Assembly: GCA_031260975.1 (NCBI GenBank) | Contig: JAISKJ010000003.1 | Location: forward strand, 65,480 to 129,479 | Origin: Christensenellaceae bacterium | GTDB lineage: Bacteria; Bacillota; Clostridia; Christensenellales; UBA1242 | DNA: 64,000 bases | Direction: 5' to 3' | Shown here: positions 1 to 64,000 of the stretch, one piece after another | How positions within the stretch are numbered: the first letter of the stretch is position 1 | Layout: each line of letters starts with the position of its first letter | Program-made: the position numbers and the translations under genes | Notes under the pieces: generated by a model | The model's database searches: none | Told to the model about the DNA's origin: nothing | Seen by the model: the letters and a program-made list of their open reading frames with translations, nothing else

Positions 1-1
1 T

Positions 2-94
2 ACTGAACCGGACAACCCTTATAGCGTAACTAATTCTGCTTTTGACGCAACGTATAAGGTTAATCCGGTGCAAGGAACGGGTCAGAATTTTTAA
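2..94 (+). CDS. 3' end of an upstream ORF (partial, product unknown)
   Basis: Frame open from the window edge (TEPDNPYSVTNSAFDATYKVNPVQGTGQNF*), TAA at 92-94, followed by a hairpin. Too short to identify. Confidence 0.35.
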   Translation, partial: TEPDNPYSVTNSAFDATYKVNPVQGTGQNF

Positions 95-105
95 ATTAGT
101 AATTT

Positions 106-133
106 AGGCTCGCGTTTTCGCGGGCTTATTTAA
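106..133 (+). terminator. putative intrinsic terminator
   Basis: Stem AGGCTCGCG / CGCGGGCTT (with G-U pairs), TTTT loop, then a weak T-rich tail. Confidence 0.5.
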
Positions 134-202
134 CTTTGCTTAAAAATTGTCCGGCATCGCAGTGCATAAAATGGCGGGGCACCCCGCTTTGGGGAGGGTT
201 AT

Positions 203-2401
203 ATGGGTGAATACTATTTTTCGGGGGTGGGCTTTTATGACCTGCAGGAGAGCAGAAAGAAAAATCAGGAGTATGCTTTAAGACAGCAGGAGTTTAATAA
301 GCAGGCAGGCCGCATAAAGTCATTTGAAAACAAAAAAGACAGGACGGCTTTTTTGAAGCAGCAATTTTTAGAGAAAGATGAGTTTATTAATACTGCCACT
401 AACAGTCAGTTGATGCGGATATTTGTCGCTTTCAGGGATTTGGGCAACTTTGATGAAATGGTTGCTTTTTATGACAAATGCACCAATGAGACTTTTAAAA
501 ACTCGCTTATGGTAAACGAACTGCTGATGGTGGGATATAATAAATCCGGGGTTCCCGCACCTGACAAAACTATTGAACTTGCAAACAAATTGATTAAAGA
601 AAACCGCGTGAGCGGGGATGTTTACGGGGCTTTGGGAAAAGCCTATAAAATCAAGTCTAATCAGGCAGCCTCTCAGCAAGAGAGTATTATGTATCTGCAA
701 AAATCGGCTGACGCATATGAAGCGGGCTTTGCTAAGTTTGCTGAGTTTTATCCGGGTATTAATGCATAATACCGAAACGTGGAGCTGGCTTTAAAAAAAG
801 AAATGCTGACCGGCCGGATTGAAGCCGGACAAGCCAATAAAGATAGGGCCAAACAATTGGCGGAACTGACTTATCTGGCATGTCTTAAAGAGGGTGCCGA
901 GGGAACAAAGGATTATTGGTGTGTAGCAACCAAGCTGGAGGCTGCCTTTATTGCGGGCGTGCCTCCAGACCAGATTATAGACAGCTTGGACGCAATTCTT
1001 AAAATGAATGTCCCCGATTGGCAGATACAAACAACGAGAGATTCTATTTTGGGTGTTGCCGGTTATAATAACCCGGAAACAGTAAACATTATTGTTGAAA
1101 AACTAAATGAAAAAATAGAAAATGTAGTTCAAAATCAAGTTGCTTCTGAAAAAAATCAAACTAATAACTCGGCAGGCTTTAAAAAAGCTGAGATGCTCAA
1201 AACATGGAGCTATAACTACAGAGGTTTTGCTTCCAACTTTGAAGGAGCTAATTATATAGGCGGAAACACTAAGTTTGGCGGACAGTTGCCGGACCATTCG
1301 ATTTCACGAAAAGATATTGAAATATTTGACGGTCTTTTGGGCAAACCCATAGAGCAGCTCTTTCCTGAAGGAAAGGTACCTGACAAACTGAAAGAATATG
1401 GTTGTCTTAAAGATATTAATAATGCAGAAGAATTTTTAGATGCAACAAATTCTTTTATAAGGTTTCACTTTGGAACGGAAAACTTTGCCGGCACAGGTCT
1501 TAATCTTGAAAATAACGCCGAACATAAAGATGCCGACGGTACAAGCGCTTATGACAGAACGGTGAAATCACTGTTTTATGTTGCCGGCAAAGAAAACAAT
1601 AAAGAGGCAGATTCGCGCACAAGTATTTCGGCTATGTTTGCGTTGGGTCTGGGGGACTGCCGTCACCATGCGCAGGTAAAGCAGCTTATGTTTGACAGGT
1701 GGCAGGGCGAGCAGATGAACGGATTTCTTATGGATGCTTATGAAGCTTCAAATAAAGGGGATACGGCGGCGTATAACAGCGCGGTGGAGAAGTTTTATGA
1801 TACATGCTATACGGAGTTGCGCACAATTGATGTATGTATCTGCGCACCTGTAGAAATTGATAAGATATATGAGCCCAACAAAACAAGCGACGGAAAGTAT
1901 ATAAAAGGCAGTTCTGGTTGTCAGTTGGAAGATCATACCATGAATATTCTCATAAAAACAAACAGGGAAGGAGAGCTAAACGACTGTAAGATTGTTGACA
2001 GTTTTTATCACAACAATTATGATTGGGCAAATCATGATGTGGGCATCGGCGGAGTTAATATAAAGACAATAAAAGAAAAACAATGGGACGGCACCTTTGC
2101 CGAAAGACAGGTATTTGAAATTGATGCCGGTAACTTAGACGGTAGCAAGGTTGATACAGATGAGAGTCTGCCGATAAAGATAATTCCTACCGTATACGGC
2201 AAGGGACAGCGTGAAGAACAAAGCCCGGATACGGGCGACCATCTGACTATTCTGGGCACTCCCACCAAGATAGACAGTGTTGAAGATATAACAAACATTT
2301 TGCAGAACCGTGAGGATATGGAGAATATTTTGAACAGGTTTAGAAGTTTTCATATGCAGCAGCTGCAGACTGCCGACGGCCCGTCGCAGCAGATGATATA
2401 A
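203..2401 (+). pseudogene. helical-repeat (DUF4071/TRAF-binding-like TPR) protein with a C-terminal putative Cys-His-Asp (transglutaminase/papain-like) domain, interrupted by an in-frame TAA at 767-769
   Basis: ORFs 203-769 and 779-2401 are in the same frame, separated only by TAA and three sense codons. There is no SD before the GTG at 779; a strong SD (GGGGAGGG) precedes 203. The motifs GALGKAYK...FYPGINA|YRN and DYWCVATKLEAA span the stop. Downstream lie GLGDCRHHAQ ... LEDHTMN ... VDSFY. Confidence 0.55.
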
Positions 2402-2403
2402 AT

Positions 2404-2437
2404 AAAAAATCCCCGCGCTTTACGTGAGGATTTTTTT
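2404..2437. terminator. bidirectional intrinsic terminator between convergent genes
   Basis: A-run, stem ATCCCCGCG / CGTGAGGAT (8 of 9 pairs), then a T7 run. Confidence 0.7.
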
Positions 2438-2439
2438 AA

Positions 2440-2643
2440 TTACATTTTGTATTTTTTCTGGAACTTTTCTACACGGCCGCTGGTGTCGACTATCTTTTGT
2501 TTGCCGGTATAAAACGGGTGGCATTTGTTGCAAATTTCCACCTTTATAACTTCTCCCGCTTTGGTTGAACGGGTTTTAAATTTTTCGCCGCAAGCGCAGA
2601 TAACTTCAACTTCATGATAATCCGGATGTAAATCTTTTTTCAT
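2440..2643 (-). CDS. rpmE: 50S ribosomal protein L31 (Cys-containing form)
   Basis: [22 protein letters not shown]...[13 protein letters not shown] is the classic L31 sequence with its zinc motif. Confidence 0.95.
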
Positions 2644-2847
2644 AGTCCTTCACCTCTATCTAAAATTTGTTTTACAAGTATACTATATAGTTTTGCTTTC
2701 GTCAACCCTTTTTGAGAGTTTTGCCATATATTTAGGCCCTAAAGCTCACTGCATTAAAGAAAGAGCCTTTTTCTTATGTAAATTACTTGACAAAATCCGA
2801 CAATTTTATTAACATTATGTCGACTCTCTCAAAAGGAGGCTTGGAGT

Positions 2848-4080
2848 ATGAGCAAGACATGGCGGAGTATTTTATATGCCATGGGCTCTCTTTCAGCCCT
2901 TTGTATTTTTATAGCGATTATGATTACGGTTGTTCCTCAAAACGAGGAACGTTTTTTGATTTTTTCAACCAATAAAATAGAAATTAACATAAACAGTGAG
3001 GTTGACCTGAAAAACATAAAAATTCAAACTAATCTGCCGCATAACGCAATAGAATTCAGCTCAGAAGATGAAAGCATTTTTATGATTGAAAACAACAAAA
3101 TCAAACCCGTGGGAATTGGCAGCGGCAAGCTTTTAGCTCAAGCGTCTGTGGGAGATAAGGTCTATCATAATTCTGTTTTGGTCGAAGTAAAGTCGCTGCC
3201 GGCAGACGACGATGACATAGATTTTGGCGTACAGTTGTGTTATAAGGGTTCGGTCTATGATTTTGCCGGATTTAATCAGGACATAAATTTATATTTGCCG
3301 GGCGGAACTTCTGCGGAGCATCAGGCAGCTGAGGCAGCAGGTTTTTTCAGGAGTTTTTATTTTGATATGCCGTCTGGTGTTGATGTTTCGGCTGACGGCC
3401 TGTGTGTAAGTGTCACAGAAAATATTGTTACTGCTTCAGGTGTAGGAAACTGTCTTATAAAGGTTACCAACAAAAACATAGGAAAGTTCAAAACCGTAAA
3501 GGTTTTTGTTTCAGGAATTCCGCTGACGGATGTTGTGCTTAGCTGCGATAGCAGCCTGACGCTTGAAGTAGGACAGTCAATGACATTGCCTGCCGTTCAG
3601 TTTACTCCGAGCTTTGCAAGTGATTTTTATAAAACTTCTTCGTTTGATATAAAAAATTCTAACATTGTATATTTTGATACAGACCGCTTTGTTGCCAAGA
3701 GTGTAGGGCAGACTCAAATAGTTTTTAAGTACGGCGAAATCGAAAAGACCGTTCAGATAGTGGTGATGCCCAAAGCACAAGAGATTGTTGCTGAATTTTT
3801 AATGATTGACCATCTGGGCAGAGCGACAATACGGGTTCAGTTATTTTTAAACGGTGCTCTTGTCGGAATATCGTCCGGCGCTGTAAGCACAAAATTTATA
3901 ATAGACGGCACGGAGTATGATACTCTGAATTATATGAGCTGCGGGCAAGACCTGAGTGCTTCAATGGTGTATGACTATGTATATAAAGTGAGCGGAGCGC
4001 TGCCTAATGAGTTTGCCGTCAAGTTTTATTTGACAAGCAATCCCGAAATATTTGAGATTGTTTATATTGTGATAAGCTGA
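2848..4080 (+). CDS. membrane-anchored protein with bacterial Ig-like (Big_2-type) repeats
   Basis: SD AGGAGG upstream, N-terminal TM helix, and repeated 'V..G.G...I.V' beta-repeat segments (KPVGIGSGKLLAQA, ASGVGNCLIKV, AKSVGQTQIVF). Confidence 0.55.
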   Translation: MSKTWRSILYAMGSLSALCIFIAIMITVVPQNEERFLIFSTNKIEININSEVDLKNIKIQTNLPHNAIEFSSEDESIFMIENNKIKPVGIGSGKLLAQASVGDKVYHNSVLVEVKSLPADDDDIDFGVQLCYKGSVYDFAGFNQDINLYLPGGTSAEHQAAEAAGFFRSFYFDMPSGVDVSADGLCVSVTENIVTASGVGNCLIKVTNKNIGKFKTVKVFVSGIPLTDVVLSCDSSLTLEVGQSMTLPAVQFTPSFASDFYKTSSFDIKNSNIVYFDTDRFVAKSVGQTQIVFKYGEIEKTVQIVVMPKAQEIVAEFLMIDHLGRATIRVQLFLNGALVGISSGAVSTKFIIDGTEYDTLNYMSCGQDLSASMVYDYVYKVSGALPNEFAVKFYLTSNPEIFEIVYIVIS

Positions 4081-4082
4081 TG

Positions 4083-4120
4083 CTTCATGTGTATAATCAT
4101 GAAGTTATTTGTCGTTTTTG
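4083..4120 (+). terminator. intrinsic terminator
   Basis: Stem CTTCATG (4083-4089) / CATGAAG (4098-4104), followed by a T-rich tract. Confidence 0.6.
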
Positions 4121-4221
4121 AGTAAACCTGTTTAATCGGTTGCCACGTCAGATAAAACCTAGTATAATTAGCATAGAGAATGATAGAAAATTATATTACA
4201 TTGACTTTTGTGGAGTGAAAT

Positions 4222-4932
4222 ATGGGTATTTTTGATGAAGAAATTTTTTATAACAGAGACGATTATGATGAGCTTGATTTTGCAGAACATAGGGATTTGT
4301 TTTTGCGTCTGCGAAGCTGGGTGGTTGATGCCGACAAGCCTACGAGATATAACAGAGACAAATATCGCAAGCTTGTTACTAAAAAAATTGAAGAAATAGC
4401 AGGCTACGCCTGCATGGGGCATATTCCGGCACAGGATTATATGGGGTATATTTATAAGCGGGGCTTTGGCGACTTTTTTCCGATAAACTATAAGCGAGCG
4501 CTTGAGTGGAACATAATGGCTGCCAGAAACAGCAGCAAGCTCGCTCCGCAAAAAATGAAAGCGTTTTTAAATCCTGCTATAGATAAAATTTTTGAGAGCC
4601 CAAGATTTGGTCAGGTTGTAAAGGCCAACGGGCTTAATTTACGCAACTATTATTGGTTTTTAAGTCAGTATATTTGCGACATTCTATATGATGAGATGAA
4701 GCTAAATCCACCGGATATGGCAAAGAAAGAACTCATTGAAGAAGATTTGAACGAAACAGGAACAATTATATCCTTGGACCGTATGAGAGACAGAAGCGTT
4801 GACAAGGCGCTGGAGCGGCTCATCAAGGAGCTTCCTGCAGATATTAAGGATGACGGCGATATAATCGTGTCGGCGGATGACCTAAAAGACCCCGATGAAA
4901 TTGATATAGAAATTGATACAAGTAAAATATAA
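4222..4932 (+). CDS. hypothetical protein with one Sel1-like repeat and an acidic C-terminus
   Basis: AQDYMGYIYKRGFGDFFPINYKRALEWNIMAA resembles a Sel1 repeat. An SD is present. No further assignment is possible. Confidence 0.4.
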   Translation: MGIFDEEIFYNRDDYDELDFAEHRDLFLRLRSWVVDADKPTRYNRDKYRKLVTKKIEEIAGYACMGHIPAQDYMGYIYKRGFGDFFPINYKRALEWNIMAARNSSKLAPQKMKAFLNPAIDKIFESPRFGQVVKANGLNLRNYYWFLSQYICDILYDEMKLNPPDMAKKELIEEDLNETGTIISLDRMRDRSVDKALERLIKELPADIKDDGDIIVSADDLKDPDEIDIEIDTSKI

Positions 4933-4971
4933 CATAACCTTTTATCAACTGCAATTAAAACAAAAAATATT

Positions 4972-5001
4972 TGAATGTAAAAGTTATGTTTAGGCATAAC
5001 T
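4972..5001 (+). promoter_or_regulatory. forespore sigma-G/F-like promoter candidate for spoVT
   Basis: TGAATG (4972-4977), 17-nt spacer, CATAACT (4995-5001). This is a partial match to GnATR / CATnnTA. It overlaps the ORF-track start at 4971, which argues for the ATG at 5028. Confidence 0.35.
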
Positions 5002-5027
5002 TTCTTTTTTGCATGCAAACTAACACT

Positions 5028-5522
5028 ATGAAAAAAGTGTCAGGAATTGTCCGCAAGCTTGACGAGCTGGGGCGAATAGTTGTACCAAAAGAAATAAGGC
5101 GCACGCTTAACCTTAGGGAGGGGAGCGATATTGAAATCATTCTGTCTGATGAGGAACTGATTTTGCGCAAGTTTTCAAGAATTTTTAATATCAAAAGCCA
5201 AGGCGAGCAAATTTTGGAAAGTCTTTATGAAATTGTGCAGTGTCCATGTATTATGACGGATAACGAAAGAGTAATTCTCGCCAAGGGTGCCGGTAAAAAA
5301 GACATGCTCGAACAAAAACTCACCAAAGAATTTTGTGACATAACAGTTGCCGGAGAGTATAAGGATATACAAATTATTTCCGGCAGAAATATAGACGGAT
5401 TTGTCGCTCCTGTTTTTTCGCAGGGGTTTTGGTGCGGTAGCATCGCTGTGCTGGGGGATGTTGGGGGCAAGGCTGAAGTAATCAATTTTGCTGCAAATTA
5501 TCTGTCTGGGCTTTTGGTGTAG
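5028..5522 (+). CDS. spoVT: stage V sporulation protein T (AbrB-type N-domain plus GAF-like C-domain)
   Basis: MKKVSGIVRKLDELGRIVVPKEIRRTLNLREGSDIEI matches the SpoVT/AbrB swapped-hairpin N-terminus. Length is about 165 aa. Start moved to internal M20. Confidence 0.85.
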   Translation: MKKVSGIVRKLDELGRIVVPKEIRRTLNLREGSDIEIILSDEELILRKFSRIFNIKSQGEQILESLYEIVQCPCIMTDNERVILAKGAGKKDMLEQKLTKEFCDITVAGEYKDIQIISGRNIDGFVAPVFSQGFWCGSIAVLGDVGGKAEVINFAANYLSGLLV

Positions 5523-5525
5523 CCT

Positions 5526-7094
5526 ATGAAGAAGCAATCGTTTGTGCTGGGAGCGCTTATCTTAAGTGTGAGCGGAGTTATCTGCAAAATTTTGGGCGCT
5601 TTTTATAAAATTCCGCTTACCAACATTTTGGGAACCGGCGGGATAGGCATCTATTATATGGTTTTTCCTGTTTTTGCGCTTATTCTGAGTCTTACTTCAA
5701 CCAGCATGCCCGCTGCAATTTCAAGACTTATAAGCCGCGAAATTGCTGTTGGCAATCCTTCAGGGGCGCGGCGTATTTTTAGGGGCGCACTGCTTATGCT
5801 CATGATTTTGAGCGGAGCATTTGCTTTGGTTTTGATGCTTCTTTCAGGTGTTTTATCTAGGCTTCAAGGTGCTCCGGATATTGCCTCAGGATATCTTGTT
5901 GTGGCCCCTGCAATATTTGTTGTGGGGGTGCTTTCGGCAATAAGAGGCTGGTTTCAGGGCCATATGGATATGGTACCAACGGGCGTTTCGCAAATTATTG
6001 AACAAATCTTTAAACTGTTTCTGGGTTTATTTCTTGCCGTAAAGCTTATGCCCCAAGGCTTAATTTACGGTGCCGTAGGAGCACTGCTAGGCATTACGCT
6101 CAGCGAGGTTTTTGCGCTGCTTTATATAATAATCCATTATTTGTTCACTAAAGAAAATATACCTGTGTCACGCTCTGATAAAGCTCCGATAAGAGAGACT
6201 ATAAGAGAGGTTTTTCTGGCGTCAGTTCCGTTTGTGCTGGGCTCGTCCATCTTTCCGCTGTCGCTTATGCTGGATAGTTTTTTGATAGTTAATCTTCTTG
6301 AACGCATCGGACTTTCAAACAGTTTGGCGGTGAGTCTGCTTGGCATAAACAGCGGAATTATCAGCACCATGATATCTTTGCCTACTATCATTTCGCTCTC
6401 GCTATCGTTTGCTATCATTCCGACTCTTGCGCGCAACAAAACCCAAGAGGATAGCACTAAAAAAGTTTCGCTTGCAATTAAGCTTAATTTGTTTTTACTT
6501 TTTCCGTGTGCACTTGTATATTTATTTTTTGCTCCTCAAATTTTGGGGCTACTGTTTGGCGCGGTTGAAGGGCTGAATATAGCTGCCGTACTTTTGCAGG
6601 TGTCGGCGGTAAGCGTGCTGTTTCTGGGTTTTTTGCAGCTTGTCACGGCAATCCTTCAGGGTATGGGAAAACCCTATGTGCCCGTCATAAGTTTGGGTAT
6701 TGCAATCGTGGTTAAGATTATTTTGGAGGTGATTTTGCTGGGCATACCCGGAGTCAATATTCTGGGTGCAGTGATTTCTAATATGGCGTGCTTCTTTGTG
6801 GGGCTTGTGATAAATCTAATATATTTAAGAAAGCTCGTAAGGTTTAGGGTAGGGGGTCTGACTCCAATGGTGCTTTCAAGCCTTGGGCTTTTGAGTGCAT
6901 GCTTTTTAGGCCTGCGGCTGTTTGACTTTTTGGGCGGCACCGGTTTAGTTTTGTCGTTTTTACTTGGTGCGACAGTTTTTGTGGGCCTTGTAATTTTGGG
7001 CGGAACTTTCAGCAAGCAGGAGTTGGGTTTTTTAATAAAGAAAAAACAGAATATCACTCAGAGTTCGGATGGAGTAGAGCTGCCGCCGGAATGA
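5526..7094 (+). CDS. MOP-superfamily polysaccharide/lipid II flippase (SpoVB/YabM/MurJ-like)
   Basis: About 14 predicted TM helices, N-terminus FVLGALILSVSGVICKILGAFYKIPLTNILG, and a position directly after spoVT, as with yabM in Bacillus. Confidence 0.8.
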   Translation: MKKQSFVLGALILSVSGVICKILGAFYKIPLTNILGTGGIGIYYMVFPVFALILSLTSTSMPAAISRLISREIAVGNPSGARRIFRGALLMLMILSGAFALVLMLLSGVLSRLQGAPDIASGYLVVAPAIFVVGVLSAIRGWFQGHMDMVPTGVSQIIEQIFKLFLGLFLAVKLMPQGLIYGAVGALLGITLSEVFALLYIIIHYLFTKENIPVSRSDKAPIRETIREVFLASVPFVLGSSIFPLSLMLDSFLIVNLLERIGLSNSLAVSLLGINSGIISTMISLPTIISLSLSFAIIPTLARNKTQEDSTKKVSLAIKLNLFLLFPCALVYLFFAPQILGLLFGAVEGLNIAAVLLQVSAVSVLFLGFLQLVTAILQGMGKPYVPVISLGIAIVVKIILEVILLGIPGVNILGAVISNMACFFVGLVINLIYLRKLVRFRVGGLTPMVLSSLGLLSACFLGLRLFDFLGGTGLVLSFLLGATVFVGLVILGGTFSKQELGFLIKKKQNITQSSDGVELPPE

Positions 7095-7183
7095 AATGTA
7101 ACAAAGCATCTGAAAATAATCGGATTTTTTGAATAAAACTTTTTGCTTGGGTAATAATTGAGGCAACAAGGAGAAACATAAAT

Positions 7184-7456
7184 ATGAACAAAAAAGAATT
7201 GGTAAAATCGGCCAGCGCCAAATCGAAGCTTACTCAAAAAGAAACGCTTAATTGTCTCAATGCCATAACTGAGATTATTTATGATACGCTGAAACGCGGC
7301 GAGGCGGTAAGGCTTTTAGGGTTTGGTAAGTTTGAGGTAAGAGGCCGTGCTGAGCGGGTGAGCGTCAATCCGGTCACCAAACAGAAGATGATAATCCCTC
7401 ACAAGCTTGTTCCGTCGTTTAAAACAGGCAAGGCCTTTAAAAGCGCAATAAGATAA
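7184..7456 (+). CDS. hup: DNA-binding protein HU
   Basis: MNKKELV...GFGKFEVRGRAERVSVNPVTKQKMIIP...PSFKTGKAFK is the HU/IHF fold signature. Confidence 0.92.
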   Translation: MNKKELVKSASAKSKLTQKETLNCLNAITEIIYDTLKRGEAVRLLGFGKFEVRGRAERVSVNPVTKQKMIIPHKLVPSFKTGKAFKSAIR

Positions 7457-7461
7457 CAAAA

Positions 7462-7490
7462 AAGACTGACCGTTCGGTCGGTCTTTTTTG
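7462..7490. terminator. bidirectional intrinsic terminator
   Basis: AAAAAAGACTGACCG-TTCG-GTCGGTCTTTTTT, between convergent genes. Confidence 0.75.
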
Positions 7491-7503
7491 ATGCGGATAT
7501 TTA

Positions 7504-7725
7504 TTAGGTTTCGTTCGGCTTTATTCCGGTCATTTTGGTTACCCAATAAGACAGCACTTCAGAGTGGTTCATCTCGTCGCTTATTATCTCCTCGACTTGT
7601 GCTATAAATTCTTTTGGAGCATTGTTACGTTTTGCTTCGTCAATCAGAAGGTAATAGCCTTCAATTGCTTCCTGTTCGCTTTTGTTGTTTTTGGCAATCT
7701 CACTTGCCATTTGTTCAATTGTCAT
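7504..7725 (-). CDS. small helical hypothetical protein (possibly ferritin/rubrerythrin-like)
   Basis: Good SD (AGAGGTG). The EAIEGYY...DEMNHSE motif is reminiscent of ExxH diiron helices. This is a weak assignment. Confidence 0.4.
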   Translation of the reverse strand: MTIEQMASEIAKNNKSEQEAIEGYYLLIDEAKRNNAPKEFIAQVEEIISDEMNHSEVLSYWVTKMTGIKPNET

Positions 7726-7947
7726 AAAATCACCTCTTTTTTGCGTAGTATCTTTGGCATGCGGTTAAGTCTGTGCCTGCAGCTTCAGTGCCCCTTGCGC
7801 GCTGTTTTGTGAAAGTAATATATGCCGGTTGTTAAAAAAATGTGAAATGCACATACTAAACCCTGAAATTTGTCGCAAAATCATTTATTTTGATATACAA
7901 CTTTGTTTAAATCTGATAGAATAGCACAAAAGGTAACCAATTAATTT

Positions 7948-9573
7948 ATGGAAATATTTTTTGGGATAGTAACTTTTTTGGTGGGGCTCGGAGTTATGCT
8001 GTTTGGCGTAAAAATGACCAGCGAGGCCCTGGAGCGCACCACCGGAAGCAAGTTTAGAAATGTAATAACAAAAGCCACAAGAAATCCTTTTGGTGCGGCC
8101 GGTATTGGATTGGGTTTTACCACCATTCTTCAGAGTTCTACTGCCTCTATGGGGCTGTTTGCGGCGCTTTGCAACGCAGGCGTAATAACTCTTATTCAGG
8201 CTGTCGGAATTGTGTTTGGCGTCAATGTGGGTGCAGCCGTTGTGCACGGACTTATTGTTATAGGGTCATTAAAAGTTTTGAAGGTTTTAAGCCTTGTTAT
8301 AATTGTAGGAATGTTTGTGCTTTTATTTTCAAAGTCTATCAAGGTTAAAAACTTTGCTAGGCTGTTTGTCTTTATAGGATTGTTGTTTTTGGGTATTACC
8401 ATAATGTCTGACGGTATGGGCATGCTTAATGATTTGCACTTGTTTGACGGATTTGCTAATTTTATCAGCCATCCTATACTAATATTTCTAACATTTACAG
8501 TTCTTACCTGCCTGCTTCAAACCTCGCTTGGAGCCTTTGCTGTGCTCATAAGCTTTTTGACAGCGGGCATTATATCGGTTGATTTGGCACTTTGGGGTGC
8601 AATCGGTCTTAACATAGGTACTGCTTTGTCATCAATGCTGGTAACGCTGGGCGGAACACTTACTGCAAAGAGAATGGGTATGGTGCATGTGCTGTTTAAT
8701 GTTGTAGGCGCTGTAGTCTTTAGCATAATGCTTGCGTGCGTGCCGCTTTTGGGGACATATATGGAGCAGTGGGTAGGTTCGGCTATGTTTGCGGTGTTGC
8801 TGTTTGATATAATATTTAATATTGTTATAGCCCTTACGCTTATTCCTTTAAGAAAACATGTTACAAATTTGGCAGCGGCTGTGTTTAAGGAGAAGCAGAG
8901 AAGGCATCATCAAAGTGCACTTCCTGCTGTTGCCGAAATTACTGCAGCAACGGCGGTGCCGGTTATGCTAAATAGCCTGATAGATATCTATACCAAACTC
9001 AGCGGGCACTTCTTTAAGAGTGTGGAGTGTGCCTTCAGCGATGATGAAGAAGAAAAGAAGTTTATTGAAGATGATGTTGCAAAAATAAACAGTTACACCT
9101 TTGAAATAGAAAAGACAATAATGAATGTGTCCTCCGGCGTAAGTGAAGGGGATCAGGCCAAACTTTCAAAGATTTTAGATATTGTTCATAAAAACCGAAC
9201 CATTATCAGAAAGATACAAAAGATAATATTTTTTAGCCTTAGAGCAGAAAATCATAAAAAACATTTTACACGGGCGCAAGAAAAGAGTATAAAAGAAATG
9301 ACCGACAAAGTGCTTCTTATAAGTGTAGCTTCGCTTACGGCTCTGCGTATGTTTGACAGCACGGCCGAATTTGACCGAAATGCTTTGATGGTAAGGGTGC
9401 TGGAGCTTGACAGCGATGTTGATAAAATTAAGGCGCAGACCAGAGAGGCGGCAACAGCTGCTCTTAAAAATAAAACTGAGAACGCCGAAAACTTTACTAT
9501 ACACAACAGCATGATAAACGCTATAGATGACATCAGTGAAACGTTTGCGACAATTGCTATGATAGCGTCTTAA
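7948..9573 (+). CDS. Na+/phosphate cotransporter family protein with PhoU-like C-terminal domain
   Basis: Duplicated membrane repeats with ILQSSTASMG / LLQTSLGAF motifs and a helical soluble C-terminus. Confidence 0.8.
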   Translation: MEIFFGIVTFLVGLGVMLFGVKMTSEALERTTGSKFRNVITKATRNPFGAAGIGLGFTTILQSSTASMGLFAALCNAGVITLIQAVGIVFGVNVGAAVVHGLIVIGSLKVLKVLSLVIIVGMFVLLFSKSIKVKNFARLFVFIGLLFLGITIMSDGMGMLNDLHLFDGFANFISHPILIFLTFTVLTCLLQTSLGAFAVLISFLTAGIISVDLALWGAIGLNIGTALSSMLVTLGGTLTAKRMGMVHVLFNVVGAVVFSIMLACVPLLGTYMEQWVGSAMFAVLLFDIIFNIVIALTLIPLRKHVTNLAAAVFKEKQRRHHQSALPAVAEITAATAVPVMLNSLIDIYTKLSGHFFKSVECAFSDDEEEKKFIEDDVAKINSYTFEIEKTIMNVSSGVSEGDQAKLSKILDIVHKNRTIIRKIQKIIFFSLRAENHKKHFTRAQEKSIKEMTDKVLLISVASLTALRMFDSTAEFDRNALMVRVLELDSDVDKIKAQTREAATAALKNKTENAENFTIHNSMINAIDDISETFATIAMIAS

Positions 9574-9634
9574 AAAGTATACAAAAACATAAGTTTTGTA
9601 GATATAATGATATAAAAGAAGAAGGAGAAAAAAT

Positions 9635-10882
9635 ATGAAAACAACCATAAAAGATATCAATGTAAAAGGTAAGACAATACTTTTAAGAGTGGACTTTAAT
9701 GTTCCGCAGGACGAAAAAGGACAGATTATTGACGACAACCGCATAATGGAGAGTCTTGCTACAATAAACTATCTGACCGAACAGGGGGCAAAGGTTATTG
9801 CCTGCTCGCATCTCGGGCGCCCCAACGGAATTGACCCCAAGCTTACGCTCAGACCTGTGGCCGAGAGATTATCTCAGTTGATTAAGGCACCTGTAGTTTT
9901 TGCAACCGACACAGTTGGCAAGGATGCTAAAGAAAAGGCCAAGGCCTTAAAAAGCGGCGAAGTATTGTTGCTTGAAAACCTGAGGTTTAACCCGGGCGAA
10001 GACAAAAATGACCCCAAGTTTGCCAAGGAATTGTCGCTGCTTGCTGACATTTATGTAAACGACGCATTCGGAACAGCACACAGAGAGCATGCCTCAACCT
10101 ATGGTGTAGCAAATCTTCTGCCAAACGCTGTAGGCTTTTTGATGGGCAAAGAAATAAAAGTAATCAACAGTATTCTGAGTGAACCCAAACGCCCCTTTGT
10201 AGCTATTTTGGGTGGGTCTAAAATAAAGGATAAAATTCAGGTTATTGAAAATCTTTTGAGAGTGGTCGACACACTTATTATTGGCGGAGGAATGGCTTAT
10301 ACTTTTATTAAGGCTCAGGGCGGCAGCATCGGAAAGTCGCTTTTAGACGGAACTAATATTGATTTTGCAAAACGTATGCTTGATGAAGCAAAGAAGAAAG
10401 GCGTAAAGGTACTTCTGCCATATGACACTATTGCAGCAAAAGAATTCAGCAACTCAGCTAAGCGCAAAAAGTTTTTGACAGCTGCTATACCTGACGACTA
10501 TCAAGGGCTGGATATCGGACCTAAAACAACAAAAATGTTTATTAAAGAAATTAAGGGCGCTGGAACCATTATATGGAACGGACCCGTTGGGGTTTATGAA
10601 TTTAGCAACTTTGCAAATGGTACTTTAAAAGTGGCCAAAGCTGTAAGCAAATGCAATGGGTTTACCTTTATTGGTGGCGGCGACAGTGCTGCGGCTGTTA
10701 TAAGGCTCGGGTATGCTAAGCGCATAGACCATATTTCAACAGGCGGCGGAGCAAGTCTTATGATGCTTGAGGGAAAGACCCTTCCGGGCGTGGACGTTAT
10801 CAGAGACGTTGAGGACATGATCGTTCCTAAGAAGGCTGCCAAGAAAGCTCCGGCAAAAGCCGCAGCTAAGAAAGCAAAATAA
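9635..10882 (+). CDS. pgk: phosphoglycerate kinase with a Lys/Ala-rich C-terminal tail
   Basis: KGKTILLRVDFNVP..., NLRFNPGE and GGGDSAAAV motifs. Tail is PKKAAKKAPAKAAAKKAK. Confidence 0.95.
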   Translation: MKTTIKDINVKGKTILLRVDFNVPQDEKGQIIDDNRIMESLATINYLTEQGAKVIACSHLGRPNGIDPKLTLRPVAERLSQLIKAPVVFATDTVGKDAKEKAKALKSGEVLLLENLRFNPGEDKNDPKFAKELSLLADIYVNDAFGTAHREHASTYGVANLLPNAVGFLMGKEIKVINSILSEPKRPFVAILGGSKIKDKIQVIENLLRVVDTLIIGGGMAYTFIKAQGGSIGKSLLDGTNIDFAKRMLDEAKKKGVKVLLPYDTIAAKEFSNSAKRKKFLTAAIPDDYQGLDIGPKTTKMFIKEIKGAGTIIWNGPVGVYEFSNFANGTLKVAKAVSKCNGFTFIGGGDSAAAVIRLGYAKRIDHISTGGGASLMMLEGKTLPGVDVIRDVEDMIVPKKAAKKAPAKAAAKKAK

Positions 10883-10906
10883 GTGCGGCCGGTCGGAGAG
10901 AAAGAA

Positions 10907-12436
10907 ATGCGGACTGATTTTTGTGTTCTTTTAATATTGGACGGATTTGGAGAAAATCCGCGAAAAAAGGGTAACGCCGTAAAAGAGGCGGGTACTCCCT
11001 TTTTGGATTATTATAAATCAAAATATCCTTATACTTCAATTTCTGCCAGCGAAGAACCCGTAGGTTTGGTTAAAGGTCAGATGGGTGACAGTGAAGTGGG
11101 GCATATGAACATAGGGGCAGGCAGAGTGGTATATCAGAACTTGCTTAAACTTAATCTTGAAATTGACAGCGGAATTTTTTTTAAGAACCCCGAAATCATA
11201 AAGACCATGGAGCATGTGAAAAAGAATAATTCAGCGCTCCATTTAATGGGTCTTATTAGCGACGGCGGCGTGCACAGTCATTATAAGCATCTTTTGGCTT
11301 ATCTTGACATGGCAAAAAAGATGGGGCTGAAAAAGGTGTTTGTTCACGCTGTAACCGACGGACGGGACACCTATTATAAGAGCACCGAAAAATATTTGCT
11401 TTTGGTTGATGCACATATGAAAAAGATAGGTTTGGGTAAGTTTGCTTCTGTGTGCGGCAGATTTTTTGCCATGGACAGGGAGCACAACTATGACAGAACT
11501 AAAAAGTTTTATGATATGGTAATTTTTGGTAAGGCTACTCCTGTTGTCAGCATATATGACGGCATAAAACAAAATTATAAAGCAGGCATAACCGATGAAT
11601 TTATAGAGCCGTGTATTGTTGATGACGGCGGCGGAGCTCACACTTTTAAAGACAACGATGCGTTTATTTTGGTAAACTTCAGAAAAGACAGACCGATTCA
11701 GTTTTTGGAAAGCCTAACCGACACCAAGTTTAAGGAATTTGAAACAAAGAGGCTTAAGAATTTCAGAGTGCAAACAACCACGGAAATTAGCGCAAAATTT
11801 AAAAACATTGCTGTAGCTTATGCAGATGTTGTACCTCAAAATACACTGAGCGAAGTGATAAGCAAAAACGGATTTTCTCAGCTAAAAATTGCCGAGACTA
11901 CCAAATATGCCCATGTGACATATTATCTTAACGGAACGATAGAAAAACCATATAAAGGTGAGGATAGAAAGCTGTTTGAGAGTGATAAAATTCCAAACTT
12001 TGCCGTGCAACCCAAAATGCAGGCACAAAAAATTTCACAGTTTGCCATATCCTCCATAAAGAGCCATAAGTATAAATTGATTACCATTAATATTGCAAAC
12101 GGAGACATGATTGGGCATACGGGCGATTATAAGGCTGCGCTTGAAGCGGTTAAGGAAGTTGACCTTAGGCTTAATGAAATTGCTGAAGCTGCTCTTGAAG
12201 AAGGGGGTACCTGCATTATAACCGCCGATCATGGAAACATTGAAGAGATGTTTACCCGTGACGGAAAGGTATCCACTCAGCATAGTATATTTAAGGTTCC
12301 GTTTGTTGTGATAGATGATGGTTTAATAGGGCTTAAGCTTAAAGAGGGCGGCAAGCTGGGTGACATTGCTCCAACGATTTTAAAGATATTAAAAATTAAG
12401 CAGCCCAAGGAAATGACAGGTATTAGTTTACTGTGA
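10907..12436 (+). CDS. gpmI: 2,3-bisphosphoglycerate-independent phosphoglycerate mutase
   Basis: LLILDGFG and DSEVGHMNIGAGR motifs, plus ADHGN near the C-terminus. Start moved to the ATG at 10907. Confidence 0.93.
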   Translation: MRTDFCVLLILDGFGENPRKKGNAVKEAGTPFLDYYKSKYPYTSISASEEPVGLVKGQMGDSEVGHMNIGAGRVVYQNLLKLNLEIDSGIFFKNPEIIKTMEHVKKNNSALHLMGLISDGGVHSHYKHLLAYLDMAKKMGLKKVFVHAVTDGRDTYYKSTEKYLLLVDAHMKKIGLGKFASVCGRFFAMDREHNYDRTKKFYDMVIFGKATPVVSIYDGIKQNYKAGITDEFIEPCIVDDGGGAHTFKDNDAFILVNFRKDRPIQFLESLTDTKFKEFETKRLKNFRVQTTTEISAKFKNIAVAYADVVPQNTLSEVISKNGFSQLKIAETTKYAHVTYYLNGTIEKPYKGEDRKLFESDKIPNFAVQPKMQAQKISQFAISSIKSHKYKLITINIANGDMIGHTGDYKAALEAVKEVDLRLNEIAEAALEEGGTCIITADHGNIEEMFTRDGKVSTQHSIFKVPFVVIDDGLIGLKLKEGGKLGDIAPTILKILKIKQPKEMTGISLL

Positions 12437-12490
12437 TATTATTATATGAACGCATTTGCATGCCGGCTGTGTGGCCACAAGGAGAGGATT

Positions 12491-13240
12491 ATGAAAGCAG
12501 TTATCGCAAATTTTAAGATGAACAAAACTACCAAAGAGGTGGAGGGTTATATTGACGAAATTATACCGCAGGTCAAAACTAAAAAAGTCAATATCGGGAT
12601 TTGTCCGTCGTATGTGGCGCTTGGTGCTGCCTGCAAAAAGGCCAAGGGCTCAAACATTATTGTTGGAGCTCAAAACGTGAACGAAAACGACAAGGGGAGT
12701 TTTACCGGTGAAGTCTCAGCCGATATGCTGCTTGACACAGGAGCGAAATTTACGCTTGTCGGTCACAGTGAGAGACGCAGCAGAGGTTATGAAACCGAAA
12801 GTTCTATAAACAAAAAGATGCTAAAAGCTCTTAGCCGCGGTCTGGGTGTTGTGTTGTGTATTGGTGAAAACCGTGCTGAGCGGGATGAGAATATCACTCA
12901 GGAAATCTTACAGGCTCAGGTGTCGTCGGCTCTGCTCGGTGTTTATAAAAACGAGCTTAAGTCCATCACGATAGCCTATGAGCCCGTGTGGGCAATAGGC
13001 ACAGGCGTTGTAGCTTCAAATGGTCAGATAGAGGACGCGATTGAATTTATAAGGGGAGTGGTGGCTACTCTTTATGATGAAGAGGCTGCTGAAACTATCG
13101 GAATTTTGTATGGCGGCAGCGTGACTGAAAATAATGCTGACGGCATAGCCAAAATAAAAGGCGTAAACGGCGCACTTGTGGGCGGAGATTCTCTGATTGT
13201 AAGCAAATTTATAAAAATAATCAGCGCATTTGACAAATAA
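12491..13240 (+). CDS. tpiA: triosephosphate isomerase
   Basis: MKAVIANFKMNKT, VGHSERR, AYEPVWAIGTG and YGGSV motifs. SD AGGAGAGG lies before the ATG at 12491. Confidence 0.93.
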   Translation: MKAVIANFKMNKTTKEVEGYIDEIIPQVKTKKVNIGICPSYVALGAACKKAKGSNIIVGAQNVNENDKGSFTGEVSADMLLDTGAKFTLVGHSERRSRGYETESSINKKMLKALSRGLGVVLCIGENRAERDENITQEILQAQVSSALLGVYKNELKSITIAYEPVWAIGTGVVASNGQIEDAIEFIRGVVATLYDEEAAETIGILYGGSVTENNADGIAKIKGVNGALVGGDSLIVSKFIKIISAFDK

Positions 13241-13331
13241 ACTAAATTGTTAGTTATGTTTTGAATTTTAGGGATATTGTTTTAAAAGATTTTATGCTTA
13301 AATGAGTTAAATAAAAACTTGGGGTAAAAAT

Positions 13332-14287
13332 ATGAAAGAAGCGGAAACTAAGGAAGTGTTAAACAGGCTTAAAGAGGCGATAAAGAAAGGTGAACCGCTC
13401 AACGACAGCGCGTTTTGGTATTTAAGTAATGATGGCATAGACGGACTTTTTGCAATTGAACAGGACGAGGAATACAAAAAAGTAGCTATTCCAAGCGTCA
13501 CTCAGGATATGTTGGCAATTGCCAAATATATCGCTGAAAAACACGCTGACAAAAAACATATAATTTTTACCGATTGGGGCTGCGGCAACGGACAGATTTC
13601 CAAAATAATAACGGAGTATTTGATTAAAGAAGGCTTTGATTTGACATATATGCCTATAGACATTAGCCAAAAAGAACTTGATGTTGCTTGCATTGAGCAT
13701 AAATTCGAAAATATAGTACCTGTTTTGTCGCTGTTTGAAAATCTAAAAGATTATTTTCCGCTGAAATCTGTGGGGGGGGGCAGACCGTCACGGTACATGG
13801 CTTTTTGGGTAGCACTGTAGGGAATTTTGACAAGAATAAAATAAATGAAATTATTAAGAGCGTCAAAGAAGAAGTTATTGTGCACATGGGTATAGTAGAA
13901 GTAAACTCCAAGGAATATGAAGAGGGAGTCATTGAGGGTTATGAGAACAAGATTTTTGAAAAATTTGTGCTGGGCCCCATGGTGTTCTGCGGTTTTAAAG
14001 AAGAAGATTTTGTGTTGGATGAGAGTACAGGTTTGAGGTATAAAGTAAGATTTGAAAACGGAATGGTAAAAGAATCCGTTTGCCTTGCTCATGATATAGA
14101 TTTTGAAGGATGCATGCTGTCTCAGGGGGCAACATATGATATTGTTGAAAGCCGAAAATTCAGCCTGAGTATGTTTAAAGAGTTTATTGCCCCAAGCTGT
14201 GGTGATAATGTTGTTATGTTAAGTGAGTCTGGTGCCATGGCAGTGTGCAGGGCACAGGAGCAGGCAAATGCTGTTGAGCAAACATGA
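13332..14287 (+). pseudogene. SAM-dependent methyltransferase of the EgtD/Methyltransf_33 type, split by a frameshift in a G9 tract
   Basis: The N-terminal part carries DWGCGNGQ...YMPIDIS. The second frame reads ...HGFLGSTVGNF (family motif FLGSTIGNF) and ...VESRKFS. The two frames meet at 13772-13780. Confidence 0.6.
13772..13780 (+). repeat. homopolymeric G9 tract
   Basis: Counted directly: tGGGGGGGGGc at 13771-13781. Confidence 0.95.
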
Positions 14288-14395
14288 TACAAAGTGATAC
14301 ATATTGCCTTTGTCCTATTGACTTATTCTGTAAAGAAGGTTATAATAAAATGCAAGTCTTAACAAACATTGCGGCGGATAGACTTGGGGGGCACT

Positions 14396-14617
14396 ATGAA
14401 TTGGTTTGAAGAAACATGGAATACACTGACGAATTTCTTGCGCGGTATTGACCCGCTTACGAGATATATTATCATTGCCGCCCTTGCCATTGTTGTTTGT
14501 ATGTGTCTTATTAAGTTTATTAAAAAGAATACCAATAAAACCAGCATTATGTGGATTTATGCAGTGCTCGCTCTTTTGTGCATCGGTGTGATAATTCTTC
14601 TGAGTGTTTTTGCTTAA
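14396..14617 (+). CDS. small membrane protein (two TM helices), unknown function
   Basis: MNWFEETWNTL... followed by two hydrophobic segments. The start choice is tentative. Confidence 0.4.
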   Translation: MNWFEETWNTLTNFLRGIDPLTRYIIIAALAIVVCMCLIKFIKKNTNKTSIMWIYAVLALLCIGVIILLSVFA

Positions 14618-14711
14618 AACAATCTAAGGGGTTGTTTTTTCTTTTTTAGAGATGAATGTTTGTACCATTTGAACAATCTAGAAATCTTTGTTAAAAAAGC
14701 TGAAAAAGTGG

Positions 14712-14740
14712 TTGACTTGATATGAATAATAGTGTATAAT
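14712..14740 (+). promoter_or_regulatory. sigma-A promoter of the S10 operon
   Basis: TTGACT (14712-14717), 17-nt spacer, TATAAT (14735-14740). Confidence 0.65.
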
Positions 14741-15001
14741 CATAGCACTGTGAACATGGGTTGAAACATAAAGTTACCGTGTTTAGCAACAAATAACGGA
14801 GAATTTATGCCGACAAGTTGAGGCGTGACCTCAGCGACCGCTGACAAAAATAAGGGGACAGTACGTTTTTTTATTTCTCTCTCACAGTGCGACACACACG
14901 GGGACGTGTATTAACCACAAATGGTGGTTAGAATATGCTTGATTCCCAATATATAGTGGTGTCACAGAGTTTAAGGCGGATTTGGGTTAAGGAGGAAAAT
15001 T
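14741..15001 (+). promoter_or_regulatory. long structured 5' leader of the S10 operon
   Basis: About 260 nt lie between the promoter and rpsJ. Hairpins include TGAGG/CCTCA, CAGCG/CGCTG and TAACCAC/GTGGTTA, and there is an internal T7 run near 14866-14876. Confidence 0.4.
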
Positions 15002-15307
15002 ATGGCAACTCAAAAAATCAGAATTAAGTTAAAGTCGTATGACCACAGTCTTATTGATATCGCTGCTGCCCGTATAATCGAGGCGGCCGAAAAGACAGGG
15101 TCAAGAATTGCGGGACCTATTCCGCTTCCGACCGAAAAGGAAGTGGTAACAATTTTAAGGTCGCCGCATGTCAACAAGGACAGCCGTGAGCAGTTTGAAC
15201 TGCGCACACACAAAAGGGTGATTGATATCTATACCACTACCAAGGCGCTGGACTCACTTATGAAGCTGGATTTGCCTGCAGGTGTTGATATCAACATTAA
15301 GTTATAA
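15002..15307 (+). CDS. rpsJ: 30S ribosomal protein S10
   Basis: [12 protein letters not shown]...LPTEK...[21 protein letters not shown] is present. Confidence 0.97.
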
Positions 15308-15324
15308 GGAGCAAGGAGAAGAAC

Positions 15325-15960
15325 ATGAAGAAAGCAATTTTAGGAAAGAAGCTAGGCATGACGCAAGTGTTCGCTTCAAACGGTGAGGTTATACCCGTAA
15401 CTGTGATAGAAGCCGGTCCTTGCGCCGTTGTGCAGAAGAAAACTGAAGAAAAAGACGGATACAAGGCTGTTGTTGCGGGCTTTGACCAAAAGAGAGAAAA
15501 GCTTTTTAACAAGCCCGAAACGGGAGTGTTTAAAAAGGCAGGGGTGACACCCAAAAGATTTTTGAGAGAGCTTGACTTGGATGAATATGAAACGCTGACA
15601 GTGGGCTCAGAAATCAAATGCAGCATATTCAAAGTTGGCGACATTGTTGATGTAACAGGTATTACGAAAGGACATGGGTTTAGCGGAAGTATCAAAAGAC
15701 ACAACCAGCACAGAACCCGCATGTCACACGGAAACGGACCTGTGCACAGAGAGGTAGGATCGCTCAGCAGCAGTAGTGATGCTAGTAAAGTATTTAAAAA
15801 CAGACAAATGCCGGGGCATTTTGGAGTAGACCAAGTTACCATTCAGAACCTGACGGTTGTCAGGGTTGACGAAGCGAGAAATGCACTTTTGATAAAAGGT
15901 GCAATTCCCGGACCTAAGAATGGACTTGTTGAGGTCAGAAGTGCCATAAAGGCTAACTAA
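15325..15960 (+). CDS. rplC: 50S ribosomal protein L3
   Basis: ILGKKLGMTQVF...PVTVIEAGPC...GKGFSG-type core; operon order. Confidence 0.97.
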   Translation: MKKAILGKKLGMTQVFASNGEVIPVTVIEAGPCAVVQKKTEEKDGYKAVVAGFDQKREKLFNKPETGVFKKAGVTPKRFLRELDLDEYETLTVGSEIKCSIFKVGDIVDVTGITKGHGFSGSIKRHNQHRTRMSHGNGPVHREVGSLSSSSDASKVFKNRQMPGHFGVDQVTIQNLTVVRVDEARNALLIKGAIPGPKNGLVEVRSAIKAN

Positions 15961-15974
15961 AGGGAGTAAGTAAC

Positions 15975-16601
15975 ATGCCAAAAGTTAAAGTTTATAATCA
16001 GAAAGCGGAAGTTGTTGGCAACCTGACACTGAGTGACGAAGTGTTTGGACAAGAGTATAACGAACCACTAATACATCAAGTTATTGTGGCATACAACAAC
16101 AACCAGCGCCAAGGCAACAAAAGTGCACTTACTCGCAGCGAAGTGAGAGGGCACGCCAAAAAGCCCTGGAGACAAAAGGGAACAGGAAGAGCCCGTCACG
16201 GCTCATCAAAAGGTCCTCAGTGGACAGGCGGAGGAGTGGTGTTTGCACCCAAGCCCCGCGACTTTAGTCAAAAAGTTAACAAACAGGCAAAGGTTGCAGC
16301 CTTCAAAAGCGCACTTAGTGCCAAGACTGCCGACCAGGAACTTATTGTTTTGGACGAGCTTAAGATTAAGGAACCCAAAACACAGAAGTTTGTGCCTGTA
16401 ATGGAAAAATTTAAAATCGAAAAACGCGCATTGTTTGTGCTTGCTGACAAAGACGAAAATATCTTAAGGGCTACAAACAACATTCCTAACATATCCGTTA
16501 CTTTTGCCGACGTTTTAAACACTTATGACGTAGTGGCAAACGCTAAGGTATATATTACGCAGGATGCCGTTAAGAAAATAGAGGAGGCATACAAATCATG
16601 A
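15975..16601 (+). CDS. rplD: 50S ribosomal protein L4
   Basis: RQGNKSALTRSEVRGHAKKPWRQKGTGRARHGS. Confidence 0.97.
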   Translation: MPKVKVYNQKAEVVGNLTLSDEVFGQEYNEPLIHQVIVAYNNNQRQGNKSALTRSEVRGHAKKPWRQKGTGRARHGSSKGPQWTGGGVVFAPKPRDFSQKVNKQAKVAAFKSALSAKTADQELIVLDELKIKEPKTQKFVPVMEKFKIEKRALFVLADKDENILRATNNIPNISVTFADVLNTYDVVANAKVYITQDAVKKIEEAYKS

Positions 16602-16900
16602 ACGCCTACGATATTATTAAAAAACCGCTGCTGACCGAGAAAAGTTATGCCGACATAGCAAACAAACGCTATACTTTTGTGGTTGATAAAGACGCCAACA
16701 AAATTGAGATTAAGCAGGCGGTAGAAAAGATTTTTAAAGTCAAAGTAAAACAGGTTAATACACTAAACGTAAGGGGCAAAGAAAAAGCTCAGAACACGAA
16801 AAACGGCAGGACTGTAGGGAAAACATCTTCCTATAAAAAAGCTATTGTGTGGCTAGCAAGTGATAGCAAGCCGATTGAGTTTTTTGAAAGCCTGAACTAA
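16598..16900 (+). CDS. rplW: 50S ribosomal protein L23
   Basis: [12 protein letters not shown]...[20 protein letters not shown]. Overlaps the rplD stop. Confidence 0.96.
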
Positions 16901-16917
16901 GAGAGGAGGAAAGAATA

Positions 16918-17745
16918 ATGGCTGTAATAAGACATAAACCAACAACTCCTGCGCAAAGACATCTAACCACCGCTGATTTTTCGGTTTTGACCAAAAAGAA
17001 ACCCGAAAAATCATTGCTTGCGGTTAAAAACAAGTCGGGCGGAAGGAATGCCAATGGAAGAATTACCGTAAGGCACACCGGCGGAGGAAACAGACAAAAA
17101 TATAGATTGGTTGATTTCAGACGTAATACGGATGAAGTTCCTGCCAAGGTAACCGCAATTGAATATGACCCCAACCGTACTGCTTATATAGCACTGCTTA
17201 CATATGCCGACGGCAGAAAGTCATATATATTGGCTCCGGTTGGCCTCAATGTTGGTGACACTGTGGTTTCAGGCGTAAATGCCGAAATAAAGGTGGGAAA
17301 CAACCTTCCGCTTGAAAACATACCTGTAGGTTCGGTTGTTCACAACATTGAAATTTATCCGGGAAGAGGCGCACAAGTAGCACGTTCTGCCGGAATTTCG
17401 GCAAGGCTTATGGCAAAAGAGGGCAAATATGCCACTATTAAAATGCCCAGCGGCGAAATGCGTATGGTTCCGATTGCCTGCCGTGCAACTTTGGGGCAGG
17501 TGGGGAACATTGAACACGAAATTATTAACCTCGGAAAAGCAGGAAGAAAAAGACACATGGGTGTCAGACCTACTGTCAGAGGAAGCGCGATGAACCCTGT
17601 TGACCACCCGCATGGTGGTGGTGAAGGAAAGGCACCGATTGGAAGACCCGGTCCTGTTACACCTTGGGGCAAGCCTGCATTGGGTCTTAAGACCAGAAAC
17701 CGCAAAAAGAGTTCGAGTAAACTTATTATAAAGCGTGTTAATTAG
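16918..17745 (+). CDS. rplB: 50S ribosomal protein L2
   Basis: [17 protein letters not shown]...[19 protein letters not shown]. Confidence 0.98.
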
Positions 17746-17756
17746 GAGAGTGAATT

Positions 17757-18038
17757 ATGAGTAGATCATTAAAGAAAAAGCCGTTTGTGGAGCAGAGACT
17801 GTTTAACAGGATTGCCGCAATGAACGAAACAAATACCAAAAAGCCCGTAAAGACATGGTCTAGGGCATCGGTTATATACCCAGAATTTGTAGGTCACACT
17901 ATTGCTGTTCACAACGGCAAAAAGCATATGCCGGTATACTGTACCGCTGAAATGGTTGGCCACAAATTGGGTGAGTTTGCTCCGACACGAACTTTCCATG
18001 GGCACGCCGCCAGCAAAACCAAGGGCGGGAAGAAATAA
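17757..18038 (+). CDS. rpsS: 30S ribosomal protein S19
   Basis: [10 protein letters not shown]...[16 protein letters not shown]...[15 protein letters not shown]. Confidence 0.97.
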
Positions 18039-18049
18039 GGAGAAGTGAA

Positions 18050-18691
18050 ATGGCAAAGAGAATAAGAGAAAAGGCTGCAAAGATAGAGCTAAACAGAGAC
18101 AAACGCCCTGTTGCGCACGCCAAACACATAAGAATAAGCCCCTCAAAAGTGCGCCTTGTGGCCGATCTGGTGAGAGGTAAAAGTTATAACGAAGCCGTTG
18201 CTGTTTTAGAAAACACTCCTAATGGTTCGGCTATAGCTATTTTGAAGGCAATAAAATCTGCTGCTGCAAACGCTGAAAACAATCAGAGTATGAACAGGGA
18301 CGACCTGTATGTGGCAGAAATTTATACCGGCCCCGGACCAACTCTTAAGAGAATTAACATCAGAGCCCGAGGCAGAGTGGACAGAATTGCTAAAAGAACA
18401 AGCCACATTACTGTGAGACTTGACAGCAAGGATGCGCCGGTAAAGGAAACCCCTGTGAAGGTAAAAAAGCCTGCAGCAAAGACGGAAACAAAAACCACAG
18501 TTAAGCCTGCAGCAAAACCAGCCGCAAAGGCGCCAAAGGTTGAAGCAAAGAAACCTGCCGCAGTTAAAACAGCGGCGAAACCGGCAGCGAAAGCAACAAC
18601 AGAAACCGCAGCCAAGCCTGCAGCAAAGCCCGTTGCGAAAACTGCAACAAAAGCAGCCACCGGCGGCACCGCTGGCGCCAAGAAAAAATAA
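18050..18691 (+). CDS. rplV: 50S ribosomal protein L22 with a C-terminal Lys/Ala/Pro-rich extension of about 90 aa
   Basis: The core is RISPSKVRLVADLVRGKSYNEA...RINIRARGRVDRIAKRTSHITV. The KPAAK-type tail runs from about 18425. Confidence 0.95.
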   Translation: MAKRIREKAAKIELNRDKRPVAHAKHIRISPSKVRLVADLVRGKSYNEAVAVLENTPNGSAIAILKAIKSAAANAENNQSMNRDDLYVAEIYTGPGPTLKRINIRARGRVDRIAKRTSHITVRLDSKDAPVKETPVKVKKPAAKTETKTTVKPAAKPAAKAPKVEAKKPAAVKTAAKPAAKATTETAAKPAAKPVAKTATKAATGGTAGAKKK

Positions 18692-18705
18692 GGAGAAGGC
18701 AGAAT

Positions 18706-19398
18706 ATGGGACAAAAAGTTAGCCCGGTAGGGTTTAGAATGGGTGTCAACAAAACATGGGAATCGCTTTGGTACGCTAACAAAGGCGATTTTGCCAAGTT
18801 TATTAAGCAAGATAATGACATCAGACGCCACATAAAAAAGAAATATTACGCTTGTGCCATCTCTAAAATTGGTATTGAGCGCACTGCAAAAAGATTGGTA
18901 GTAAATATTACAACCGGAAGGCCGGGTGTTTTAATTGGGCAGAAGGGCGCCGGAGTTGAGGCTCTTAAGAAGGAAGTTTGCAAAATTGCAGATACCGACG
19001 CAGTTTCTATCAACATTAAAGAAGTGAGAAACATAGACCTTGATGCAGTTTTGATTGCCGAAGGTATAGCCAGTCAGCTTGAAAAGCGCGTAAAATTCAG
19101 AAGCGCTATGAAGCAGGCTATGCAGAGAGCAACCAAGGCGGGAGCCAAGGGTATTAAGACAATGGTAAGCGGAAGGCTTGAAGGGGCAGATATTGCACGA
19201 ACAGAGCACTATCACTTAGGAAATCTTCCGCTACACACACTCAGAGCCGACATTGACTACGGCACAGCTGAAGCGCACACCACATTCGGTATTATCGGCG
19301 TTAAGGTCTGGGTTTATAAGGGTGATATCTTGGGCAAGTTCAGCATAACACCAAGCGCAAACTCCCGAAGAGGAGGTGGCGACAATGTTAATGCCTAA
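18706..19398 (+). CDS. rpsC: 30S ribosomal protein S3
   Basis: [21 protein letters not shown]; KH and C-terminal domains. Confidence 0.97.
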
Positions 19399-19840
19399 AA
19401 GAGTGAAACACAGAAAACAGCAGCGTGGAAGAATGACGGGTAAGGCCACCCGCGGAAACAAGGTTAACTACGGTGACTTTGGTTTGGTGGCTACCGAGCC
19501 GTGTTGGATTACATCCAACCAGATTGAGGCTTCACGTATTGCTATGACCAGACACACAAAGAGAGGCGGACAGGTTTGGATAAAAATATTTCCGCACAAA
19601 CCCGTAACTAAAAAGCCCGCCGAAGTTCGTATGGGTAACGGAAAGGGTAACCCTGAGTTTTGGGTTGCGGTAGTAAAGCCCGGCAGAGTACTGTTTGAAA
19701 TAGCAGGAATTGCTGAAGACACCGCAAAAGAAGCTTTGAGACTTGCCAGTCACAAACTGCCTTGCAAAACTAAGATAGTTAAGAAGGGTGAAGAAGTACC
19801 GGCGGACGCAAAGGAGGTAGTGGCAAATGAAAATCAATGA
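19385..19840 (+). CDS. rplP: 50S ribosomal protein L16
   Basis: [17 protein letters not shown]...; start moved to the ATG at 19385 after SD AGGAGG. Confidence 0.96.
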
Positions 19841-20273
19841 CATAAGAGGCATGACGACCGAAGAATTGAACACAAAGCTTATTTCTAGCAAAACCGAATT
19901 GTTCAACCTTAGGTTTCAGCATGCTACGGGGAACTTAAACAACCCCATGATGCTTAATACGCTTAAAAAAGATATTGCAAAAATCAAAACTATTTTGACG
20001 GAGCGTCAGTTAAATGTTCATCAGGAACAAACTGTGAAAGCAGAAAAGAAACCTGTAGCTAAAGCTACAAAAACCACAGCAAAGTCTGCAACCAAAGCGC
20101 CTGCCAAGACAGCGGCTAAGGTTGAAGCGAAAGCTAAGCCTAAGACAGAAAAAGTAGCTGTGAAGCCTGCTGTAAAAAAGGTTGAAGCTAAGGTAAAGCC
20201 TGAAGTAAAAACAGCAGCAAAGCCGGCAGTTAAAGTTGCCAAATCTGCTGCAAAAACTACTAAGGGAGCGTAA
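19827..20273 (+). CDS. rpmC: 50S ribosomal protein L29 with a C-terminal Lys/Ala-rich extension of about 80 aa
   Basis: The core is [29 protein letters not shown]. The tail [32 protein letters not shown]... runs from about 20025. Confidence 0.93.
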
Positions 20274-20284
20274 GGAGGAGAGTT

Positions 20285-20548
20285 ATGGAAAACACAGAGC
20301 GAAATTTGAGAAAAACCAGAATAGGTGTTGTTGTAAGTAACAAGATGGACAAAACTATCGTCGTTGCAGTTGTTTCTAACAAAAAACATCCTCTATATAA
20401 AAAAGTCGTAAAAAGTACAAAGAAGTTTTTTGCTCATGACGAAAACGATGAAGCTGGGATTGGTGATACCGTAGAAATTATGGAAACTAAACCCTATAGC
20501 AAAAACTGTCATTTCAGACTTCTTCGTATTATAGAAAAAGCCAAATAA
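20285..20548 (+). CDS. rpsQ: 30S ribosomal protein S17
   Basis: [21 protein letters not shown]...HPLYKK...[18 protein letters not shown]. Confidence 0.96.
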
Positions 20549-20565
20549 AAGGGAGAGCGTAGATT

Positions 20566-20934
20566 ATGGTACAACCACAAACTAAACTTAAGGTTGCTGA
20601 CAACACCGGTGCAAAAGTTATTATGTGCATAAGGGTGTTGGGCGGCTCATTCAGAAGATTCGGTAACATCGGTGATATTATAGTTGCTTCCGTTAAGAAA
20701 GCTATCCCGGGCGGCACTGTAAAGAAGGGTGATGTTATCAAAGCAGTTATCGTAAGAACTAACAAGGGCGTTCAGCGCAAGGATGGGTCTTACATAAAAT
20801 TTGATGACAACGCGGCCGTTATTATTGACAACGAAAAACAGCCTAAGGGTACCCGTATTTTTGGACCTGTGGCAAGAGAACTGCGGGAAAGTGGATATAT
20901 GAAAATTGTTTCGCTTGCTCCCGAGGTTTTATAA
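20566..20934 (+). CDS. rplN: 50S ribosomal protein L14
   Basis: [17 protein letters not shown]...RFDDNA-type core, 122 aa. Confidence 0.97.
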
Positions 20935-20946
20935 GAGAGGTGAGAC

Positions 20947-21486
20947 ATGGCAAAGATGAAAGTAAAAACAGGAGATAAGGTGCTGGTGCTCACCGGCAAA
21001 GACAACGGCAAGGTTGCCGAAGTTCTGGCTACATATCCGCAGGACAACAGAGTTGTTGTCAAAGGCGTGAATGTTGTGAGTAAGAACAAAAAAGCCAGAC
21101 ACGCAAGAGAAAAGGGCGGAATTATCAAGTTTGAAAGCAAGATTGATGTTTCAAATGTTCAGATAGTTTGCCCGGGATGCGGAAAGGCTACCAGAATTGG
21201 GGCCGGCATCAACGAAAAGGGAGTAAAACACCGCGTTTGCAAAAAGTGCGGAGCATCCCTTGACAGCGGCAGAAGGGTTGCAAAAAAGAAGCCCACAGCA
21301 GCTGAAGAAGTAAAATCTGCATCAAAAAAGAAAGAAGAAGAAACAAGTATAGGCGGGGGCACCCCAGCTGTAACAAAATCAACTATAAAAGACGCTGAAA
21401 AGAGTCAGGCAAAAATTAAAACTTCGACTGCAAAATCTTCTACGCAAGTAGCAAAATCAAAGACTGCAGCCAGAAGCGGTAAGTAA
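20947..21486 (+). CDS. rplX: 50S ribosomal protein L24 with a CxxC...CxxC element and a C-terminal Lys/Ser/Ala-rich tail of about 70 aa
   Basis: The KOW core is [23 protein letters not shown], followed by CPGCGK...CKKCG. The tail runs from about 21262. Confidence 0.93.
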
Positions 21487-21497
21487 AGGAGGAGATT

Positions 21498-22292
21498 ATG
21501 GCTACAACAATAAAAACACCGACAGCAAAGGCGGCAAAACCAGCCGCAGAGTCTGCCGATAAGACTAAATCAAAAACTGCCAGCGGCGGCACCGCCGCAA
21601 AATCTGCTCCTGCTACTAAAGCAGTTGCAAAGCCTGCTGCGGCAAAGACAGAAGTGAAAACCGCTGCTAAACCGGCAGCTAAACCAGCCGTGAAAGTTGC
21701 TGCAAAGCCCGCTATTGCAAAAGCAAAGAAACCCACAACAGTATCTAAGAAGAGCAGACTTCATGACTATTATCTTAATGTTGTTATACCTCATTACATT
21801 AAAGAAAAGACTTATGGCAACGTTATGGAAGTCCCCAAGATTTCTAAGATAGTTTTGAACATGGGCCTGGGGCCGGTTAAAGATAATTCAAAGAGTTTTA
21901 ACTTGGCACTTGAAGAGCTTGCTCAAATAACAGGACAGACACCGGTGGCTACCCTAGCCAAAAAGTCAATATCAAACTTTAAGATTAGAGACGGACAGAA
22001 GATTGGAGCTAAGGTAACTCTTCGAGGCGAGGTAATGTACGAATTTTTGGACAGACTGATTTCGATTGCGCTGCCTAGAGTGCGTGACTTTAAGGGTATC
22101 TCAAAAAAAGCATTTGATGGAAGAGGCAACTATGCTCTGGGCATAAAAGAACAGTTGGTTTTTCCGGAAATTTCTTATGAAAAAGTCGAACATATTAGAG
22201 GTTTTGATGTGATAATTGTCACTACCGCTAAAACGGATAAAGAGGCATTAACGCTGCTCACTCTAATGGGACTTCCGTTTAGAGAAAGATAA
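21498..22292 (+). CDS. rplE: 50S ribosomal protein L5 with an N-terminal Ala/Lys/Pro-rich extension of about 85 aa
   Basis: The core begins at [19 protein letters not shown]...[12 protein letters not shown]. The extension is 21498-21752. SD AGGAGG precedes 21498. Confidence 0.93.
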
Positions 22293-22303
22293 AGAGGTTT
22301 AAT

Positions 22304-22489
22304 ATGGCAAGAAAAGCATTATTAGTAAAACAACAAAGAAAACAAAAATATGAAACCCGAGAATATACCAGATGTTCTATTTGCGGGCGTCCTCATTCAG
22401 TTTTGCGCAAATACGGAATATGCAGGATTTGTTTCAGAAACCTAGCGTATAAAGGCGAAATTCCGGGCGTTAAGAAGTCAAGTTGGTAA
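22304..22489 (+). CDS. rpsN: 30S ribosomal protein S14 type Z (zinc form)
   Basis: 61 aa, with [22 protein letters not shown]. Confidence 0.96.
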
Positions 22490-22503
22490 GGAGGAGAATT
22501 GTT

Positions 22504-22902
22504 ATGATAGTTACAGACCCAGTTGCAGACATGCTAACCCGCATCCGCAATGCACTTACTGCAAGGCATAGCGAGGTTTTGATTCCTGCATCAAAAACAA
22601 AGAATGAAATAGCACAGATCCTTCTTGGCGAAGGCTATGTAACCGCCACTGAACTAGTGGACAACGGCAATTTTAAATCTATTAAAATTGTTCTTAAATA
22701 CGGCCCTAACAATGAAAAAGTTATTCAGGGTCTTAAGAGAATTTCAAAACCCGGACTTAGGGTTTATGCCAATGTACAGGACCTTCCTAAGGTTTTGAAC
22801 GGACTTGGAATTGCTATAATTTCGACCAACAAAGGCATTATGACCGACAAACAGGCCCGCAGCCAGAACGTAGGCGGCGAAGTGCTTGCGTTTGTATGGT
22901 AA
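22504..22902 (+). CDS. rpsH: 30S ribosomal protein S8
   Basis: [14 protein letters not shown]...; start moved to the ATG at 22504 after SD GGAGGAG. Confidence 0.96.
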
Positions 22903-22912
22903 GGAGGTAGGT

Positions 22913-23455
22913 ATGTCAAGAGTAGGAAGACAGGCGATAGCAATTCCGGCAGGCGTTAGCGTTGAAATAGGCGCAAATACCGTAAAGGTTAAGGGTCCCC
23001 TTGGGGAGCTGAGCCGTGACATTGAGAAAATTGTTAGCGTCAAGATTGAAGGAAATGAAGTTGTTGTGTCGCGGCACAATGACCTAAATGAAAGCAAGGC
23101 GAAACACGGCCTCTATCGCCAGCTTATTGCAAATATGGTTGAAGGCGTAAGCAAAGGTTTTTCAAAATCTTTGGTTATTAACGGCGTGGGTTACAAGCTT
23201 AACCAGAGCGGAGACAAAATCATTATGAACATAGGGTTTTCACACCCTGTTGAAATAGTTCCGACAGTTGGAATTAAACTGACCGCTAAGGGTGACAAGG
23301 AAGTTGTTGTAAGCGGCATAGACAAAGAAAAAGTCGGCCAATTTGCTGCCAAGATAAGAGACATCAAAAAGGTAGAGCCATATCACGCATATGGTATAAG
23401 ATACATTGACGAAGTTGTTGTTAAGAAACAAGGTAAAACTTCGGGCAAGAAATAA
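22913..23455 (+). CDS. rplF: 50S ribosomal protein L6
   Basis: [15 protein letters not shown]...[10 protein letters not shown]; start moved to 22913 after GGAGG. Confidence 0.96.
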
Positions 23456-23472
23456 AGGAGCGCAAAAGTTGT

Positions 23473-23841
23473 ATGATAAAGCAAGCTAATAAGAATGAAC
23501 AAAGACAGCCCAGACACCTAAGGGTGCGCGGCAAAATAAGCGGAACCAAAGAGTGTCCGAGACTTAACGTATATAGGAGTACCACTCACATATACGCTCA
23601 GGTCATGGATGACTCTAAGGGTGTAACACTGATAAGCGCTTCTACAGTCGAAAAGTCGATAGCCGATGCAATTGCCGGAAAAAACAAAAAAGAACAGGCT
23701 TTTATAGTTGGCGAACAGGTTGCAAAGAGAGCAGTTAAAAAAGGCATCAAGAGTGTTGTGTTTGACCGGGGCGGATATATCTATACCGGAAGAGTGCAGG
23801 CTTTGGCTGACGGCGCTCGAAGCGGCGGACTAAAGTTTTAG
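23473..23841 (+). CDS. rplR: 50S ribosomal protein L18
   Basis: [29 protein letters not shown]...[24 protein letters not shown]. Confidence 0.96.
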
Positions 23842-23852
23842 TGGAGGGAATT

Positions 23853-24485
23853 ATGGCAGAAATAAAAAAAGAAGAAGGTGTTGCTCCGGCTACGGCTCCG
23901 GCTGAGGCTAAGAGCAGCAAGTTTAACAGAAATGATAGAAAGCCTGGGGATAAAAAGTTTGGCGACAAGAAATTTGGCGACAAGAAGAGAGAACCCAGAC
24001 GTGAGAGAGAAGCCAGCGAGTTTGAACAGAAGCTGGTTGAAGTCAGACGTGTAGCTAAGGTTGTTGCCGGAGGCCGTACAATGAGATTTAGTGCGCTGGT
24101 TGTTGTAGGCAACAAAAAAGGTTTGGTCGGCGTGGGAACAGGCAAAGCAGCCGAGGTTCCGGACGCTATTGAAAAAGCAGCTGCAATGGCAAAACGTGGT
24201 TTGATATCAGTTCCGACCGTAGGCACTACTATTCCGCATGACGTAGTAGGAAAATTTGGCGCAAGCAGTGTAATTATGCTTCCTGCCAAAGAAGGTGCGG
24301 GTGTTATTGCGGGGGGATCAGCAAGAGCTGTTTTGGAACTTGCCGGTATTCGTGATATAACCGCAAAGGCACATGGGGCCAGCAATAAAATAAACTGTGT
24401 CAGAGCAACCATTGAAGGGCTGAAATTGCTTAGAACCCGCGAACAAATTGCGGCACTCCGCGGCAAAGCGGCAGAAGAAATTTAG
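23853..24485 (+). CDS. rpsE: 30S ribosomal protein S5 with a charged N-terminal extension of about 50 aa
   Basis: The core is [38 protein letters not shown]. The extension contains [15 protein letters not shown]. Confidence 0.94.
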
Positions 24486-24495
24486 AGGTGCAACT

Positions 24496-24711
24496 ATGGA
24501 AAAGAAAACAAAAACTAAAAAATCAGCAAAGCAGCTTAAAGTAACCTATCTCAAAAGTGCCATTGGTTTTGACAAAAACCAGAAGGCAATTATTGAAGCA
24601 TTGGGATTTACTAAGCTTAACACCACAAAGGTTTTTCCGGACAACGCGTGCATCCGTGGCAGTTTGTTTAAAGTAAAACACTTGGTTCAAGTGGAAGAAA
24701 TTAAGGAGTAA
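24496..24711 (+). CDS. rpmD: 50S ribosomal protein L30
   Basis: [28 protein letters not shown]; start moved to 24496. Confidence 0.93.
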
Positions 24712-24715
24712 GACT

Positions 24716-25159
24716 ATGAATATACAATCTTTGAGCCCCGCTCCCAACTCCAAAAAAGGCAGAAAACGCCTTGGTAGAGGTGTGGGTAGCGGTTTGGGCA
24801 AGACAAGCGGTAAGGGTACTAAGGGTCAAAACTCCCGCAGCGGCGGAGGTGTTAGGCCGGGCTTTGAAGGCGGACAGATTCCTCTTATCCGAAGACTGCC
24901 TAAGCGCGGTTTTACTAATGTATTCAAAAAAGAATACAGTATAGTAAATGTAAGCGAACTTGAAACATTTAAGGACGGAACTGTTGTTGATGCAGCATTG
25001 CTTTTGGAAAACAGAATTTTGCGCAAGGTTGAGCCTTATGGCCTGAAAATTTTGGGTAATGGGAAACTAAGCAAAAAACTGACAGTTAAGGCGGCAGCGT
25101 TTACGCAGTCGGCTAAACAAAAGATAGAAAAAGCAGGCGGTAAGGCCGAGGAGGCATAA
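24716..25159 (+). CDS. rplO: 50S ribosomal protein L15
   Basis: [37 protein letters not shown]. Confidence 0.96.
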
Positions 25160-26436
25160 TGTTTAAGAACATCATTGAGGCTTTTAAAATAAAGGAAGTC
25201 AGACGCAAAATCTGGCTCACTCTTGCCATTTTATTAGTCTACCGAATTGGTTGTTGGATTCCAACTCCAGGCATAGCTCTTGGCACCTTTGCCGGCAATG
25301 TTCAGGATGGAGGTTTCCTGTCAATAATAAGCGGTGTGAGCGGAAACGCTCTTGCCAACGGTGCGCTGCTGGCACTTGGTGTGTTGCCGTATATTAACGC
25401 GTCTATTATAATGCAGCTTTTGACTATAGCGATACCCAGACTTGAGCGTTTGGCCAGACACGGCGGCGAAGAGGGAAGAAAGAAAATAACTTTCTATACC
25501 CGTATAGCGGCTTTGGTGCTGGCTTTGGCGCAGTCTATCGGTATTGTGGTGAGTTTTGGCGCAGCAAGTTTGGATACTTCAGCAATCGCAAACCCCCTTA
25601 TAGTGGGAATTATGGTTGTTTTAGTGCTAACGGCAGGTGCTATGTTCACTGTATGGCTGGGTGAAAAGATTACTGCAATCGGTATAGGCAACGGACAGTC
25701 TTTGCTTATATTTGTAGGTATCTTGTCAACCGCAGCGCAGGCAATTTCTACCGCAGTTGTTGATGTAGCAAACGACATTGACCGTATCTGGACCTTTGGT
25801 GTGTTCCTGGCGGCAGTAGTAGTTATATTTGGCTTTATTGTACTGATAGACTTGGCCGAGAGGCGGGTGCCGGTGCAGTATGCTAAACAAATCAAGGGCA
25901 GAAAAATGTATGGCGGACAGAGTACTTTTATACCCATAAAGGTGAACTCGTCAGGGGTTATGCCCATTATATTTGCGATGGCTATTATATCATTCCCTCA
26001 GCTTATAGTAAGCATGGTTTCACCAACTACGGCTTATCCGTCATATCTTGCGATGGGCGGATGGTTATATACCATAATCGTGGCGGTGCTAATACTGTTC
26101 TTCAGTTACTTCTATTCGCAGGCAACATTCAATCCGGTTGATGTTTCAAGGCGAATTCAGCAAAACGGCGGATTCATTCCGGGTATCAGGGCGGGTGCGC
26201 CCACTGCCGAATATTTGACCAAAATTTCAAGGCGTGTAACCTTATTTGGTGCAATATTTCTGGCTATAATCGCACTTGTTCCGGCACTTGTGTTTGGATT
26301 TGTTGGAGGCGGAAGTTCAATTGTAAACGCGTTTAGCGCAACAGGACTTATAATTGTAGTATCAGTTGCCCTTGAGTTTAACAAACAGCTTGAAGCGCAG
26401 CTGCTTATGCGTAACTATAAAGGCTTTTTGAAGTGA
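25159..26436 (+). CDS. secY: preprotein translocase subunit SecY
   Basis: 10-TM protein with ...LALGVLPYINASIIMQLL..., at the conserved position after rplO. Confidence 0.96.
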   Translation: MFKNIIEAFKIKEVRRKIWLTLAILLVYRIGCWIPTPGIALGTFAGNVQDGGFLSIISGVSGNALANGALLALGVLPYINASIIMQLLTIAIPRLERLARHGGEEGRKKITFYTRIAALVLALAQSIGIVVSFGAASLDTSAIANPLIVGIMVVLVLTAGAMFTVWLGEKITAIGIGNGQSLLIFVGILSTAAQAISTAVVDVANDIDRIWTFGVFLAAVVVIFGFIVLIDLAERRVPVQYAKQIKGRKMYGGQSTFIPIKVNSSGVMPIIFAMAIISFPQLIVSMVSPTTAYPSYLAMGGWLYTIIVAVLILFFSYFYSQATFNPVDVSRRIQQNGGFIPGIRAGAPTAEYLTKISRRVTLFGAIFLAIIALVPALVFGFVGGGSSIVNAFSATGLIIVVSVALEFNKQLEAQLLMRNYKGFLK

Positions 26437-26456
26437 TAGCAGGAGGGGGTAAGTTT

Positions 26457-27083
26457 ATGAATATTATTTTGTTTGGAGCGCCCGGCAGCGGCAAAGGAAC
26501 ACTGTCAAATATGCTTGAAAAAGAGCTGGGTGTGGTGCACATTTCAACGGGTGATATGTTCAGAAGCGAAATAGCTTCTGACACGGAGCTTGGCAGAAAT
26601 GTTAAAGGCTATTTGGACAGCGGCAGCCTTGTGCCGGATGAAATTGTAATAGGGGTCATAAAAGAAAGACTAAGCAATTCTGACACCAAGAAAGGAGTTT
26701 TGTTTGACGGCTTTCCTAGGACGGTTTTTCAGGCTAAGGCTCTTGACAAGATTTGTAGCATAGACAAAGTAATTTTAATAGAAATAACCCCCGAGGCTGT
26801 TATTAAAAGACTTACTACAAGGCGCATGTGTAAGCAATGCCAAAAAATAACAAACCTTAGATGGTTGGTTAACGGCAAATGTGAGAAATGCGGCGGAGAA
26901 GTTTATCAGCGTGATGACGACAAAGAAGAGGTCATAATAGACCGACTGAAAAATTATGAAATGCTTACAAAACCGCTTGCTGAGTATTATACTAAAGCAT
27001 GCAAGTTGCTTATGATGGAAGCAAAACAAGAGGTGAGCGACAATCTTAAAGACGCGTTGGCTTTGATTAACAAAAAGAGTTAG
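26457..27083 (+). CDS. adk: adenylate kinase (zinc-lid form)
   Basis: MNIILFGAPGSGKGT..., DGFPRT, and lid CKQC...CEKCGG. Confidence 0.95.
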   Translation: MNIILFGAPGSGKGTLSNMLEKELGVVHISTGDMFRSEIASDTELGRNVKGYLDSGSLVPDEIVIGVIKERLSNSDTKKGVLFDGFPRTVFQAKALDKICSIDKVILIEITPEAVIKRLTTRRMCKQCQKITNLRWLVNGKCEKCGGEVYQRDDDKEEVIIDRLKNYEMLTKPLAEYYTKACKLLMMEAKQEVSDNLKDALALINKKS

Positions 27084-27114
27084 AGTAATGAAAGTGTTGG
27101 TGTTGTGAGGTATT

Positions 27115-27858
27115 ATGATAGATATAAAAATTGCAGACCAGATAACTAAGATGCGTGCAGCCGGAAAGCTGACGAGGGAAACATTGGAGTTTATTGAAAA
27201 AAACATTAAACATGGGGTTACTCCCAAACAGTTGGATAAGCTTGCGTATGATTATATTATCCATAACGGCGGATATCCGAGTTGCCTCGGGTTTGAGGGG
27301 TATAAATACAGCACTTGCATGTCGGTGAACAACACTATAGTGCATGGAGTGCCAACTGATGAACCCCTTAAAGAAGGCGATATCATCAGCGTTGATCTCT
27401 GTGTTGAACTTAACGGTTTTAACGGAGACAGTGCCCGAACATATCCGGTGGGCAAGATATCAAAAGCAAGGCAAAAACTTATTGATGTGACTAAACAAAG
27501 TTTTTTTGAAGGTATAAAAAACATTAAGGATGGCAGCACAGTCGGTGACATTGGGGCACAGGTACAAAAATACGTTGAAAAGCATGGCTTTTCAGTGGTG
27601 CGTGACTTGTGCGGGCACGGAATAGGAAAGACTATTCATGAAGAGCCTCCGGTGCCAAATTTCGGCAAAGCGGGTCTTGGCCCTAAGCTTCACGCAGGCA
27701 TGACCATATGTGTTGAGCCTATGGTGAATGCAGGCGACTGTCAGGTAATATTTGACAAGACCGACGGCTGGACAGTGCGTACTAAAGACGGAAGCGATGC
27801 GGCACACTATGAAAACACAATTCTCATAACCAAAGACGGTGTGGAGATTTTAACATGA
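27115..27858 (+). CDS. map: type I methionine aminopeptidase
   Basis: Pita-bread metal ligands lie in ...ISVDLCVELNGFNGDSARTY..., CGHGIG..HE.P and ...AAHYENT. Confidence 0.94.
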   Translation: MIDIKIADQITKMRAAGKLTRETLEFIEKNIKHGVTPKQLDKLAYDYIIHNGGYPSCLGFEGYKYSTCMSVNNTIVHGVPTDEPLKEGDIISVDLCVELNGFNGDSARTYPVGKISKARQKLIDVTKQSFFEGIKNIKDGSTVGDIGAQVQKYVEKHGFSVVRDLCGHGIGKTIHEEPPVPNFGKAGLGPKLHAGMTICVEPMVNAGDCQVIFDKTDGWTVRTKDGSDAAHYENTILITKDGVEILT

Positions 27859-28127
27859 AAAATCTAACATATGTTTTAAAAAAAGGAAGCTTTGTTGTGT
27901 CTTTAACAGGTCACGATGAGGGACGGACATACGTGGTTACGGAGGTAATCAACAGCGACTTTGTGATGCTTGCCGACGGCACCTATCACAAGTTGAAAAA
28001 CCCCAAACGCAAGCGTATAAAACACATAAAAAATACAGGTAAGGTATCAGACCTTATAGCAGTACAGAAATTTAATGACAACAATATTCATGCCGAAATA
28101 ATAAATTTTGGCAAAAGCGGTAAATAA
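27855..28127 (+). CDS. KOW-domain RNA-binding protein (map-infA spacer gene typical of Clostridia)
   Basis: LKKGSFVVSLTGHDEGRTYVV KOW-like motif. Overlaps the map stop. Confidence 0.7.
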   Translation: MKNLTYVLKKGSFVVSLTGHDEGRTYVVTEVINSDFVMLADGTYHKLKNPKRKRIKHIKNTGKVSDLIAVQKFNDNNIHAEIINFGKSGK

Positions 28128-28184
28128 GAAAATAAATTTTCTTACGTACCTAAAGAAAAATAAATTTTTCTTAGCATCCTAAAG
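28127..28184 (+). repeat. tandem imperfect 29-nt duplication upstream of infA
   Basis: agaaaataaattttcttacgtacctaaag / aaaaataaatttttcttagcatcctaaag. Each unit carries an AGAAAA-TAAA-TTTTCT hairpin. The second unit runs into the infA SD. Confidence 0.8.
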
Positions 28185-28198
28185 GAGAGAAGATTAAG

Positions 28199-28417
28199 AT
28201 GGCAAAATCTGACAATCTTGAAATGGAAGGAATAGTGAAGGAAGTTCTGCCCAACGCAACGTTTAAGGTAGAACTGCCCAACAAGCATAGTATTACTTGC
28301 TATATTTCCGGCAAGCTTCGAATGAACTACATAAAGATATTAGAAGGCGATACAGTCAAGGTGGAGATAAGTCCATATGACCTTAGTCGCGGCCGCATAA
28401 CTTATCGAGTTAAGTAA
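28199..28417 (+). CDS. infA: translation initiation factor IF-1
   Basis: [28 protein letters not shown]...[32 protein letters not shown]. Confidence 0.97.
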
Positions 28418-28502
28418 TAAGCAGATAGTTGCGGGTTTATTCCCCAACAATAGAAATAAAAAGTAGCCCGCGGTGATACACCGCAGAATAAGGAGAAAGA
28501 TC

Positions 28503-28616
28503 ATGAAAGTTCGTCCATCAGTGAAACCTATATGCGACAAGTGTAAGGTTATAAAAAGAGAAGGCAAAGTAATGGTTATTTGCAAAAATAAGAAACACAA
28601 ACAGACACAAGGTTAA
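28503..28616 (+). CDS. rpmJ: 50S ribosomal protein L36 (not in the ORF track, 37 aa)
   Basis: Translated by hand: [49 protein letters not shown] lies upstream. Confidence 0.95.
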
Positions 28617-28938
28617 AACTTGTGGATTTTTGCTGTTAAAAGCAAGACTAGTATTGAAAATAATCGCTAAAGGGGCGGCTGGTGTATTCGTTACACTCCC
28701 TGAGCGTTTATTGTGAGCAAGCAAGGTTGTGTGCAAATTTGTTTGCATAAGACTTAGCAAGCGAACAACGAAGGTTTTATCATGCAATGTTTGTTGTCGT
28801 ATCTATAAGGGTAAATCCCGAATAGATTAAAGGCTTTAGCCTAGGACATAAAACCTTTGATATATATAAAAAACTAATAAGGCCCACATCTCCTTGGGAG
28901 TAAATGGCCTTACATTAAAATAAAGGAGAAAAAACAAT
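28617..28938 (+). promoter_or_regulatory. unusually long rpmJ-rpsM spacer, candidate alpha-operon (S4-binding) leader or unassigned RNA
   Basis: 322 nt with no credible ORF. Hairpins include TGCAAA-TTTG-TTTGCA and AAGGCC...GGCCTT enclosing CTCC-TTG-GGAG just before the rpsM SD. Confidence 0.35.
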
Positions 28939-29313
28939 ATGGCTCGTATTGCAGGTGTAGACCTACCCAACGAAAAGCGTGTGGAGATAGGACTTACTTA
29001 TATAAAGGGTATAGGCAGAGTAACTTCCAATAAAATATTGGAGGCTACTAAAATCAGCCCTGACCTTAGAGTAAAGGACTTGACAGAGGCCGATGTTGCT
29101 AAGTTGCGTGAATTCATTGACCGCAATGTTGTGGTTGAGGGTGACCTTCAGAGAGAAGTTTCGCTCAATATCAAAAGGCTTGGCGAAATCGGATGTTATA
29201 GAGGTATCCGTCACCGTAAGGGACTTCCCGTGCGCGGACAGAGCACCAAACAAAACGCAAGAACCCGTAAAGGTCCTAAGAAAACTGTTGCCAAAAAGAA
29301 AAAGGCAGTTTAA
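28939..29313 (+). CDS. rpsM: 30S ribosomal protein S13
   Basis: [23 protein letters not shown]. Confidence 0.97.
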
Positions 29314-29363
29314 TAAATTATAAGCAGAGCTTTAGCTTTGCGTAAAAGGAGAATAGAGTTAAA

Positions 29364-29753
29364 ATGGCTGTTGTTAAAAAAACAAGAAAGAGAAAAACAA
29401 CAAAAAATATTGACAAGGGTGCAGTATATATACAAGCATCTTTCAACAATACAATGGTTACTTTTACCGACACTGCCGGCAATGCTATTGCGTGGTCAAG
29501 TGCCGGAAGCTCGGGCTTTAAGGGTTCCAGAAAAAGCACACCATTTGCGGCAGGTCTTGCCGTAGAAAAGGCTGCCAAGGCCGCCAAAGACCAAGGAATA
29601 AAATCAGTCGAAGTTTATGTTAAAGGACCGGGTAACGGCAGAGAAGCCGCTATCCGTGCTATTGCCGCTGCTGAAATAGACGTTACAAAAATAAGTGATG
29701 TTTCGCCTATTCCGCACAACGGCTGCCGTCCTCCAAAACGAAGAAGAATATAA
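29364..29753 (+). CDS. rpsK: 30S ribosomal protein S11
   Basis: [19 protein letters not shown]...[18 protein letters not shown]. Confidence 0.97.
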
Positions 29754-29768
29754 AAGGAGTTTTAAGTT

Positions 29769-30389
29769 ATGGCTAAATATATTGATGCAGATTGCCGTCT
29801 GTGCCGCAGAGAAGGATGCAAACTGTTTCTGAAAGGCGACAGATGCGTATCTTCTAAATGTGCTATGGAAAAGCGTCCGGTAGTTCCGGGCCAGCACGGA
29901 GCAGCCAGAAGGAAGGCAAGCGATTATAGCTTGCAGCTGCGCGAAAAGCAAAAAGTAAAGCGTGCTTATGGGTTGCTTGAAAAACAATTCCGCAGTTATT
30001 ATGAAGAAGCTGAACGCATGAGCGGCGTAACCGGTGACAACATGCTGTCACTGCTGGAACGCAGACTTGACAACGTTGTATACCGTATGGGTATCGGCGA
30101 CAGCAGAGCTGAAAGCAGACAGATTGTTACTCACGGTCACATAACCGTTAACGGCAAAAGTGCAAACATTCCGTCATTGATAGTTAAAGCGGGCGATATT
30201 ATTGCAGTTAAGGAAAACAAAAAGAACATTGAAAAGTTCAAACAGCTTAAGGATATCAAGCTTACTCTTCCGAAATGGCTGGAGTTTGACAACAAAGCTC
30301 TGACAGGCAAGGTAAACGCTCTGCCGCAGAGAGATGATATTGATTTGAACATTCAGGAACACTTAATTATCGAATTGTATTCTAGATAA
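29769..30389 (+). CDS. rpsD: 30S ribosomal protein S4 (zinc-ribbon form)
   Basis: [30 protein letters not shown]; S4 domain [10 protein letters not shown]. Confidence 0.97.
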
Positions 30390-30407
30390 CAGGGAGGAAA
30401 TTTTTCT

Positions 30408-31361
30408 ATGATGGAAATCGAAAAGCCAAGAATCACTATCGAAGAGCAGGATGGCGGCCATGTTGCAAAATTTGTGGTAGAGCCGCTCGAAAGGGGTTTT
30501 GGTATTACGCTGGGGAACTGCTTGCGAAGAACACTCTTAAGCTCGCTCCCCGGGGCTGCCGCAGTAGCCATTAGAATTGCGGGCGTTCAGCACGAGTTTT
30601 CAAACATACCGGGTGCAACCGAGGATGTTACGGACATTGTGCTTAACATAAAAAATCTTTCAGTAAAGACAAGTACTTTAGAAAGAGATTTCAGAACAAC
30701 TCTGCGGCTTGTAGCTAAGGGGCCCAAAACAATTACCGCTAAGGATTTTGAAACCAACAGCAGCGTGGAGATACTTAATCCCGATTTGGTCATCTGTACG
30801 CTTGACGAGGGCGGCAAAATTGACATGGAAGTGATTATCGGCAGAGGCCGAGGTTATGTTGCAGCAAGCCAGAATAAGAGCGAGGATGACCCCATCGGCT
30901 ATATCGCAATAGACTCTATCTTTACCCCCATAAAGAGTGTAAACTACAGTGTAGAGAGCACACGTGTGGGCCGAAGCATAGACTTTGACAAGCTGACGAT
31001 TGAGGTTAGGACCAACGGCACAATGACGGCCAGAGAAGTAATCAGCCTTTCGGGCAAGATTATTCAGGATCACATTGCATTGTTTGTAAACCTTGTGGGT
31101 TTTATGAGCGGGCTTGACATTTTGGTAAATAAAGAAGAGAGCAAGCAGGTTAAGGTTTTGGAGATGGCCATTGAAGATATGGATTTGTCGGTGCGAAGTT
31201 ACAATTGTTTGAAGCGTGCCAACATAAACACTATTGAAGATTTGACCAGAAAATCTAAAGACGATATGTTAAAGGTGCGAAACCTGGGGCTGAAGTCTTT
31301 GGAAGAAGTTATTCAAAAATTGGAAAGTATGGGGCTGGCCCTTAGGAATGATGAAGAATAA
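30408..31361 (+). CDS. rpoA: DNA-directed RNA polymerase subunit alpha
   Basis: G.TLGN.LRR.LLSSLPG.A...I.I.GV.HEF; C-terminal domain LSVRSYNCLKRANI.TI.DL. Confidence 0.97.
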   Translation: MMEIEKPRITIEEQDGGHVAKFVVEPLERGFGITLGNCLRRTLLSSLPGAAAVAIRIAGVQHEFSNIPGATEDVTDIVLNIKNLSVKTSTLERDFRTTLRLVAKGPKTITAKDFETNSSVEILNPDLVICTLDEGGKIDMEVIIGRGRGYVAASQNKSEDDPIGYIAIDSIFTPIKSVNYSVESTRVGRSIDFDKLTIEVRTNGTMTAREVISLSGKIIQDHIALFVNLVGFMSGLDILVNKEESKQVKVLEMAIEDMDLSVRSYNCLKRANINTIEDLTRKSKDDMLKVRNLGLKSLEEVIQKLESMGLALRNDEE

Positions 31362-31434
31362 TAAATAAACAAATATAACTTGCGGGGCAAGAGAGTGGGG
31401 CACCCCACACCCGCAAAATTTTAAGGAGGAGAAA

Positions 31435-31947
31435 ATGGCACAGAAAGTAAGACTCAGTTTGCCTACCAAAGAAAGATTGTCGCTTCTGCGCTCACAGGCT
31501 ACCGACCTTTTGTGGTATGGCAGGCTGGAGACAACCGAAACGAGAGCTAAGGCAACTGCCAGATATGCCGAAAAACTTATCACTCTTGCGATGGATAGTT
31601 ATGACGACACTGTAAAGGTTTTAAAAAATGAACTTGACAGCAAAGGCGTAAAAATCAAGAGAGAAGTAATTAATGACGGCGCAAAAAAACTTGCGGCAAG
31701 GCGTAAAATTATGTCTAAGCTTTATGACAAACAAGAGCAGCGTAAGGAAAAAGAGCCCAAGGCTACTTTTGACGAACGCATAAAAGACATAAACCACCCG
31801 CTTATCGAAAAGATATTCAATGTCTATGGCCCGAAGTACGCTAAGCGTGCTGAAGAGCTGGGGCAGCGCGGCGGATATACAAGAGTGCTCAAAATCGGCA
31901 AGCGTCGCGGAGATGCTGCTGATATGGCAATTGTTGAACTTGTTTAA
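31435..31947 (+). CDS. rplQ: 50S ribosomal protein L17, long form with an internal insertion
   Basis: ...TTETRAKATARYAEKLITLA... and ...RGGYTRVLKIGKRRGDAADMAIVELV. 170 aa, against about 115-130 for typical L17. Confidence 0.9.
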   Translation: MAQKVRLSLPTKERLSLLRSQATDLLWYGRLETTETRAKATARYAEKLITLAMDSYDDTVKVLKNELDSKGVKIKREVINDGAKKLAARRKIMSKLYDKQEQRKEKEPKATFDERIKDINHPLIEKIFNVYGPKYAKRAEELGQRGGYTRVLKIGKRRGDAADMAIVELV

Positions 31948-31972
31948 AAAGACCGAAAAGGTCTTTTTTTTG
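31948..31972 (+). terminator. intrinsic terminator of the alpha operon
   Basis: AAAAAGACC-GAAAA-GGTCTTTTTTTT. Confidence 0.85.
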
Positions 31973-32211
31973 TTGAAGGGGCGGTCTCCTATGCGGATAG
32001 CTCACATTATAAAGTTGAGTCAGTTTTTTATTTTTCTTAAAAATACCCCTTGACAAGAGCGAGCGAGATATAATGTAGTTGTTCACTAATAGCAAAAAGT
32101 CTGTTGATAAGTTAATTGTGCGCAGGAAGTTATGAAAAGCGAGTCAGTGTCTTTTTTAATAAAGGCTGACATATAATTATATTATTTAAAAACAAAACAT
32201 TATCAAATTTC

Positions 32212-32239
32212 TTTACATTCTGCGTGAGTGTGATATAAT
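32212..32239 (+). promoter_or_regulatory. sigma-A promoter candidate for nfeD/SPFH
   Basis: TTTACA (32212-32217), 16-nt spacer, TGaTATAAT (TATAAT at 32234-32239). Confidence 0.5.
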
Positions 32240-32262
32240 TGAAATATTGAAAGGAGGTAGAT

Positions 32263-32772
32263 ATGCAACCTTGGATTTGGGCGATTATTATTGCCGTATT
32301 GCTGATTGTTGAATTTACAACAATGGGGCTGGTTTCAATCTGGTTCGCTCTTGGTGCCGTTGTAGGTTTTGTATTATCATTTTTTGGCATCCCATGGTAT
32401 TGGGAGGTTGTTGCAAGCCTTGGAGCGGGGTTTATTTTGCTTGCTTCAACACGAAAGTTTGTGGTGAAGTTTTTGCAGATAAAAGCTGTAAATACAAATG
32501 CTGATAGCATGGTAGGAAAAGAAACGCTACTTTTAGAAGATGTTGATATAGATAAAAAGGGTAGTGTAAGACTTAACGGAACAACCTGGACGGCAGCCGG
32601 TGAAAAGGCAATTGCGCAGGGGGTCAGAGTGAGAGTTGTTAAGCTTGAAGGCAACACTGTTTGGGTTGAAGAAATCATTGAACTCAAGACAGAAGCCAAG
32701 CAAGCTGAACCTGAAAAGCCTGCTGAAATAAATATTAAAACAACAAAAACAAAAAAAATAACCAGCGGGTGA
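32263..32772 (+). CDS. NfeD-family membrane protein
   Basis: Three N-terminal TM helices and a C-terminal OB-like domain (GKETLLLEDVD..GSVRLNGTTWTA......G..V.VV.LEGNT..V), upstream of an SPFH gene. Confidence 0.8.
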   Translation: MQPWIWAIIIAVLLIVEFTTMGLVSIWFALGAVVGFVLSFFGIPWYWEVVASLGAGFILLASTRKFVVKFLQIKAVNTNADSMVGKETLLLEDVDIDKKGSVRLNGTTWTAAGEKAIAQGVRVRVVKLEGNTVWVEEIIELKTEAKQAEPEKPAEINIKTTKTKKITSG

Positions 32773-32798
32773 TATTCCGCAAAAAGGAGAATTAAAAA

Positions 32799-33728
32799 AT
32801 GGGTTGGATTATAGGAATAATTATAGTATTGGTGGTGATTGCTATTATTTTGATAGCATCTATCCGAATTGTTAAACAAAGCACCGCAGTTGTGGTGGAG
32901 CGTCTTGGTGTGTATAAAAGAACCATGCAACCTGGACTTAGATTTTTGGTTCCGTTTATTGACAGGCGTGTCAAGACCATATCTCTTAAAGAAATGGTTG
33001 CTGACTTCAAACCGCAGCCGGTTATAACCAAAGATAACGTAACTATGCAGATTGACACGGTTGTATATTATCAGGTGACTGACCCCAAACTGTTTACGTA
33101 TGGGGTAGACAGACCTATAAGCGCAATTGAAAACCTTACAGCTACTACGCTTAGAAATATTGTTGGTGAGCTGGAACTCGACCAGACACTTACCAGCCGT
33201 GATACCGTAAACGCTCAGATGCGTATAATCATTGACGAAGTTACCGACGCATGGGGTATAAAGGTTAATCGTGTGGAGCTTAAAAACATACTTCCTCCGA
33301 GGGATATTCAGGAAAGCATGGAAAAGCAGATGAGAGCGGAGCGTGAGCGCCGTGAGTCAATTTTGAGAGCTGAAGGAGAGAAGCAAAGTCAGATTTTAGT
33401 GGCCGAAGGTGAAAAGGCTGCAGCGGTTTTAAGAGCCGAGGCTAAGAGAATATCACTTTTGACTGAAGCTGAGGGTCAGGCTGAAGCCATAAGACGTATA
33501 ATTGCAGCAAAACCCGACGCAGCGTATTTGACACTTCAGGGGTTTGAGGCACTGAGACACTTGGCCAACGGAGAGGCTACAAAGATTATTGTGCCAAGCA
33601 ACATTCAGGATGTGGCAGGACTACTGACAAGTATGACAGAAGTGTTAAAATCACCCTCGCCAGAACCATCAAAAAAGGTTGTAGTTGCTGCAAAACCCGC
33701 AGCCAAACAAAGTCCTGCTAAAAAATAA
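32799..33728 (+). CDS. SPFH/band-7 (stomatin/slipin-like) protein with a Lys/Ala/Pro tail
   Basis: IVKQSTAVVVERLGVYKRTMQPGLRFLVPFID...; coiled-coil ERERRESILRAEGEKQS. Tail is KKVVVAAKPAAKQSPAKK. Confidence 0.88.
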   Translation: MGWIIGIIIVLVVIAIILIASIRIVKQSTAVVVERLGVYKRTMQPGLRFLVPFIDRRVKTISLKEMVADFKPQPVITKDNVTMQIDTVVYYQVTDPKLFTYGVDRPISAIENLTATTLRNIVGELELDQTLTSRDTVNAQMRIIIDEVTDAWGIKVNRVELKNILPPRDIQESMEKQMRAERERRESILRAEGEKQSQILVAEGEKAAAVLRAEAKRISLLTEAEGQAEAIRRIIAAKPDAAYLTLQGFEALRHLANGEATKIIVPSNIQDVAGLLTSMTEVLKSPSPEPSKKVVVAAKPAAKQSPAKK

Positions 33729-33734
33729 TTCTAT

Positions 33735-33762
33735 AAAAAAAGAGCCTAACAGCTCTTTTTTA
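33735..33762. terminator. bidirectional terminator
   Basis: AAAAAAAGAGC-CTAACA-GCTCTTTTTT, between convergent genes. Confidence 0.75.
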
Positions 33763-33776
33763 TTTGGAAGTTATTA

Positions 33777-34631
33777 TTAATTGGTTTCAGTAATGTTGCT
33801 CAGTGCGGGAGGCAGCTGATACCAATCAAGACTGTTACGCTCCAAAAATATCTTTTCCATAACCTCGCGGGTTTCAAGCATCAGACTTTCGGCGCTTCTC
33901 AGCTCACCTCCTTCAGTTTTGGGGCTTATGGGTTTGCAAACAGTTAAAACTATGGTAGGTTTTTTGCGTCCTAAAAATTTATTGAATCGTTTGGGTTTTT
34001 TAAAGCTCAGCACAATGGGAACAATAGGTACTTCGGCACGCACTGATATGCTGAATGCGCCCTTTTTAAAAGTTCGCAGCTTGTTGTAATAGGGCCACAT
34101 GCTGCCTTCAGGGAAAATTATCATTGTGCGCCCGATCTTAAGGCCCCTGTCGATATCATCAAAAAACTTAGCTTTGCTTTTGAGGTCAAAGGGTACAGGT
34201 ACGGCATCCATAAGACGAATTAGTCTTCGCACAACGGGAATTTGATATATAGCCGGATTGCAGATATAGAACGGTCGTGTCGGAAAAAGAGCGGAACCCT
34301 GCAAAACGCATTGGTCGAGCACTATGCTGTGATTGCAGCATACAATTTTGCCTTGCTTTTTTAAAGCTCTTAGGTTCTTTTTTCCATAAACCTTTACGCC
34401 GTGCTTTATTTTTACAATCGGCCCCACAATAAATACTGCAAGGCAGTTGAAGCAAAAGGCAAAAAATCGATGCAGGGGTCCGAACTTTAAAAACTTGAAA
34501 TTGGGTGAAAATGCGCACTTTTTTAGAGGAGTCCAATTTGCAACAAGCTCTTCTGCTTCGTTGTCTGAAAATGGTTCGTCCTGAAGTTCAAACGGATTTT
34601 TCTTACCGTACTTCACTTTTTCTTTTTTCAT
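33777..34631 (-). CDS. lysophospholipid (1-acyl-sn-glycerol-3-phosphate-type) acyltransferase
   Basis: HX4D motif in CCNHSIVLD, plus IFPEGS. Start taken as the ATG at 34631; a TTG at 34640 is also possible. Confidence 0.75.
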   Translation of the reverse strand: MKKEKVKYGKKNPFELQDEPFSDNEAEELVANWTPLKKCAFSPNFKFLKFGPLHRFFAFCFNCLAVFIVGPIVKIKHGVKVYGKKNLRALKKQGKIVCCNHSIVLDQCVLQGSALFPTRPFYICNPAIYQIPVVRRLIRLMDAVPVPFDLKSKAKFFDDIDRGLKIGRTMIIFPEGSMWPYYNKLRTFKKGAFSISVRAEVPIVPIVLSFKKPKRFNKFLGRKKPTIVLTVCKPISPKTEGGELRSAESLMLETREVMEKIFLERNSLDWYQLPPALSNITETN

Positions 34632-34961
34632 TATTATCAAATTCCTATATATGTTTTATGATATTATATTCAATTGGCATCCATGCAACTTCATTTGCTA
34701 AAACCGCTTTGATTGCAATAGGAATATATGAGAGCATAAAGAACGGATTTATGTCGCAATCGCCGTTGTAAATATAAGTTCTCCCAGCAGTAGGGCTGTT
34801 AGCAGCACATTCATTTAGATTCTTAAAAAAACGTTGCTTGACTAAGTCAACGAACATAATTATGGTAACTTATATAAGAGTTTTTGTCAATCATTTTTGT
34901 AGAATGTATTTTGACTTTTAGTAACGCCCCTTTTTACTGATTGCATAACTTTGATTTTTTG

Positions 34962-34990
34962 AAACAAAAAAACGGCCCAGGCCGTTTTTA
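34962..34990 (-). terminator. intrinsic terminator after the dehydrogenase gene
   Basis: Minus strand reads AAAAACGGCC-TGG-GCCGTTTTTTT. Confidence 0.8.
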
Positions 34991-34991
34991 T

Positions 34992-36098
34992 TCAGTGACA
35001 GTTGCAATCTCCTTCGCAGGCACATTCCTCAATGTAGTCATTTATATCACCGAATCTGATTTCGTTGGCAGGTAGTTTTTCGGTGGTGAAGAACCCCGGA
35101 GGAGCTGCCATAACCTCGGGTATTCGGTTGATGACTGTGGCGCAGGTAAGTTCGACTGTGGAGGGTCGCTCAATCACAACGCGGGTAGTAGGCTCGCCTT
35201 CGATTGTCCAATCGTTTGCGTCAAACTCAGTTTCGTCATAAACCTTTCCGATACATTCTGTTTCAAGCGTAATGCCTTCTTTGGTAGTTGTAGTCACCAC
35301 TGCGCTCATACCGGTTGCACTGCCCTTGGGAATGGTAATTCCGAGCGTAGTGCTTTTAATATCTTTTTTAGCAATCTGCGGCAGGCATTTTTGAGTCTGG
35401 TTTTTTATGGTCAGCCCCAGCTGACTGCAAAGCCAGCCGTTTACATTCCACATGTAGCTTGGTAAGAATTCACCGTTTTCAATAAGCTTTTGACGTTCTT
35501 TTTCGCTTATGTTGTCGGCGGCGGCAATTTCTTTTTCAAAGTCTTTTAGTGAGAGCCCTGCTCCATGCGCCCGGGCCAAAGCAATTCCATAATCTTCTAC
35601 ATTATAACTGCTTTTGCCTTTTATTTTCTTGATTGTATGTGTAGCACCTGCCAGCACGGTTATTAGATTTCCCCAGAAAACATCCTGATAGCCACTTCCG
35701 CAAAGAGTACAGTTGTTTGCCTGAGCCAGCGTATTGAGCCGTGCGAACAAACCGGGATTGCTGTTTTGTGGAAAGAAACTTTCTTCACAGATGGATATAG
35801 CGTTAACTCCATTTTTGGCGCAAATTTCAAAAGCAGGGTGGACATCTTTAAGCAGGCTCATGGTGGTGATGATTGCAATATCAGGCTGGTTCTTTTTTAA
35901 AAAGTTGTCAAACTCTTTGGCATCCTGAATTTTTACGCCATATTTTTTTTGGCCGTGAATTTCCATTATATCTTTACCTACAACCTTGGGGTCAATATCA
36001 AATCCCCCTACAATCTTTATGCCTTTTTCGGCGGCGTAGCGCATGGTATAGGCGCTCATTTTTCCGCATCCATATTGAACCATAGTGATTTTTTTCAT
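34992..36098 (-). CDS. DapB-fold NAD(P)-dependent dehydrogenase (2,4-diaminopentanoate/amine dehydrogenase-like) with a Cys-rich C-terminal tail
   Basis: N-terminal Rossmann segment ITMVQYGCGKMSAYTMRYAAEKGIKIVGGFD. Length and domain order fit the family. The tail is IEECACEGDCNCH. SD AAGGAG is present. Confidence 0.6.
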   Translation of the reverse strand: MKKITMVQYGCGKMSAYTMRYAAEKGIKIVGGFDIDPKVVGKDIMEIHGQKKYGVKIQDAKEFDNFLKKNQPDIAIITTMSLLKDVHPAFEICAKNGVNAISICEESFFPQNSNPGLFARLNTLAQANNCTLCGSGYQDVFWGNLITVLAGATHTIKKIKGKSSYNVEDYGIALARAHGAGLSLKDFEKEIAAADNISEKERQKLIENGEFLPSYMWNVNGWLCSQLGLTIKNQTQKCLPQIAKKDIKSTTLGITIPKGSATGMSAVVTTTTKEGITLETECIGKVYDETEFDANDWTIEGEPTTRVVIERPSTVELTCATVINRIPEVMAAPPGFFTTEKLPANEIRFGDINDYIEECACEGDCNCH

Positions 36099-36196
36099 AT
36101 TTTTCTCCTTAAATACACCTCAACATATTATTGACGGGTTTATTTATTTAGTATACCACCAAACCCCGTTTTTTTAAAATGTTTTGAAGTCAAAGA

Positions 36197-36226
36197 ATTA
36201 AAAAAATGACGGATATCCGTCATTTT
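36197..36226 (-). terminator. intrinsic terminator ending the five-gene minus-strand operon
   Basis: Stem ATGACGG / CCGTCAT, with an A7 run on the plus strand (a T-run on the minus strand). Confidence 0.8.
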
Positions 36227-37435
36227 TCAGTCTTGCTCAATTTCTTCGGGGATTTCAATTTTGTTTTTATAGTTTTTTAAAATTTCCAGATATTTTTCTA
36301 TCAAGAGCTCGCTCGATTGTTGCCAAGTAATATAGTGGTCTTCACCTGCTTTTTGCGACACTTTTTTTAGAAGCTCTTTGTTTGAGATTGCTTCTTTTAT
36401 TACTCTTGCAATATCTTGGATATCGTCTTCACAAAGGTATCCGTTGACATTATGTTCAACATCATAGCCCGCCATGCTGCCGCGTACAAATACTCCGGCG
36501 GTTTTGTGAGCAGCGGCCTCAATTTTAACCAGGCCAAAATTGTCATAAAGTGACGGAAATAAAAGTAAATCGGCCCGGGCATACAACGCCTTAAAAGTTT
36601 CAAAGTCTTCAACAAAGCCTGTAAAAATTACATCGTTTTCAAGTCCGAGTTTTTTTGCTGTCTTTTTGAGATATTTTTCGTCCATGCCTTCGCCCGCAAC
36701 AAAATATTTAAAGCTCTGTCCGCTGTCTTTAAGAATTTTAAGTGCTTTCATAGTGAAGTCAATTCTTTTCAGCTTCATAAGCCTGCCAACAAACAGAAAT
36801 ACGGTGTCGTCGTCTTTGAGGCCATATTCTTTATTTATTTTTTGTTTGTATTGTTCAATCAGGTCGTCAGAAGCTTTTGGAAGGTTTGTTCCGCGGTCCC
36901 TAAGGATAGTAATATTGTTTTTGACTCCAAAAGACTCTGCCTGCTTTTTTACTCCGCCTGATATAACCAATATTTCGTCAAGCTTGCTCAGACGTTTTCC
37001 AATGTTTTTGATTATAATTTCGGCAAGCGGACCTATAATTTTTCGCATAATAGGTCTGAAGTTGGTGTGAAATGTGGCCACAATGGGAATATTACGTGCT
37101 TTGGCGTAGTTTATCATAAACTTGCACATATTGAAAGGGGAGTGCATATGAATGATATCCCACTTGGTTTCATCAAGTTTACGCTCAAATTCTTTGTCTC
37201 CCACAGGTTTTCCATAATAGCCGCCGTAAAAAGGGAGTTTGATTGCGCGTGAACGTATTATCGGATAAGACTCGGTATCTTTGTAATTTTTGCCCGCTCC
37301 CGGTGCCGCGGCTGCAACATTATGTCCCATTTTTTTCATACATTTAAGATAATTTTGCATGGTGGCTATTACGCCGTCCATCGACGGCAAATACATATCC
37401 ATAGCCATTAGTATGTTAAGTTTTTTGTTTTCCAT
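36227..37435 (-). CDS. GT4-family (GT-B fold) glycosyltransferase
   Basis: N-terminus ILMAMDMYLPSMDGV. C-terminal region has the E..E-type motif FPSLYDNFGLVKIEAAAHKTAGV. SD GGAGGAAAA is present. Confidence 0.8.
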   Translation of the reverse strand: MENKKLNILMAMDMYLPSMDGVIATMQNYLKCMKKMGHNVAAAAPGAGKNYKDTESYPIIRSRAIKLPFYGGYYGKPVGDKEFERKLDETKWDIIHMHSPFNMCKFMINYAKARNIPIVATFHTNFRPIMRKIIGPLAEIIIKNIGKRLSKLDEILVISGGVKKQAESFGVKNNITILRDRGTNLPKASDDLIEQYKQKINKEYGLKDDDTVFLFVGRLMKLKRIDFTMKALKILKDSGQSFKYFVAGEGMDEKYLKKTAKKLGLENDVIFTGFVEDFETFKALYARADLLLFPSLYDNFGLVKIEAAAHKTAGVFVRGSMAGYDVEHNVNGYLCEDDIQDIARVIKEAISNKELLKKVSQKAGEDHYITWQQSSELLIEKYLEILKNYKNKIEIPEEIEQD

Positions 37436-37456
37436 TTTTTTGTTTTCCTCCGCAGG

Positions 37457-38614
37457 TTAGTTTGATTTTTTAATAATTTTTTGAATAATATCTGAAGTCC
37501 CGTGTTCGTTGCTCACAACATGGGTCGTTATATTTAGGTTTATGTTTTTGCAACGTGCCAGAAAATGAGAAGTTTTTGGTTCAATTGAATATTTTTCACA
37601 TGCAAGCTTAATGTTTTTTTCAAGTGTGTCATAATAGAAATAATCATCAAAAAATACGCCTGATTCACCAAGCCGTTTTGAAAAGTTTTTATATATTGCT
37701 TCTAGTTCTTGAGACTCTCGTGCATCTTTGTCATCTGTTGCGATGATTAAAAAACCTGCTGAGCGCAGCTGTTTAAAGCAATTAATAATGTTATCTGTGA
37801 ATTTATCTCCGATTGCTATATTTTTTATGTCTTTGTTGGTCAGCACTTCAGCAGACAGAAAAACTGCCTTTTGAGGGTTGGTGAGACATCGTTTGTTTAC
37901 TACTTTGCTCTCGATATCTTTAAGAGCCGCCGTATATCGCTCAGGTGTGCCCACGTCCTGTATATATTCAGAAGACTCATAACCAAATACTTTGTCGGTG
38001 TTTTGGATATAGAAGTTGATGAAATCGTGCTCCATGCCTACGGGCTTAAGCTCTTTAAAATATTTTAGGGCTTCTTTGTTTATGATAAAAAATCCGAGAT
38101 TGGCTTGATTGAAATAGTCATATGCTCTGGGCTGGTTTTTTTTGTCAAAACCCAGCACGCGTTTGGTTGTTTTATCCAAGATTATAAGGTCGCAGTCGTG
38201 CGGGTGGTTAGTGGGCTGTGTCAGAAGGGTTATAAGCGCGCCTTTCCCCTTATGAAAATCGAGCATCCTTTTAATATCTATATCAAATATTACATCGCCG
38301 TTTGCCACAATAAAATCGCCATCAACTTTATCCTTTAAATAATATAATGCTCCGCCTGAGCTTAGGGGAGTGTCTTCAAGGATATAATTTATTTTAAGGC
38401 CGAACTTTTTTCCGTCGCCAAAATATTCTTCTATTTTTTGGTGCAGGTGACCAACCGAAAAAAAGATTTCGTCCACCCCGTTTTTCTTCATCACGTCAAC
38501 TGCATATTCTAAAATTGGTTTGCCCAGCATTGGGGCCATAGGTTTTGGGATTTCGTCGTGTGTAATTTCTAAAAATCGTGTGCCTTTTCCTCCGGCACTT
38601 ATATATGCTTTCAT
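37457..38614 (-). CDS. sugar-phosphate nucleotidyltransferase fused to a degenerate HAD (GmhB-like) domain
   Basis: N-terminus AGGKGTRF...PKPM. The C-terminal domain aligns with the HAD start but reads KAVFLSAEVL where GmhB-type phosphatases have FLDRDG. Confidence 0.7.
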   Translation of the reverse strand: MKAYISAGGKGTRFLEITHDEIPKPMAPMLGKPILEYAVDVMKKNGVDEIFFSVGHLHQKIEEYFGDGKKFGLKINYILEDTPLSSGGALYYLKDKVDGDFIVANGDVIFDIDIKRMLDFHKGKGALITLLTQPTNHPHDCDLIILDKTTKRVLGFDKKNQPRAYDYFNQANLGFFIINKEALKYFKELKPVGMEHDFINFYIQNTDKVFGYESSEYIQDVGTPERYTAALKDIESKVVNKRCLTNPQKAVFLSAEVLTNKDIKNIAIGDKFTDNIINCFKQLRSAGFLIIATDDKDARESQELEAIYKNFSKRLGESGVFFDDYFYYDTLEKNIKLACEKYSIEPKTSHFLARCKNINLNITTHVVSNEHGTSDIIQKIIKKSN

Positions 38615-38729
38615 AAAGTCTCCTTATCAAAAGTTTTCATCATTGTCAGAGGGCTGCGTGTGCCAAGTTTGCTTGGTCGTGTATACCGCACTGAAAACTT
38701 TTTGGTGTGGATGCCTCCGCCTGATTGGT

Positions 38730-39593
38730 TTAAAAACACTGCGGGTTTTGGGCTTTAATTTTGTCGAATTCGTCGTATATCCAGATATATTGAGGCTGAA
38801 GCTTGCGCATGAAGTCGGTTTCGTCAATCTTAATGCGGTGCCACCATTTTTTGGTGAAAGGGATTTTCCCTTCGCGAAGAGCGCACACATGATGAGCGAT
38901 GCAGCCTTTCCTCCATTTGTAAGGTATGAGTTTTTTACTGATTAATTTGCGTTTTTTGCAGGCGGTATTCATTGCGCTCATATCTATATAACATATATAT
39001 TTTTTGGTGGCCACAAGCTCAAGTGCTCTGTCAAACACACCGTTTTCTCTGATTTTTTTCATGTTTAAAAGCATGACTCCGCTTTGCATATATCTGGTTA
39101 TTCTGAAGTCGTCACGCCTGCCGGCGATTTCTACGTTTGAAATGTCAATATCCCAAAGCTTTTTTATGTCGTCATTCAAAAAAACGTCGGCATCAAGATA
39201 TATTATTTTGTCAGGCACTTCGCTCACAAGATGGGCTAAAAGGCGTACTGACACATAAGCCGAGTATTTATAATATTTATTTTGTATGTTTGGGCCCTTT
39301 AAAAGATATTCTTTCATAAGACCGCTTACGTCAACAGAGCGGAAAACACTCTGGGGGTTTGATTGCTTCAAAATTTTTGTGAGCAGTGCATCCTGCGCCG
39401 GAGTGGTTGAACGTCCTTTGGGGTTATACTCCCTCATTTCTCCTGTGAGATTTATTACGTTGAGGGGCTCTTTGGTATATTTTGCAAGCGATATTACGCT
39501 GAGTAGCTGCTGAACGAAAAACTTATTATCGGTGCAATAGAGTATGTTTATCACATAGACCTCCCAAGGCTTGAGCCTAATAAAGTCTATCAT
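38730..39593 (-). CDS. GT8-family (GT-A fold, LPS-type) glycosyltransferase
   Basis: NILYCTDNKFF..., DxD in YLDADVFLNDD, and ...SGVMLLNMKK. An alternative GTG start at 39554 has a better SD (GGGAGG). Confidence 0.78.
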   Translation of the reverse strand: MIDFIRLKPWEVYVINILYCTDNKFFVQQLLSVISLAKYTKEPLNVINLTGEMREYNPKGRSTTPAQDALLTKILKQSNPQSVFRSVDVSGLMKEYLLKGPNIQNKYYKYSAYVSVRLLAHLVSEVPDKIIYLDADVFLNDDIKKLWDIDISNVEIAGRRDDFRITRYMQSGVMLLNMKKIRENGVFDRALELVATKKYICYIDMSAMNTACKKRKLISKKLIPYKWRKGCIAHHVCALREGKIPFTKKWWHRIKIDETDFMRKLQPQYIWIYDEFDKIKAQNPQCF

Positions 39594-39613
39594 ATTTTAA
39601 GCTTTAGTGTCAA

Positions 39614-40531
39614 TTAAACGGCATGAGACTGTGAAACAAACTCATACGCCGCTTGAAAACTGAAAGAGATTTTTAAGCCTCTTACACAAAATGTGCCGCA
39701 CATCTCGGCGCTGAGGCTTTCGGTTATGGCGTCTTTCATTTTGCCTCCTTCAGCCGGAGCCGGCAGGATGTGACCTTTGGTACTATTTTTAATATCAAAC
39801 TCAATATAGTTTTTTCCTTTTTTGAGTTTTGCCTTAAAGTGTTGCTCACTTTCTTTTGTAATGCTAAGTTTTGCTAAGGTATAGAGCGAAAAATTATACT
39901 GTTTTCCTTTATGAAGAATAATACACAAAAATCCGCGCATCCCCAAAGTAAGCGGATGGGCGTAGGCAAACATTATGCTGAGCTCATTATTCATTCCGTG
40001 CGCCCACACATAGTTTTTGGGAAAGTTGCTTCCAAAATCCTTTTCTATGTATCCTAAAGAATTTACTTTGGTTTTCTGGTTATTTAATGCAATCGTTCCG
40101 CTAACATTGTGTTTTAGTGAAATTACAGCATGGTTGCAACGCATTTTAAGGTATCCGAACGGACCCATCACAGAAGGTGAGTAAATGCTTTTTTTAAATA
40201 AGCTGTGATTTGAAAGCTTTAGATGGGTGCAGAGAGTTATGCCCGCATCTTGTAAGTCTACTGTAATTTGGTTGAGACTGAATATATTTTTTGCTATGGT
40301 GATGGTCATATTTTGCTTGTCAAATTTAAATTCACTTAAATCAAATCTGAAATAATGACTGAACGCCCGGCTTATAAACATTATGAAGCTGTGCGGGTCC
40401 GCCATGTTTTTGCTCACTCCGGCAATAAAAGAAAAAGGATGGTCTCTCGCAGTGCGAAAATACCACCCTTCAAAATAGTCGGTTTTGTTTTTGCCCAAAT
40501 AGTTTTGTGTGTTAAAAGCTTTTTTAAACAT
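39614..40531 (-). CDS. tocopherol-cyclase-family-like protein
   Basis: The N-terminal DYFEGWYFR matches the remembered FFEGWYFR hallmark of tocopherol cyclase (VTE1/PF14249). The start overlaps the upstream stop by 8 nt. Confidence 0.5.
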   Translation of the reverse strand: MFKKAFNTQNYLGKNKTDYFEGWYFRTARDHPFSFIAGVSKNMADPHSFIMFISRAFSHYFRFDLSEFKFDKQNMTITIAKNIFSLNQITVDLQDAGITLCTHLKLSNHSLFKKSIYSPSVMGPFGYLKMRCNHAVISLKHNVSGTIALNNQKTKVNSLGYIEKDFGSNFPKNYVWAHGMNNELSIMFAYAHPLTLGMRGFLCIILHKGKQYNFSLYTLAKLSITKESEQHFKAKLKKGKNYIEFDIKNSTKGHILPAPAEGGKMKDAITESLSAEMCGTFCVRGLKISFSFQAAYEFVSQSHAV

Positions 40532-42017
40532 TGTCTTTTTTCTCCAGATTTATTAAAGCCGGCCCGTTTAGCAGCCGCCCATCATAATCAAACCTCGAAC
40601 CGTGGCATTTGCAGTCCCATGAAAGCTCGTCTTTGTTCCATGTAAGTGCGCAGCCCATATGTGGGCACGCTGCTAAAACACAGTGCAGCCTTCCGTCATC
40701 ATCTCTGTATGCTCCCACGCGATGGCCCTTGACTTTTACTATCGCTCCTTGACCGGGTCCTATGTTTTCAAACTTCTTCCGGTCGGTGTTAAAAACCAAT
40801 TGCGCAAACCCTGAAATGACATCACTCAGATTTTGCGCGGCTTTAATGGGTGCCATAAGCATGCTTGCCCTCTGCGGGCTGAAAATGCTGTCTGATATTT
40901 TACCATCTATCAGGTCTGATATAATCTGTGCCGCTGCAAAAGAGTTGGTAAATCCCCACTTATTAAAGCCCGTTATCACATATACATTATCCCATGATAC
41001 GCTGTATTTGCCTACAAACGGCATCAGGTCAAAGGTCATTACATCTTGAGCGGCAAAACGGGTCATTATGTGATGGGGCATAACTTTGAGGTGCTCTGAC
41101 AAAAACTTTTCCATCTTTTTAAATCTGCTTTCATATTTTCCGGTTCCTGTACGCCCGGCTCCGCCTCCGCACAAAATCCCGTCTTTAACAGGGCGGAATT
41201 CATACCATTCGTCATCAGTGCCTTCATATATGTTATTTAATTTTATTCCGTTATTAAAGGCAATATTACAATTTCGGTGCTGGTATAGCTTTAAAAAATA
41301 AAATCCCGGCATAATGTTTATATATGGGTAGTGACTTGCAATTATCAAATGCTTAAAACCGATTGAACAGCTGTTTACTTCCACATGGTTTTCTTTGGGT
41401 TCAGACTTTACGTGGGAGTTTTCATAAATTTTTCCGCCAAGCTTTTCAAAAGCCTTAGAGAGCCCTGCAATAAACTTGGCTGGGTTCAGATGTGCCTGAT
41501 TTCCGATGGCAAGCTGTTCAATTATGTTAAGAGGCAGCTCGGGTTCAAGTGAGGAAACAAAGGGCTCATTCAGTTGTTTGAAGGCTTCTTTTTCCTGCCG
41601 TATTTGTTTAGCTCCCTTTTCGGTGGCGGCAAACATAGTATAATTGGCCCGGGTATATTCGCAGTCGATTTTGTTTTTCATTATGATTTGCTCAAGCTTT
41701 TGAGCTCCAAGCTTTTGCAGGCGCAAAAACTCGGCAGCGGTTTGGGTCCCGTGCTTTTTTATAAGCCTGAAGTAAATCGGGTCATGAGCAAAGGTGATAA
41801 TGGCGCTTGAGCGGCTGGTTTCACCCGAGCCCACCCGCGCCGCTTCAAGTATACAAACCTTGTGCCCGCGCGACTGCAGCTCATATCCGCACGCAAGCCC
41901 TGCAAGGCCGCCGCCCACAATCACAATGTCATAATCTGCACTTGCCGAAACCGCAGGCCGCTCAGGCATCTGCGGCAATTTAAAATAATTGTTTTCCATA
42001 TTTTTAATTATTAACAT
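40524..42017 (-). CDS. FAD-dependent oxidoreductase with C-terminal Rieske [2Fe-2S] domain (YhfW-like)
   Basis: DYDIVIVGGGLAGLACGYEL (GxGxxG) and Rieske CPHMGC...CKCHGSRF. Confidence 0.85.
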   Translation of the reverse strand: MLIIKNMENNYFKLPQMPERPAVSASADYDIVIVGGGLAGLACGYELQSRGHKVCILEAARVGSGETSRSSAIITFAHDPIYFRLIKKHGTQTAAEFLRLQKLGAQKLEQIIMKNKIDCEYTRANYTMFAATEKGAKQIRQEKEAFKQLNEPFVSSLEPELPLNIIEQLAIGNQAHLNPAKFIAGLSKAFEKLGGKIYENSHVKSEPKENHVEVNSCSIGFKHLIIASHYPYINIMPGFYFLKLYQHRNCNIAFNNGIKLNNIYEGTDDEWYEFRPVKDGILCGGGAGRTGTGKYESRFKKMEKFLSEHLKVMPHHIMTRFAAQDVMTFDLMPFVGKYSVSWDNVYVITGFNKWGFTNSFAAAQIISDLIDGKISDSIFSPQRASMLMAPIKAAQNLSDVISGFAQLVFNTDRKKFENIGPGQGAIVKVKGHRVGAYRDDDGRLHCVLAACPHMGCALTWNKDELSWDCKCHGSRFDYDGRLLNGPALINLEKKDNV

Positions 42018-42085
42018 ATTTCTGGTGTATAAACAAAAATCGTTAGGTAGGCTAACGACTTTTGTTTGCTTAAACTAATTTAAGA

Positions 42086-42153
42086 CTTAAAGTAAATGTT
42101 TTGTGGGGGTAGCCTGTTTTGTACAAATTGAAAGAGGCTTGAAGTAAATGTTT
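42086..42153 (+). repeat. 16-nt direct repeat pair flanking the cassette promoter
   Basis: cttaaagtaaatgttt (42086-42101) and cttgaagtaaatgttt (42138-42153), 15/16 identical, starts 52 nt apart. Confidence 0.8.
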
Positions 42154-42157
42154 AAAC

Positions 42158-42186
42158 TTGCTAAAATCTACTTATTATGCTAAAAT
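42158..42186 (+). promoter_or_regulatory. sigma-A promoter of the three-gene cassette
   Basis: TTGCTA (42158-42163), 17-nt spacer, TGc-TAAAAT (42181-42186). Confidence 0.55.
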
Positions 42187-42218
42187 AAAAACGTAAGAGC
42201 AATAACGGAGGTAACACT

Positions 42219-42722
42219 ATGACCCCAAACCAGATAAGAGACTTTAATGATAAGTGCGAAGATTTCTGCGACAAGCATAACTTCGACTATAATTTGTTTG
42301 TTGCAAGAATACTCAAAGAAAATGTAAATGCCTATGGGAAATTTGTGTCCACTCCAATTGAAACATTTGATGCAGGTGCTATATTGGGCGAAGATCGAGT
42401 TAATGAGATAAGAGAAGCTTATGAAGAAGATCTTAAAAATTTTAAGGTAAGAGTGGAGTTAATAAGTAATTGGTTGGGAATGGAAGAGTTGTATGTCGGC
42501 CTCTTCTGGCACATGTATACACCTGAAGGAATAGATAAAATATTTGAAAAAGATTCTGACCATTATAAGCAAGTCCAATCAGACTTTAAAGAAAAAGAAA
42601 CCAAACTAGATACGGATAGTATAAAGGCAGAAAAAGAAAATATTGCTGTTGAATTAATAGGACTTACCAAGTATGAAATACCTGCCCTTAAGGAAGAGTT
42701 GCAAGAAAAAACCTTTAGATAG
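42219..42722 (+). CDS. acidic helical hypothetical protein (cassette gene 1)
   Basis: SD GGAGGT is present. 167 aa, Glu/Asp/Lys-rich, with no motif I recognise. The next gene follows 8 nt downstream. Confidence 0.6.
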   Translation: MTPNQIRDFNDKCEDFCDKHNFDYNLFVARILKENVNAYGKFVSTPIETFDAGAILGEDRVNEIREAYEEDLKNFKVRVELISNWLGMEELYVGLFWHMYTPEGIDKIFEKDSDHYKQVQSDFKEKETKLDTDSIKAEKENIAVELIGLTKYEIPALKEELQEKTFR

Positions 42723-42730
42723 GAGTACAT

Positions 42731-44113
42731 ATGGTAGATTGGAAGAAAGTAGAACCAAGCACGAAAGAAAGCTTTTCTTTGGAAGAGCAGAAAGCCTTGT
42801 TGTCTCTTATTTCTCTGCCCGATAAATATGTGCTGCTGAACCTAATAAAAAAGTATTCCGGAGAGAAAACCTCTCTGCCGATTGTTAACGAAGAAAGCAT
42901 TAAAGATACAAGAACAAGAGTTAATTCAATGAAGAAGAATGACAATTTCCCGACCGAGGATGAAATTAACAATTGGAAAAAGGAAGAAATTAATAAAATT
43001 ATACAAAAGCAGCTGAATGACCCTAATGTTTCCAGACGTTCAAGGCTTACATTAGTTATTGGTTCGGCCGGTGCCGGAAAATCAACTACGAGTGAGCATA
43101 TTTCAAAAGACAAGCGTGCGTTCCATGCAGATGCCGACCACATTAAAAAGCGTATAGCTGAGGATTTTGATTGTGACATTAATCATGATAACATGCATAA
43201 CATAAGTACAGACATAATTAAGGAAGTGATTGCCGCAGCCGCGCCACATAAATTGGATGTTGTATTAGAGAAAATCGGAGAGAAACCGCACAAAATCTAT
43301 AAACAGATTATGGAACTTGAAGCCCTGAAGTATTCTATTGGATTAAACTTGGTTCATGTTTGTGAAGAAATTGCAAGAACAAGAAACAATGACAGAGCAA
43401 ATGAGTTGATGGCTAAAAATGAACCGCCTAGGTTTGTTGAGGATGAATTGCTGAAAGAATTCGGTGAAGGGCCTTTCTTCTCGTATCTTTTTTTGGCAGT
43501 CAGATGCCCGGAAAAATTCTCATATTGCAAAGCATTTAGCAATGAAGGACCGTTGCGTGAACTGCCTATACCGCTTCATACATTATCCGTCAAAGACGGA
43601 AAGATATTGGGACCAGCAAATGACCCATGTGCAAAGAAAGTTGATGAACAAATATCATCCATATGTTTAAAAAGCACCGTTCGGGCACTTAAGTCGCTAA
43701 ATGAAGAGCGGGAAGATGCAAGTATAAAATATTTAACAAGTAAGATGGAAGTATTATGTTCAGACGATGAAAAGGCAAAAAAAGAAGTAAAAGATTCTAT
43801 TGAAAGAATTCGTGTGAAAAAAGATTGTGGTGTGGAGTGTATGCCTGAGGAAGCAAAACTGCTTGACTTATATGACAATGTGCAGACAAATAAGCACGGA
43901 GCGTTAATGCGGATTTATGACCCGCAGAATATTGACGACAGAGAATTGTTAGAGAAAAATGAAGATGGAGGTTTGGCAATAACCTTTGTCTTTGAAAGTG
44001 TTGTAGGCAAGCCCCACAACACAGATAGATATAACGAGCCGTATGAATTGGTAAATGCAACAAAAGACAAAGTTGGCACCATACTAGGCTTAAGTAAAGA
44101 GGTTTCACAATGA
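42731..44113 (+). CDS. zeta-toxin-like P-loop kinase with unassigned N- and C-terminal domains (cassette gene 2)
   Basis: Walker A LVIGSAGAGKST, then FHADADHIKKRI, LDVVLEKIG and IGLNLVHVCEEIARTRNNDR, in the order seen in zeta/AAA_33 kinases. About 100 aa N-terminal and about 190 aa C-terminal are unassigned. Confidence 0.6.
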   Translation: MVDWKKVEPSTKESFSLEEQKALLSLISLPDKYVLLNLIKKYSGEKTSLPIVNEESIKDTRTRVNSMKKNDNFPTEDEINNWKKEEINKIIQKQLNDPNVSRRSRLTLVIGSAGAGKSTTSEHISKDKRAFHADADHIKKRIAEDFDCDINHDNMHNISTDIIKEVIAAAAPHKLDVVLEKIGEKPHKIYKQIMELEALKYSIGLNLVHVCEEIARTRNNDRANELMAKNEPPRFVEDELLKEFGEGPFFSYLFLAVRCPEKFSYCKAFSNEGPLRELPIPLHTLSVKDGKILGPANDPCAKKVDEQISSICLKSTVRALKSLNEEREDASIKYLTSKMEVLCSDDEKAKKEVKDSIERIRVKKDCGVECMPEEAKLLDLYDNVQTNKHGALMRIYDPQNIDDRELLEKNEDGGLAITFVFESVVGKPHNTDRYNEPYELVNATKDKVGTILGLSKEVSQ

Positions 44114-44955
44114 TAGATTTACATATTCATTCCAGCCATTCTGATGGTGATTATGAGGTTAATGAATTAATATCGAAAATTCATTCGGCGGGAATTACCG
44201 TCTTTTCTATAACTGACCATGATGAATTTCGGGCTTGTGTTGAAATATTAAACAATAATCTTGTTCCTCAAGGGATGAAATTTGTAACAGGGATAGAATT
44301 TTCTACAATTCATAATAATAAAAAAATGCATATTCTGGGCTACGGATTTGATATTAAAAACAAACAATTTGTGCAAAGAGTTGCAAGGCTTCGAGAGATG
44401 CGTAAGGAAAGGGTATCTAAACTGCTTGTTTTCTTAAAGCAGGAATTCGGGATTGTAATTGAAGACAAGGAAATAAATAACATATTGAAAGTAAGACCTT
44501 GTATCGGCAAGCCGCATATTGCTCATATACTAATACAAAAAGGTTTGGTGAGTTCAGTTAAAGAGGCATTTGATAAATATTTAAAAAAATTTTCGATGTC
44601 TGAAATGAAAATAAAAGCAGTTGAGGCTATACAAATAATCAAACAAGCCAAGGGCTTTGCTTTTGTTGCTCATCCAAAAGAAATAATGTATGACTATAAT
44701 TTAACCTATAGCCAAATAGATTCTATAATAAGAGAGCTCGCGGCCAAGGGGCTGGATGGTATTGAGGCTTATTATAATACACATACCGAAAAAGACATTA
44801 AGGAATTTCTGCAAATTGCCGATAAATATAATCTTCTGGTTTCTTGCGGAAGTGATTTTCATGGCGAAAAAACTAAACCGAACATAAAGCTGAGTTCGGT
44901 TGGAAAAGAGGGTTTGACAGAAAAAGAAGTAACTCTTATTAATAAATTGAAGTAA
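44110..44955 (+). CDS. PHP-domain phosphoesterase (TrpH/YciV-like; cassette gene 3)
   Basis: MIDLHIHSSHSDGD...SITDHDEF...AHP...GSDFHG. ATGA start/stop overlap with gene 2. Confidence 0.85.
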   Translation: MIDLHIHSSHSDGDYEVNELISKIHSAGITVFSITDHDEFRACVEILNNNLVPQGMKFVTGIEFSTIHNNKKMHILGYGFDIKNKQFVQRVARLREMRKERVSKLLVFLKQEFGIVIEDKEINNILKVRPCIGKPHIAHILIQKGLVSSVKEAFDKYLKKFSMSEMKIKAVEAIQIIKQAKGFAFVAHPKEIMYDYNLTYSQIDSIIRELAAKGLDGIEAYYNTHTEKDIKEFLQIADKYNLLVSCGSDFHGEKTKPNIKLSSVGKEGLTEKEVTLINKLK

Positions 44956-45021
44956 TGCAGGGTTTACTAGATGTTTTTATATACTCAATAAAGAAGTGCC
45001 TTGAGCTATTTCTATTCATCC

Positions 45022-45147
45022 CTACATCAGCGAAATAATTAATTTGCTCTTCTGAAAGTTTCTTTCTTTTTCTTCTAGATAACCAGAATAATTTGTGCTG
45101 TAAATTATTGCTTCTCCGTTGTCAATTTCCAGAATTTTATTACTCAT
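45022..45147 (-). pseudogene. remnant of an ABC-F-type ATPase gene
   Basis: The hand-translated 41-codon ORF MSNKILEIDNGEAIIYSTNYSGYLEEKERNFQKSK... resembles the '...L..G.l..Y.GNYS.YLE.K' inter-domain linker region of ABC-F proteins. There is no full-length frame around it. Confidence 0.45.
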
Positions 45148-45317
45148 TCTGTCTAAAAAATATAAGACTTTATAGCAAAGTAGCTAAAAGTTTGATGCTG
45201 GAATTCTAAAAGGAACCTCACAAATGAAAGATTTTGATTATCGAGAGCTTCGACATGAGGGAGCTATTAGGTTTGACAAAGTAAATACGACAAGAGAGGG
45301 AATAAACATAAAACATA

Positions 45318-45349
45318 AAGTCACTTGTAATGTCAAGTGACTTTTTATA
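45318..45349 (+). terminator. strong intrinsic terminator
   Basis: AAGTCACTTG-TAATGT-CAAGTGACTTTTT. Confidence 0.8.
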
Positions 45350-45424
45350 TTTTTATCACAATATATTTTGGTTTTTGGAATATATAATCAATAACACGCG
45401 TTTTTGAAACGCAATGAAATTTTC

Positions 45425-45850
45425 TTACGTTATAAAATATTTTGAAAGCACAGTCTTTGATTGGTTTGCGGCACTAAGACCATGTGCCGAAATACGATAG
45501 CTTTTTGATTTGCCGTGTTCAATGCATTGCCATATAATATCAAAAGTTTCTTCTTTATTTTGTGATTTTGTATAATATTTAACAACAACCTTATAACCTT
45601 CTGTTATTTTTGCGCCTGCCGCAAGTGCCCCCGATTTTCTCATAGTAAGTGCATCAAGCTCATTATAAAATTCCTGTAAAATTACTTGGTCGGTAATCAC
45701 AATCTCATCATGAGATATACTTATTATTTTCGCCTGGTCAACACCGGAAAAAACACTTGTCCAAACAATGGGTGCTTCACCGCAAGCGGAAAAAAAGACT
45801 GCAGTAAACATAAATGCTAAACTCAACACACCCATTAAGATTTTTTTCAT
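45425..45850 (-). CDS. lipoprotein, unknown function
   Basis: Signal peptide with lipobox: MKKILMGVLSLAFMFTAVFFSAC|GE. SD GGGAGAG is present. Confidence 0.7.
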   Translation of the reverse strand: MKKILMGVLSLAFMFTAVFFSACGEAPIVWTSVFSGVDQAKIISISHDEIVITDQVILQEFYNELDALTMRKSGALAAGAKITEGYKVVVKYYTKSQNKEETFDIIWQCIEHGKSKSYRISAHGLSAANQSKTVLSKYFIT

Positions 45851-45951
45851 TTTTTTCTCTCCCTTAACTTAATAAATTAATATTTGTAATATCAACTAAT
45901 TTTAGTATGTTTCTTGATTTTGCTAAGACGCGTCTTATGTGTGTGTTGTTG

Positions 45952-46028
<77 letters not shown>

Positions 46029-46329
46029 ATAAACAGTATTTGATTTTATTATTCTATCACACGCGGGGGCTTGTGTCTAGTATTTATTTGAAAACCTCTG
46101 AAAAATTGATATAAAATTGAGTTTTTGTTTGTATTTTATGCCTCAAAGGTTGCATTTTGGAAAATATTATAGTATACTGAATGCGTGATAGGTTTTGTTT
46201 GGGCAAAAATGTAAATATTTATATACAAAATCATATTTTGTGGGCAAGGGCGAATTTATATTAGAGAATGGGGGAGTATAAATACCTCAGCTGACCAAAC
46301 AAATTTTATAAACATAAGGAGGGATTTTT

Positions 46330-47382
46330 ATGGCAAAACAGGGAGGTTCGTGCTTAGGCACATTACTAAAAATACTTTTGGGGATTGTTATAACCGTTGT
46401 AATTTTGGTGGTTATAGCATATCTTGTTTTGAGGTTTGCATTTGGTATAGATGTTATTGATATCTATAAAAAAGTGAACGCTTTAAGAAATTATGATGAA
46501 AGCAAGATAGTTGACAGTCCTTATACCAGTCAGGATTTGAGAAGCACTGCGGACAAATTGGATGCCGCGGGGCTGGGATTTTTGTATACTGAGGACGCAG
46601 AAGGCAATATCAGCATAGACATAAATGCACAGTATTTTGATGAACTTGAAGATGAATCACAATGGCAGGGGCTTTTTGGAAATGACCTTAAGCTTAGTGG
46701 GCCCGAGCTTGCTGCAGTTGTAAACAATATTATGAGAGGCATGAGTGAGTTTACTGATTTTGAAATTATGGGGCTTAATGTCAACGACCTTAACTTTCAG
46801 CTAAAGCAAGTTAAGTTCAGCGACCTTGTGACGGATGAGGTTACAGGTTATGTTACAGTTAACTTTAATATAGTGGCCAGCGTAGATATTGCGCCGATAA
46901 AAGAATTGATAGAAGAACACGGGTTTGGATTTGCCAACAGATGGCTACCCGACAAGTTGTATATCAGCTCTACCAACACCATAACTCAGATTGGTGATTG
47001 TGACTATACCGTTGAACACGCAGGAGTGGGTCTTAACAATCTTGACGCAAAGGGTACTCAGGAATTGTTTGACCTTATTGGCAGGTATGCAGATATCGGT
47101 AATCTTGCTGACCTTAATCAGCCAATCGGTGAATTGTTTGCAAATATTCTTATCGGAAATACCGAAAACCCAGCCGGATTTGTATATCTTCTGACCCAGC
47201 CGCAAAGTGATGACCCCATGTATGCAAACGCCAGCAGGCTGGCAGACGGGTTCACCTTTGAAGAGATTGACGGTGTTGTGAACTTTGTAATTAAGCGCAA
47301 TCCTGAGGTCGGTCAGATAGGAGTTCTTATCTCTCCGGGACCGCTGTTTGCCGTAGCGCCTTTGAATTTGCTTGCTGCCTGA
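46330..47382 (+). CDS. membrane-anchored hypothetical protein
   Basis: SD AAGGAGGG, N-terminal TM helix (LLKILLGIVITVVILVVIAYLVL), and an acidic extracytoplasmic domain with no recognised motif. Confidence 0.55.
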   Translation: MAKQGGSCLGTLLKILLGIVITVVILVVIAYLVLRFAFGIDVIDIYKKVNALRNYDESKIVDSPYTSQDLRSTADKLDAAGLGFLYTEDAEGNISIDINAQYFDELEDESQWQGLFGNDLKLSGPELAAVVNNIMRGMSEFTDFEIMGLNVNDLNFQLKQVKFSDLVTDEVTGYVTVNFNIVASVDIAPIKELIEEHGFGFANRWLPDKLYISSTNTITQIGDCDYTVEHAGVGLNNLDAKGTQELFDLIGRYADIGNLADLNQPIGELFANILIGNTENPAGFVYLLTQPQSDDPMYANASRLADGFTFEEIDGVVNFVIKRNPEVGQIGVLISPGPLFAVAPLNLLAA

Positions 47383-47392
47383 GTGAGGACTT

Positions 47393-47791
47393 ATGAAAGA
47401 CTGTATTTTTTGTAAAATTGTGGCGGGGGAGATTCCGTGTTACAAGATTTATGAAGACGACAATGTGCTTGCGTTTTTGGATATTGCGCTCGACTGTTTG
47501 GGGCACACGCTGGTTATACCCAAAAAACATTTTGTAAATGTAACTGATTGTGACCATAATATTCTGGCGCGTGTGTTTGAAGCCACTAAAAAAATATCAA
47601 AACACTATATAGATAATTGCGGCTTCAGCGGTGTCAATGTTGTGACCAATGTAGGCACCCAGCAGATAGTAGGGCATTTGCATGTGCATATATTCCCACG
47701 AAAGCCCGATGAAAATTTGCTTATTCTCTTTAAGAATGGTTCGGTAAAGCAGTCCCTTGAAGAGCAGCATAAAGAACTTAAAATGTTTTGA
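47393..47791 (+). CDS. HIT-family (histidine triad) protein
   Basis: MKDCIFCKIVAGEIP... and HLHVHIFPR. Confidence 0.9.
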   Translation: MKDCIFCKIVAGEIPCYKIYEDDNVLAFLDIALDCLGHTLVIPKKHFVNVTDCDHNILARVFEATKKISKHYIDNCGFSGVNVVTNVGTQQIVGHLHVHIFPRKPDENLLILFKNGSVKQSLEEQHKELKMF

Positions 47792-47821
47792 GTTTTTGGC
47801 AAAAATCTTTTTTAAAAAACA

Positions 47822-47860
47822 TAAATCCGCAAAATGCGCTTTTGCGGATTTTTTTTATTT
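47822..47860 (+). terminator. intrinsic terminator
   Basis: AATCCGCAAAA-TGCGC-TTTTGCGGATTTTTTTT. Confidence 0.85.
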
Positions 47861-48052
47861 TTATATAATTAAATTTAAGCGGTTAGGGGCTTTGAATATA
47901 TATCTCTTCACTTAGGCTTAAAACTTCGTAGCAGCGAAACTTTCGGAAATAAATATACACAGCCCTTGTAAGGGAAGAGGAAAGAGGTGAGTAGTGTTTG
48001 CCTGTTGATATAGATGGAATTGGAAAAACAGTATAAGAGATGAGGTGAAGTT

Positions 48053-50329
48053 ATGGTAGAAGCTTTTAATAACAAGATATTTAAAACCGTGCTTAAATTT
48101 TTGGGGTGGCTTTTGGTGTTTTGGCTGCTGGGGTGCGCCGAAATAAGCGGACTGTATCCTTTTTGGCTGGGGCTCTATATTGCAGTAGCAGTTCTTAGGC
48201 GTGATATGCTGTTTATAACCATACCTTTTATGCTGGGCGGAGTGCTTAGCAATATCTCGGTTGAAACAGCGATTATTTATTGCGCAGCAGCAATAATCGG
48301 AATTTTGATATCTATAATTCACAAAAGTCACAAAAAGCGTGTGGCGTGGCTGCTGCCCCTATATTGTGCTCTGGCGAGTATACCGTTTTTATATTTTGGG
48401 TTGGGTAGTGACTTGATATACAGCATAATTTCAACAGCATTTAATATGATATTTGCACTATCATCCTTTCATTTTATAAGAGCTTTAAATAAACGCAGAA
48501 ACTTACGTCTTAGCACTGACGAAGGCATTTGCGGAAGTATAATTTTGATGGGCCTTTTTTGCGGCCTTAGCGGGTTTATTATCGGAGATTTCAACCTACC
48601 TTTACTTGTGGCCGCAAGCGTGATACTTCTGGTTACTTATACTTGCCCCACCGGATATGCTGCTATGCTGTCGCTGAGCATAGGGCTTGGGCTTGCGTTT
48701 GGGTCGGGGGAACATGCATATATATCACTGATTTGCAGTATGGGGCTGCTTAGTACAATCTTTAAAACACGCATAAGGCTTTATTCAAGTATAGTCGTAA
48801 CTTTAATTACCGTGCTGATGGGGCTGTATTTTGGAGCGTTCTCAAATTTTGGTATTCTTGATATTGTAGCTGTGATGGTCCCATGCTCGCTCATTTTGAT
48901 TGTGCCTGAAAAATGGCTGCAGCATTTGAGTGTGTTTACTAAAAATGAGGGTAAAAACTATATCACTCAAAATATCGTTTCAGACAACAAAGTTGCAGTG
49001 AGCAAAACTTTGAAGCAGACTGCTGATGTGTTTTATGAAATGGACAGGGTTTTTAGGAGCCTTGTCAAAGGCAATCTGCCGGCTCAGGATGCTAAAAAAA
49101 TGCTTACATGCGAGCTTATTCAGGGTGTGTGCGACAATTGTCCCGAAAAATCCAGGTGCCTGCGACAGATGAACGGCGAATTTAACGACGTGTTTATAAG
49201 CCTTATTAACACCGGCTTTGAAAAGGGTAAGATAACTTTGTTGGATATACCTCAAACTCTCACCACCAAGTGCGTTAAGGTCAATACGCTTGTGAGTGCA
49301 GTAAACGGACTGCTTAACAGTTATAAAGAGTATAGCAGCACCATAACAAATCTTGACAGCAGCAGAGTTTTGATTGCTGAACAGCTTCTGGGAGTTAGCA
49401 GGGTTTTGAATAATCTTTCTGACGAAGTTGGCAGCAGGTTTGAATTTGACTACGATTTGGCGCAGAAAATAAAGGATGAACTTGAATATCTGGGAATTAC
49501 GCTTAATGAAGTGTTTGTCTATAAGAAAGGCGAAAAGCTTGGTATAAATATAGCCATTAAAAATACTGACGCTGAAAACAGTGAAATCCTAAAAACTGTT
49601 AATAAAATATGTAGGGCCAGCTTTATGCTGACAGATATCAGACCCACTGAAGTCAGCGGACTTAGCACTATGATTTTTGAGGTGGCTCCAAGATATCAGG
49701 TGGCCTTTGGGCTTGCTCAGGCGTTTAAAAATAACGATGCTGTGGGCGGGGATACACATTCGGTGACGAATATAAACAATCAAAAATTTTTGCTGGCTGT
49801 TTGTGACGGCATGGGAGCAGGGGAGGAGGCACAGAAAGTAAGCAGCCTCGCTATCGGGCTTATTGAAAATTTTTATAAAGCGGGTTTTGACAACGATACG
49901 GTGCTCAGTAGTGTCAATAGACTGCTTAATCTCGGCAGAAGTGATGTGTTTTCGGCACTTGATGTTTGTGTGATAGACCAAAGCCTTGGCCTGGTGGATT
50001 TTGTAAAGCTTGGAGCCTCGGCCGGATTTATTAAGCATGGCAATATGACTGACATAATAGAAAGCGGGGCACTTCCTCTTGGGATTTTAGAGGACATTAA
50101 ACCCAGAATAAGCCGCACCGGAGTTGAAGTAAATGATATGATAGTTTTGACAAGTGACGGAATTTCGGACGCTTTTGAGACCACTGAAAATTTGCAGCAG
50201 TATATAAATAATTTGAGTACCAAAAATCCGCAGGAAATGGCAGCAGAAATTTTGGATAGAGCTAAAGAGCTTAATCACGACATTCCAAAAGACGACATGA
50301 CTGTGCTGGTCTGCCGTATAACGGCCTGA
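48053..50329 (+). CDS. spoIIE: stage II sporulation protein E (membrane PP2C phosphatase)
   Basis: About 10 N-terminal TM helices. C-terminal PP2C domain has GGDTHSV...LAVCDGMGAGEEA...LTSDG...DDMTV. Confidence 0.88.
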   Translation: MVEAFNNKIFKTVLKFLGWLLVFWLLGCAEISGLYPFWLGLYIAVAVLRRDMLFITIPFMLGGVLSNISVETAIIYCAAAIIGILISIIHKSHKKRVAWLLPLYCALASIPFLYFGLGSDLIYSIISTAFNMIFALSSFHFIRALNKRRNLRLSTDEGICGSIILMGLFCGLSGFIIGDFNLPLLVAASVILLVTYTCPTGYAAMLSLSIGLGLAFGSGEHAYISLICSMGLLSTIFKTRIRLYSSIVVTLITVLMGLYFGAFSNFGILDIVAVMVPCSLILIVPEKWLQHLSVFTKNEGKNYITQNIVSDNKVAVSKTLKQTADVFYEMDRVFRSLVKGNLPAQDAKKMLTCELIQGVCDNCPEKSRCLRQMNGEFNDVFISLINTGFEKGKITLLDIPQTLTTKCVKVNTLVSAVNGLLNSYKEYSSTITNLDSSRVLIAEQLLGVSRVLNNLSDEVGSRFEFDYDLAQKIKDELEYLGITLNEVFVYKKGEKLGINIAIKNTDAENSEILKTVNKICRASFMLTDIRPTEVSGLSTMIFEVAPRYQVAFGLAQAFKNNDAVGGDTHSVTNINNQKFLLAVCDGMGAGEEAQKVSSLAIGLIENFYKAGFDNDTVLSSVNRLLNLGRSDVFSALDVCVIDQSLGLVDFVKLGASAGFIKHGNMTDIIESGALPLGILEDIKPRISRTGVEVNDMIVLTSDGISDAFETTENLQQYINNLSTKNPQEMAAEILDRAKELNHDIPKDDMTVLVCRITA

Positions 50330-50379
50330 AAAAATTTAATATTTGTTATTATTAGTCCATTTCTGGGCATAATCTGAAT

Positions 50380-52143
50380 ATGAAAAGGTTTAAATTTACT
50401 CCTCTGGGTTTTGGAATTGTAAACGGTGCATGTGTAGTGCTGAACGGACTCGGAGCATACGCGGTTTTCAACAACCTTGAAACTAAAGTATATTCGGTAA
50501 AGGTCTCCCGGTTTATGGGAGGCATAAAGCATGTTCCGATTATCCGTGGCATTATTTTGTTTTTTTATTATATATGGCTGTGGTTTAGGCTGCTGGACAT
50601 ATCATATACTCATTTTGATGTAAGTGCTGCGCGAAAGAGTGCCAAAAACCGGAAGTTTCTTGAAAAGCGCAGCCGCACTTTTTATATAATCTGTACCTGC
50701 CTTATTTTGGGGGTGTTTATAGTTTTCCCTATGCTGTTCAATCTTTTGTTGTCTCTAGCTGGAGTAAATGATACCCAGACGCTCACTATAGTCAGTGTGT
50801 TTTTTAAGATAGCGTGCTTATTTATGCTGTTTGTTTTGTTAAAGAATATATCTGTCAGCAAAACATTGTTTAAGTATAATTATGCCGTAAACAAGGTGTG
50901 CAATGCTTATTCTTACGGCAATTCACTTAAGTATTCAAAGGTTTTGTATGCAAGCCCCTATATGGCCCTATCTCCCTTCAACTTTTTTATATTGAGCCTC
51001 ATATTGATTTATTCGTTGATTCCCGTTCTCACATTTCTGGGCACGGGTCTTTTGGGGGTTGTTTTTAATATAATCGCCAGCATATTGATTATTTGTCTTG
51101 CCTATGAAGTGCTTTTTGTTATAGAATATACAAAAGGCCGCTTTGTGCCGATGAGATATTTTAGCTACCTGTTTGTGTGGCTGAGTTGGTTTAGCATATC
51201 CAAGTGCGAAAGCAAGCACCTTAGGATTGCCGAAGCCGCTATGGAGGAAGTTGTGGAACTTAATTTTGACAAGATAAATGGGCTTAATGCAGAAGACTTT
51301 GCAAAAGATGACATAAAGTTTAGTTTGGTCTATAACGAGGTTAAGACTGAGCTTTTGAACGCGGGCATTGATGATACGTCAGAAACTGATCTCTTGATTG
51401 CTCAGGCTCTAAACCTTAAGCGCAGTGATATATTATTTTTAAGAAAGTTGAGGCCCACGGATTATAATAAAATAAGGGAGCTTTTAAAAAGGCGCCTTAC
51501 ACGTACTCCTCTTGACAAAATTTTGAAGCGTAAAGAATTTTTTAGGGAAGAGTTTTATGTTGATGATTTTGTTTTATCTCCCCGGCCCGAAACCGAAATT
51601 CTGGCTGAAAGAGTGGTAAACTATGTCAATAAGAAAAAAGAAAAATTTAATGTGCTTGACATGTGCACAGGCAGCGGATGTATTGCTGTTGCGGTTGCTA
51701 AAAACACGAGTGCATCTGTTGTAGGGGTAGATTTCAGCAAGCGCGCACTTGCTGTTGCACGCAGAAACGCCATAAACCTTGGGGCGAATGTAAATTTTGT
51801 TTTGAGTGATATGTTCAAAGACTTGAAAGAGACCAAAAGATTTGATATAATAGTGTCGAATCCACCATATGTAGCAACGGGGGAAATTAAAAACCTTGAC
51901 AAGGAAGTTAGGGAGCATGACCCGATTATGGCGCTTGACGGAGGAGCCGATGGGCTTAAGTTTTATAGGATACTCGCAGCGGAGGCCCCAAAGTTTTTAA
52001 AGGAATACGGTAAGCTATTTTTGGAAATAGGAATTGGGCAGGCGGAAGAGATTGTGAAACTTCTGACACAAAACTTTAAGGATATAAAAGTCACTAATGA
52101 TTATTCAAATATTCCGCGTATAATCGAGGCAACCAGAAAGTAA
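50380..52143 (+). CDS. prmC: fusion of a DUF1385-like membrane domain with release-factor glutamine methyltransferase PrmC
   Basis: The C-terminal half has LDMCTGSGCIAV and IVSNPPYV. The N-terminal half is multi-TM with YNYAVNKVCNAY where DUF1385 (YqhQ) has YHGAEHKVINCY. Confidence 0.8.
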   Translation: MKRFKFTPLGFGIVNGACVVLNGLGAYAVFNNLETKVYSVKVSRFMGGIKHVPIIRGIILFFYYIWLWFRLLDISYTHFDVSAARKSAKNRKFLEKRSRTFYIICTCLILGVFIVFPMLFNLLLSLAGVNDTQTLTIVSVFFKIACLFMLFVLLKNISVSKTLFKYNYAVNKVCNAYSYGNSLKYSKVLYASPYMALSPFNFFILSLILIYSLIPVLTFLGTGLLGVVFNIIASILIICLAYEVLFVIEYTKGRFVPMRYFSYLFVWLSWFSISKCESKHLRIAEAAMEEVVELNFDKINGLNAEDFAKDDIKFSLVYNEVKTELLNAGIDDTSETDLLIAQALNLKRSDILFLRKLRPTDYNKIRELLKRRLTRTPLDKILKRKEFFREEFYVDDFVLSPRPETEILAERVVNYVNKKKEKFNVLDMCTGSGCIAVAVAKNTSASVVGVDFSKRALAVARRNAINLGANVNFVLSDMFKDLKETKRFDIIVSNPPYVATGEIKNLDKEVREHDPIMALDGGADGLKFYRILAAEAPKFLKEYGKLFLEIGIGQAEEIVKLLTQNFKDIKVTNDYSNIPRIIEATRK

Positions 52144-52215
52144 TGTAAGGCGACGCAGTGAATAACTTTCATTAGGGGCTTTAGAAGGGGAACTGAGCAG
52201 TTAAGCGAGTTTCCC

Positions 52216-52263
52216 ATCACTGGGGTTAGGACAAATACGTGGTTTGCAGGATTGTTCAGTGAT
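52216..52263 (+). repeat. 48-nt block, copy A (prfA 5' region)
   Basis: 37/48 ungapped identity to 57804-57851, with a 26-nt core at 23/26. Closed by ATCACTG/CAGTGAT. Confidence 0.85.
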
Positions 52264-52314
52264 GTATTGCAATGCTTCCATGAGAGAAAAAAGATTTGAA
52301 ATGAAGGATAAAAG

Positions 52315-53388
52315 ATGTTAGATAAACTAAAGGGGATTTTTGATAAGTATAATGAGCTCGGGGGCCTTATTGGCGATCCGGGTATTATTGCCGACCAAAA
52401 AATCTGGCAGAAAATGGTAAAAGAACACAGTGAGCTTGAAGAAGCTGCTGAGTGTTATAAGAAGCTGAAACAGTGTTTCTTTGACATAGAAGCCGCCGAA
52501 GAATTGCTTAAAACAGGGCCCGATAAAGATACTACGGAACTATTGAAAACCGAGATAAGTGATGCCAAAGTCAAAATAGAGGTCTTAGAAGAGCAGGCCA
52601 AGATAATTTTGCTGCCAAAAGACATAAATGACGACAAAAATGTTATCATAGAAATCAGGGCCGGAGCGGGTGGAGATGAGGCCGGACTTTTTGGGCATGG
52701 GCTTATGAGAATGTATACTATGTATGCCGAGCGTCACAAATATAAGGTGGAAATTTTGAACCTTAACGAAAGTGAGCTTGGCGGCATAAAAGAAGCGGTC
52801 ATTGGCATTGCGGGCAGCGGGGCATATTCAAACCTGAAATATGAAAGCGGTGTTCACCGTGTTCAGCGCGTGCCAGAGACTGAATCACAGGGCAGGGTAC
52901 ATACCTCAACTGTAACAGTAGCTGTTCTGCCTGAGCTTGAAGAGGTGGAGTTTGAAATTCTGGATAAGGACCTTAAAATTGATACTTATCGCAGCGGAGG
53001 TGCCGGCGGGCAGAATGTGAATAAAACAGAAACGGCAATACGCATAACGCATTTGCCAACAGGTCTGGTTGTGGCCTGCCAAGATGAGCGCAGCCAGCTT
53101 AAAAACAGAGACCGAGCTATGACAATTTTAAAGAGCAAGCTTTATGAGTTTTATCAGGGTCAGAAAGATAAGGAGTATGCCAACACCCGGAAAATGCAGG
53201 TGGGCACGGGGGATCGAAGCGAACGTATACGTACATATAACTTTCCGCAGGGGCGCATAACTGATCACAGGATAAATTATACGGCTTATAATCTTACTGA
53301 CTTTATGAATGGGTTCATTGAAGAGCTTATATCTCAGCTTCATATGGCTGACCAAAAAGCCAAGCTTGAAAATTTGAATATTGACTGA
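52315..53388 (+). CDS. prfA: peptide chain release factor 1
   Basis: PET-type tripeptide region RVPETESQGRVHTS and the GGQ motif SGGAGGQNVNK. Confidence 0.96.
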   Translation: MLDKLKGIFDKYNELGGLIGDPGIIADQKIWQKMVKEHSELEEAAECYKKLKQCFFDIEAAEELLKTGPDKDTTELLKTEISDAKVKIEVLEEQAKIILLPKDINDDKNVIIEIRAGAGGDEAGLFGHGLMRMYTMYAERHKYKVEILNLNESELGGIKEAVIGIAGSGAYSNLKYESGVHRVQRVPETESQGRVHTSTVTVAVLPELEEVEFEILDKDLKIDTYRSGGAGGQNVNKTETAIRITHLPTGLVVACQDERSQLKNRDRAMTILKSKLYEFYQGQKDKEYANTRKMQVGTGDRSERIRTYNFPQGRITDHRINYTAYNLTDFMNGFIEELISQLHMADQKAKLENLNID

Positions 53389-53768
53389 AACTATAAAGAG
53401 AGCTATATATTAACACATTGTAATGGAGGTTTCTGAAATGAAAGACTTTGTTGAAGCTGAGCTGTTAAAAATATAATTTGTAAATTAAAACCGCCTTTGG
53501 TGGTTTTCTTTATTGTATTTTTTAGCATATTATGTTATAATTTAACGTATTAAGTCAGTGTCATGCTTGAATGAACAAAGACTAACAGAGTTAAGCTTTT
53601 AACATAACTTCAGTTATTTTATAATTTAGCTGGAGTAAACCAATTACATAAATAAAGTCTAGCGAACGCAGATTTCAACACAACTGTGCCGGTATTCAGA
53701 TTTTACTATAGTTGTGAAAAAAATGTGTTATAATAATGCTGAATGAGACTATAAAAGGAGGTAATACT

Positions 53769-55193
53769 GTGGCAGAAGAAAAAAAAGAGAAAGACACTAT
53801 TGAGCAGCTGAGAGCTTCCGACCGTGAGCTTTTAGAAAAGCTTATGGGATTGCCTGAGGATGAAAAGCCTGCTGAGCCGCCCGAAGAAAAAGAAATAAAA
53901 GATATGGACGTCATAGAAGTTTGCCGCCCGGGTCAGAGAATTGAGGTTATCAACAGCAGCAGGCTGGGCATATATGATCGGGAAGGAAAATATATTATAG
54001 AGTCTGAGATTTTAAATGAGCTGCGCTCCCTTCCTAAAGTTGTCACTGAAAAAGTGGTGGATCACGAAAATCAAAGTGACGTCTATATGCTAAAAACAAA
54101 TATACCCGATATTTTAAGCTTGGAATTTAAGCTTGTGGTTAATATCAATGGGGCAAGGCTTTATCTGGTTGAAAAGGTATATAAAGAGGGCGGCTCATAT
54201 CTTGAGGTTTATGAAGAAAAAATAGACAGCATAAATTTTATAAAGGTTACACCTACGCACAACGAAATGCTGCTAAGGTTTAATATTTTAGAAAATGAAA
54301 AGCCTGATGACGATGACGCCGGTCAGCGGTTTGAAAACGGCGAATTTGATGCTATTGCCTCCAGAAAGCTTTATCTTAAGATGCTTGCAAAAAATATGCG
54401 CGATGAAGCGTTATTCCTTGAAAAGAAAGCCTTTGATGAGATAATGGAATATCTAAAGTCTCAGGGCGGGTATGGAAAGAGAGTGCTCAGTGCTTTTATA
54501 AAAAGACTTGAAGAAAGAAAGGGTGTTTTTGAAAAGCTTTCGGGAAAGGAACGTTATAAGGTATTAAATGATATACTATTTGCAGCGATGAATAATATTA
54601 CCGCAAAAGAAGATTTGGCGGACCCGCAGGTGCGAAAGGTTTTTAATAATATAATCAACATAAGAACCGACACTCTGGATTGGGCTTATCAGAATGCAAG
54701 ACGGAAGGTGACACCCGCCGAAATAAAAACGCGGTTGGAGATTCTGAAAAGCGGCAAAGAAGCGGCACTTAAAAAGATGGCTCCGAGCACATTGAAGCCA
54801 ATGCTTAAGATTAAAAGAGAAAAAGAGAAGGAAAAAGCAGCAGGAGCTGCATCAGACAAACAAAAACCCAAGCCAAAACCTGTTAAAAAGCCTGCAAAGG
54901 CACCAAGCAAAGGAGGGCAGTTTAAGGCCGGTGGTGCAAAAAAAGCTGGCGGCGGCGGAGGTGGGGGGGGAGTAAAAAAACCTGCTCCAAAGAAGAAGGA
55001 TGAGGGTAATCCTTATGCCGACATATTTATGTATCAAATGATGCGAAGGCGTATGCAAGAAACGCAGCAGCCTCAGGTTACAGAACCTCCTAAAGTAGTA
55101 ATTGAGCTACCGCAGAAACCGGTGTTGAAATTAAAAGGTGGAGGAAAGATGGAGCCTACTGCTCCCGTTTCCATTCCAACACAAATAAAATGA
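53769..55193 (+). CDS. hypothetical protein with a Lys/Pro/Gly-rich low-complexity C-terminal region
   Basis: SD AAGGAGG precedes the GTG at 53769. An extended -10 (TGtTATAAT, 53726-53734) makes the ATG at 53736 unlikely. No family recognised. Confidence 0.6.
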   Translation: MAEEKKEKDTIEQLRASDRELLEKLMGLPEDEKPAEPPEEKEIKDMDVIEVCRPGQRIEVINSSRLGIYDREGKYIIESEILNELRSLPKVVTEKVVDHENQSDVYMLKTNIPDILSLEFKLVVNINGARLYLVEKVYKEGGSYLEVYEEKIDSINFIKVTPTHNEMLLRFNILENEKPDDDDAGQRFENGEFDAIASRKLYLKMLAKNMRDEALFLEKKAFDEIMEYLKSQGGYGKRVLSAFIKRLEERKGVFEKLSGKERYKVLNDILFAAMNNITAKEDLADPQVRKVFNNIINIRTDTLDWAYQNARRKVTPAEIKTRLEILKSGKEAALKKMAPSTLKPMLKIKREKEKEKAAGAASDKQKPKPKPVKKPAKAPSKGGQFKAGGAKKAGGGGGGGGVKKPAPKKKDEGNPYADIFMYQMMRRRMQETQQPQVTEPPKVVIELPQKPVLKLKGGGKMEPTAPVSIPTQIK

Positions 55194-55256
55194 CTATTGA
55201 CAGATTGACATTACTTTGATAAAATAATAATGATTTCAGGGAGGGGGGCTTTTAAT

Positions 55257-55778
55257 ATGGTTAACAGAGCAGGTAATTTTAGAATATTTGATACTTATTA
55301 TGATTTTAGCTACCCGATTTCTGGTCGTGAGCGGGATTTTAGGCTGTATGGAGATAATCGCGGAAACTTTTATATGGTTCCGTTTGGCAGCAATTGTTCG
55401 CCTGTAGATATTCTTTTGGCTGGGGTTTGCAAAGGGCAGCTGGAGGCAAATATGATTAGCAGAAAGCTTTCAGACATAGGGTTGGACGAAAAAAACTTTG
55501 GACGTGCGGTGCAGGAAAAAATTCTCAGAGAATATCCGGAATTATTGCGGGCATGGACACAAGAGTATAATAAGCAGTTTGGGCAAAAAGAGAGTTTGAC
55601 CAATATACAAGGTAAGGTTGTGACTTGTGAGGGAGTTAATAGTGTTAATCGTGCAGAAATGACAGATTATCTGATTGAAAATAGGAGAATGATTCCTGCT
55701 ATAAGAAAATCAGCAGATGTTTCCGGTCAAGTCAGTCAGTTTAATCAGGTTGGTCAAGTAAGCAAGTTATATCCATAG
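55257..55778 (+). CDS. hypothetical protein
   Basis: SD GGGAGGGG precedes the ATG at 55257, and a terminator follows. No motif recognised. Confidence 0.55.
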   Translation: MVNRAGNFRIFDTYYDFSYPISGRERDFRLYGDNRGNFYMVPFGSNCSPVDILLAGVCKGQLEANMISRKLSDIGLDEKNFGRAVQEKILREYPELLRAWTQEYNKQFGQKESLTNIQGKVVTCEGVNSVNRAEMTDYLIENRRMIPAIRKSADVSGQVSQFNQVGQVSKLYP

Positions 55779-55800
55779 AAAGGCAGCGATGCCTTTTTTA
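55779..55800 (+). terminator. intrinsic terminator
   Basis: AGGCA-GCGA-TGCCTTTTTT. Confidence 0.75.
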
Positions 55801-55890
55801 CACGCCGATTTAGACTAATCATAAGGGACTTCTTTAATGTTTTGTTTGTCAGAAATAGTCTGAAAACTTTGGTAAAATTACAAAAAGTAA

Positions 55891-55919
55891 TTGACAATAT
55901 ATATTTGGTGTGTTACAAT
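55891..55919 (+). promoter_or_regulatory. sigma-A promoter of rpmG-secE-nusG
   Basis: TTGACA (55891-55896), 17-nt spacer, TGt-TACAAT (55914-55919). Confidence 0.65.
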
Positions 55920-56020
55920 GTTTCAACACTCGCATCGGGGGTGTTAATTTTTTGGTATTTTAAAAACTAAAAAATGAGAAACTCCGAGAGTGCAAATTTT
56001 TAAAAGAAAGGTTTAAGGTT

Positions 56021-56170
56021 ATGAGGACGCAAATAACGCTTGAGTGCACAGTTTGCAAACAACGCAACTATGACACTGACAAAAACAAAAAGACCAACCC
56101 GGACAGAATGGAGATGAGCAAGTATTGCAGATTCTGCAAGAAACACACTGCACACAAGGAAACCAAGTAA
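56021..56170 (+). CDS. rpmG: 50S ribosomal protein L33 (not in the ORF track, 49 aa)
   Basis: Hand translation: [49 protein letters not shown]. Confidence 0.93.
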
Positions 56171-56188
56171 TAACCGGAGGGGTTAATT

Positions 56189-56659
56189 ATGTCTAAAAAG
56201 AAGAAGGGTAAGGGTAAAACCAGACTGCCTCAAGGGGTTGCGGCTGCGCCCGAGGCTGAAGTAGAGGAGATTGAAACCGAAGAGACCGAAGTTGAAGCTG
56301 AGACAATTGAAGTTGAAGAAGAGGTCAGCAATGTAAACGAAGGCGTGGTTTTAACAAAATCCGAACTCCGTGCCCAAAACAAGGAAGCCAAGCTTGCCGC
56401 GAAAGCCGCGGCTGAAGCGGAGCGTGAAAAACAGTTAAAAAAGCAAAGCAAGCCTAAACGAGAGCGCAAATCACTTGTAAAAAGACTTAAGGAAACAGGT
56501 AGCGAAGTTAGAAAAGTTACATGGCCAAAGTTTTCAACGGTAGTAAAAAGCACAGGTGTGGTTATTGCGGTGGTGCTGTTTTTTACGGTGGTTCTTTTTG
56601 GTTTTGACTCGCTCCTGGGCTGGCTATATAATTTATTTATAGGTGCAATAGGGGGGTAA
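56189..56659 (+). CDS. secE: preprotein translocase subunit SecE with a charged N-terminal extension of about 95 aa
   Basis: C-terminal 60 aa: ETGSEVRKVTWPKFSTVVKSTGVVIAVVLFFTVVLFGFD. The N-terminus is an E/K/A-rich low-complexity segment. Confidence 0.85.
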   Translation: MSKKKKGKGKTRLPQGVAAAPEAEVEEIETEETEVEAETIEVEEEVSNVNEGVVLTKSELRAQNKEAKLAAKAAAEAEREKQLKKQSKPKRERKSLVKRLKETGSEVRKVTWPKFSTVVKSTGVVIAVVLFFTVVLFGFDSLLGWLYNLFIGAIGG

Positions 56660-56660
56660 T

Positions 56661-57185
56661 ATGGGCGTAAGAGAAGATGCAAAGTGGTATGTTTTGCACA
56701 CGTTTTCAGGGTATGAAAATGTTGCAAAGACAAACCTTGAAATGGTTATAAAAAAGTATAACATGACCGAGCGCATATTTGATATTATCATACCTATGGA
56801 AGAAACCATTGAAGAGCGCAACGGAAAAAAGAAGCTTGTTCAGCGAAAGGTTATGCCATGTTATCTTATAGTTAAGATGATATATGGCGATGACATTTGG
56901 CACAACATAACAAGAACCCGTGGAATAACAGGCTTTGTAGGACCCAAGGGGCGCCCGCTGGCTTTGACCGAGGACGAGATAAGAAAGCTCAGACTTGAAA
57001 AGATAACCGTTGACATAGACATCAAACCTAACGACAAAATCGAGGTTATAGACGGACCGCTTAACACCTTTGTGGGAACTGTAATATCAGTTGACCTTGA
57101 AGGCAAAAGATGTAAGGCAAACGTTGAAATGTTTGGCAGAGAAACTCCGGTTGATTTGGAGTTCAGTCAAATTAGAAAGATTTAG
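56661..57185 (+). CDS. nusG: transcription termination/antitermination factor NusG
   Basis: WYVLHTFSGYENVAK; KOW domain at the C-terminus. Confidence 0.95.
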   Translation: MGVREDAKWYVLHTFSGYENVAKTNLEMVIKKYNMTERIFDIIIPMEETIEERNGKKKLVQRKVMPCYLIVKMIYGDDIWHNITRTRGITGFVGPKGRPLALTEDEIRKLRLEKITVDIDIKPNDKIEVIDGPLNTFVGTVISVDLEGKRCKANVEMFGRETPVDLEFSQIRKI

Positions 57186-57310
57186 ATGAGTATAAAGGAA
57201 AAACATAGAAATATAGGACTATCTTTTAAAAAATAGGCGATTATTTAATAAAGTGGGAGAAATGTAAATTTTTATGCATTTTGCTAAAACCACAAAGGAG
57301 GAAAAATATT

Positions 57311-57748
57311 ATGGCAGAAAAAGCAGCAAAACCGGAAAAGACAATTGTAAAACTGCAGTTGCCGGCAGGAAAGGCGACCGCGGGTCCGCCCGTAGGTTCA
57401 ACCCTTGGGCCGCACGGAATAAACCTTCCGAGTTTCGTCAAGGAGTTTAACGAAAAAACCGCTGACAAGGCAGGTTTGGTTATCCCTGTTGTTGTAACTA
57501 TTAACGCTGACCGCAGCTTTAGTTTTATTATGAAAACCCCGCCCGCCGCAGTGCTTATCAAAAAAGCTCTGGGGATTGAAAAGGGTTCGGCTAAGCCCGG
57601 AAAAAACAAAATTGCAACCATAACCCGCGCTCAGGCAGAAGAGATTGCAAAAACCAAGATGCCGGATCTTACTGCAGCCAGTCTTGAGGCAGCTGTAAAC
57701 GAAATCGTTGGCGCAGCCAAGAGTATGGGTATCGGATTAGTTGACTAA
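57311..57748 (+). CDS. rplK: 50S ribosomal protein L11
   Basis: [22 protein letters not shown]...F.KEFN; start moved to 57311 after AAAGGAGG. Confidence 0.96.
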
Positions 57749-57803
57749 AAGTGTCATTTTACCAAACTTTGGCATAAAAGGCCGGTTGTACGGGAAGTAT
57801 CAC

Positions 57804-57851
57804 TTCACTAGGGCTTCGACCACTGCGTGGTCTGCAGAATTGTTCGGTGAT
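57804..57851 (+). repeat. 48-nt block, copy B (rplK-rplA spacer)
   Basis: See copy A. Flanking TATCAC (57798-57803) and GTGATA (57847-57852) can pair. Confidence 0.85.
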
Positions 57852-57981
57852 ACCCCTATACACCAGCCTGAGCAGAGAATGGTTCAATGACACTCATAAA
57901 CTACCTTTGAGGAAAAAAGGTGGAAAAAAGAAAGTGGGAGGGTGAACAATATTTATAGCCCGCTAACCACAGGAGGAAAAA

Positions 57982-58671
57982 ATGAAAATAGCAAAAAGAA
58001 TGAAAGAGGCGTTGAGTTCTTATGAAAAAACTCAAAGCTATGAGCAGTCTGAAGCACTTAAGATTGTTCTAGGCAACGCCAAGGCAAAGTTTGATGAAAC
58101 TGTTGAGCTTCACGTAAAGCTTGGTGTAGATAGCCGTAACGCCGACCAGCAGGTTAGGGGCACGGTAGTGCTTCCGGCAGGAACGGGAAAAAGCAAGAAG
58201 GTTTTGGTTATAGCCAAAGGCGACAAGGCAGATGAGGCCACAAAGGCCGGTGCTGACATTGTAGGAGCCGAAGAAATCGTGGCCAAAATTACAGGTGGAT
58301 GGGTGGACTTTGATGTGTGTATAACTACTCCTGACATGATGGGTGTGGTAGGACGTGTAGCCAAGGTTCTGGGACCCAAAGGCCTTATGCCAAACCCAAA
58401 AAGCGGAACTGTTACCACTGATGTGGCCAAGGCCATTGACGAGGTTAAGGCCGGAAAGGTAGAGTATAGGCTTGATAAAAACAACATAATACATGTAGGT
58501 ATCGGAAAGGCAAGCTTTGGTGTTTCAAAATTACTTCAGAACTTTGAAATGATTATGGCAGCGCTCATTAAGGCAAAGCCCGCAAGTGCAAAGGGTATTT
58601 ATCTTAGAAGCGTAACTCTGACCAGCACTATGGGGCCGGGCGTTAAAGTAAACTATAAAAGTGCAGTTTAA
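57982..58671 (+). CDS. rplA: 50S ribosomal protein L1
   Basis: [34 protein letters not shown]. Confidence 0.96.
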
Positions 58672-58680
58672 TATTTTATA

Positions 58681-58710
58681 AAAACTAAGCAAACAGTGCT
58701 TAGTTTTTTG
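58681..58710 (+). terminator. intrinsic terminator after rplA
   Basis: ACTAAGC-AAACAGT-GCTTAGTTTTTT. Confidence 0.8.
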
Positions 58711-58772
58711 TTCTTATAAATTAAGTATTGTACATTGCTGTGTTTTATGATATATTAAAAATAGGAGCGGGT

Positions 58773-59447
58773 ATGAGAGTAGTTTTTGTAGAGGGGCGCA
58801 AAGCAACCGGTAAAACAACACTATCTAATATTATGGCTAAGGGCGGTAATGCTTTGTATTTTGATGTAGCACCCACATATAACAAGGCGCGTCAAGGAAA
58901 TTGGGAACTGCACAGCAGAGCTGCCATGGTTCTTTATCCGGGAGCATATTTGTTAAAAAAGTTTACTTATGAAACTTTTTGTGAGGATATAAAGGAACAG
59001 GTGTTGTCGTCGAATGCTGATATTTGTATAATAAGCGGCGTACGCAGTATGTATGGAATAGATTATATTACCGATTACTTTAATTTTGCCGAACAAAAAA
59101 TAATTTATTTGGATACAGATTTAGATACTGCAAGGCAGGCATATTTAACACGGAAAGATGCAAATAAAGATAAAAGTAAATTGGGTTTTGAGGCATCTTT
59201 TATGTATGAAAGTGTTTTGGGAATAGAGAAAATAAAAGAGCATGTGTTGAAAAACTCTGAAAACTGCCTGTATTGTTATAGAGAGGATAAGAATTATAAG
59301 ATTATACAGGATGCTGTTAAATTTGCCTATGACGGACAGGCTGAAGTAAGTATGGAAGAGATTAATAATTATTTTAATAATAATTCAAGTTTGTCAACCG
59401 AGAAAGAAGCCTTAAATGCAAATCAGGCTAAGGGTGCTGTTGAATAA
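58773..59447 (+). CDS. P-loop NTPase / nucleotide-kinase-like protein inserted between rplA and rplJ
   Basis: SD AGGAGCGGG precedes the ATG at 58773. Walker A is VEGRKATGKTT. AT-rich (rows 59281-59340 have 22/60 GC; 59341-59400 have 14/60). Confidence 0.6.
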   Translation: MRVVFVEGRKATGKTTLSNIMAKGGNALYFDVAPTYNKARQGNWELHSRAAMVLYPGAYLLKKFTYETFCEDIKEQVLSSNADICIISGVRSMYGIDYITDYFNFAEQKIIYLDTDLDTARQAYLTRKDANKDKSKLGFEASFMYESVLGIEKIKEHVLKNSENCLYCYREDKNYKIIQDAVKFAYDGQAEVSMEEINNYFNNNSSLSTEKEALNANQAKGAVE

Positions 59448-59459
59448 TGTGAAAATTTC

Positions 59460-59487
59460 TTGACAAAAATATTTTTTGTGGTATAAT
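59460..59487 (+). promoter_or_regulatory. sigma-A promoter of rplJ-rplL
   Basis: TTGACA (59460-59465), 16-nt spacer, TATAAT (59482-59487). Confidence 0.65.
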
Positions 59488-59650
59488 TTGAATATCTAAA
59501 AATCTTTTGCCAAAGACAGCAAGTGGGGAAACCCGTAAAACTTTATGGTTGCTTGCCGAGGTAAGTATGAGTTTAAAACTGTGTTTTAAAATCCTATGCT
59601 TATTTCGGCGTAGGATTTTTTGATAGAAATTTTAAAGAAGGAGGACATAT
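59488..59650 (+). promoter_or_regulatory. L10 (rplJ) leader with internal terminator/attenuator hairpin
   Basis: The position matches the Firmicute L10 leader. A 10-bp hairpin AATCCTATGC/GCGTAGGATT (59590-59617) is followed by a T-run. Confidence 0.6.
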
Positions 59651-60136
59651 ATGGCAAATATAGATGCAAAAAAGGTTGTTGTTGAAGAGATAAAACAGCA
59701 CCTTAAAAAGAGCAAAAGCGTAATTTTTGTGGACTATAAGGGCATTAACGTTGAGCAGGACACTACTCTTAGAAAAAAACTGAGAGACAGCGGTGCAGCT
59801 TATAAGGTATATAAAAACCGTCTGGTTATGCGTGCACTTGATGAAGCCGGAATTAAGGACTATGACGTAAAGCTTTTAGAAGGCACAACTTCAGTAGTGT
59901 TTGGAAGCGATGAAACCACCGCTGCCGGAATACTTTATAAGGCGGGCAAAGAATATCAGAAGCTTGGCATTAAGTTCGGAATTTTAAACGGCACAGTTTT
60001 GTCGTCAGCCGAGACAGAAGCTCTGGCGAAAATTCCCAGCAAAGAAGTTCTTATTGCTCAGCTGCTCGGTATGCTTAATGCACCGATTGCAGCTCTTGCG
60101 CGTGCTCTCGATGCGGTGGCAAAAAAAGGTGCGTAA
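59651..60136 (+). CDS. rplJ: 50S ribosomal protein L10
   Basis: K...V.EI...L..S.SVIFVDYKGINV.QDT.LRKKLR..G..YKVYKN. Confidence 0.95.
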   Translation: MANIDAKKVVVEEIKQHLKKSKSVIFVDYKGINVEQDTTLRKKLRDSGAAYKVYKNRLVMRALDEAGIKDYDVKLLEGTTSVVFGSDETTAAGILYKAGKEYQKLGIKFGILNGTVLSSAETEALAKIPSKEVLIAQLLGMLNAPIAALARALDAVAKKGA

Positions 60137-60256
60137 GAAACAGACATAAAAAAATAAAAATATCACGCAGGGACGTTCCTGCAAAAAATCATTGCGGATT
60201 TCCGCAAAATAAAAAGTAAAGTGGGGAAAGGCCCCGCAAAAAGGAGAAAATTAAAA

Positions 60257-60634
60257 ATGGCAGAATTGAACAAAATTGTTGAAGAAATTAAAAAACTTAC
60301 CATAGTGGAAGTTGCAGACTTGGTTAAAAAATTGGAGGAAGAATTTGGTGTTAGTGCCGCAGCGGCAGTAGCAGCAGCTCCGGCAGGCGGAGCAGTTGAC
60401 GGTGCTCCGGCTGCAGCTGAAAAGAGTTCGTTTAACATTACTCTTAAGGACGCAGGCGCAAACAAGATTGCGGTTATTAAGCTTGTTAAAGAAATCACAG
60501 GACTTGGACTTGGAGAGGCAAAAGCTTTGGTTGACGGTGCTCCTTCAAAAATTAAGGAAGGCGTTAAGACAGAAGAGGCTAAAGAATTTGAAGTAAAATT
60601 CAAAGAAGCAGGCGCCACTATTGAACTTTCTTAA
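60257..60634 (+). CDS. rplL: 50S ribosomal protein L7/L12
   Basis: [32 protein letters not shown], an Ala-rich hinge, and [22 protein letters not shown]. Start moved to 60257. Confidence 0.96.
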
Positions 60635-60653
60635 TAATAGAAGTTTTCTAAAA

Positions 60654-60686
60654 CAAAAAATACCCCTAAGAGGGGTATTTTTTTTC
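60654..60686 (+). terminator. intrinsic terminator after rplL
   Basis: AAAAAATACCCCT-AAG-AGGGGTATTTTTTTT. Confidence 0.88.
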
Positions 60687-60725
60687 GCAGTGAGGTGCTA
60701 CGCTGTTGTATTGACAGGTATTATT

Positions 60726-61031
60726 TTAAGGCTTTAAAAAGGTAATACACTTTGGTACTTCGTTGATGGGGTTTACGGTTATGCCATTGGCTATGCATTT
60801 GCATTGATTGTTAAAAAGGCAATGTGCCTTGCATCTCAGCGTCAGTTTTTTGTTGTGGCGATATTCGGCCACATCCGGCGTTTCGTCAAAAATTTGTCTG
60901 GAAATATCCTTGCCGCCATCACCCTTTTCAAACTGTGTGCAAGTGAGGGCGTCGCTTATTGTTATGCCGTGTGCCATGCAGGTAAGCTTATCGTTATACT
61001 TACATCCGGTTTTTCTGCATCTGATATCCAT
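60726..61031 (-). CDS. DUF1540-type small Cys-rich protein (two repeats)
   Basis: C.KTGCKYN....C.A.GI.I and CKAHCLFN..CKC.ANGITV repeats. SD GGAGG is present. Confidence 0.7.
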   Translation of the reverse strand: MDIRCRKTGCKYNDKLTCMAHGITISDALTCTQFEKGDGGKDISRQIFDETPDVAEYRHNKKLTLRCKAHCLFNNQCKCIANGITVNPINEVPKCITFLKP

Positions 61032-61132
61032 ATTGCCTCCATAATGGCCATCAATTAACTAAAGCTTACGCCTGTTTTAATTGATATCATTTATAAATAT
61101 TGCCTAAAAACTCAAGTTTATGCGCACTTGTC

Positions 61133-61161
61133 TTGACTAAATGCTAAAAAGGCGTTAAAAT
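61133..61161 (+). promoter_or_regulatory. sigma-A promoter candidate for rplI
   Basis: TTGACT (61133-61138), 17-nt spacer, TAAAAT (61156-61161). Confidence 0.5.
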
Positions 61162-61266
61162 TAAGCAGAGGCATATATATAAGCTTTTGCAGGAGAAGGT
61201 TGGGCTAGAGTGCCTGCAGAATATTATGCTATAATATAAAGAGAATTGGATTATGAGAGGTAAATT

Positions 61267-61710
61267 ATGAAAATAATTTTGATAAGTGACGTAAAGGGTA
61301 CAGGCAAAAAGGGAGAAGTGCTGGAAGTCAGCGACGGCTACGCCAAAAACTTTTTGTTTAAAAAGGGGTTGGCTAAGGATGCTAATCAGAGCAATGTGCT
61401 TGAAAATATGAGCCGTCAGGCATCTGACCAGCACAAAAAACAGCTGGAGCGCGAAGCTGCGCAGGCTGAAGCTAATAAGCTTAAAGGAATCACCATTATT
61501 GTTAAAATCAAAGCCGGCGATGGCGGCCGTGTTTTTGGTTCGGTTACAGCGGGAGCAATCAGCGAGGCGCTTGCCGCTAAAAATATTTTTATTGACAAAA
61601 AAGATCTTGTTTTTAACGGCCCCATAAAAGCTTTGGGAAGTTTTGTAATAGAAGCCAAAATCCATGCTGGTATCAGTGTCAAATTTAATCTGATTGTTGA
61701 AGCGGAGTAA
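61267..61710 (+). CDS. rplI: 50S ribosomal protein L9
   Basis: [36 protein letters not shown]. Confidence 0.95.
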
Positions 61711-61775
61711 AGGGAAAAATGCTCAACCAAAAGGGTGATAAAGATGAATTTGGGACTTTGGGTTTATAGTAAAAT

Positions 61776-61806
61776 AAAAACACCGGCAAAATTGCGGTGT
61801 TTTTTG
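61776..61806. terminator. bidirectional terminator
   Basis: AAAAACACCG-GCAAAATTG-CGGTGTTTTTT, between convergent genes. Confidence 0.75.
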
Positions 61807-61817
61807 TTATTTTTTTG

Positions 61818-62531
61818 CTAACGTCTATGCGCGAGAACTATCAAAAGAAATCTGACAAGGTTCAGCAGAGATATAAGCAGTGCTGCAACATATGTAAGGG
61901 CGGCAGCGTTAAGTACTTTTTTGGCCATTACGAGTTCATCCTCTTCAAGAGTAACGCTGTCGCGAAGTACTTTAATTGCTCTGTTTGAGGCATTATATTC
62001 AACCGGAAGGGTGACAAGGTTGGCCAGAGTTGCCGAGCCGAAGAGAACCACACCGCTCCATAAAAATATTTCACCTAAAAGTCCTCCGCCTTCAACCGCA
62101 AAGCCAAAGATAAGGCCGATTATGACAAGCGGCATAAGCAGCGTTGAAGCAAAGTTGCTCACAGGTATTATTATCTGGCGAAGCTTTAGAGGAATGTAAC
62201 CGTCTTTATCTTGAAGAGCATGCCCAAACTCATGACAGGCAATTCCGAGAGCTGCTACTGATGAAGAGTTGTATACACCGTCTGAAAGTGCCAGCTCTTT
62301 GGTGTGTGAGTTATAATGGTCGGTCAAATGACCCTTAACTTTTTTAATAGTTATATTTTCAAGATAACATACACGCTTAAGATGCTCCAAAAGCTCAGCC
62401 GCGGTAGTACCTCTGCGTGAAGTTACTTGCGAATATCTTGAATAGGTGGAATGCACCTTGCTTTGTGCCCAGATGGCAAATATTATTGCAGGCAGTAAGA
62501 TTATTCCCATTATGTAATATTCTAAAAACAT
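61818..62531 (-). CDS. YugP-family zinc metallopeptidase (paralog A)
   Basis: HEFGHALQD (HExxH), N-terminal TM helix, ...LTDHYNSHTKELALS. Start moved to the ATG at 62531 after AGGAGAAAA. Confidence 0.8.
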   Translation of the reverse strand: MFLEYYIMGIILLPAIIFAIWAQSKVHSTYSRYSQVTSRRGTTAAELLEHLKRVCYLENITIKKVKGHLTDHYNSHTKELALSDGVYNSSSVAALGIACHEFGHALQDKDGYIPLKLRQIIIPVSNFASTLLMPLVIIGLIFGFAVEGGGLLGEIFLWSGVVLFGSATLANLVTLPVEYNASNRAIKVLRDSVTLEEDELVMAKKVLNAAALTYVAALLISLLNLVRFLLIVLAHRR

Positions 62532-62606
62532 ATTTTCTCCTAAAAAGTTTTCCTCTGACGCTATGAAAACTTTTTGCATTTTTTAGTTTATGTAAAAAAT
62601 TTTTTA

Positions 62607-63335
62607 TTAAGACTGTTTTGTTTTGCTGCGCCGGATGACGAGCCTTTTTATAAATGTTATGCCAAGTATAGTGCTTATAAAGCTTGCTACGTATGTAAAC
62701 CCCGCCGCACCCAAAACTTTATCAACATATTTCAGTTCGTAGTCGGTGAGAATTTTGTTTTCACTTAAAATCTTTTTTGCCCTGTTTGAGGCGTCATACT
62801 CAATGGATATGGTAAGAAGTCTCCCTAATAGCCCAAGCAGCACCGCGCTTCCGGCTCCGACCAATACCCATACGCCGATATATTCGATGTATAAAAAGGG
62901 TAGTAGCATGATGAGCCCCGCGATTGTGGCGGGAATTACCAGCACGCCAAACACTTTTGACCAGAAGCCCACAAATCTGTGCATTAAATAGAGGAAGCTG
63001 TGGTTTTTGTGTTGCATGGCATGTCCGAATTCATGTGATACCACGGCAAGGGCTGCAACTGAAGTATTGTTATAGGTGCTTTTAGAAAGAGCAATAAGAC
63101 GTTTTCGCGGAGAGTAATAGTCGCTGAGTTCGCCAAGGGTTAAACTAAATTTAAGTTTAGTCATGTTATATTTTTGTTTGTAAAACCAAAGCAGTTGCTG
63201 GGCAGTGATTCCGGCTGAGGCCATAATTACATTATACTTCTTAAATCTGTTTAAGACCGTCTGATTAGCAGAGGTCACAATTGTCAGAAGTATTGCCAGA
63301 AATACTATTACCGCTATGGATATGTAAATATACAT
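62607..63335 (-). CDS. YugP-family zinc metallopeptidase (paralog B)
   Basis: SHEFGHAMQH with the same architecture. Start uncertain: the ATG at 63335 lies 6 nt after a TATAAT, which could mean a leaderless transcript; the track's TTG at 63410 lacks an SD. Confidence 0.75.
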   Translation of the reverse strand: MYIYISIAVIVFLAILLTIVTSANQTVLNRFKKYNVIMASAGITAQQLLWFYKQKYNMTKLKFSLTLGELSDYYSPRKRLIALSKSTYNNTSVAALAVVSHEFGHAMQHKNHSFLYLMHRFVGFWSKVFGVLVIPATIAGLIMLLPFLYIEYIGVWVLVGAGSAVLLGLLGRLLTISIEYDASNRAKKILSENKILTDYELKYVDKVLGAAGFTYVASFISTILGITFIKRLVIRRSKTKQS

Positions 63336-63430
63336 AGTTTTATTATATATGTTTTGACAAAGTTTACAAAGCAAATTTGAATAATACGAAATTTTTATTT
63401 TCTGCCTCAAAAATTCACATTGGTGCTAAA

Positions 63431-64000
63431 TCACTCTAGTTCGGTTATATTATCTATTTTGCCGCCGGTTATGTCAAATTTATATATCCTTGCCGTATAA
63501 CTCTTGTTGTTTTTAAATATTAGGGCATAGGAGTTTTTGTGTTCGGTAAGGTATCTGTTCTGGCGGATGGTAACCAGATTTTTAAAAAATTCTTCAAGAT
63601 GCTTATTAGTGAGGCGGTCACTGAGAGTGCGGCTCAGGTATTGCCTTGAAAGGTTGTGGTTTTTGCTCTGCACTGCTTCGATGAAAGCAAACGGGATAAT
63701 TTGCGAATGATTTGTCATTTGAGGCTGGCCGTTTAGGTATATTGTTTTTTGTGTGATATCAAAGTTATTTTTTTGAAGGTTAATGGTATGTTTTATACCT
63801 TGTTTAGCTATATCGTTGTTATATTTTATGGCGGTAACCGTGAAGTCTTTTATTTCAAGCTCGTCAACCGTGCCCGAAAACTGCTGGGTCAGCCCTTCGA
63901 AGGATTTGAGTATAATCAGATTTGTACGTGCGCCGAAACCCTCAAATACAATATATTGACCCACCGCACGTGCCCGAAAAGAAGTAAGAGGTGTACTAAA
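63431..64000 (-). CDS. hypothetical protein, possibly continuing beyond the window edge
   Basis: The frame stays open upstream of the GTG at 63964 to position 64000 (…FSTPLTSFRARAVGQY…). No motif recognised. Confidence 0.45.
   Translation of the reverse strand, partial: FSTPLTSFRARAVGQYIVFEGFGARTNLIILKSFEGLTQQFSGTVDELEIKDFTVTAIKYNNDIAKQGIKHTINLQKNNFDITQKTIYLNGQPQMTNHSQIIPFAFIEAVQSKNHNLSRQYLSRTLSDRLTNKHLEEFFKNLVTIRQNRYLTEHKNSYALIFKNNKSYTARIYKFDITGGKIDNITELE

What the first reader, a model, noticed from the sequence alone, without database searches (positions are those of the whole stretch)
203..2401. 732-codon helical-repeat plus Cys-His-Asp domain gene interrupted by one in-frame TAA
Seen in sequence:
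- ORFs 203-769 and 779-2401 share a frame and are separated only by TAA (767-769) and three sense codons.
- No SD precedes the GTG at 779.
- The stop falls inside what reads as one continuous helical-repeat domain (...GALGKAYK...FAEFYPGINA*YRNVELAL...DYWCVATKLEAAFIAG...). I recall this pattern from DUF4071/TRAF-binding-type TPR domains, which occur on bacterial conflict-system proteins.
- The C-terminal 400 aa carry GLGDCRHHAQ, then LEDHTMN about 90 aa later, then VDSFY about 20 aa after that. This spacing fits transglutaminase/papain-like Cys-His-Asp enzymes.

Inference: this is a sensor-plus-effector protein that is a recent nonsense pseudogene, depends on readthrough or reinitiation, or reflects a sequencing error.
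Basis: partly seen in the sequence, partly recalled or inferred. Interest (0 to 1): 0.6.

Follow-up and report, generated by a model that had tools for sequence, protein, structure and literature searches.

The report
Single-stop-broken sensor-plus-unknown-enzyme gene
One gene in a gut-type Christensenellaceae genome, which in every relative encodes a single ~700-residue protein (an ASK1-like helical-repeat domain joined to an uncharacterised conserved domain), is cut in two by one TAA stop codon; it is most likely a recently inactivated gene, so the case is ordinary, although the C-terminal domain family itself is undescribed.

Summary
ORFs 203-769 and 779-2401 share a frame and are separated only by TAA 767-769 plus three codons. 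A GGAGG precedes ATG203; nothing like it precedes GTG779.

The fused translation matches Pfam MAP3K_TRAF_bd (formerly DUF4071, E=1e-11, residues 63-282, across the stop) and TPR-S. A profile of the family matches the ASK1 central regulatory region (5ulm, 2e-11).

All 70 homologues are single proteins of about 480-930 aa. In 35 related loci the frame is open 460-914 residues upstream of the GDCRHH motif; only this genome is interrupted. An independent Logan assembly of SRR14710919 has the same TAA.

All family-invariant residues are kept and there is no second lesion, so the break is recent. Relatives carry Val (GTA/GTT) at this codon. The TAA completes a perfect 7-bp inverted repeat (755-773), so a template-switch origin is possible.

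The transglutaminase idea is not supported. Pfam, PDB sequence profiles, Foldseek (PDB, BFVD) and hhalign against real PF01841 proteins (probability 0.05%) all find nothing. What remains is an invariant Cys at a helix N-terminus, with His and Asp in or next to adjacent strands.

The C-terminal domain (about 250 clusters, nearly always behind this TPR) is an unnamed family.

Verdict: probable recent nonsense pseudogene; low-to-moderate interest.

The parts
191..198 (+). Shine-Dalgarno-like GGGGAGGG upstream of ATG203
   Evidence: Sequence; a 5-nt SD core was found in -20..-4.
203..766 (+). 5' gene fragment (188 codons): N-terminal region plus the first half of the ASK1-like TPR domain (TPR-S, residues 82-188)
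   Evidence: NCBI calls it MDR0850038.1 'TRAFs-binding domain-containing protein'.
767..769 (+). In-frame TAA that replaces the Val codon (GTA/GTT in relatives) of the motif EFYPGINA-V-YR
   Evidence: The base is identical in the independent Logan assembly L040.
755..773 (+). Perfect 7-bp inverted repeat GGTATTA-ATGCA-TAATACC whose 3' arm contains the stop codon
   Evidence: It is the only stem>=7 hairpin in the gene; such hairpins cover 1.6% of the window.
779..2401 (+). 3' gene fragment (540 codons plus stop), called as a separate hypothetical protein by JGI and NCBI (MDR0850039.1); no SD precedes it
389..1048 (+). MAP3K_TRAF_bd (ex-DUF4071) / ASK1 central-regulatory-region-like TPR domain, fused residues 63-282, spanning the stop
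   Evidence: Pfam E=1.1e-11; family profile vs ASK1 5ulm E=2e-11 and 8qgy E=5e-11.
791..835 (+). Lineage-specific insertion of about 15 residues (KKEMLTGRIEAGQAN) just after the stop, absent from most homologues; modelled with low confidence
   Evidence: Alignment A1; pLDDT is 54-56 for residues 1-20 of the 540-aa model.
1181..2398 (+). Conserved C-terminal domain of about 400 residues with no assigned family; invariant GLGDCRHH, K493, Q494, E576, H578, D599, F601, Y602 and more
   Evidence: AF2 model has pLDDT 91.3 and pTM 0.91.
1658..1660 (+). Codon of invariant Cys486 (N-terminus of a 32-residue helix in the model)
1934..1936 (+). Codon of invariant His578 (inside a long beta-strand)
1997..1999 (+). 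Codon of invariant Asp599 (two residues after the end of the next strand)
2404..2436 (.). Hairpin flanked by an A-run and a T-run between the convergent gene ends (this gene and rpmE): terminator-like on both strands
   Evidence: Fold gives -12.7 kcal/mol, z=-3.7. rpmE lies at 2440-2643 on the minus strand.

Best explanation
This is a recently inactivated copy (a nonsense pseudogene, or a null allele dominant in the sampled population) of a stand-alone gene. Intact, the gene encodes one ~730-residue cytoplasmic protein with two parts: an ASK1-type TPR domain (Pfam MAP3K_TRAF_bd / TPR-S) that most likely binds a ligand or partner and controls the second part, and a tightly coupled ~400-residue C-terminal enzyme-like domain of an undescribed family. 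That domain has an invariant Cys-His-Asp set plus several invariant Arg/Lys/Asp/Glu/Gln residues.

In this Christensenellaceae genome the Val codon (ancestrally GTA) in the TPR motif EFYPGINAVYR has become TAA. Translation from the only SD-equipped start therefore ends after 188 residues, in the middle of the TPR domain, and the catalytic part is made at most in traces by SD-less reinitiation at GTG779.

The GT->TA change perfects a 5-bp quasi-palindrome into a 7-bp perfect inverted repeat. It may therefore have arisen in one step by replication template switching; the alternative path is GTA->TTA->TAA.

Shown: one gene, one stop, domain identities, intact relatives, same base in a second assembly. 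Inferred: loss of function, recency, origin of the mutation, and the sensor/enzyme roles.
For: - The frame is continuous and a single Pfam domain spans the stop.
- All 70 homologues are single proteins; most cover about 90-99% of the fused sequence.
- In 35 other loci the frame is open 460-914 aa upstream of GDCRHH; it is cut at 294 only in this genome. Clostridia relatives L006 (694 aa) and L036 (1100 aa) are intact.
- The Logan contig assembled independently from SRR14710919 is 100% identical over window 1-2700, including the TAA.
- No SD precedes GTG779 or ATG803, whereas GGAGG precedes ATG203.
- Recency: there is no frameshift or second stop in 732 codons. All family-invariant residues are kept. 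Only 8 of 92 strongly conserved columns deviate, mostly conservatively, against 1-6 for the nearest relatives and 12-29 for distant intact ones.
- The 540-aa AF2 model has pTM 0.91 with the partial TPR packed on the C-domain, so the two halves form one unit.
- The TPR is found directly upstream of the C-domain also in giant proteins.
- Relatives carry GTA/GTT at the codon. The stop lies in the only perfect 7-bp hairpin of the gene.
- The rest of the window consists of intact ordinary genes.
Against: - No read-level data and no second strain: both assemblies probably derive from the same sample, so a population polymorphism or a systematic error at a hairpin cannot be excluded.
- No relative closer than 47% identity exists, so dN/dS could not be measured, and 'recent' rests on the absence of further damage.
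- GTG779 lies 9 nt after the stop, a distance at which termination-reinitiation can occur without an SD. A 540-aa product is therefore not excluded.
- The hairpin coincidence is only p of about 0.016, and a two-step path via Leu is equally possible.
- The function of the intact protein is entirely inferred.
Confidence: 0.62

Rival explanations
1. The split is tolerated or functional. Ribosomes terminating at TAA767 reinitiate at GTG779, 9 nt downstream. This gives a 188-aa TPR fragment and a 540-aa TPR-remnant-plus-enzyme protein that work separately or reassemble.
For: The stop and a start codon lie close together in the same frame. Both parts remain perfectly open with all invariant residues. 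The 540-aa part alone gives a confident model.
Against: No SD precedes GTG779 or ATG803. The cut falls inside a conserved TPR helix motif, not at a domain boundary. None of 35 other loci or 70 homologues is split. Residues 1-20 of the 540-aa product are poorly modelled.
Confidence: 0.12
2. The stop is not in the organism's real consensus sequence. It is a sequencing or amplification artefact, or a minority allele fixed by the assemblers, and the gene is intact.
For: This is a single metagenome-assembled genome with no read data available here. The site lies in a perfect short inverted repeat; from my own knowledge such structures can provoke sequence-specific errors or template switching during amplification. 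Everything else about the gene looks functional.
Against: Two different assembly pipelines give the identical base. The difference from the ancestral GTA is a double substitution, not the indel typical of sequencing errors. No other gene checked in the 64-kb window shows damage.
Confidence: 0.18
3. Programmed stop-codon readthrough or recoding of TAA produces the full 732-residue protein.
For: The frame is preserved and downstream conservation is intact.
Against: TAA is also the gene's own terminator and the commonest stop of long ORFs in the window (35 of 66). From my own knowledge, the context TAA-T is a strong terminator, and no bacterial TAA recoding system is known; selenocysteine uses TGA and pyrrolysine uses TAG. 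Only one tRNA, Arg-ACG, lies in the window. No relative has a stop here.
Confidence: 0.03

Closest known systems
ASK1/MAP3K5 central regulatory region (TPR part; PDB 5ulm, 8qgy; Pfam PF13281 MAP3K_TRAF_bd, formerly DUF4071)
   Same: The N-terminal helical-repeat domain is homologous by sequence: Pfam E=1e-11 on the fused protein, family profile vs 5ulm E=2e-11 over about 240 residues, including the G-I-N motif next to the stop. Foldseek also picks 5ulm for the TPR remnant, at probability 0.87 but a non-significant E-value of 0.9.
   Different: There is no kinase domain and no detectable PH domain; the TPR is followed by an unrelated ~400-residue domain. The protein is bacterial and stand-alone.
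Bacterial TPR-S ('Tetratricopeptide Repeats-Sensor', Pfam PF20308) proteins of predicted conflict systems
   Same: The TPR-S model matches residues 82-188 (E=2e-11, above the gathering score). The architecture is a repeat domain fused to a conserved putative catalytic domain.
   Different: There is no PADLOC hit. No NTPase or other partner gene is conserved. The neighbours are housekeeping genes. The C-terminal domain matches no family in Pfam, NCBIfam or PADLOC.
Transglutaminase-like / papain-like Cys-His-Asp thiol enzymes (e.g. Pfam PF01841 Transglut_core)
   Same: Cys, His and Asp are invariant in that order. The motif G-D-C-R-H-H-A resembles G-x-C-x-x-F-A. In the model the Cys lies at the N-terminus of a helix, the His inside a strand and the Asp just after the adjacent strand.
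   Different: No sequence, profile-profile or fold match was found. The Cys-His spacing of 92 residues is, from my own knowledge, longer than is typical. Many additional invariant charged residues (R369, D371, R420, E436, R487, K493, E576) suggest a different or more elaborate active site.
Ordinary nonsense pseudogenes or split genes in bacterial genomes and MAGs
   Same: A single premature stop in an otherwise intact ORF, annotated by pipelines as two adjacent genes.
   Different: Nothing substantive. The only unusual detail is that the stop completes a perfect inverted repeat.

Membership tests
MAP3K_TRAF_bd / DUF4071 (PF13281) | Score above the Pfam gathering threshold | tested here: met
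   44.8 bits against a cut-off of 24.1, E=1.1e-11, residues 63-282 of the fused translation. The 540-aa part alone falls below threshold (16.1 bits), showing that the domain needs both halves.
MAP3K_TRAF_bd / DUF4071 (PF13281) | Homology to the solved ASK1 central regulatory region | tested here: met
   Family profile A2 vs 5ulm_A gives E=2.1e-11 and vs 8qgy_A gives E=5.2e-11.
TPR-S (PF20308) | Score above the Pfam gathering threshold | tested here: met
   44.6 bits against a cut-off of 27.6, residues 82-188, ending exactly at the stop.
Known anti-phage defence / conflict systems | Match to a defence-system protein model | tested here: not met
   PADLOC-DB gave no hit for either part at E<=1.
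Known anti-phage defence / conflict systems | Conserved partner genes or a defence-island context | tested here: not met
   Neighbours are housekeeping genes in the window and in homologue loci. No neighbour family is shared across clades.
Transglutaminase-like superfamily (Transglut_core PF01841) | Sequence or profile similarity to the TGase core | tested here: not met
   No Pfam hit at E<=10 for 16 members. hhalign of the C-domain profile A5 against an alignment of 25 real PF01841 proteins gave probability 0.05%.
Transglutaminase-like / papain-like fold | Structural similarity of a confident model to solved members | tested here: not met
Transglutaminase-like / papain-like fold | Catalytic Cys at a helix N-terminus, with His and Asp on adjacent beta-strands, all invariant | tested here: inconclusive
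   The three residues are invariant in 60 sequences. The secondary-structure context fits.
Nonsense pseudogene | Orthologues encode one uninterrupted protein across the site | tested here: met
Nonsense pseudogene | The stop is present in the reads/organism and the product is absent | not testable with these tools
   Only a second assembly from run SRR14710919 could be compared, and it was identical. No reads or expression data were available.

The most novel reading that the evidence does not exclude
The C-terminal ~400-residue domain may be the founding example of a new enzyme fold or family: an invariant Cys/His/His/Glu/His/Asp set plus Arg/Lys residues, with no match in Pfam, the PDB or BFVD. 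It is obligatorily coupled to an ASK1-type TPR and spread patchily among host-associated, episymbiotic or predatory bacteria: gut Alphaproteobacteria with T4SS genes nearby, Chlamydiota, CPR, Omnitrophota giant proteins, Obscuribacterales. If so, it could be a ligand-gated toxin or effector module, and the bacterial counterpart of the ASK1 sensor-to-enzyme design. Separately, the stop codon here could be a natural example of quasi-palindrome template-switch mutagenesis creating a null allele in one step.
Probability: 0.2. Interest if true: 0.6.

Novelty: new member of a known kind. Interest (0 to 1): 0.3.

Why it matters
As a finding about this window it matters little. A single premature stop in a non-essential accessory gene of one metagenome-assembled genome is routine, and the main practical value is correcting an annotation that lists two genes (MDR0850038.1 and MDR0850039.1) instead of one disrupted gene.

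The wider point is that the ASK1-type TPR domain is fused, in a few hundred bacterial protein clusters, to a large, strongly conserved, confidently modelled domain. That domain has no family assignment and no detectable structural relative. Working out its chemistry could show what this sensor module controls in bacteria.

The palindrome-completing double substitution is a small, testable illustration of template-switch mutagenesis.

Tried and rejected
- TGase/papain membership: rejected as unsupported after Pfam, NCBIfam, PDB sequence profiles, Foldseek vs PDB and BFVD, and hhalign against real Transglut_core proteins.
- Closer relatives for dN/dS or an independent look at the codon: none above 47% identity in the 5.8-billion-protein search, none in GTDB representative genomes, none in JGI metagenome contigs. 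Exact-product look-ups of the 540-aa protein returned nothing.
- Conserved gene neighbourhood: only clade-level synteny with a P-type ATPase.
- Genome-wide recoding or sloppy assembly: rejected, because the other same-frame ORF pairs that were checked are distinct real genes and TAA is the commonest stop.
- Recent horizontal transfer: no GC anomaly, 40-43% against 40.9% for the window.
- Literature searches for DUF4071, TPR-S, PF13281 or TRAFs-binding domains in bacteria: nothing relevant.
- Rfam and tandem-repeat scans: nothing near the gene.

Full report
**Observation.**
- ATG203 opens a frame that runs 188 codons to TAA767-769.
- After three sense codons (TAC CGA AAC), GTG779 opens 540 further codons in the same frame, ending at TAA2399-2401.
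- A GGGGAGGG Shine-Dalgarno element sits at 191-198. No 4-6-nt SD core lies within 20 nt upstream of GTG779 or of the next ATG at 803.
- The quoted motifs are present: Cys486, His578 (92 residues later) and Asp599 (21 residues after that).

**It is one gene.**
- The fused translation hits Pfam PF13281 MAP3K_TRAF_bd (the former DUF4071) at E=1.1e-11 over residues 63-282, straight across the stop at 189. It also hits PF20308 TPR-S at E=2.4e-11 over residues 82-188.
- The 540-aa part alone falls below the PF13281 threshold.
- A search of 5.8 billion proteins found 70 homologues. Most cover about 90-99% of the fused sequence as single proteins of 690-930 aa; the few shorter ones include partial records. 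The nearest is only 47% identical.
- In the alignment the stop replaces the Val/Ala/Thr of the conserved motif EFYPGINA-x-YR.
- In 35 other genomic loci carrying the GDCRHH motif, the frame is open for 460-914 residues upstream of it. Only this genome is cut, at 294 residues. Two other Clostridia MAGs have intact genes of 694 and 1100 aa.

**Source and reality of the stop.**
- Exact look-up identifies the two products as MDR0850038.1 ('TRAFs-binding domain-containing protein', 188 aa) and MDR0850039.1 (hypothetical, 540 aa). Both come from a Christensenellaceae MAG on an 828-kb contig, so public annotation treats them as two genes.
- The neighbours are rpmE, a SpoVT-like regulator, a SpoVB/MurJ-like flippase, pgk-gpmI-tpiA, SpoIIE and rpsD-rpoA. 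This is an ordinary Firmicute chromosome with intact genes.
- The other same-frame adjacent ORF pairs that were checked are real separate genes.
- A contig assembled independently by Logan from run SRR14710919 is 100% identical over window 1-2700, including the TAA. This argues against an artefact of a single pipeline. It cannot exclude a polymorphism or a systematic read error, because no reads or sister strains were available.

**Age and origin of the lesion.**
- There is no second stop or frameshift in 732 codons, and every family-invariant residue is retained.
- At 92 strongly conserved columns the window sequence deviates 8 times, mostly conservatively. The nearest intact relatives deviate 1-6 times and distant intact ones 12-29 times. 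This fits a recent event.
- Relatives use GTA or GTT (Val) at the codon, for example L023 GGC ATT AAT GCT GTA TAC C. GTA->TAA is an adjacent double change.
- The stop lies in the 3' arm of a perfect 7-bp inverted repeat, GGTATTA-ATGCA-TAATACC (755-773). This is the only such hairpin in the gene, and hairpins of this class cover 1.6% of the window.
- With GTA the repeat would be a 5-bp quasi-palindrome. Template switching during replication, which perfects quasi-palindromes (established mechanism, from my own knowledge), would produce GT->TA in one step. A stepwise path via TTA (Leu) is equally possible. This point is inference.

**What the intact protein is: N-terminal half.**
- A profile of the family matches the solved ASK1 central regulatory region (5ulm E=2e-11; 8qgy E=5e-11) over about 240 residues.

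**What the intact protein is: C-terminal domain.**
- The ~400 C-terminal residues (window 1181-2398) have no hit in Pfam, NCBIfam or PADLOC and none among PDB sequences even at E<=10.
- AlphaFold models are confident: 540 aa with pLDDT 89.8 and pTM 0.91; C-domain alone with pLDDT 91.3 and pTM 0.91.
- A profile search of 1.84 billion representatives finds 247 proteins (140 below 1e-30). The domain sits towards the C-terminus of proteins of 500-5000 aa.
- In the giant or longer proteins where Pfam recognised anything upstream of the C-domain, it was the same TPR-S/MAP3K_TRAF_bd domain, directly adjacent. One such protein also carries a NUDIX domain, and another protein has a cNMP-binding domain without a recognisable TPR. 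Most of the ~900-1,070-aa proteins scanned gave no Pfam hit at all.
- TPR plus C-domain is therefore a coupled module. The high pTM of the 540-aa model suggests the two pack as one unit.

**Transglutaminase hypothesis.**
- Evidence in favour is limited to three points: Cys, His and Asp are invariant; the motif looks like G-x-C-x-x-aromatic-A; and in the model the Cys starts a long helix, while the His lies in a strand and the Asp two residues after the end of the next strand.
- I fetched real PF01841 proteins, aligned 25 of them, and compared profiles. hhalign gave probability 0.05%.
- Membership in the transglutaminase-like superfamily is therefore not supported.
- The many other invariant charged residues (R369, D371, R420, E436, R487, H488, H489, K493, E576) allow other chemistries. 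I could not inspect the triad geometry because model coordinates are not exposed.

**Biological role.**
- There is no PADLOC hit and no conserved partner gene. The only recurrent neighbour is a P-type ATPase, within one alphaproteobacterial clade. The surroundings are housekeeping genes.
- The family is patchily distributed: many gut and rumen Alphaproteobacteria MAGs (one locus has VirB8/CagX genes about 6 kb away), a few Clostridia, Chlamydiota, CPR lineages, Obscuribacterales, Altimarinota, and Omnitrophota giant proteins.
- This fits either an intracellular sensor-gated enzyme or a delivered effector. I cannot decide between them.
- The most likely working model is that the TPR binds a signal or partner and gates the C-terminal enzyme. 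This is inferred from the obligatory fusion and by analogy with ASK1, whose TPR region regulates its kinase (from my own knowledge).

**Consequences of the stop.**
- The TAA-T context is a strong terminator (from my own knowledge), and TAA is the commonest stop in the window. TAA is not a known recoding codon.
- The cut falls inside a TPR helix motif rather than between domains, and no SD serves the downstream part.
- Loss of function is therefore the best reading (confidence about 0.6).
- Weak reinitiation at GTG779, 9 nt downstream, cannot be excluded (about 0.12). Nor can an error or minority allele (about 0.18). Readthrough is unlikely (about 0.03).

**Verdict.** The TGase assignment is unsupported. 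The phenomenon is an ordinary, probably recent nonsense disruption. Residual interest lies in the undescribed C-terminal domain family and in the palindrome-completing mutation.

Noticed in passing
window 755-773: The in-frame stop lies in the 3' arm of a perfect 7-bp inverted repeat (GGTATTA-ATGCA-TAATACC). Relatives carry GTA/GTT here, so the GT->TA double change perfects a quasi-palindrome, which suggests template-switch mutagenesis.
   Followed up: partly
window 791-835: A lineage-specific insertion of about 15 residues (KKEMLTGRIEAGQAN) sits immediately after the stop. It is absent from nearly all homologues and is modelled with low confidence.
   Followed up: partly
window 173-198: A G+C-rich hairpin (GCGGGGCACCCCGC) lies directly upstream of the SD GGGGAGGG. 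The CCCC arm could alternatively pair with the SD. The fold energy is not better than shuffles (z=+0.4), so this is probably nothing.
   Followed up: partly
window 2848-4080 and 4222-4932: Two sizeable ORFs (410 aa and 236 aa) just downstream of rpmE have no Pfam match.
   Followed up: no
window 50380-52143: A single 587-aa ORF combines DUF1385 (residues 52-293) with a PrmC-type N5-glutamine methyltransferase (PrmC_N plus MTS). It may be a gene fusion or a missed stop; this was not examined.
   Followed up: no
window 42731-44113: A 460-aa protein with a Zeta-toxin / AAA_33 kinase-like domain (E=1e-11). An overlapping minus-strand ORF at 42715-43179 was not checked.
   Followed up: no
window 59492-59630 and 45952-46028: A ribosomal protein L10 leader (Rfam RF00557, 78.5 bits) and a tRNA-Arg(ACG). 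These are ordinary features.
   Followed up: no
P0097, P0108, P0135, P0141, P0144, P0158: The same TPR plus C-domain module is embedded in giant proteins of 2,500-5,000 aa. P0097 and its cluster come from Candidatus Omnitrophota; P0108 also carries a NUDIX domain; P0131 carries a cNMP-binding domain.
   Followed up: partly
L025 (CAVCSV010000025.1): A homologue sits in a bin labelled Limosilactobacillus gorillae, an odd host for this family. It may be a binning contaminant.
   Followed up: no
L008-L030 (15 loci): In one clade of gut Alphaproteobacteria the homologue is always next to a divergently oriented P-type cation ATPase of about 888 aa. This synteny is clade-restricted, not family-wide.
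   Followed up: partly
L002/L003/L004 about 15980-18205: Type IV secretion genes (two VirB8, one CagX) lie about 6 kb downstream of the homologue P0015 in an alphaproteobacterial MAG. This is compatible with, but not evidence for, an effector role.
   Followed up: no

Follow-up and report, generated by a model that had tools for sequence, protein, structure and literature searches.

In carotenoid synthesis, CrtD-CrtC combines a desaturase with a hydratase of the AttH/CrtC type. The GDP-D-glycero-alpha-D-manno-heptose pathway, with GmhA, HddA, GmhB and HddC, serves the S-layer glycan of Aneurinibacillus and the capsule of Campylobacter. An arrangement comparable to CrtD-CrtC has been described for Ted-Hgs in archaeal hydroxy-GDGT synthesis, where the coding sequences overlap and the enzymes act in sequence (bioRxiv 10.1101/2025.10.20.683597). 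Bacillus subtilis YhfW, an FAD-linked oxidoreductase that ends in a Rieske 2Fe-2S domain, has no known function (PMC7317962).

The block compared here with these systems lies at positions 36227-42017, on the minus strand, of a 64-kb window (the whole stretch of DNA that was analysed). It resembles Ted-Hgs and CrtD-CrtC in having an oxidoreductase gene that overlaps or abuts the gene of a cofactor-free barrel protein of the same fold class, Hgs being compared by description only; however, the partner in the window, a DAO-type flavoprotein carrying a Rieske domain, is neither a B12-radical-SAM enzyme nor a CrtI-type desaturase. The flavoprotein is the same as YhfW in architecture, which is the level of this comparison, but no cyclase-like partner has been reported for yhfW. 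We consider that the block is probably no single five-gene pathway but a head-to-tail arrangement of two modules with separate inheritance. Module A, a conserved pair of translationally coupled genes, comprises the FAD-Rieske gene (40524-41999) and the cyclase-like gene (39614-40531). Module B is a reduced GDP-heptose-type cassette made up of a GT8 gene (38730-39554), a nucleotidyltransferase gene (37457-38614) and a GT4 gene (36227-37435).

Layout of the block and distribution of its genes

An earlier note had reported five tightly packed minus-strand open reading frames, and its spacing matches ours exactly: the frames lie at 40524-42017, 39614-40531, 38730-39593, 37457-38614 and 36227-37435, and the longest ORFs are separated, in order, by an 8-nt overlap, 20 nt, 115 nt and 21 nt. 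All of the motifs that it quoted were found in the translations, and the strong terminator that it placed at the end of the unit is present as an intrinsic terminator with a 12-bp stem, a 4-nt loop and a T-run (36201-36228, minus strand) that closes module B. No transmembrane helix is predicted in any of the five. The longest-ORF start is probably wrong in two of the five genes, the FAD-Rieske gene and GT8. The likely true start of the former is the ATG at 41999, giving a protein of 491 aa, in agreement with the NCBI model P0241 and the L070 alignment. The likely true start of GT8 is the GTG at 39554 (274 aa), as the alignments with L081 and L085 begin at residues 11-14; the gap to the cyclase-like gene would then be 59 nt, with a promoter-like site inside it.

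This site, TTGACA, 18 nt and TG-n-TAGACT (39584-39613, minus strand; a 10/12 match plus the TG), begins one base past the stop codon of the cyclase-like gene and is followed by the ribosome-binding site GGGAGG (39565-39560) and the GTG at 39554. The promoter-like site, the ribosome-binding site and the start codon upstream of GT8 are conserved between the window and L081, and we propose that the site serves as module B's own promoter. Our search turned up no terminator separating the cyclase-like gene from GT8, so that read-through could put the five genes on one transcript here.

The earlier note had proposed that the five genes form a single pathway, in which the first two enzymes would oxidise or cyclise an acceptor, for example a lipid or prenyl-quinol, to be glycosylated by GT8 and GT4 with an NDP-sugar made by the nucleotidyltransferase. 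The location of the genes on one strand, their tight spacing and the single strong terminator at the end, with none between, agree with this proposal, as do the solubility of all five proteins and the lack of other acceptor-making genes within the block. The distribution of the genes argues against it. We compared neighbourhoods with up to 10 kb of flank from 69 species-level loci and seven closer contigs that carry a cyclase-like gene (these counts leave out P0002, the closest cyclase-like homologue), and a GT8, nucleotidyltransferase or GT4 gene was near the cyclase-like gene in 0/69 of the loci and 0/7 of the contigs. The co-conservation that the proposal called for therefore fails, and the five genes occur together in none of about 80 related loci.

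The sugar genes recur without the module A genes in L081 and L085. In L081 the gene order is the same as in the window, with 84% identity for GT8, 71% for the nucleotidyltransferase and 81% for GT4, and no long ORF is present in the 284 nt upstream of GT8, where L081 ends, so that a module A beyond that point would go unseen there. L085 carries a GT8 (62% identical), a GT4 (47%), a GHMP kinase and a nucleotidyltransferase/HAD/SIS fusion (47%); judged from its sequence, it is a full cassette, with GT8 and GT4 beside the complete GDP-heptose activation set (the GHMP kinase and an HddC-GmhB-GmhA fusion), four activities in all besides the two transferases. Because the genes of each module occur apart from those of the other, and because a conserved internal promoter-like site splits the two groups, we regard the modules as independent. 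The orthology of module B to a self-contained heptose cassette points the same way, and a single five-gene pathway is accordingly quite unlikely.

The FAD-Rieske and cyclase-like pair

The first gene of module A (longest ORF 40524-42017, minus strand) encodes a DAO-family, FAD-dependent oxidoreductase that carries a Rieske [2Fe-2S] domain at its C-terminus. The YhfW-like assignment was borne out by Pfam (DAO 1.6e-40, Rieske 4.5e-12) and by the layout of the protein, in which an N-terminal DAO-type FAD domain with GxGxxG (VGGGLAGL in the translation) is followed by a Rieske domain with CxH...CxxH ligands. The ligand boxes CPHMGC and CKCHGS keep four cysteines and both histidines invariant among 35 homologues. 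As in bc1/b6f-type Rieske proteins, the boxes (CxHxGC and CxCHGS) contain a further pair of cysteines, and the best sequence matches of the Rieske part are b6f and bc1 subunits.

The second gene (39614-40531, minus strand) encodes a protein of the tocopherol-cyclase family (PF14249) with an AttH/CrtC-type double beta-barrel. Family checks with HMMs had been suggested, and the other four calls pass their Pfam thresholds, whereas the tocopherol-cyclase call falls below: the protein itself scores 20.6 bits against a gathering cut-off of 26.6, as a partial match over residues 123-263. The assignment stands instead through its homologues and the model. PF14249 was matched by 32/32 aligned homologues, which are 30-56% identical to the window protein (best 2.5e-29), and is carried by most matches from the homologue search, so that membership of the protein in the family is supported, if indirectly. 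The motif DYFEGWYFR is present in the translation, and the invariant acidic and aromatic residues among the homologues fall in FEGWYF, C132, H134 and YxEKDxG. The AF2 model (pLDDT 95.6) matched Fsa2/Phm7 pericyclases, AttH (2ich), kievitone hydratase and 25-phosphosteroid lyase in a Foldseek search of the PDB (E 3e-9 to 5e-6), with a probability of 1.00 and TM 0.48-0.61 for 2ich, 7a0q, 7e5t and 9fzn. We are confident from the model that the protein has the fold of the AttH/CrtC-like barrel superfamily, in which the matches are cofactor-free enzymes with prenyl, polyketide or steroid substrates. The match to AttH and kievitone hydratase is at E ~1e-7; the window protein differs from the AttH family in belonging to PF14249. 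The best structural matches are the fungal decalin-forming pericyclases Fsa2, Phm7 and CghA (E 3e-9, TM ~0.58), but these are eukaryotic polyketide enzymes of 9-11% identity, and the relationship is therefore probably at the level of the fold only.

The two genes share the 8-nt overlap at 40524-40531, and a FAD-Rieske gene adjoins the cyclase-like gene in five other lineages (L026, L070, L071/72, L073 and L083) with order and strand kept. L026 is the only one of the 69 species-level loci with this neighbour. Among closer relatives (42-52% identity), the FAD-Rieske gene is directly upstream in the other four lineages, and the cyclase-like gene is solitary in L074-L078. Flanking genes differ among the paired lineages, except for flanks common to L073 and L083, and because of these shared flanks the two are not independent. 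A fusion of the two proteins (P0264/L086, 836 aa) turned up in the FAD-Rieske search as well as in the profile search for the cyclase-like protein; it is represented by one cluster, on one contig of 5.3 kb, and an assembly error or an indel may have produced it. In L070 the two genes are separated by a terminator-like hairpin, and three close relatives have a cyclase-like gene without an adjacent FAD-Rieske gene. Taken with the fusion, the recurrent adjacency supports the idea, also raised in the earlier note, that the cyclase-like and redox proteins cooperate.

Upstream of the pair we found a control region (42007-42068, minus strand), recognised by its sequence, fold and conservation with L070. 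Within it, an A-run and a T-run enclose a perfect hairpin of 16 bp (42031-42068; fold z = -3.8), and after this come TTGTTT, 17 nt, TG-n-TAATAA, 8 nt and the ATG at 41999. The same layout is conserved 5' of the L070 homologue, and no Rfam family matched the region. The sequence suggests a promoter with its -35 element inside the T-run and a near-leaderless mRNA.

The family of the second protein raises the possibility that module A forms a chromanol: the cyclase-like protein would bring about ring closure of a prenylated quinol, in the manner of VTE1/slr1737, and the Rieske flavoprotein would handle quinone/quinol redox. The window protein is like VTE1/slr1737 in family (through its homologues), in its all-beta double barrel and in its conserved acidic and aromatic residues; its partner has a Rieske box of the quinol-oxidising bc1/b6f type; and a class I SAM methyltransferase with a UbiE/COQ5-family match is upstream in L073 and L083. 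However, the methyltransferase matches are generic, with Methyltransf_11 as the best, and come from the two lineages that are not independent. The window protein is under the PF14249 cut-off and its host is a non-photosynthetic anaerobe, unlike the VTE1/slr1737 setting. Its homologues range over fermentative Clostridia, Methanobacterium, spirochaetes and Asgard archaea, and Methanobacterium, to our knowledge, has no quinones. Across the 69 loci the cyclase-like homologues have no overall conserved neighbour, and no quinone, tocopherol or prenyltransferase gene family recurs around them; the neighbours sampled were housekeeping genes. On these grounds a chromanol-forming role is highly improbable.

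Module A might alternatively act on a nitrogen-containing, possibly non-lipid metabolite. In this view the flavoprotein would oxidise an amine, giving an imine, and the barrel protein, acting as a pericyclase or cyclase and not as a prenyl hydratase, would catalyse the cyclisation or addition that follows. In the AF2 model of the flavoprotein (pLDDT 89), the FAD domain is nearest to glycine oxidase and sarcosine oxidase, and its nearest structures all oxidise C-N bonds (E 6e-25 to 1e-18), namely the glycine, sarcosine and N-methyltryptophan oxidases and the proline, D-arginine and dimethylglycine dehydrogenases; for the barrel protein, [4+2] pericyclases head the fold matches. Identity to the C-N oxidising enzymes is only 15-19%, though, the DAO family also holds hydroxy-acid and glycerol-3-phosphate dehydrogenases, and isoprenoid C=C bonds are the target of most characterised enzymes related to the barrel fold. 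We consider an amine substrate unlikely.

The sugar cassette

GT8 (longest ORF 38730-39593, minus strand), a retaining glycosyltransferase, was called as a GT8 with a DxD motif, and the call holds: PF01501 matches at 1.9e-15 (57.6 bits against a cut-off of 24.3), the motif lies in DADVFLNDD, and the nearest solved relative is LgtC. GT4 (36227-37435, minus strand), a retaining glycosyltransferase of the GT-B type, was likewise confirmed by PF00534 (9.2e-34, 116.9 bits) and PF13439 (8.6e-19). It is similar to the GT4 enzymes alpha-monoglucosyl-DAG synthase, BshA and PimA, with a full-length GT-B match (to Mgs over residues 8-394), and its nearest solved relatives are BshA-type enzymes, with structures at 4e-15. 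The best NCBIfam match was alpha-monoglucosyl-DAG synthase (NF049988) at 88.4 bits, against an equivalog cut-off of 400; this therefore supports membership of the GT4 family alone, and no acceptor specificity.

The product of the gene at 37457-38614 (minus strand) had been described as a nucleotidyltransferase-HAD protein, which is correct for the first domain. Residues 1-245 form an HddC-like sugar-1-phosphate nucleotidyltransferase (PF00483, 3.9e-26) that contains AGGKGTRF and keeps every column that is invariant in the homologue alignment, and this domain still looks active. Residues ~246-385 correspond to a GmhB-type HAD domain that had no HAD match in Pfam even at E<=10 and is recognisable only by alignment to intact fusions. 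The homologues are fusions with a HAD domain (~430 aa) or with HAD and SIS domains (646 aa), in line with the HddC-GmhB(-GmhA) fusions of the GDP-heptose pathway. Compared to them, FLDRDG has become FLSAEVL, SNQP has become TDDK and the GDxxxD (motif IV) region is missing, so the HAD catalytic motifs (DxDxT, S/T, K and the acidic motif IV) are lost. Unlike the described heptose pathway, the 64-kb window has neither the companion HddA GHMP kinase nor a GmhA isomerase/SIS domain.

These losses could be taken to mean that module B is what is left of a heptose cassette, in decay and no longer functional. The three genes are intact, however, and their dN/dS against L081, a 71-84% identical relative with the same reduced layout, is 0.05-0.12, indicating purifying selection; within the nucleotidyltransferase gene the value is 0.07 for the nucleotidyltransferase domain and 0.21, a relaxed value, for the relic domain. 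The retention of all invariant residues of the nucleotidyltransferase and the conservation of promoter and ribosome-binding site further weigh against decay, and we find a non-functional remnant very doubtful. From its alignment and dN/dS, the phosphatase domain would be a constrained yet catalytically dead relic within a reduced cassette.

Proposed roles of the two modules

The analysis establishes which genes are present and where they recur, their families and fold, the fusion, the lost HAD motifs and the conservation of the promoter sequence; we infer all catalytic steps and all substrates for both modules. In module A, the FAD-Rieske protein, a soluble DAO-family flavoprotein, would dehydrogenate a substrate and pass the electrons to its own bc1/b6f-type Rieske cluster and on to an external acceptor other than O2. 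The cyclase-like protein, a soluble enzyme of the AttH/CrtC fold, would carry out a cofactor-free acid/base step (hydration, elimination or ring closure) on a C=C or C=N bond of a hydrophobic substrate, and the two proteins would act consecutively on one shared substrate. In module B, the nucleotidyltransferase would activate a hexose- or heptose-1-phosphate produced elsewhere, and GT8 and GT4, both soluble and retaining, would glycosylate a lipid or cell-envelope acceptor with one or two sugars, the module being run from its own promoter and closed by its own terminator.

Module B is an ordinary cassette, and module A is an uncharacterised oxidoreductase/cyclase-like pair. At its furthest, and we hold this to be very unlikely, module A may represent an undescribed, O2-independent pair of tailoring enzymes in anaerobic Firmicutes that dehydrogenates a membrane isoprenoid or another lipid and then hydrates or cyclises it without a cofactor, a bacterial counterpart of Ted-Hgs and CrtD-CrtC whose product would be glycosylated in this one lineage through the joined module B.

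The five-gene block and its chromosomal setting

The block comprises five minus-strand open reading frames encoding a YhfW-like FAD-Rieske protein (40524-42017), a tocopherol-cyclase-like protein (39614-40531), a GT8 glycosyltransferase (38730-39593), a nucleotidyltransferase (NTase; 37457-38614) and a GT4 glycosyltransferase (36227-37435), which an earlier note had read as one operon for a single acceptor-glycosylation pathway. We recovered exactly the same coordinates and spacing (an 8-nt overlap, then gaps of 20, 115 and 21 nt), every quoted motif in the translations, and the closing terminator at 36228-36201, which consists of a 12-bp hairpin and a T-run. The family calls were largely right, with Pfam matches to DAO plus Rieske, GT8, NTP_transferase and GT4 well over threshold. 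The tocopherol-cyclase call is carried by the homologues, as 32/32 of those aligned match PF14249 (best 2.5e-29), but the window protein itself falls under the Pfam threshold (20.6 vs 26.6 bits). Similarly, the NTP_transferase part of the proposed nucleotidyltransferase-HAD protein was confirmed, but its C-terminal 140 residues gave no HAD match even at E<=10. No transmembrane helix was predicted in any protein of the block, no flippase or polymerase gene lies in it, and PADLOC did not place it in a defence system.

The source genome is a Christensenellaceae metagenome-assembled genome, and three database proteins (P0001, P0121 and P0241) are 100% identical to window proteins. The block is located in a core part of the chromosome, with rpsD-rpoA-rplQ on one side and spoIIE-prmC-prfA on the other. 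Minus-strand genes at 33777-42017 break a plus-strand region, and the GC skew flattens there; an NfeD and SPFH/band-7 gene pair (32263-33728, plus strand) lies immediately upstream, and a minus-strand tRNA gene is found at 45955-46028 (Rfam, 66.6 bits). We rejected two downstream genes as members of the unit, a PlsC-like gene (33777-34640) and a DapB/2,4-diaminopentanoate-dehydrogenase-like gene (34992-36098, minus strand), since each is set off from it by a terminator and neither recurs in related loci. The latter gene stands alone with a terminator on each side, scores 124 bits against a cut-off of 400, and encodes a protein ending in a Cys-rich tail, CACEGDCNCH.

Gene neighborhoods in related loci

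We scanned for the cyclase-like gene in one genome per species and obtained 69 loci, with homologues at 26-37% identity in Clostridia, Methanobacterium, spirochaetes, Bacteroidota and a Thorarchaeote. GT8, NTase and GT4 genes were found near the cyclase-like gene in none of the 69 (flanks of up to 10 kb), and a FAD-Rieske gene adjoined it only in L026. All-against-all neighbor clustering of these loci yielded no conserved partner beyond local Methanobacterium synteny, and by Pfam annotation the neighbors in the archaeal and other distant loci were housekeeping genes only. Among closer relatives (42-52% identity), the FAD-Rieske gene immediately precedes the cyclase-like gene, in the same orientation, in L070, L071/L072, L073 and L083. 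In L074, L075/76 and L077/78 the cyclase-like gene stands by itself, and none of these relatives (L070-L078, L083) has the sugar genes.

Related contig L081 carries GT8 (84% identity), NTase (71%) and GT4 (81%) in the gene order of the window, and at the expected cyclase-like position upstream of GT8 it has at least 284 nt of AT-rich DNA without a long open reading frame. On a second contig, L085, GT8 (62%) and GT4 (47%) are accompanied by a GHMP kinase and by a protein in which NTase, HAD and SIS domains are fused (47%). When the NTase was used to scan metagenomes, only two distant loci were returned (24-25% identity), of no use for synteny. As the sugar genes are absent near the cyclase-like genes of these loci, and are carried alone by L081 and L085, the five genes make up two modules, each with a history of its own: FAD-Rieske plus cyclase-like (module A) and the three sugar genes (module B). 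The unified five-gene pathway is thus not supported, since co-conservation, which the earlier note had named as its own test, was not found and the modules recur apart. This negative result matters too: in a single genome, genes packed closely on the same strand gave two unrelated modules the look of a five-step pathway.

We also analyzed the junction between the modules. One base past the cyclase-like stop codon (TAA, 39616-39614) lies a promoter-like string, TTGACA, 18 nt, TG-n-TAGACT (39613-39584), followed downstream by GGGAGG (39565-39560) and a GTG at 39554. The stretch from this string through the GTG aligns with the DNA upstream of the L081 GT8 gene, and the codon equivalent to GTG 39554 starts the GT8 homologues of both L081 and L085, suggesting that GT8 probably starts at 39554 and that module B probably has its own promoter. 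We found no terminator between the modules, so read-through from module A into module B may occur. Within module B, the GT8-NTase gap (38615-38729) is 115 nt in the window compared to only 18 nt in L081, and a weak promoter-like site (38666-38639) lies in the additional DNA. Rfam gave no match for the module A leader or the intergenic regions.

A reduced sugar cassette

Module B is a sugar cassette of an ordinary kind, in reduced form. At family level its NTase best matches mannose-1-P and heptose-1-P guanylyltransferases, and the great majority of the homologues of this protein are fusions, either NTase+HAD (~430 aa) or NTase+HAD+SIS (646 aa). The window NTase and P0122, a relative 72% identical to it, have lost the HAD motifs (FLDRDG to FLSAEVL, SNQP to TDDK) and lack the region of the last one. 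Compared to L081, dN/dS was 0.07 for the NTase domain, 0.21 for the relic HAD domain and 0.05 for GT4; for GT8, pN was 0.09 and pS was saturated at 0.76. Module B is maintained, with constraint on the relic domain relaxed but not lost.

The 64-kb window contains no GHMP kinase and no SIS domain. The L085 genes form a compact cassette (4885-9941) of GT8, GT4, GHMP kinase and a 646-aa NTase+HAD+SIS protein (HddC-GmhB-GmhA in one chain), so that four genes would, by their domain content, supply the whole GDP-heptose route as well as two transferases; a literature search on HddC in Gram-positives returned nothing relevant. The window GT4 resembles glycolipid/small-molecule GT4 enzymes at family level only (88 bits vs a 400-bit cut-off), with BshA-type enzymes as its nearest solved structures, and LgtC is nearest to GT8. 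We propose that module B would be a small cytoplasmic-face glycosylation system, using a sugar-1-phosphate made elsewhere and a lipid or envelope component as acceptor.

The FAD-Rieske and cyclase-like pair

The cyclase-like protein was modeled with very high confidence (pLDDT 95.6) as an all-beta double-barrel. Its structural neighbors (E 3e-9 to 5e-6), the Fsa2/Phm7/CghA pericyclases, AttH (2ich), kievitone hydratase and 25-phosphosteroid lyase, are all cofactor-free enzymes acting on double bonds of hydrophobic substrates; no solved structure matched its profile by sequence. Invariant residues in the alignment include FEGWYF (20-25), C132, H134 and Y161-x-E163-K-D165. Some homologues of 425 aa (P0109 and P0366) have an extra N-terminal region of ~110 residues, annotated in P0109 as PF01337 (barstar-like). 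The prokaryotic branch of the tocopherol-cyclase family is large: clustering at 50% identity (E<=0.001) gives 2,876 clusters, with members in Clostridia, methanogens, spirochaetes, Bacteroidota and Asgard archaea. We found no described function for this branch in the literature, and searches for PF14249, or for tocopherol cyclase with Rieske proteins, anaerobes or archaea, returned nothing relevant. The hosts and gene contexts make it unlikely that the protein is a true chromanol cyclase.

In the partner (model pLDDT 89), the FAD domain most resembles C-N oxidising enzymes (glycine oxidase, sarcosine oxidase and proline dehydrogenase), and the Rieske boxes are of the bc1/b6f type with all ligands invariant. 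The YhfW-type family is uncharacterised; Bacillus subtilis YhfW has the same FAD-Rieske architecture, and its function is unknown (PMC7317962). Separate searches with the FAD-Rieske and cyclase-like proteins each recovered P0264 (836 aa, contig L086, SRR23925013), the single instance seen in which FAD, Rieske and cyclase-like parts are naturally fused. This fusion, together with the 8-nt overlap and the conserved gene order amid otherwise unrelated flanks, speaks for a joint function of the two proteins. Module A is thus well defined as a gene pair, although uncharacterised. In L070 the two genes are separated by 50 nt with a terminator-like hairpin (5525-5543), compared to the overlap in the window. 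A 311-aa gene following FAD-Rieske in L084 was rejected as cyclase-like (hhalign probability 0.3). Two related contigs carry a class I SAM methyltransferase gene upstream of the pair (L073, 1582-2313; L083, 5074-5808), matching Methyltransf_11 and more weakly UbiE/COQ5, which could be a third member in that lineage.

Upstream of module A, an A-run and a T-run enclose a perfect 16-bp hairpin (42031-42068). Next come TTGTTT, 17 nt, TG-n-TAATAA, 8 nt and ATG 41999. The layout of hairpin, T-run and promoter is common to L070, which implies that FAD-Rieske starts at ATG 41999, giving the 491-aa form used by NCBI, on a putatively near-leaderless mRNA. The -35 of the proposed promoter falls within the T-run. 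The hairpin resembles a bidirectional terminator and lies in the gap previously called a divergent promoter region, ~14 nt from the longest-ORF start of FAD-Rieske. The divergent three-gene unit (42219-44955, plus strand) encodes an unknown protein of 167 aa, a zeta-toxin-like P-loop kinase of 460 aa (PF06414, 1.1e-11) and a PHP-domain protein whose gene shares 4 nt with that of the kinase. In L070, too, the cyclase-like gene is followed by one for a PHP protein (26% identical), and its association with module A may be weak but recurring.

By analogy, the closest functional precedents for module A would be the oxidoreductase-plus-barrel-enzyme pairs CrtD-CrtC and Ted-Hgs. The archaeal Ted-Hgs pair is likewise encoded by overlapping genes and performs desaturation, then hydration (bioRxiv 10.1101/2025.10.20.683597). 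The module A oxidoreductase belongs to another enzyme class than those of either pair, and we regard the likeness as analogy and not membership. The recurrent adjacency and the one natural fusion make module A a concrete two-protein unit for expression and assay, which could disclose a new anaerobic route for the modification of hydrophobic metabolites.

Follow-up and report, generated by a model that had tools for sequence, protein, structure and literature searches.

The best sequence and structural matches of the kinase core described here are found in epsilon/zeta and PezA/PezT, whose kinases (253–287 aa; 1GVN, 3Q8X, and 2P5T) phosphorylate the 3′ position of UDP-GlcNAc. In epsilon/zeta, the gene directly upstream of the kinase, to which it is tightly coupled, specifies a small acidic helical protein, and the contacts of zeta with UDP-GlcNAc include E100, T118, R120, and T128 (PMC3062530). 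Similarly, AvrRxo1 (4Z8Q–4Z8V) is a zeta-fold kinase without the UNAG motif that phosphorylates the 3′-OH of NAD and is neutralized by a small partner (PMC5087710, PMC5491322). Unlike the present kinase, it belongs to the type III effectors of Gram-negative plant pathogens. Its partner, Arc1, comprises about 98 aa and is encoded downstream of the kinase; we know of no PHP partner of AvrRxo1. That the zeta core can accept further domains and new substrates is shown by ng_epsilon1/ng_zeta1 of Neisseria gonorrhoeae (6EPH), as ng_zeta1 has 401 aa, an extra C-terminal domain, and an altered substrate regiochemistry (PMC5923241).

Kinases and phosphoesterases have also been found in combination. The Pnkp proteins of Clostridium thermocellum and T4 (4GP7, 4MDE) join a P-loop kinase of the same fold to a phosphoesterase in one polypeptide and lack a small acidic partner, whereas the cassette encodes its activities in separate ORFs. 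The phosphoesterase of Pnkp is of the calcineurin type or HAD rather than PHP, and Pnkp genes are linked to those for a ligase and Hen1. A PHP domain is combined with a P-loop NTPase in the ppl/TrlF-type PHP-ATPases, which are fused into a single chain of about 900 aa and have an ATPase of a different class from ORF2; ppl is said to have been described by Gao et al. in 2020 as a single-gene PHP-ATPase defense system. The sequence-only reading of the locus had compared the cassette with ppl, but the comparison is no more than a loose analogy; ORF3 matches the TrlF PHP-ATPase model in part only and far below its cut-off (28.6 bits vs 350). PHP enzymes also occur alone: RNase AM is a 5′–3′ exoribonuclease (PMC7261194, PMC11528712), and members of the RNase AM/Cv1693 class remove the 3′-phosphate of nucleoside 3′,5′-bisphosphates and degrade short 5′-phosphorylated oligonucleotides. 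Known RNase AM/YciV/TrpH/Cv1693 members are encoded by stand-alone housekeeping genes, in contrast to the kinase-coupled gene of the cassette.

Organization of the Cassette

The window, i.e., the whole stretch of 64,000 nucleotides that was analyzed, contains three same-strand ORFs exactly where the sequence-only reading had placed them (Table 1). The stop codon of ORF1 (TAG, 42720–42722) is followed after 8 nt by the ATG of ORF2 at 42731, and an ATGA at 44110–44113 is common to ORF2 and ORF3, by which ORF3 is predicted to be translationally coupled to ORF2. Shine-Dalgarno sites are likewise present, comprising a GGAGG at about 42207–42211 that follows the promoter-like sites and stands 7 nt 5′ of the ORF1 ATG, an AGGAG that overlaps the ORF1 stop upstream of ORF2, and an AAAGAGG 5′ of ORF3. 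The motifs quoted in that reading (Walker A VIGSAGAGKST; PHP DLHIHSSHSDG, ITDHD, AHP, and GSDFHG) were all found, and its GC counts of 16/60 and 16/60 in two cassette rows against 28/60 elsewhere are exact. The cassette as a whole has a GC content of 0.36 vs 0.409 for the 64-kb window, a value matched by just 4% of sliding windows of cassette size, and the GC3 of its ORFs is 0.28–0.36 vs 0.38–0.50 in 16 other ORFs.

Table 1. Features of the cassette and its flanks (positions within the window)
Feature	Position	Strand	Basis or remark
Two 19-nt direct repeats, AGRCTTRAAGTAAATGTTT	42083–42101 and 42135–42153	+	Repeat search; 52-nt spacing, 89% identity
Promoter-like sigma-70 sites upstream of ORF1	42139–42186	+	Consensus matches only
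ORF1, 167 aa	42219–42722	+	Open reading frame; acidic, all-helical
ORF2, 460 aa	42731–44113	+	Open reading frame; three-domain kinase
ORF3, 281 aa	44110–44955	+	Open reading frame; PHP phosphoesterase
ABC-F (ABC_tran_Xtn) fragment, 41 aa	45022–45147	-	PF12848, 8.2e-5
Terminator-like hairpin, strong, bidirectional, 11-bp stem	45317–45344	.	Hairpin prediction
141-aa ORF, lipoprotein-type signal sequence, apparently intact	45425–45850	-	Between cassette and tRNA
tRNA-Arg(ACG)	45952–46028	-	Flank, not cassette

A promoter of the cassette's own, as had been claimed, is plausible from the consensus sites upstream of ORF1, but the region is no richer in such sites than shuffled sequence (19 vs 16.2 ± 4.5). 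The second of the 19-nt repeats overlaps the −35 region of these sites, and the repeats constitute a candidate operator. Downstream, the predicted hairpin is the first good plus-strand terminator 3′ of ORF3.

The Kinase ORF2

The assignment of ORF2 to the zeta-toxin-like kinases is borne out by Pfam, in which both Zeta_toxin (PF06414; 1.1e-11, 45 bits vs a gathering cut-off of 22.3, residues 102–242) and AAA_33 (28 bits vs 27) score above cut-off, and no nucleoside or NMP kinase family of Pfam or NCBIfam does so. PF06414 is also carried by the ORF2 relatives P0124–P0129. The protein is divided into an N-terminal helical domain (~1–100), the kinase core (~101–270), and a C-terminal helical bundle (~295–455); the two outer domains, previously noted as unknown, indeed have no match. 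Among PDB entries, zeta (1GVN) is the best match of the kinase family profile (E 1.4e-6), and the Walker A lysine, the catalytic aspartate, the glutamate after strand 3, and the lid arginine are common to zeta/PezT and ORF2, with the profile alignment pairing K117/K46, D136/D67, E180/E116, and R222/R158 (ORF2/zeta). In the family alignment of 16 members, which are 21–41% identical, G111, G116, K117, D136, K139, N151, E180, K181, G183, N219, R222, R234, V236, and Y252 are invariant. As the catalytic residues are retained throughout these 16 divergent members, the kinase appears to be under selection to stay active.

The AF2 model of ORF2 (pLDDT 89.6, pTM 0.86) leads to the same class. A Foldseek search with it returned zeta first (E 4.9e-6), followed by PezT (1.3e-4), the Pnkp kinase of C. 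thermocellum (Cth; 5.5e-4), and AvrRxo1 (4e-3), and the matches to 3Q8X, 1GVN, and 2P5T span E 5e-6 to 4e-4 with a probability of 1.00. AvrRxo1 resembles ORF2 in that it, too, exceeds zeta in size and adds helical regions to the zeta fold; however, its matches (E 4e-3 to 1e-2, TMq 0.34–0.36 over about 250 aligned columns) are weaker than those of zeta, and the identity is about 11%. ng_zeta1 is matched by the family profile in the P-loop only (E 0.026), its extra domain being an OB fold vs the helical bundle of ORF2, and it still acts on UDP-sugars. ORF2 is thus most likely an active zeta-toxin-class P-loop kinase, which differs from the much shorter zeta and PezT by its family-specific N- and C-terminal helical domains.

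The substrate, in contrast to that of epsilon/zeta, is probably not UDP-GlcNAc, the known cell-wall precursor, because ORF2 carries other residues where zeta contacts UDP. In the sequence-based profile alignment, E100, T118, R120, and T128 correspond to K164, I182, E184, and Q192, so that four of the five UDP-GlcNAc contacts differ; across the family, the T118 equivalent is Ile or Val, and the R120 equivalent is mostly Asp or Glu, with Asn in one member. At the same time, the Cth Pnkp kinase domain superposes on the ORF2 model with TMt 0.68–0.69 and an rmsd of 3.7–3.9 over about 170 residues and nearly equals zeta as a structural match; a polynucleotide therefore stays among the possible substrates.

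The Putative Partner Protein ORF1

ORF1 (pI 4.7, all-helical) had been noted as matching nothing, and it finds no match in Pfam, NCBIfam, PADLOC-DB 2.0, PHROG, or the PDB. No similarity of ORF1 to the antitoxins epsilon and PezA or to Arc1 was detected, nor was an HTH match obtained. Homologues nevertheless accompany the related kinases: the one at locus L005 is 30% identical (E 2e-25), and an ORF1-family HMM recovers members across subgroups (E 1.8e-5 and 2.5e-6) with no off-target match among 594 ORFs. By these comparisons, ORF1 would found a previously undescribed small-protein family. The family diverges rapidly (12–32% identity), and its gene adjoins the kinase gene at all 12 loci, preceding it in 11 of them and following it in L012. 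Acidity and fast divergence are typical of proteinaceous antidotes, and ORF1 is regarded as a putative kinase inhibitor or partner. A single-sequence structure model of ORF1 reached a pLDDT of 40, too low for use.

The PHP Enzyme ORF3

The PHP phosphoesterase assignment of ORF3 was confirmed by the Pfam PHP match (4.3e-11) and by all nine metal ligands (H5, H7, D12, H37, E63, H74, H188, D249, and H251), which are invariant in 118 aligned homologues. In the PDB, ORF3 matches 9ETK (4.6e-24), 3E0F (1.4e-23), 2YB1 (8.7e-22), and 7UG9 (5.1e-18) end to end, covering residues 2–252 or more, with 9ETK, 2YB1, and 7UG9 as its best solved relatives; its Arg-rich segment RLREMRKER aligns to the corresponding stretch of 9ETK and 2YB1. 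The best NCBIfam models, a 3′,5′-nucleoside bisphosphate phosphatase and RNase RNM, score below their equivalog cut-offs (NF041577, 156 vs 400; NF047791, 134 vs 375). ORF3 is accordingly assigned from its sequence to the TrpH/YciV (RNase AM)/Cv1693 class as a complete PHP enzyme, at a level below equivalog.

This TrpH/YciV/RNase AM family is large and very widespread (564 matches in the PHP search), and no zeta-family kinase was present at the four PHP loci inspected outside the kinase family. A housekeeping PHP gene found without the kinase was what the sequence-only reading had taken as counting against its proposal, and this is partly the case, in that the family is widespread and these four loci lack such a kinase. 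In the tree, the kinase-linked PHPs from L009, L010, L012, and L014 group as a single clade, and the nearest relatives of the window PHP are without kinase linkage. The closest of all is P0005, whose gene is translationally coupled to that of a P-loop protein in which AAA_17 and HAD are fused, a layout of kinase plus phosphatase.

Distribution and Gene Neighborhoods

The kinase family is extremely rare, with about 16 clusters in a set of 1.84 billion representatives; its members all come from uncultured low-GC Clostridia of the gut type, and no match was found in sequenced plasmids or phages. The synteny of the three genes elsewhere, on which the sequence-only reading had made its proposal depend, was found, as the trio recurs in distant genomes (L009/L010, L014, and L012). 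A PHP gene is co-oriented with and adjoins the kinase in four divergent lineages (window, L009/L010, L014, and L012), and the 4-nt kinase/PHP overlap is identical in three of them (window, L009/L010, and L014); the order in L012 is kinase, small ORF, PHP. In L005, the PHP gene lies 3.5 kb from the kinase on the opposite strand, and beside the kinases of L007, L008, L013, and L017 it is absent. The description of the trio as a unit thus stands insofar as it recurs, but its constant part is ORF1 with the kinase: because the PHP gene adjoins in four lineages, is nearby in a fifth, and is absent from four, the core of the module is the ORF1-kinase pair, and the PHP gene is a frequent accessory that the core does not require in cis.

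Most loci are chromosomal and single-copy near housekeeping genes (ftsZ, yajC, eno, lysS, ddl), the GC of the module mostly tracks that of the host, and the flanking genes of the PHP-linked loci (window, L005, L009/L010, L012, and L014) are all different. A T4SS pilin and VirD4 adjoin the trio in L009/L010, and in L017 an Abi_alpha gene is located two genes downstream of the kinase. In L008, genes for NT5C, a cupin, and cytidine deaminase are co-oriented directly upstream of the ORF1-kinase pair, and L005 and L007 have dCTP deaminase and DHFR as neighbors, which probably reflects common ancestry.

Proposed Mechanism and Alternatives

The reading tentatively preferred, though held with less than even confidence, is a kinase-inhibitor pair of the epsilon/zeta, PezAT, or AvrRxo1/Arc1 kind that acts on a nucleotide-type substrate and whose product is erased or cleared by the PHP enzyme. 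In this scheme, Asp136 would serve ORF2 as the catalytic base for phosphorylating a hydroxyl, either on an essential nucleotide-type metabolite or on a nucleic-acid end, with the gamma-phosphate of ATP, ORF1 would bind the kinase and keep it inactive, and ORF3 would hydrolyze or clear the phosphorylated product, thereby rendering the module enzymatically reversible as a trio of writer, blocker, and eraser. The analysis establishes the layout of the cassette, the families of its proteins, the conservation of the catalytic residues, the synteny, and the rarity, whereas we infer the toxicity of ORF2, its inhibition by ORF1, which class of substrate is used, and the role of the PHP enzyme as an eraser. 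The epsilon/zeta likeness extends to the gene order and differs in the PHP gene, which is often co-operonic, and in the family not being found on plasmids. Contexts of the conflict type (T4SS pilin/VirD4 at L009/L010, Abi_alpha near the kinase in L017) are encountered; against a toxin-antitoxin-like module, the chromosomal single-copy housekeeping contexts and host-tracking GC are less typical of selfish modules of this type. A bolder version, in which the zeta-class kinase 3′-phosphorylates an essential nucleotide or nucleotide cofactor other than UDP-GlcNAc, ORF1 inhibits it, and a dedicated RNase AM/Cv1693-type PHP phosphatase reverses the modification by DarT/DarG-like logic, is speculative and rated as unlikely. 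If true, it would give the zeta family its first system with an antidote that is an enzyme and would reveal a new physiological substrate class for TrpH-type PHP enzymes in Firmicutes.

The Pnkp likeness raises a sequential RNA-end pathway, in which ORF2 would be a polynucleotide 5′-OH kinase, ORF3 would degrade or trim the 5′-phosphorylated RNA, and ORF1 would act as a subunit for regulation or targeting. Such a pathway would follow the logic of Grc3-Rat1 or Trl1-Xrn1, or that of an end-healing module of the Pnkp kind split into separate proteins. Its support comes from the structural closeness of the Cth Pnkp kinase domain (E 5.5e-4), a weak PHROG polynucleotide-kinase match (6.9e-4) and phage Pnk models among the BFVD matches, the RNase AM 5′–3′ exoribonucleases (9ETK, 7UG9) as best solved relatives of ORF3, the UNAG contacts absent from ORF2, the coupling of P0005 to a kinase-plus-phosphatase fusion, and the chromosomal, housekeeping-like contexts. 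However, sequence profiles rank Zeta_toxin well above generic kinase/PNK models, known Pnk systems have nothing like the constant, fast-evolving acidic partner, which is also unlikely to bind RNA, no ligase, Hen1, or RtcB gene is linked to the cassette, and the adjoining PHP is missing in four lineages, which leaves this pathway unlikely.

The variable presence of the PHP gene (missing in L007, L008, L013, and L017, inverted in L005) beside an ORF1-kinase pair found in 12/12 loci could also mean that ORF1 and ORF2 are a plain epsilon/zeta-like toxin-antitoxin pair next to a functionally unlinked housekeeping RNase AM/TrpH gene, as would the huge size of the PHP family, its four inspected loci without a zeta-family kinase, and the nearest relatives of the window PHP, which are not kinase-linked. 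This possibility is about as unlikely, given that three lineages with unrelated flanks and with kinases only about 22–35% identical retain the 4-nt overlap, that L012 retains the PHP in the operon despite its changed gene order, that the linked PHPs are one clade, and that one gene adjoining by chance in 4–5 of 9 lineages is very unlikely.

Doubtful to a greater degree is a non-toxic, lineage-specific module of nucleotide metabolism or salvage, composed of a regulated nucleoside/nucleotide kinase, ORF1 as its regulatory subunit, and a PHP nucleotide phosphatase. Nucleotide enzymes do recur as neighbors (L008, L005, and L007, and a HIT hydrolase in the window), many loci have a module GC at the level of the host, and locations are single-copy and chromosomal; yet the neighbors vary between loci, those of L005/L007 are probably shared by ancestry, no nucleoside/NMP kinase family reaches cut-off, and the extreme rarity argues against metabolic necessity. 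Lastly, the anti-phage defense or abortive-infection role suggested by the sequence-only reading is unsupported and highly improbable: conflict systems do employ both zeta-like kinases and PHP domains, L017 has an Abi_alpha gene near the kinase, L009/L010 hold conjugative-element cargo and toxin/immunity-like neighbors, and the window cassette is AT-rich, but the best PADLOC-DB 2.0 matches are not significant (PDC-S53, 1.1e-4, P-loop region only; TIR effector, 2.7e-3), the window contains no defense island, phages and plasmids yielded no member of the family, and the contexts are mostly housekeeping.

The Right Flank

The flank between the cassette and the tRNA-Arg had been described as gene debris. 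This is fitting for the ABC-F linker fragment, which appears to be pseudogene debris outside the module, but the apparently intact 141-aa ORF went unmentioned. The tRNA-Arg has its 3′ end towards the cassette, as reported, because it is on the minus strand. An island integrated at this tRNA is not supported, since the repeat search found no att-like repeat of the tRNA-Arg 3′ end on the opposite side of the cassette; the cassette flanks also contain no integrase. Further along the window, a HIT hydrolase gene is located 2.4 kb downstream of the cassette.

Zeta-class kinase core of ORF2

The sequence-only reading had assigned ORF2, the second gene of the cassette, to the zeta-toxin/AAA_33-type kinases, and Pfam upholds this identity, with residues 102-242 passing the cut-offs of both Zeta_toxin (45 bits versus 22.3) and AAA_33 (28 versus 27). 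When 1.84 billion cluster representatives were scanned exhaustively with HMMER, only 18 proteins reached E<=1e-10; about 16 of them form a coherent ORF2 family of 331-600 aa with 21-41% identity to ORF2 and 1-4 member sequences per cluster. The remaining hits of the scan are generic zeta domains, many residing within giant polymorphic-toxin-like proteins. Invariant throughout the family are G111, G116 and K117 of the Walker A motif, as well as D136, K139, N151, E180, K181, G183, N219, R222, R234, V236 and Y252. By family profile, the best solved relative is zeta toxin 1GVN (E 1.4e-6), whose K46, D67, E116 and R158 are aligned with K117, D136, E180 and R222 of ORF2; in zeta, D67 acts as the catalytic base (PMC3062530, PMC5923241). 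Zeta residues E100, T118, R120 and T128, which contact the ribose, phosphates and uracil of UDP-GlcNAc (UNAG) (PMC3062530), correspond in the profile alignment to K164, I182, E184 and Q192, so that these contacts are not retained. Because the catalytic residues are kept and the substrate contacts are lost, the ORF2 family can be read from its residues as an active zeta-class kinase with UDP-GlcNAc as an unlikely substrate. AvrRxo1 offers a like situation, being a zeta-fold kinase without the UNAG motif whose target is the 3'-OH of NAD (PMC5087710, PMC5491322).

A confident AlphaFold model built from the family alignment (pLDDT 89.6, pTM 0.86) comprises N-terminal helices (17-95), a kinase core (105-270) and a C-terminal helical bundle (299-451). 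Foldseek comparison with the PDB ranks zeta (4.9e-6) ahead of PezT (1.3e-4), the kinase domain of Clostridium thermocellum Pnkp (5.5e-4; target TM 0.68-0.69) and AvrRxo1 (4e-3); since the query TM-score never rises above about 0.36, the match is confined to the core of ORF2, and the viral structure library agrees, with a maximum TMq of 0.40. For the N- and C-terminal domains, Foldseek detected no relatives in either the PDB or the viral structure library. Domain, catalytic residues and fold all place the ORF2 core in the same Zeta_toxin superfamily as the epsilon/zeta UNAG-kinase toxin-antitoxin (TA) systems. However, ORF2 fails the substrate-contact test, and its partner, ORF1, shows no similarity to epsilon or PezA; for these two reasons the cassette is best not classed with those systems.

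The ORF1 partner family

ORF1 is acidic (pI 4.7) and is predicted, at low confidence, to be all-helical (single-sequence AF2, pLDDT 40). As had been said of it at the outset, it stands outside known families, with no match in Pfam, NCBIfam, PADLOC, PHROGs or the PDB. An ORF of 114-170 aa adjoins the kinase at every one of the 12 loci that carry an ORF2 relative. Pairwise similarity among these small ORFs is clear for close members only, for example 30% identity (E 2e-25) between ORF1 and its counterpart at L005. A profile hidden Markov model of the distant subgroup detects ORF1 (E 1.8e-5) and the untrained L018 ORF (8e-18), the model of the window subgroup detects the small ORF of L017 (2.5e-6), and neither matched a non-partner ORF among 594 ORFs; profile-profile comparison of the subgroups is weaker and points in the same direction (E 3e-4). 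On the strength of these cross-subgroup matches, the small kinase-adjacent proteins constitute one family, and the ORF1-kinase pair is the invariant core of the module.

Synteny and the PHP phosphoesterase

Locus scans with the five closest ORF2-family members, together with the other loci in the table below, confirm that the trio recurs in other genomes. As a unit, however, the trio stands only in part: its obligate component is the ORF1-kinase pair (12/12 loci), and the PHP gene is a frequent accessory rather than an obligate member. Flanking genes differ lineage by lineage. The association of kinase and PHP is too frequent and too tightly coupled to be due to chance, with translational coupling by a 4-nt overlap recurring between genomes, and the PHPs of L009, L010, L012 and L014 form one clade in a neighbour-joining tree.

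Gene order at the 12 loci carrying an ORF2-family kinase
Locus	Gene order	PHP gene
Window	small ORF, kinase, PHP	adjacent, 4-nt overlap
L009 / L010 (two uncultured Clostridia MAGs)	T4SS pilin and VirD4 upstream; small ORF, kinase, PHP	adjacent, 4-nt overlap
L014	small ORF, kinase, PHP	adjacent, 4-nt overlap
L012	murA-ftsQ-ftsA-ftsZ, then kinase, small ORF, PHP	adjacent, co-oriented
L005	small ORF, kinase, LRR gene, then PHP	3.5 kb off, opposite strand
L007	small ORF, kinase, dCTP deaminase	absent
L008	NT5C, cupin, cytidine deaminase, small ORF, kinase, 57-aa minus-strand ORF, enolase	absent
L013	small ORF, kinase, DUF3792	absent
L017	small ORF, kinase, tRNA_edit, Abi_alpha	absent
L001, L018	small ORF, kinase, contig end	not covered by the contig

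The PHP identity proposed for ORF3 holds: Pfam matches the protein, and the nine metal-ligand positions of an intact PHP active site are invariant across 118 homologues. End-to-end alignments were obtained with Pseudomonas aeruginosa RNase AM 9ETK (4.6e-24), 3E0F, Cv1693 2YB1 (8.7e-22) and the 5'-3' exoribonuclease 7UG9. The top NCBIfam models are 3',5'-nucleoside bisphosphate phosphatase and RNase RNM, both far under their equivalog cut-offs; ORF3 is hence a member of the TrpH/RNase AM/Cv1693 PHP family and an equivalog of neither characterised activity. The association does not run in the other direction: the PHP family is very large, with 564 hits, and the four inspected PHP loci outside the kinase family show no zeta-family kinase. 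At L015, whose PHP is sister to the kinase-linked clade, the 180-aa ORF upstream does not resemble ORF1, and no kinase is seen before the contig ends. The homologue P0006 neighbours ribulose-phosphate epimerase and NUDIX genes, and P0063 an ABC transporter and DnaG. The synteny of PHP and kinase across genomes holds; PHP itself comes from a widespread housekeeping-type family.

P0005, the closest relative of ORF3 (55% identical), lies in other tightly packed clusters (L002 764-5636; L003 987-4597) that comprise a radical SAM/SPASM-like enzyme, the PHP, a 420-aa AAA_17 P-loop and HAD phosphatase fusion sharing a 4-nt overlap with the PHP, and a UPRTase-like phosphoribosyltransferase; L002 has an HTH-PIN-ankyrin protein ahead of these genes. 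Possibly this is a second module that combines kinase and PHP, uncharacterised so far and concerned with nucleotides or RNA. A relationship between ORF2 and the AAA_17+HAD protein was discarded, the only match being short, local and doubtful (E 0.005).

Several loci carry further peculiarities. In L012 (1384-8617), the module lies directly 3' of the murA-ftsQ-ftsA-ftsZ division cluster on the same strand; the product of classical zeta toxins inhibits MurA, and the position is either a curious coincidence or a clue. The ORF1-like gene and kinase of L008 (1815-5775) end a closely spaced, co-oriented run, opened by an alpha/beta hydrolase ahead of the NT5C deoxyribonucleotidase, cupin and cytidine deaminase, which hints at a link to nucleotide metabolism. 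In L017 (4666-5967), a stand-alone tRNA_edit (YbaK/ProX-like) gene and Abi_alpha (PF14337) take the place of PHP. Downstream of the trio in L009 (10556-12728) and L010 (12608-14787), a 211-aa HPHCHC-motif protein is followed by two paralogues of about 114-127 aa with the C-terminal motif ...NLLGEKKNK[IV]PY[DN]YDS, and then by a GIY-YIG nuclease; neither the 211-aa protein nor the paralogues matched a Pfam family, and the arrangement resembles that of a toxin and tandem immunity genes.

Proposed mechanism and its alternatives

Zeta-fold kinases poison cells by phosphorylating UDP-sugars or NAD. The best-supported reading of the cassette, still a tentative one, is an epsilon/zeta- or AvrRxo1/Arc1-like module in which ORF2 would be toxic by phosphorylating a nucleotide-type target with D136 as the base, ORF1 would act as its cognate protein inhibitor, and the phosphorylated product would be removed or cleared by PHP. 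The 3'-phosphate that an AvrRxo1-like 3'-kinase would leave on an adenosine nucleotide is exactly of the kind hydrolysed by enzymes of the Cv1693 class.

A somewhat unlikely alternative is a sequential RNA-end pathway, in which ORF2 would be a polynucleotide 5'-kinase feeding ORF3 as a 5'-3' exonuclease acting on 5'-phosphates; the near-equal structural match to Pnkp and the RNase AM identity of ORF3 argue for it. That the cassette is a plain two-gene TA system beside an unrelated housekeeping PHP is unlikely: the four PHP-less lineages speak for it, and the overlaps that are kept between lineages, together with L012, where the trio is rearranged, speak against. A nucleotide-salvage module, suggested by the neighbouring nucleotide enzymes, is more doubtful again. 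Anti-phage defence is highly improbable, the Abi_alpha and T4SS contexts being its sole direct support and amounting to very little.

Among the papers listed in the literature search, none describes a zeta-kinase and PHP operon, and the listed one that contains both terms is not about such an operon; what sets the cassette apart is the combination of a three-domain kinase, a new family of partner proteins and a PHP coupling that recurs. The ORF2 family has kept its catalytic machinery, lost the UDP-sugar contacts and gained two private domains and an obligate partner, and it is repeatedly joined in operons to a phosphoesterase that, by known chemistry, could undo 3'-phosphorylation or digest 5'-phosphorylated RNA. 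An antagonistic pair would make this the first module of the zeta type to have an enzymatic reset, and a sequential pair would make it a bacterial couple of kinase and exonuclease for RNA clearance. Either outcome would provide a physiological context for TrpH/RNase AM-type PHP enzymes beyond Proteobacteria and give the zeta family a further substrate class. The lead is well defined, experimentally tractable and offers two distinct, testable mechanistic readings; it is also very rare and narrowly distributed, and with so small a family, restricted to uncultured Clostridia, its practical impact will be limited until the proteins are expressed.

Mobility and base composition

The defence-system interpretation offered earlier is not supported: the cassette proteins have no meaningful PADLOC match, and the ORF2 family has no match in IMG/VR, INPHARED phages or PLSDB plasmids, on which ground a phage or plasmid origin was rejected. 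A known defence system or ppl was rejected by PADLOC and NCBIfam comparison, and the parallel drawn with ppl is a loose one, ORF3 not being a ppl/TrlF-type protein. Contexts suggestive of conflict or mobility are limited to L009/L010 (T4SS genes, toxin/immunity-like neighbours and a GIY-YIG gene) and L017 (Abi_alpha), the remaining loci being embedded among housekeeping genes. A tRNA-integrated island was rejected, as neither an integrase among the window genes around the cassette nor an att-like repeat of the tRNA 3' end marking an island boundary was found.

The cassette is AT-rich, as had been noted, with a GC of 0.36 versus 0.409 for the window (lowest 4% of equal-sized sliding windows); the row counts of 16/60, 16/60 and 28/60 are exact, the last row lying in rplB, whose identity within the ribosomal protein operon is confirmed. 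Cassette GC3 (0.28-0.36) falls under that of all 16 comparison ORFs (0.38-0.50). Module GC spans 25% to 45% across loci, equalling the host level in L009, L010, L013 and L014, exceeding the flanks in L005, L017 and L018, and falling below them in L001, L007, L008, L012 and the window. Because the offset varies from locus to locus, the AT-richness of the window is real but is not a family-wide signature of foreign DNA, and it was dismissed as a general sign of horizontal transfer.

Cassette anatomy, leader and flanks

The source is a Christensenellaceae MAG contig of 828 kb, and the cassette is surrounded by core chromosomal genes (ribosomal protein operon, SpoIIE, PrmC, HIT protein and sugar-nucleotide genes). 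The three-ORF layout was reproduced to the nucleotide, including the 8-nt gap between the ORF1 stop and the ORF2 start and the ATGA at 44110-44113 common to ORF2 and ORF3; the proposed Shine-Dalgarno sites were likewise found, GGAGG ahead of ORF1 and AGGAG overlapping its stop. The tRNA-Arg does face the cassette with its 3' end.

Features of the cassette and its flanks (window positions)
Feature	Position	Strand	Remark
DAO-Rieske fusion and 305-aa protein	39614-42017	-	divergent from cassette
Leader hairpin	42030-42068		between A-run and T-run
19-nt repeat, first copy	42083-42101		in ORF1 leader
19-nt repeat, second copy	42135-42153		overlaps promoter-like -35 region
ORF1	42219-42722	+	167 aa
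ORF2	42731-44113	+	460 aa
ORF3	44110-44955	+	281 aa
ABC-F ATPase linker remnant	45022-45147	-	41 aa, PF12848
Further decayed gene material	45200-45320
Possible ORF	about 45224-45340		~38 codons, ATG-initiated; read in the decayed stretch above
Strong bidirectional terminator hairpin	45317-45344
tRNA-Arg(ACG)	45952-46028	-	3' end towards cassette

The gene debris claimed for the right flank is real, the ABC-F remnant and a second decayed stretch lying between the cassette and the terminator hairpin, but it does not account for the whole flank: an apparently intact 141-aa minus-strand ORF with a lipoprotein-type signal sequence also lies between the cassette and the tRNA. A search of the leader and cassette for a riboswitch or other RNA element found none, the tRNA being the sole match, and the leader fold is unremarkable (z -1.56). 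Within the leader, the 19-nt direct repeat AGRCTTRAAGTAAATGTTT, its two copies 89% identical and 52 nt apart, may serve as an operator for autoregulation. The leader hairpin, AAACAAAAA-TCGTTAGG...CTAACGA-CTTTTGTTT, lies where the DAO/Rieske gene and ORF1 diverge; it is shaped like a bidirectional terminator, yet sits at the 5' ends of both genes. The divergent pair immediately upstream of the cassette, a 497-aa DAO-family FAD oxidoreductase-Rieske fusion and a weakly tocopherol-cyclase-like protein, is unusual in a Christensenellaceae genome.
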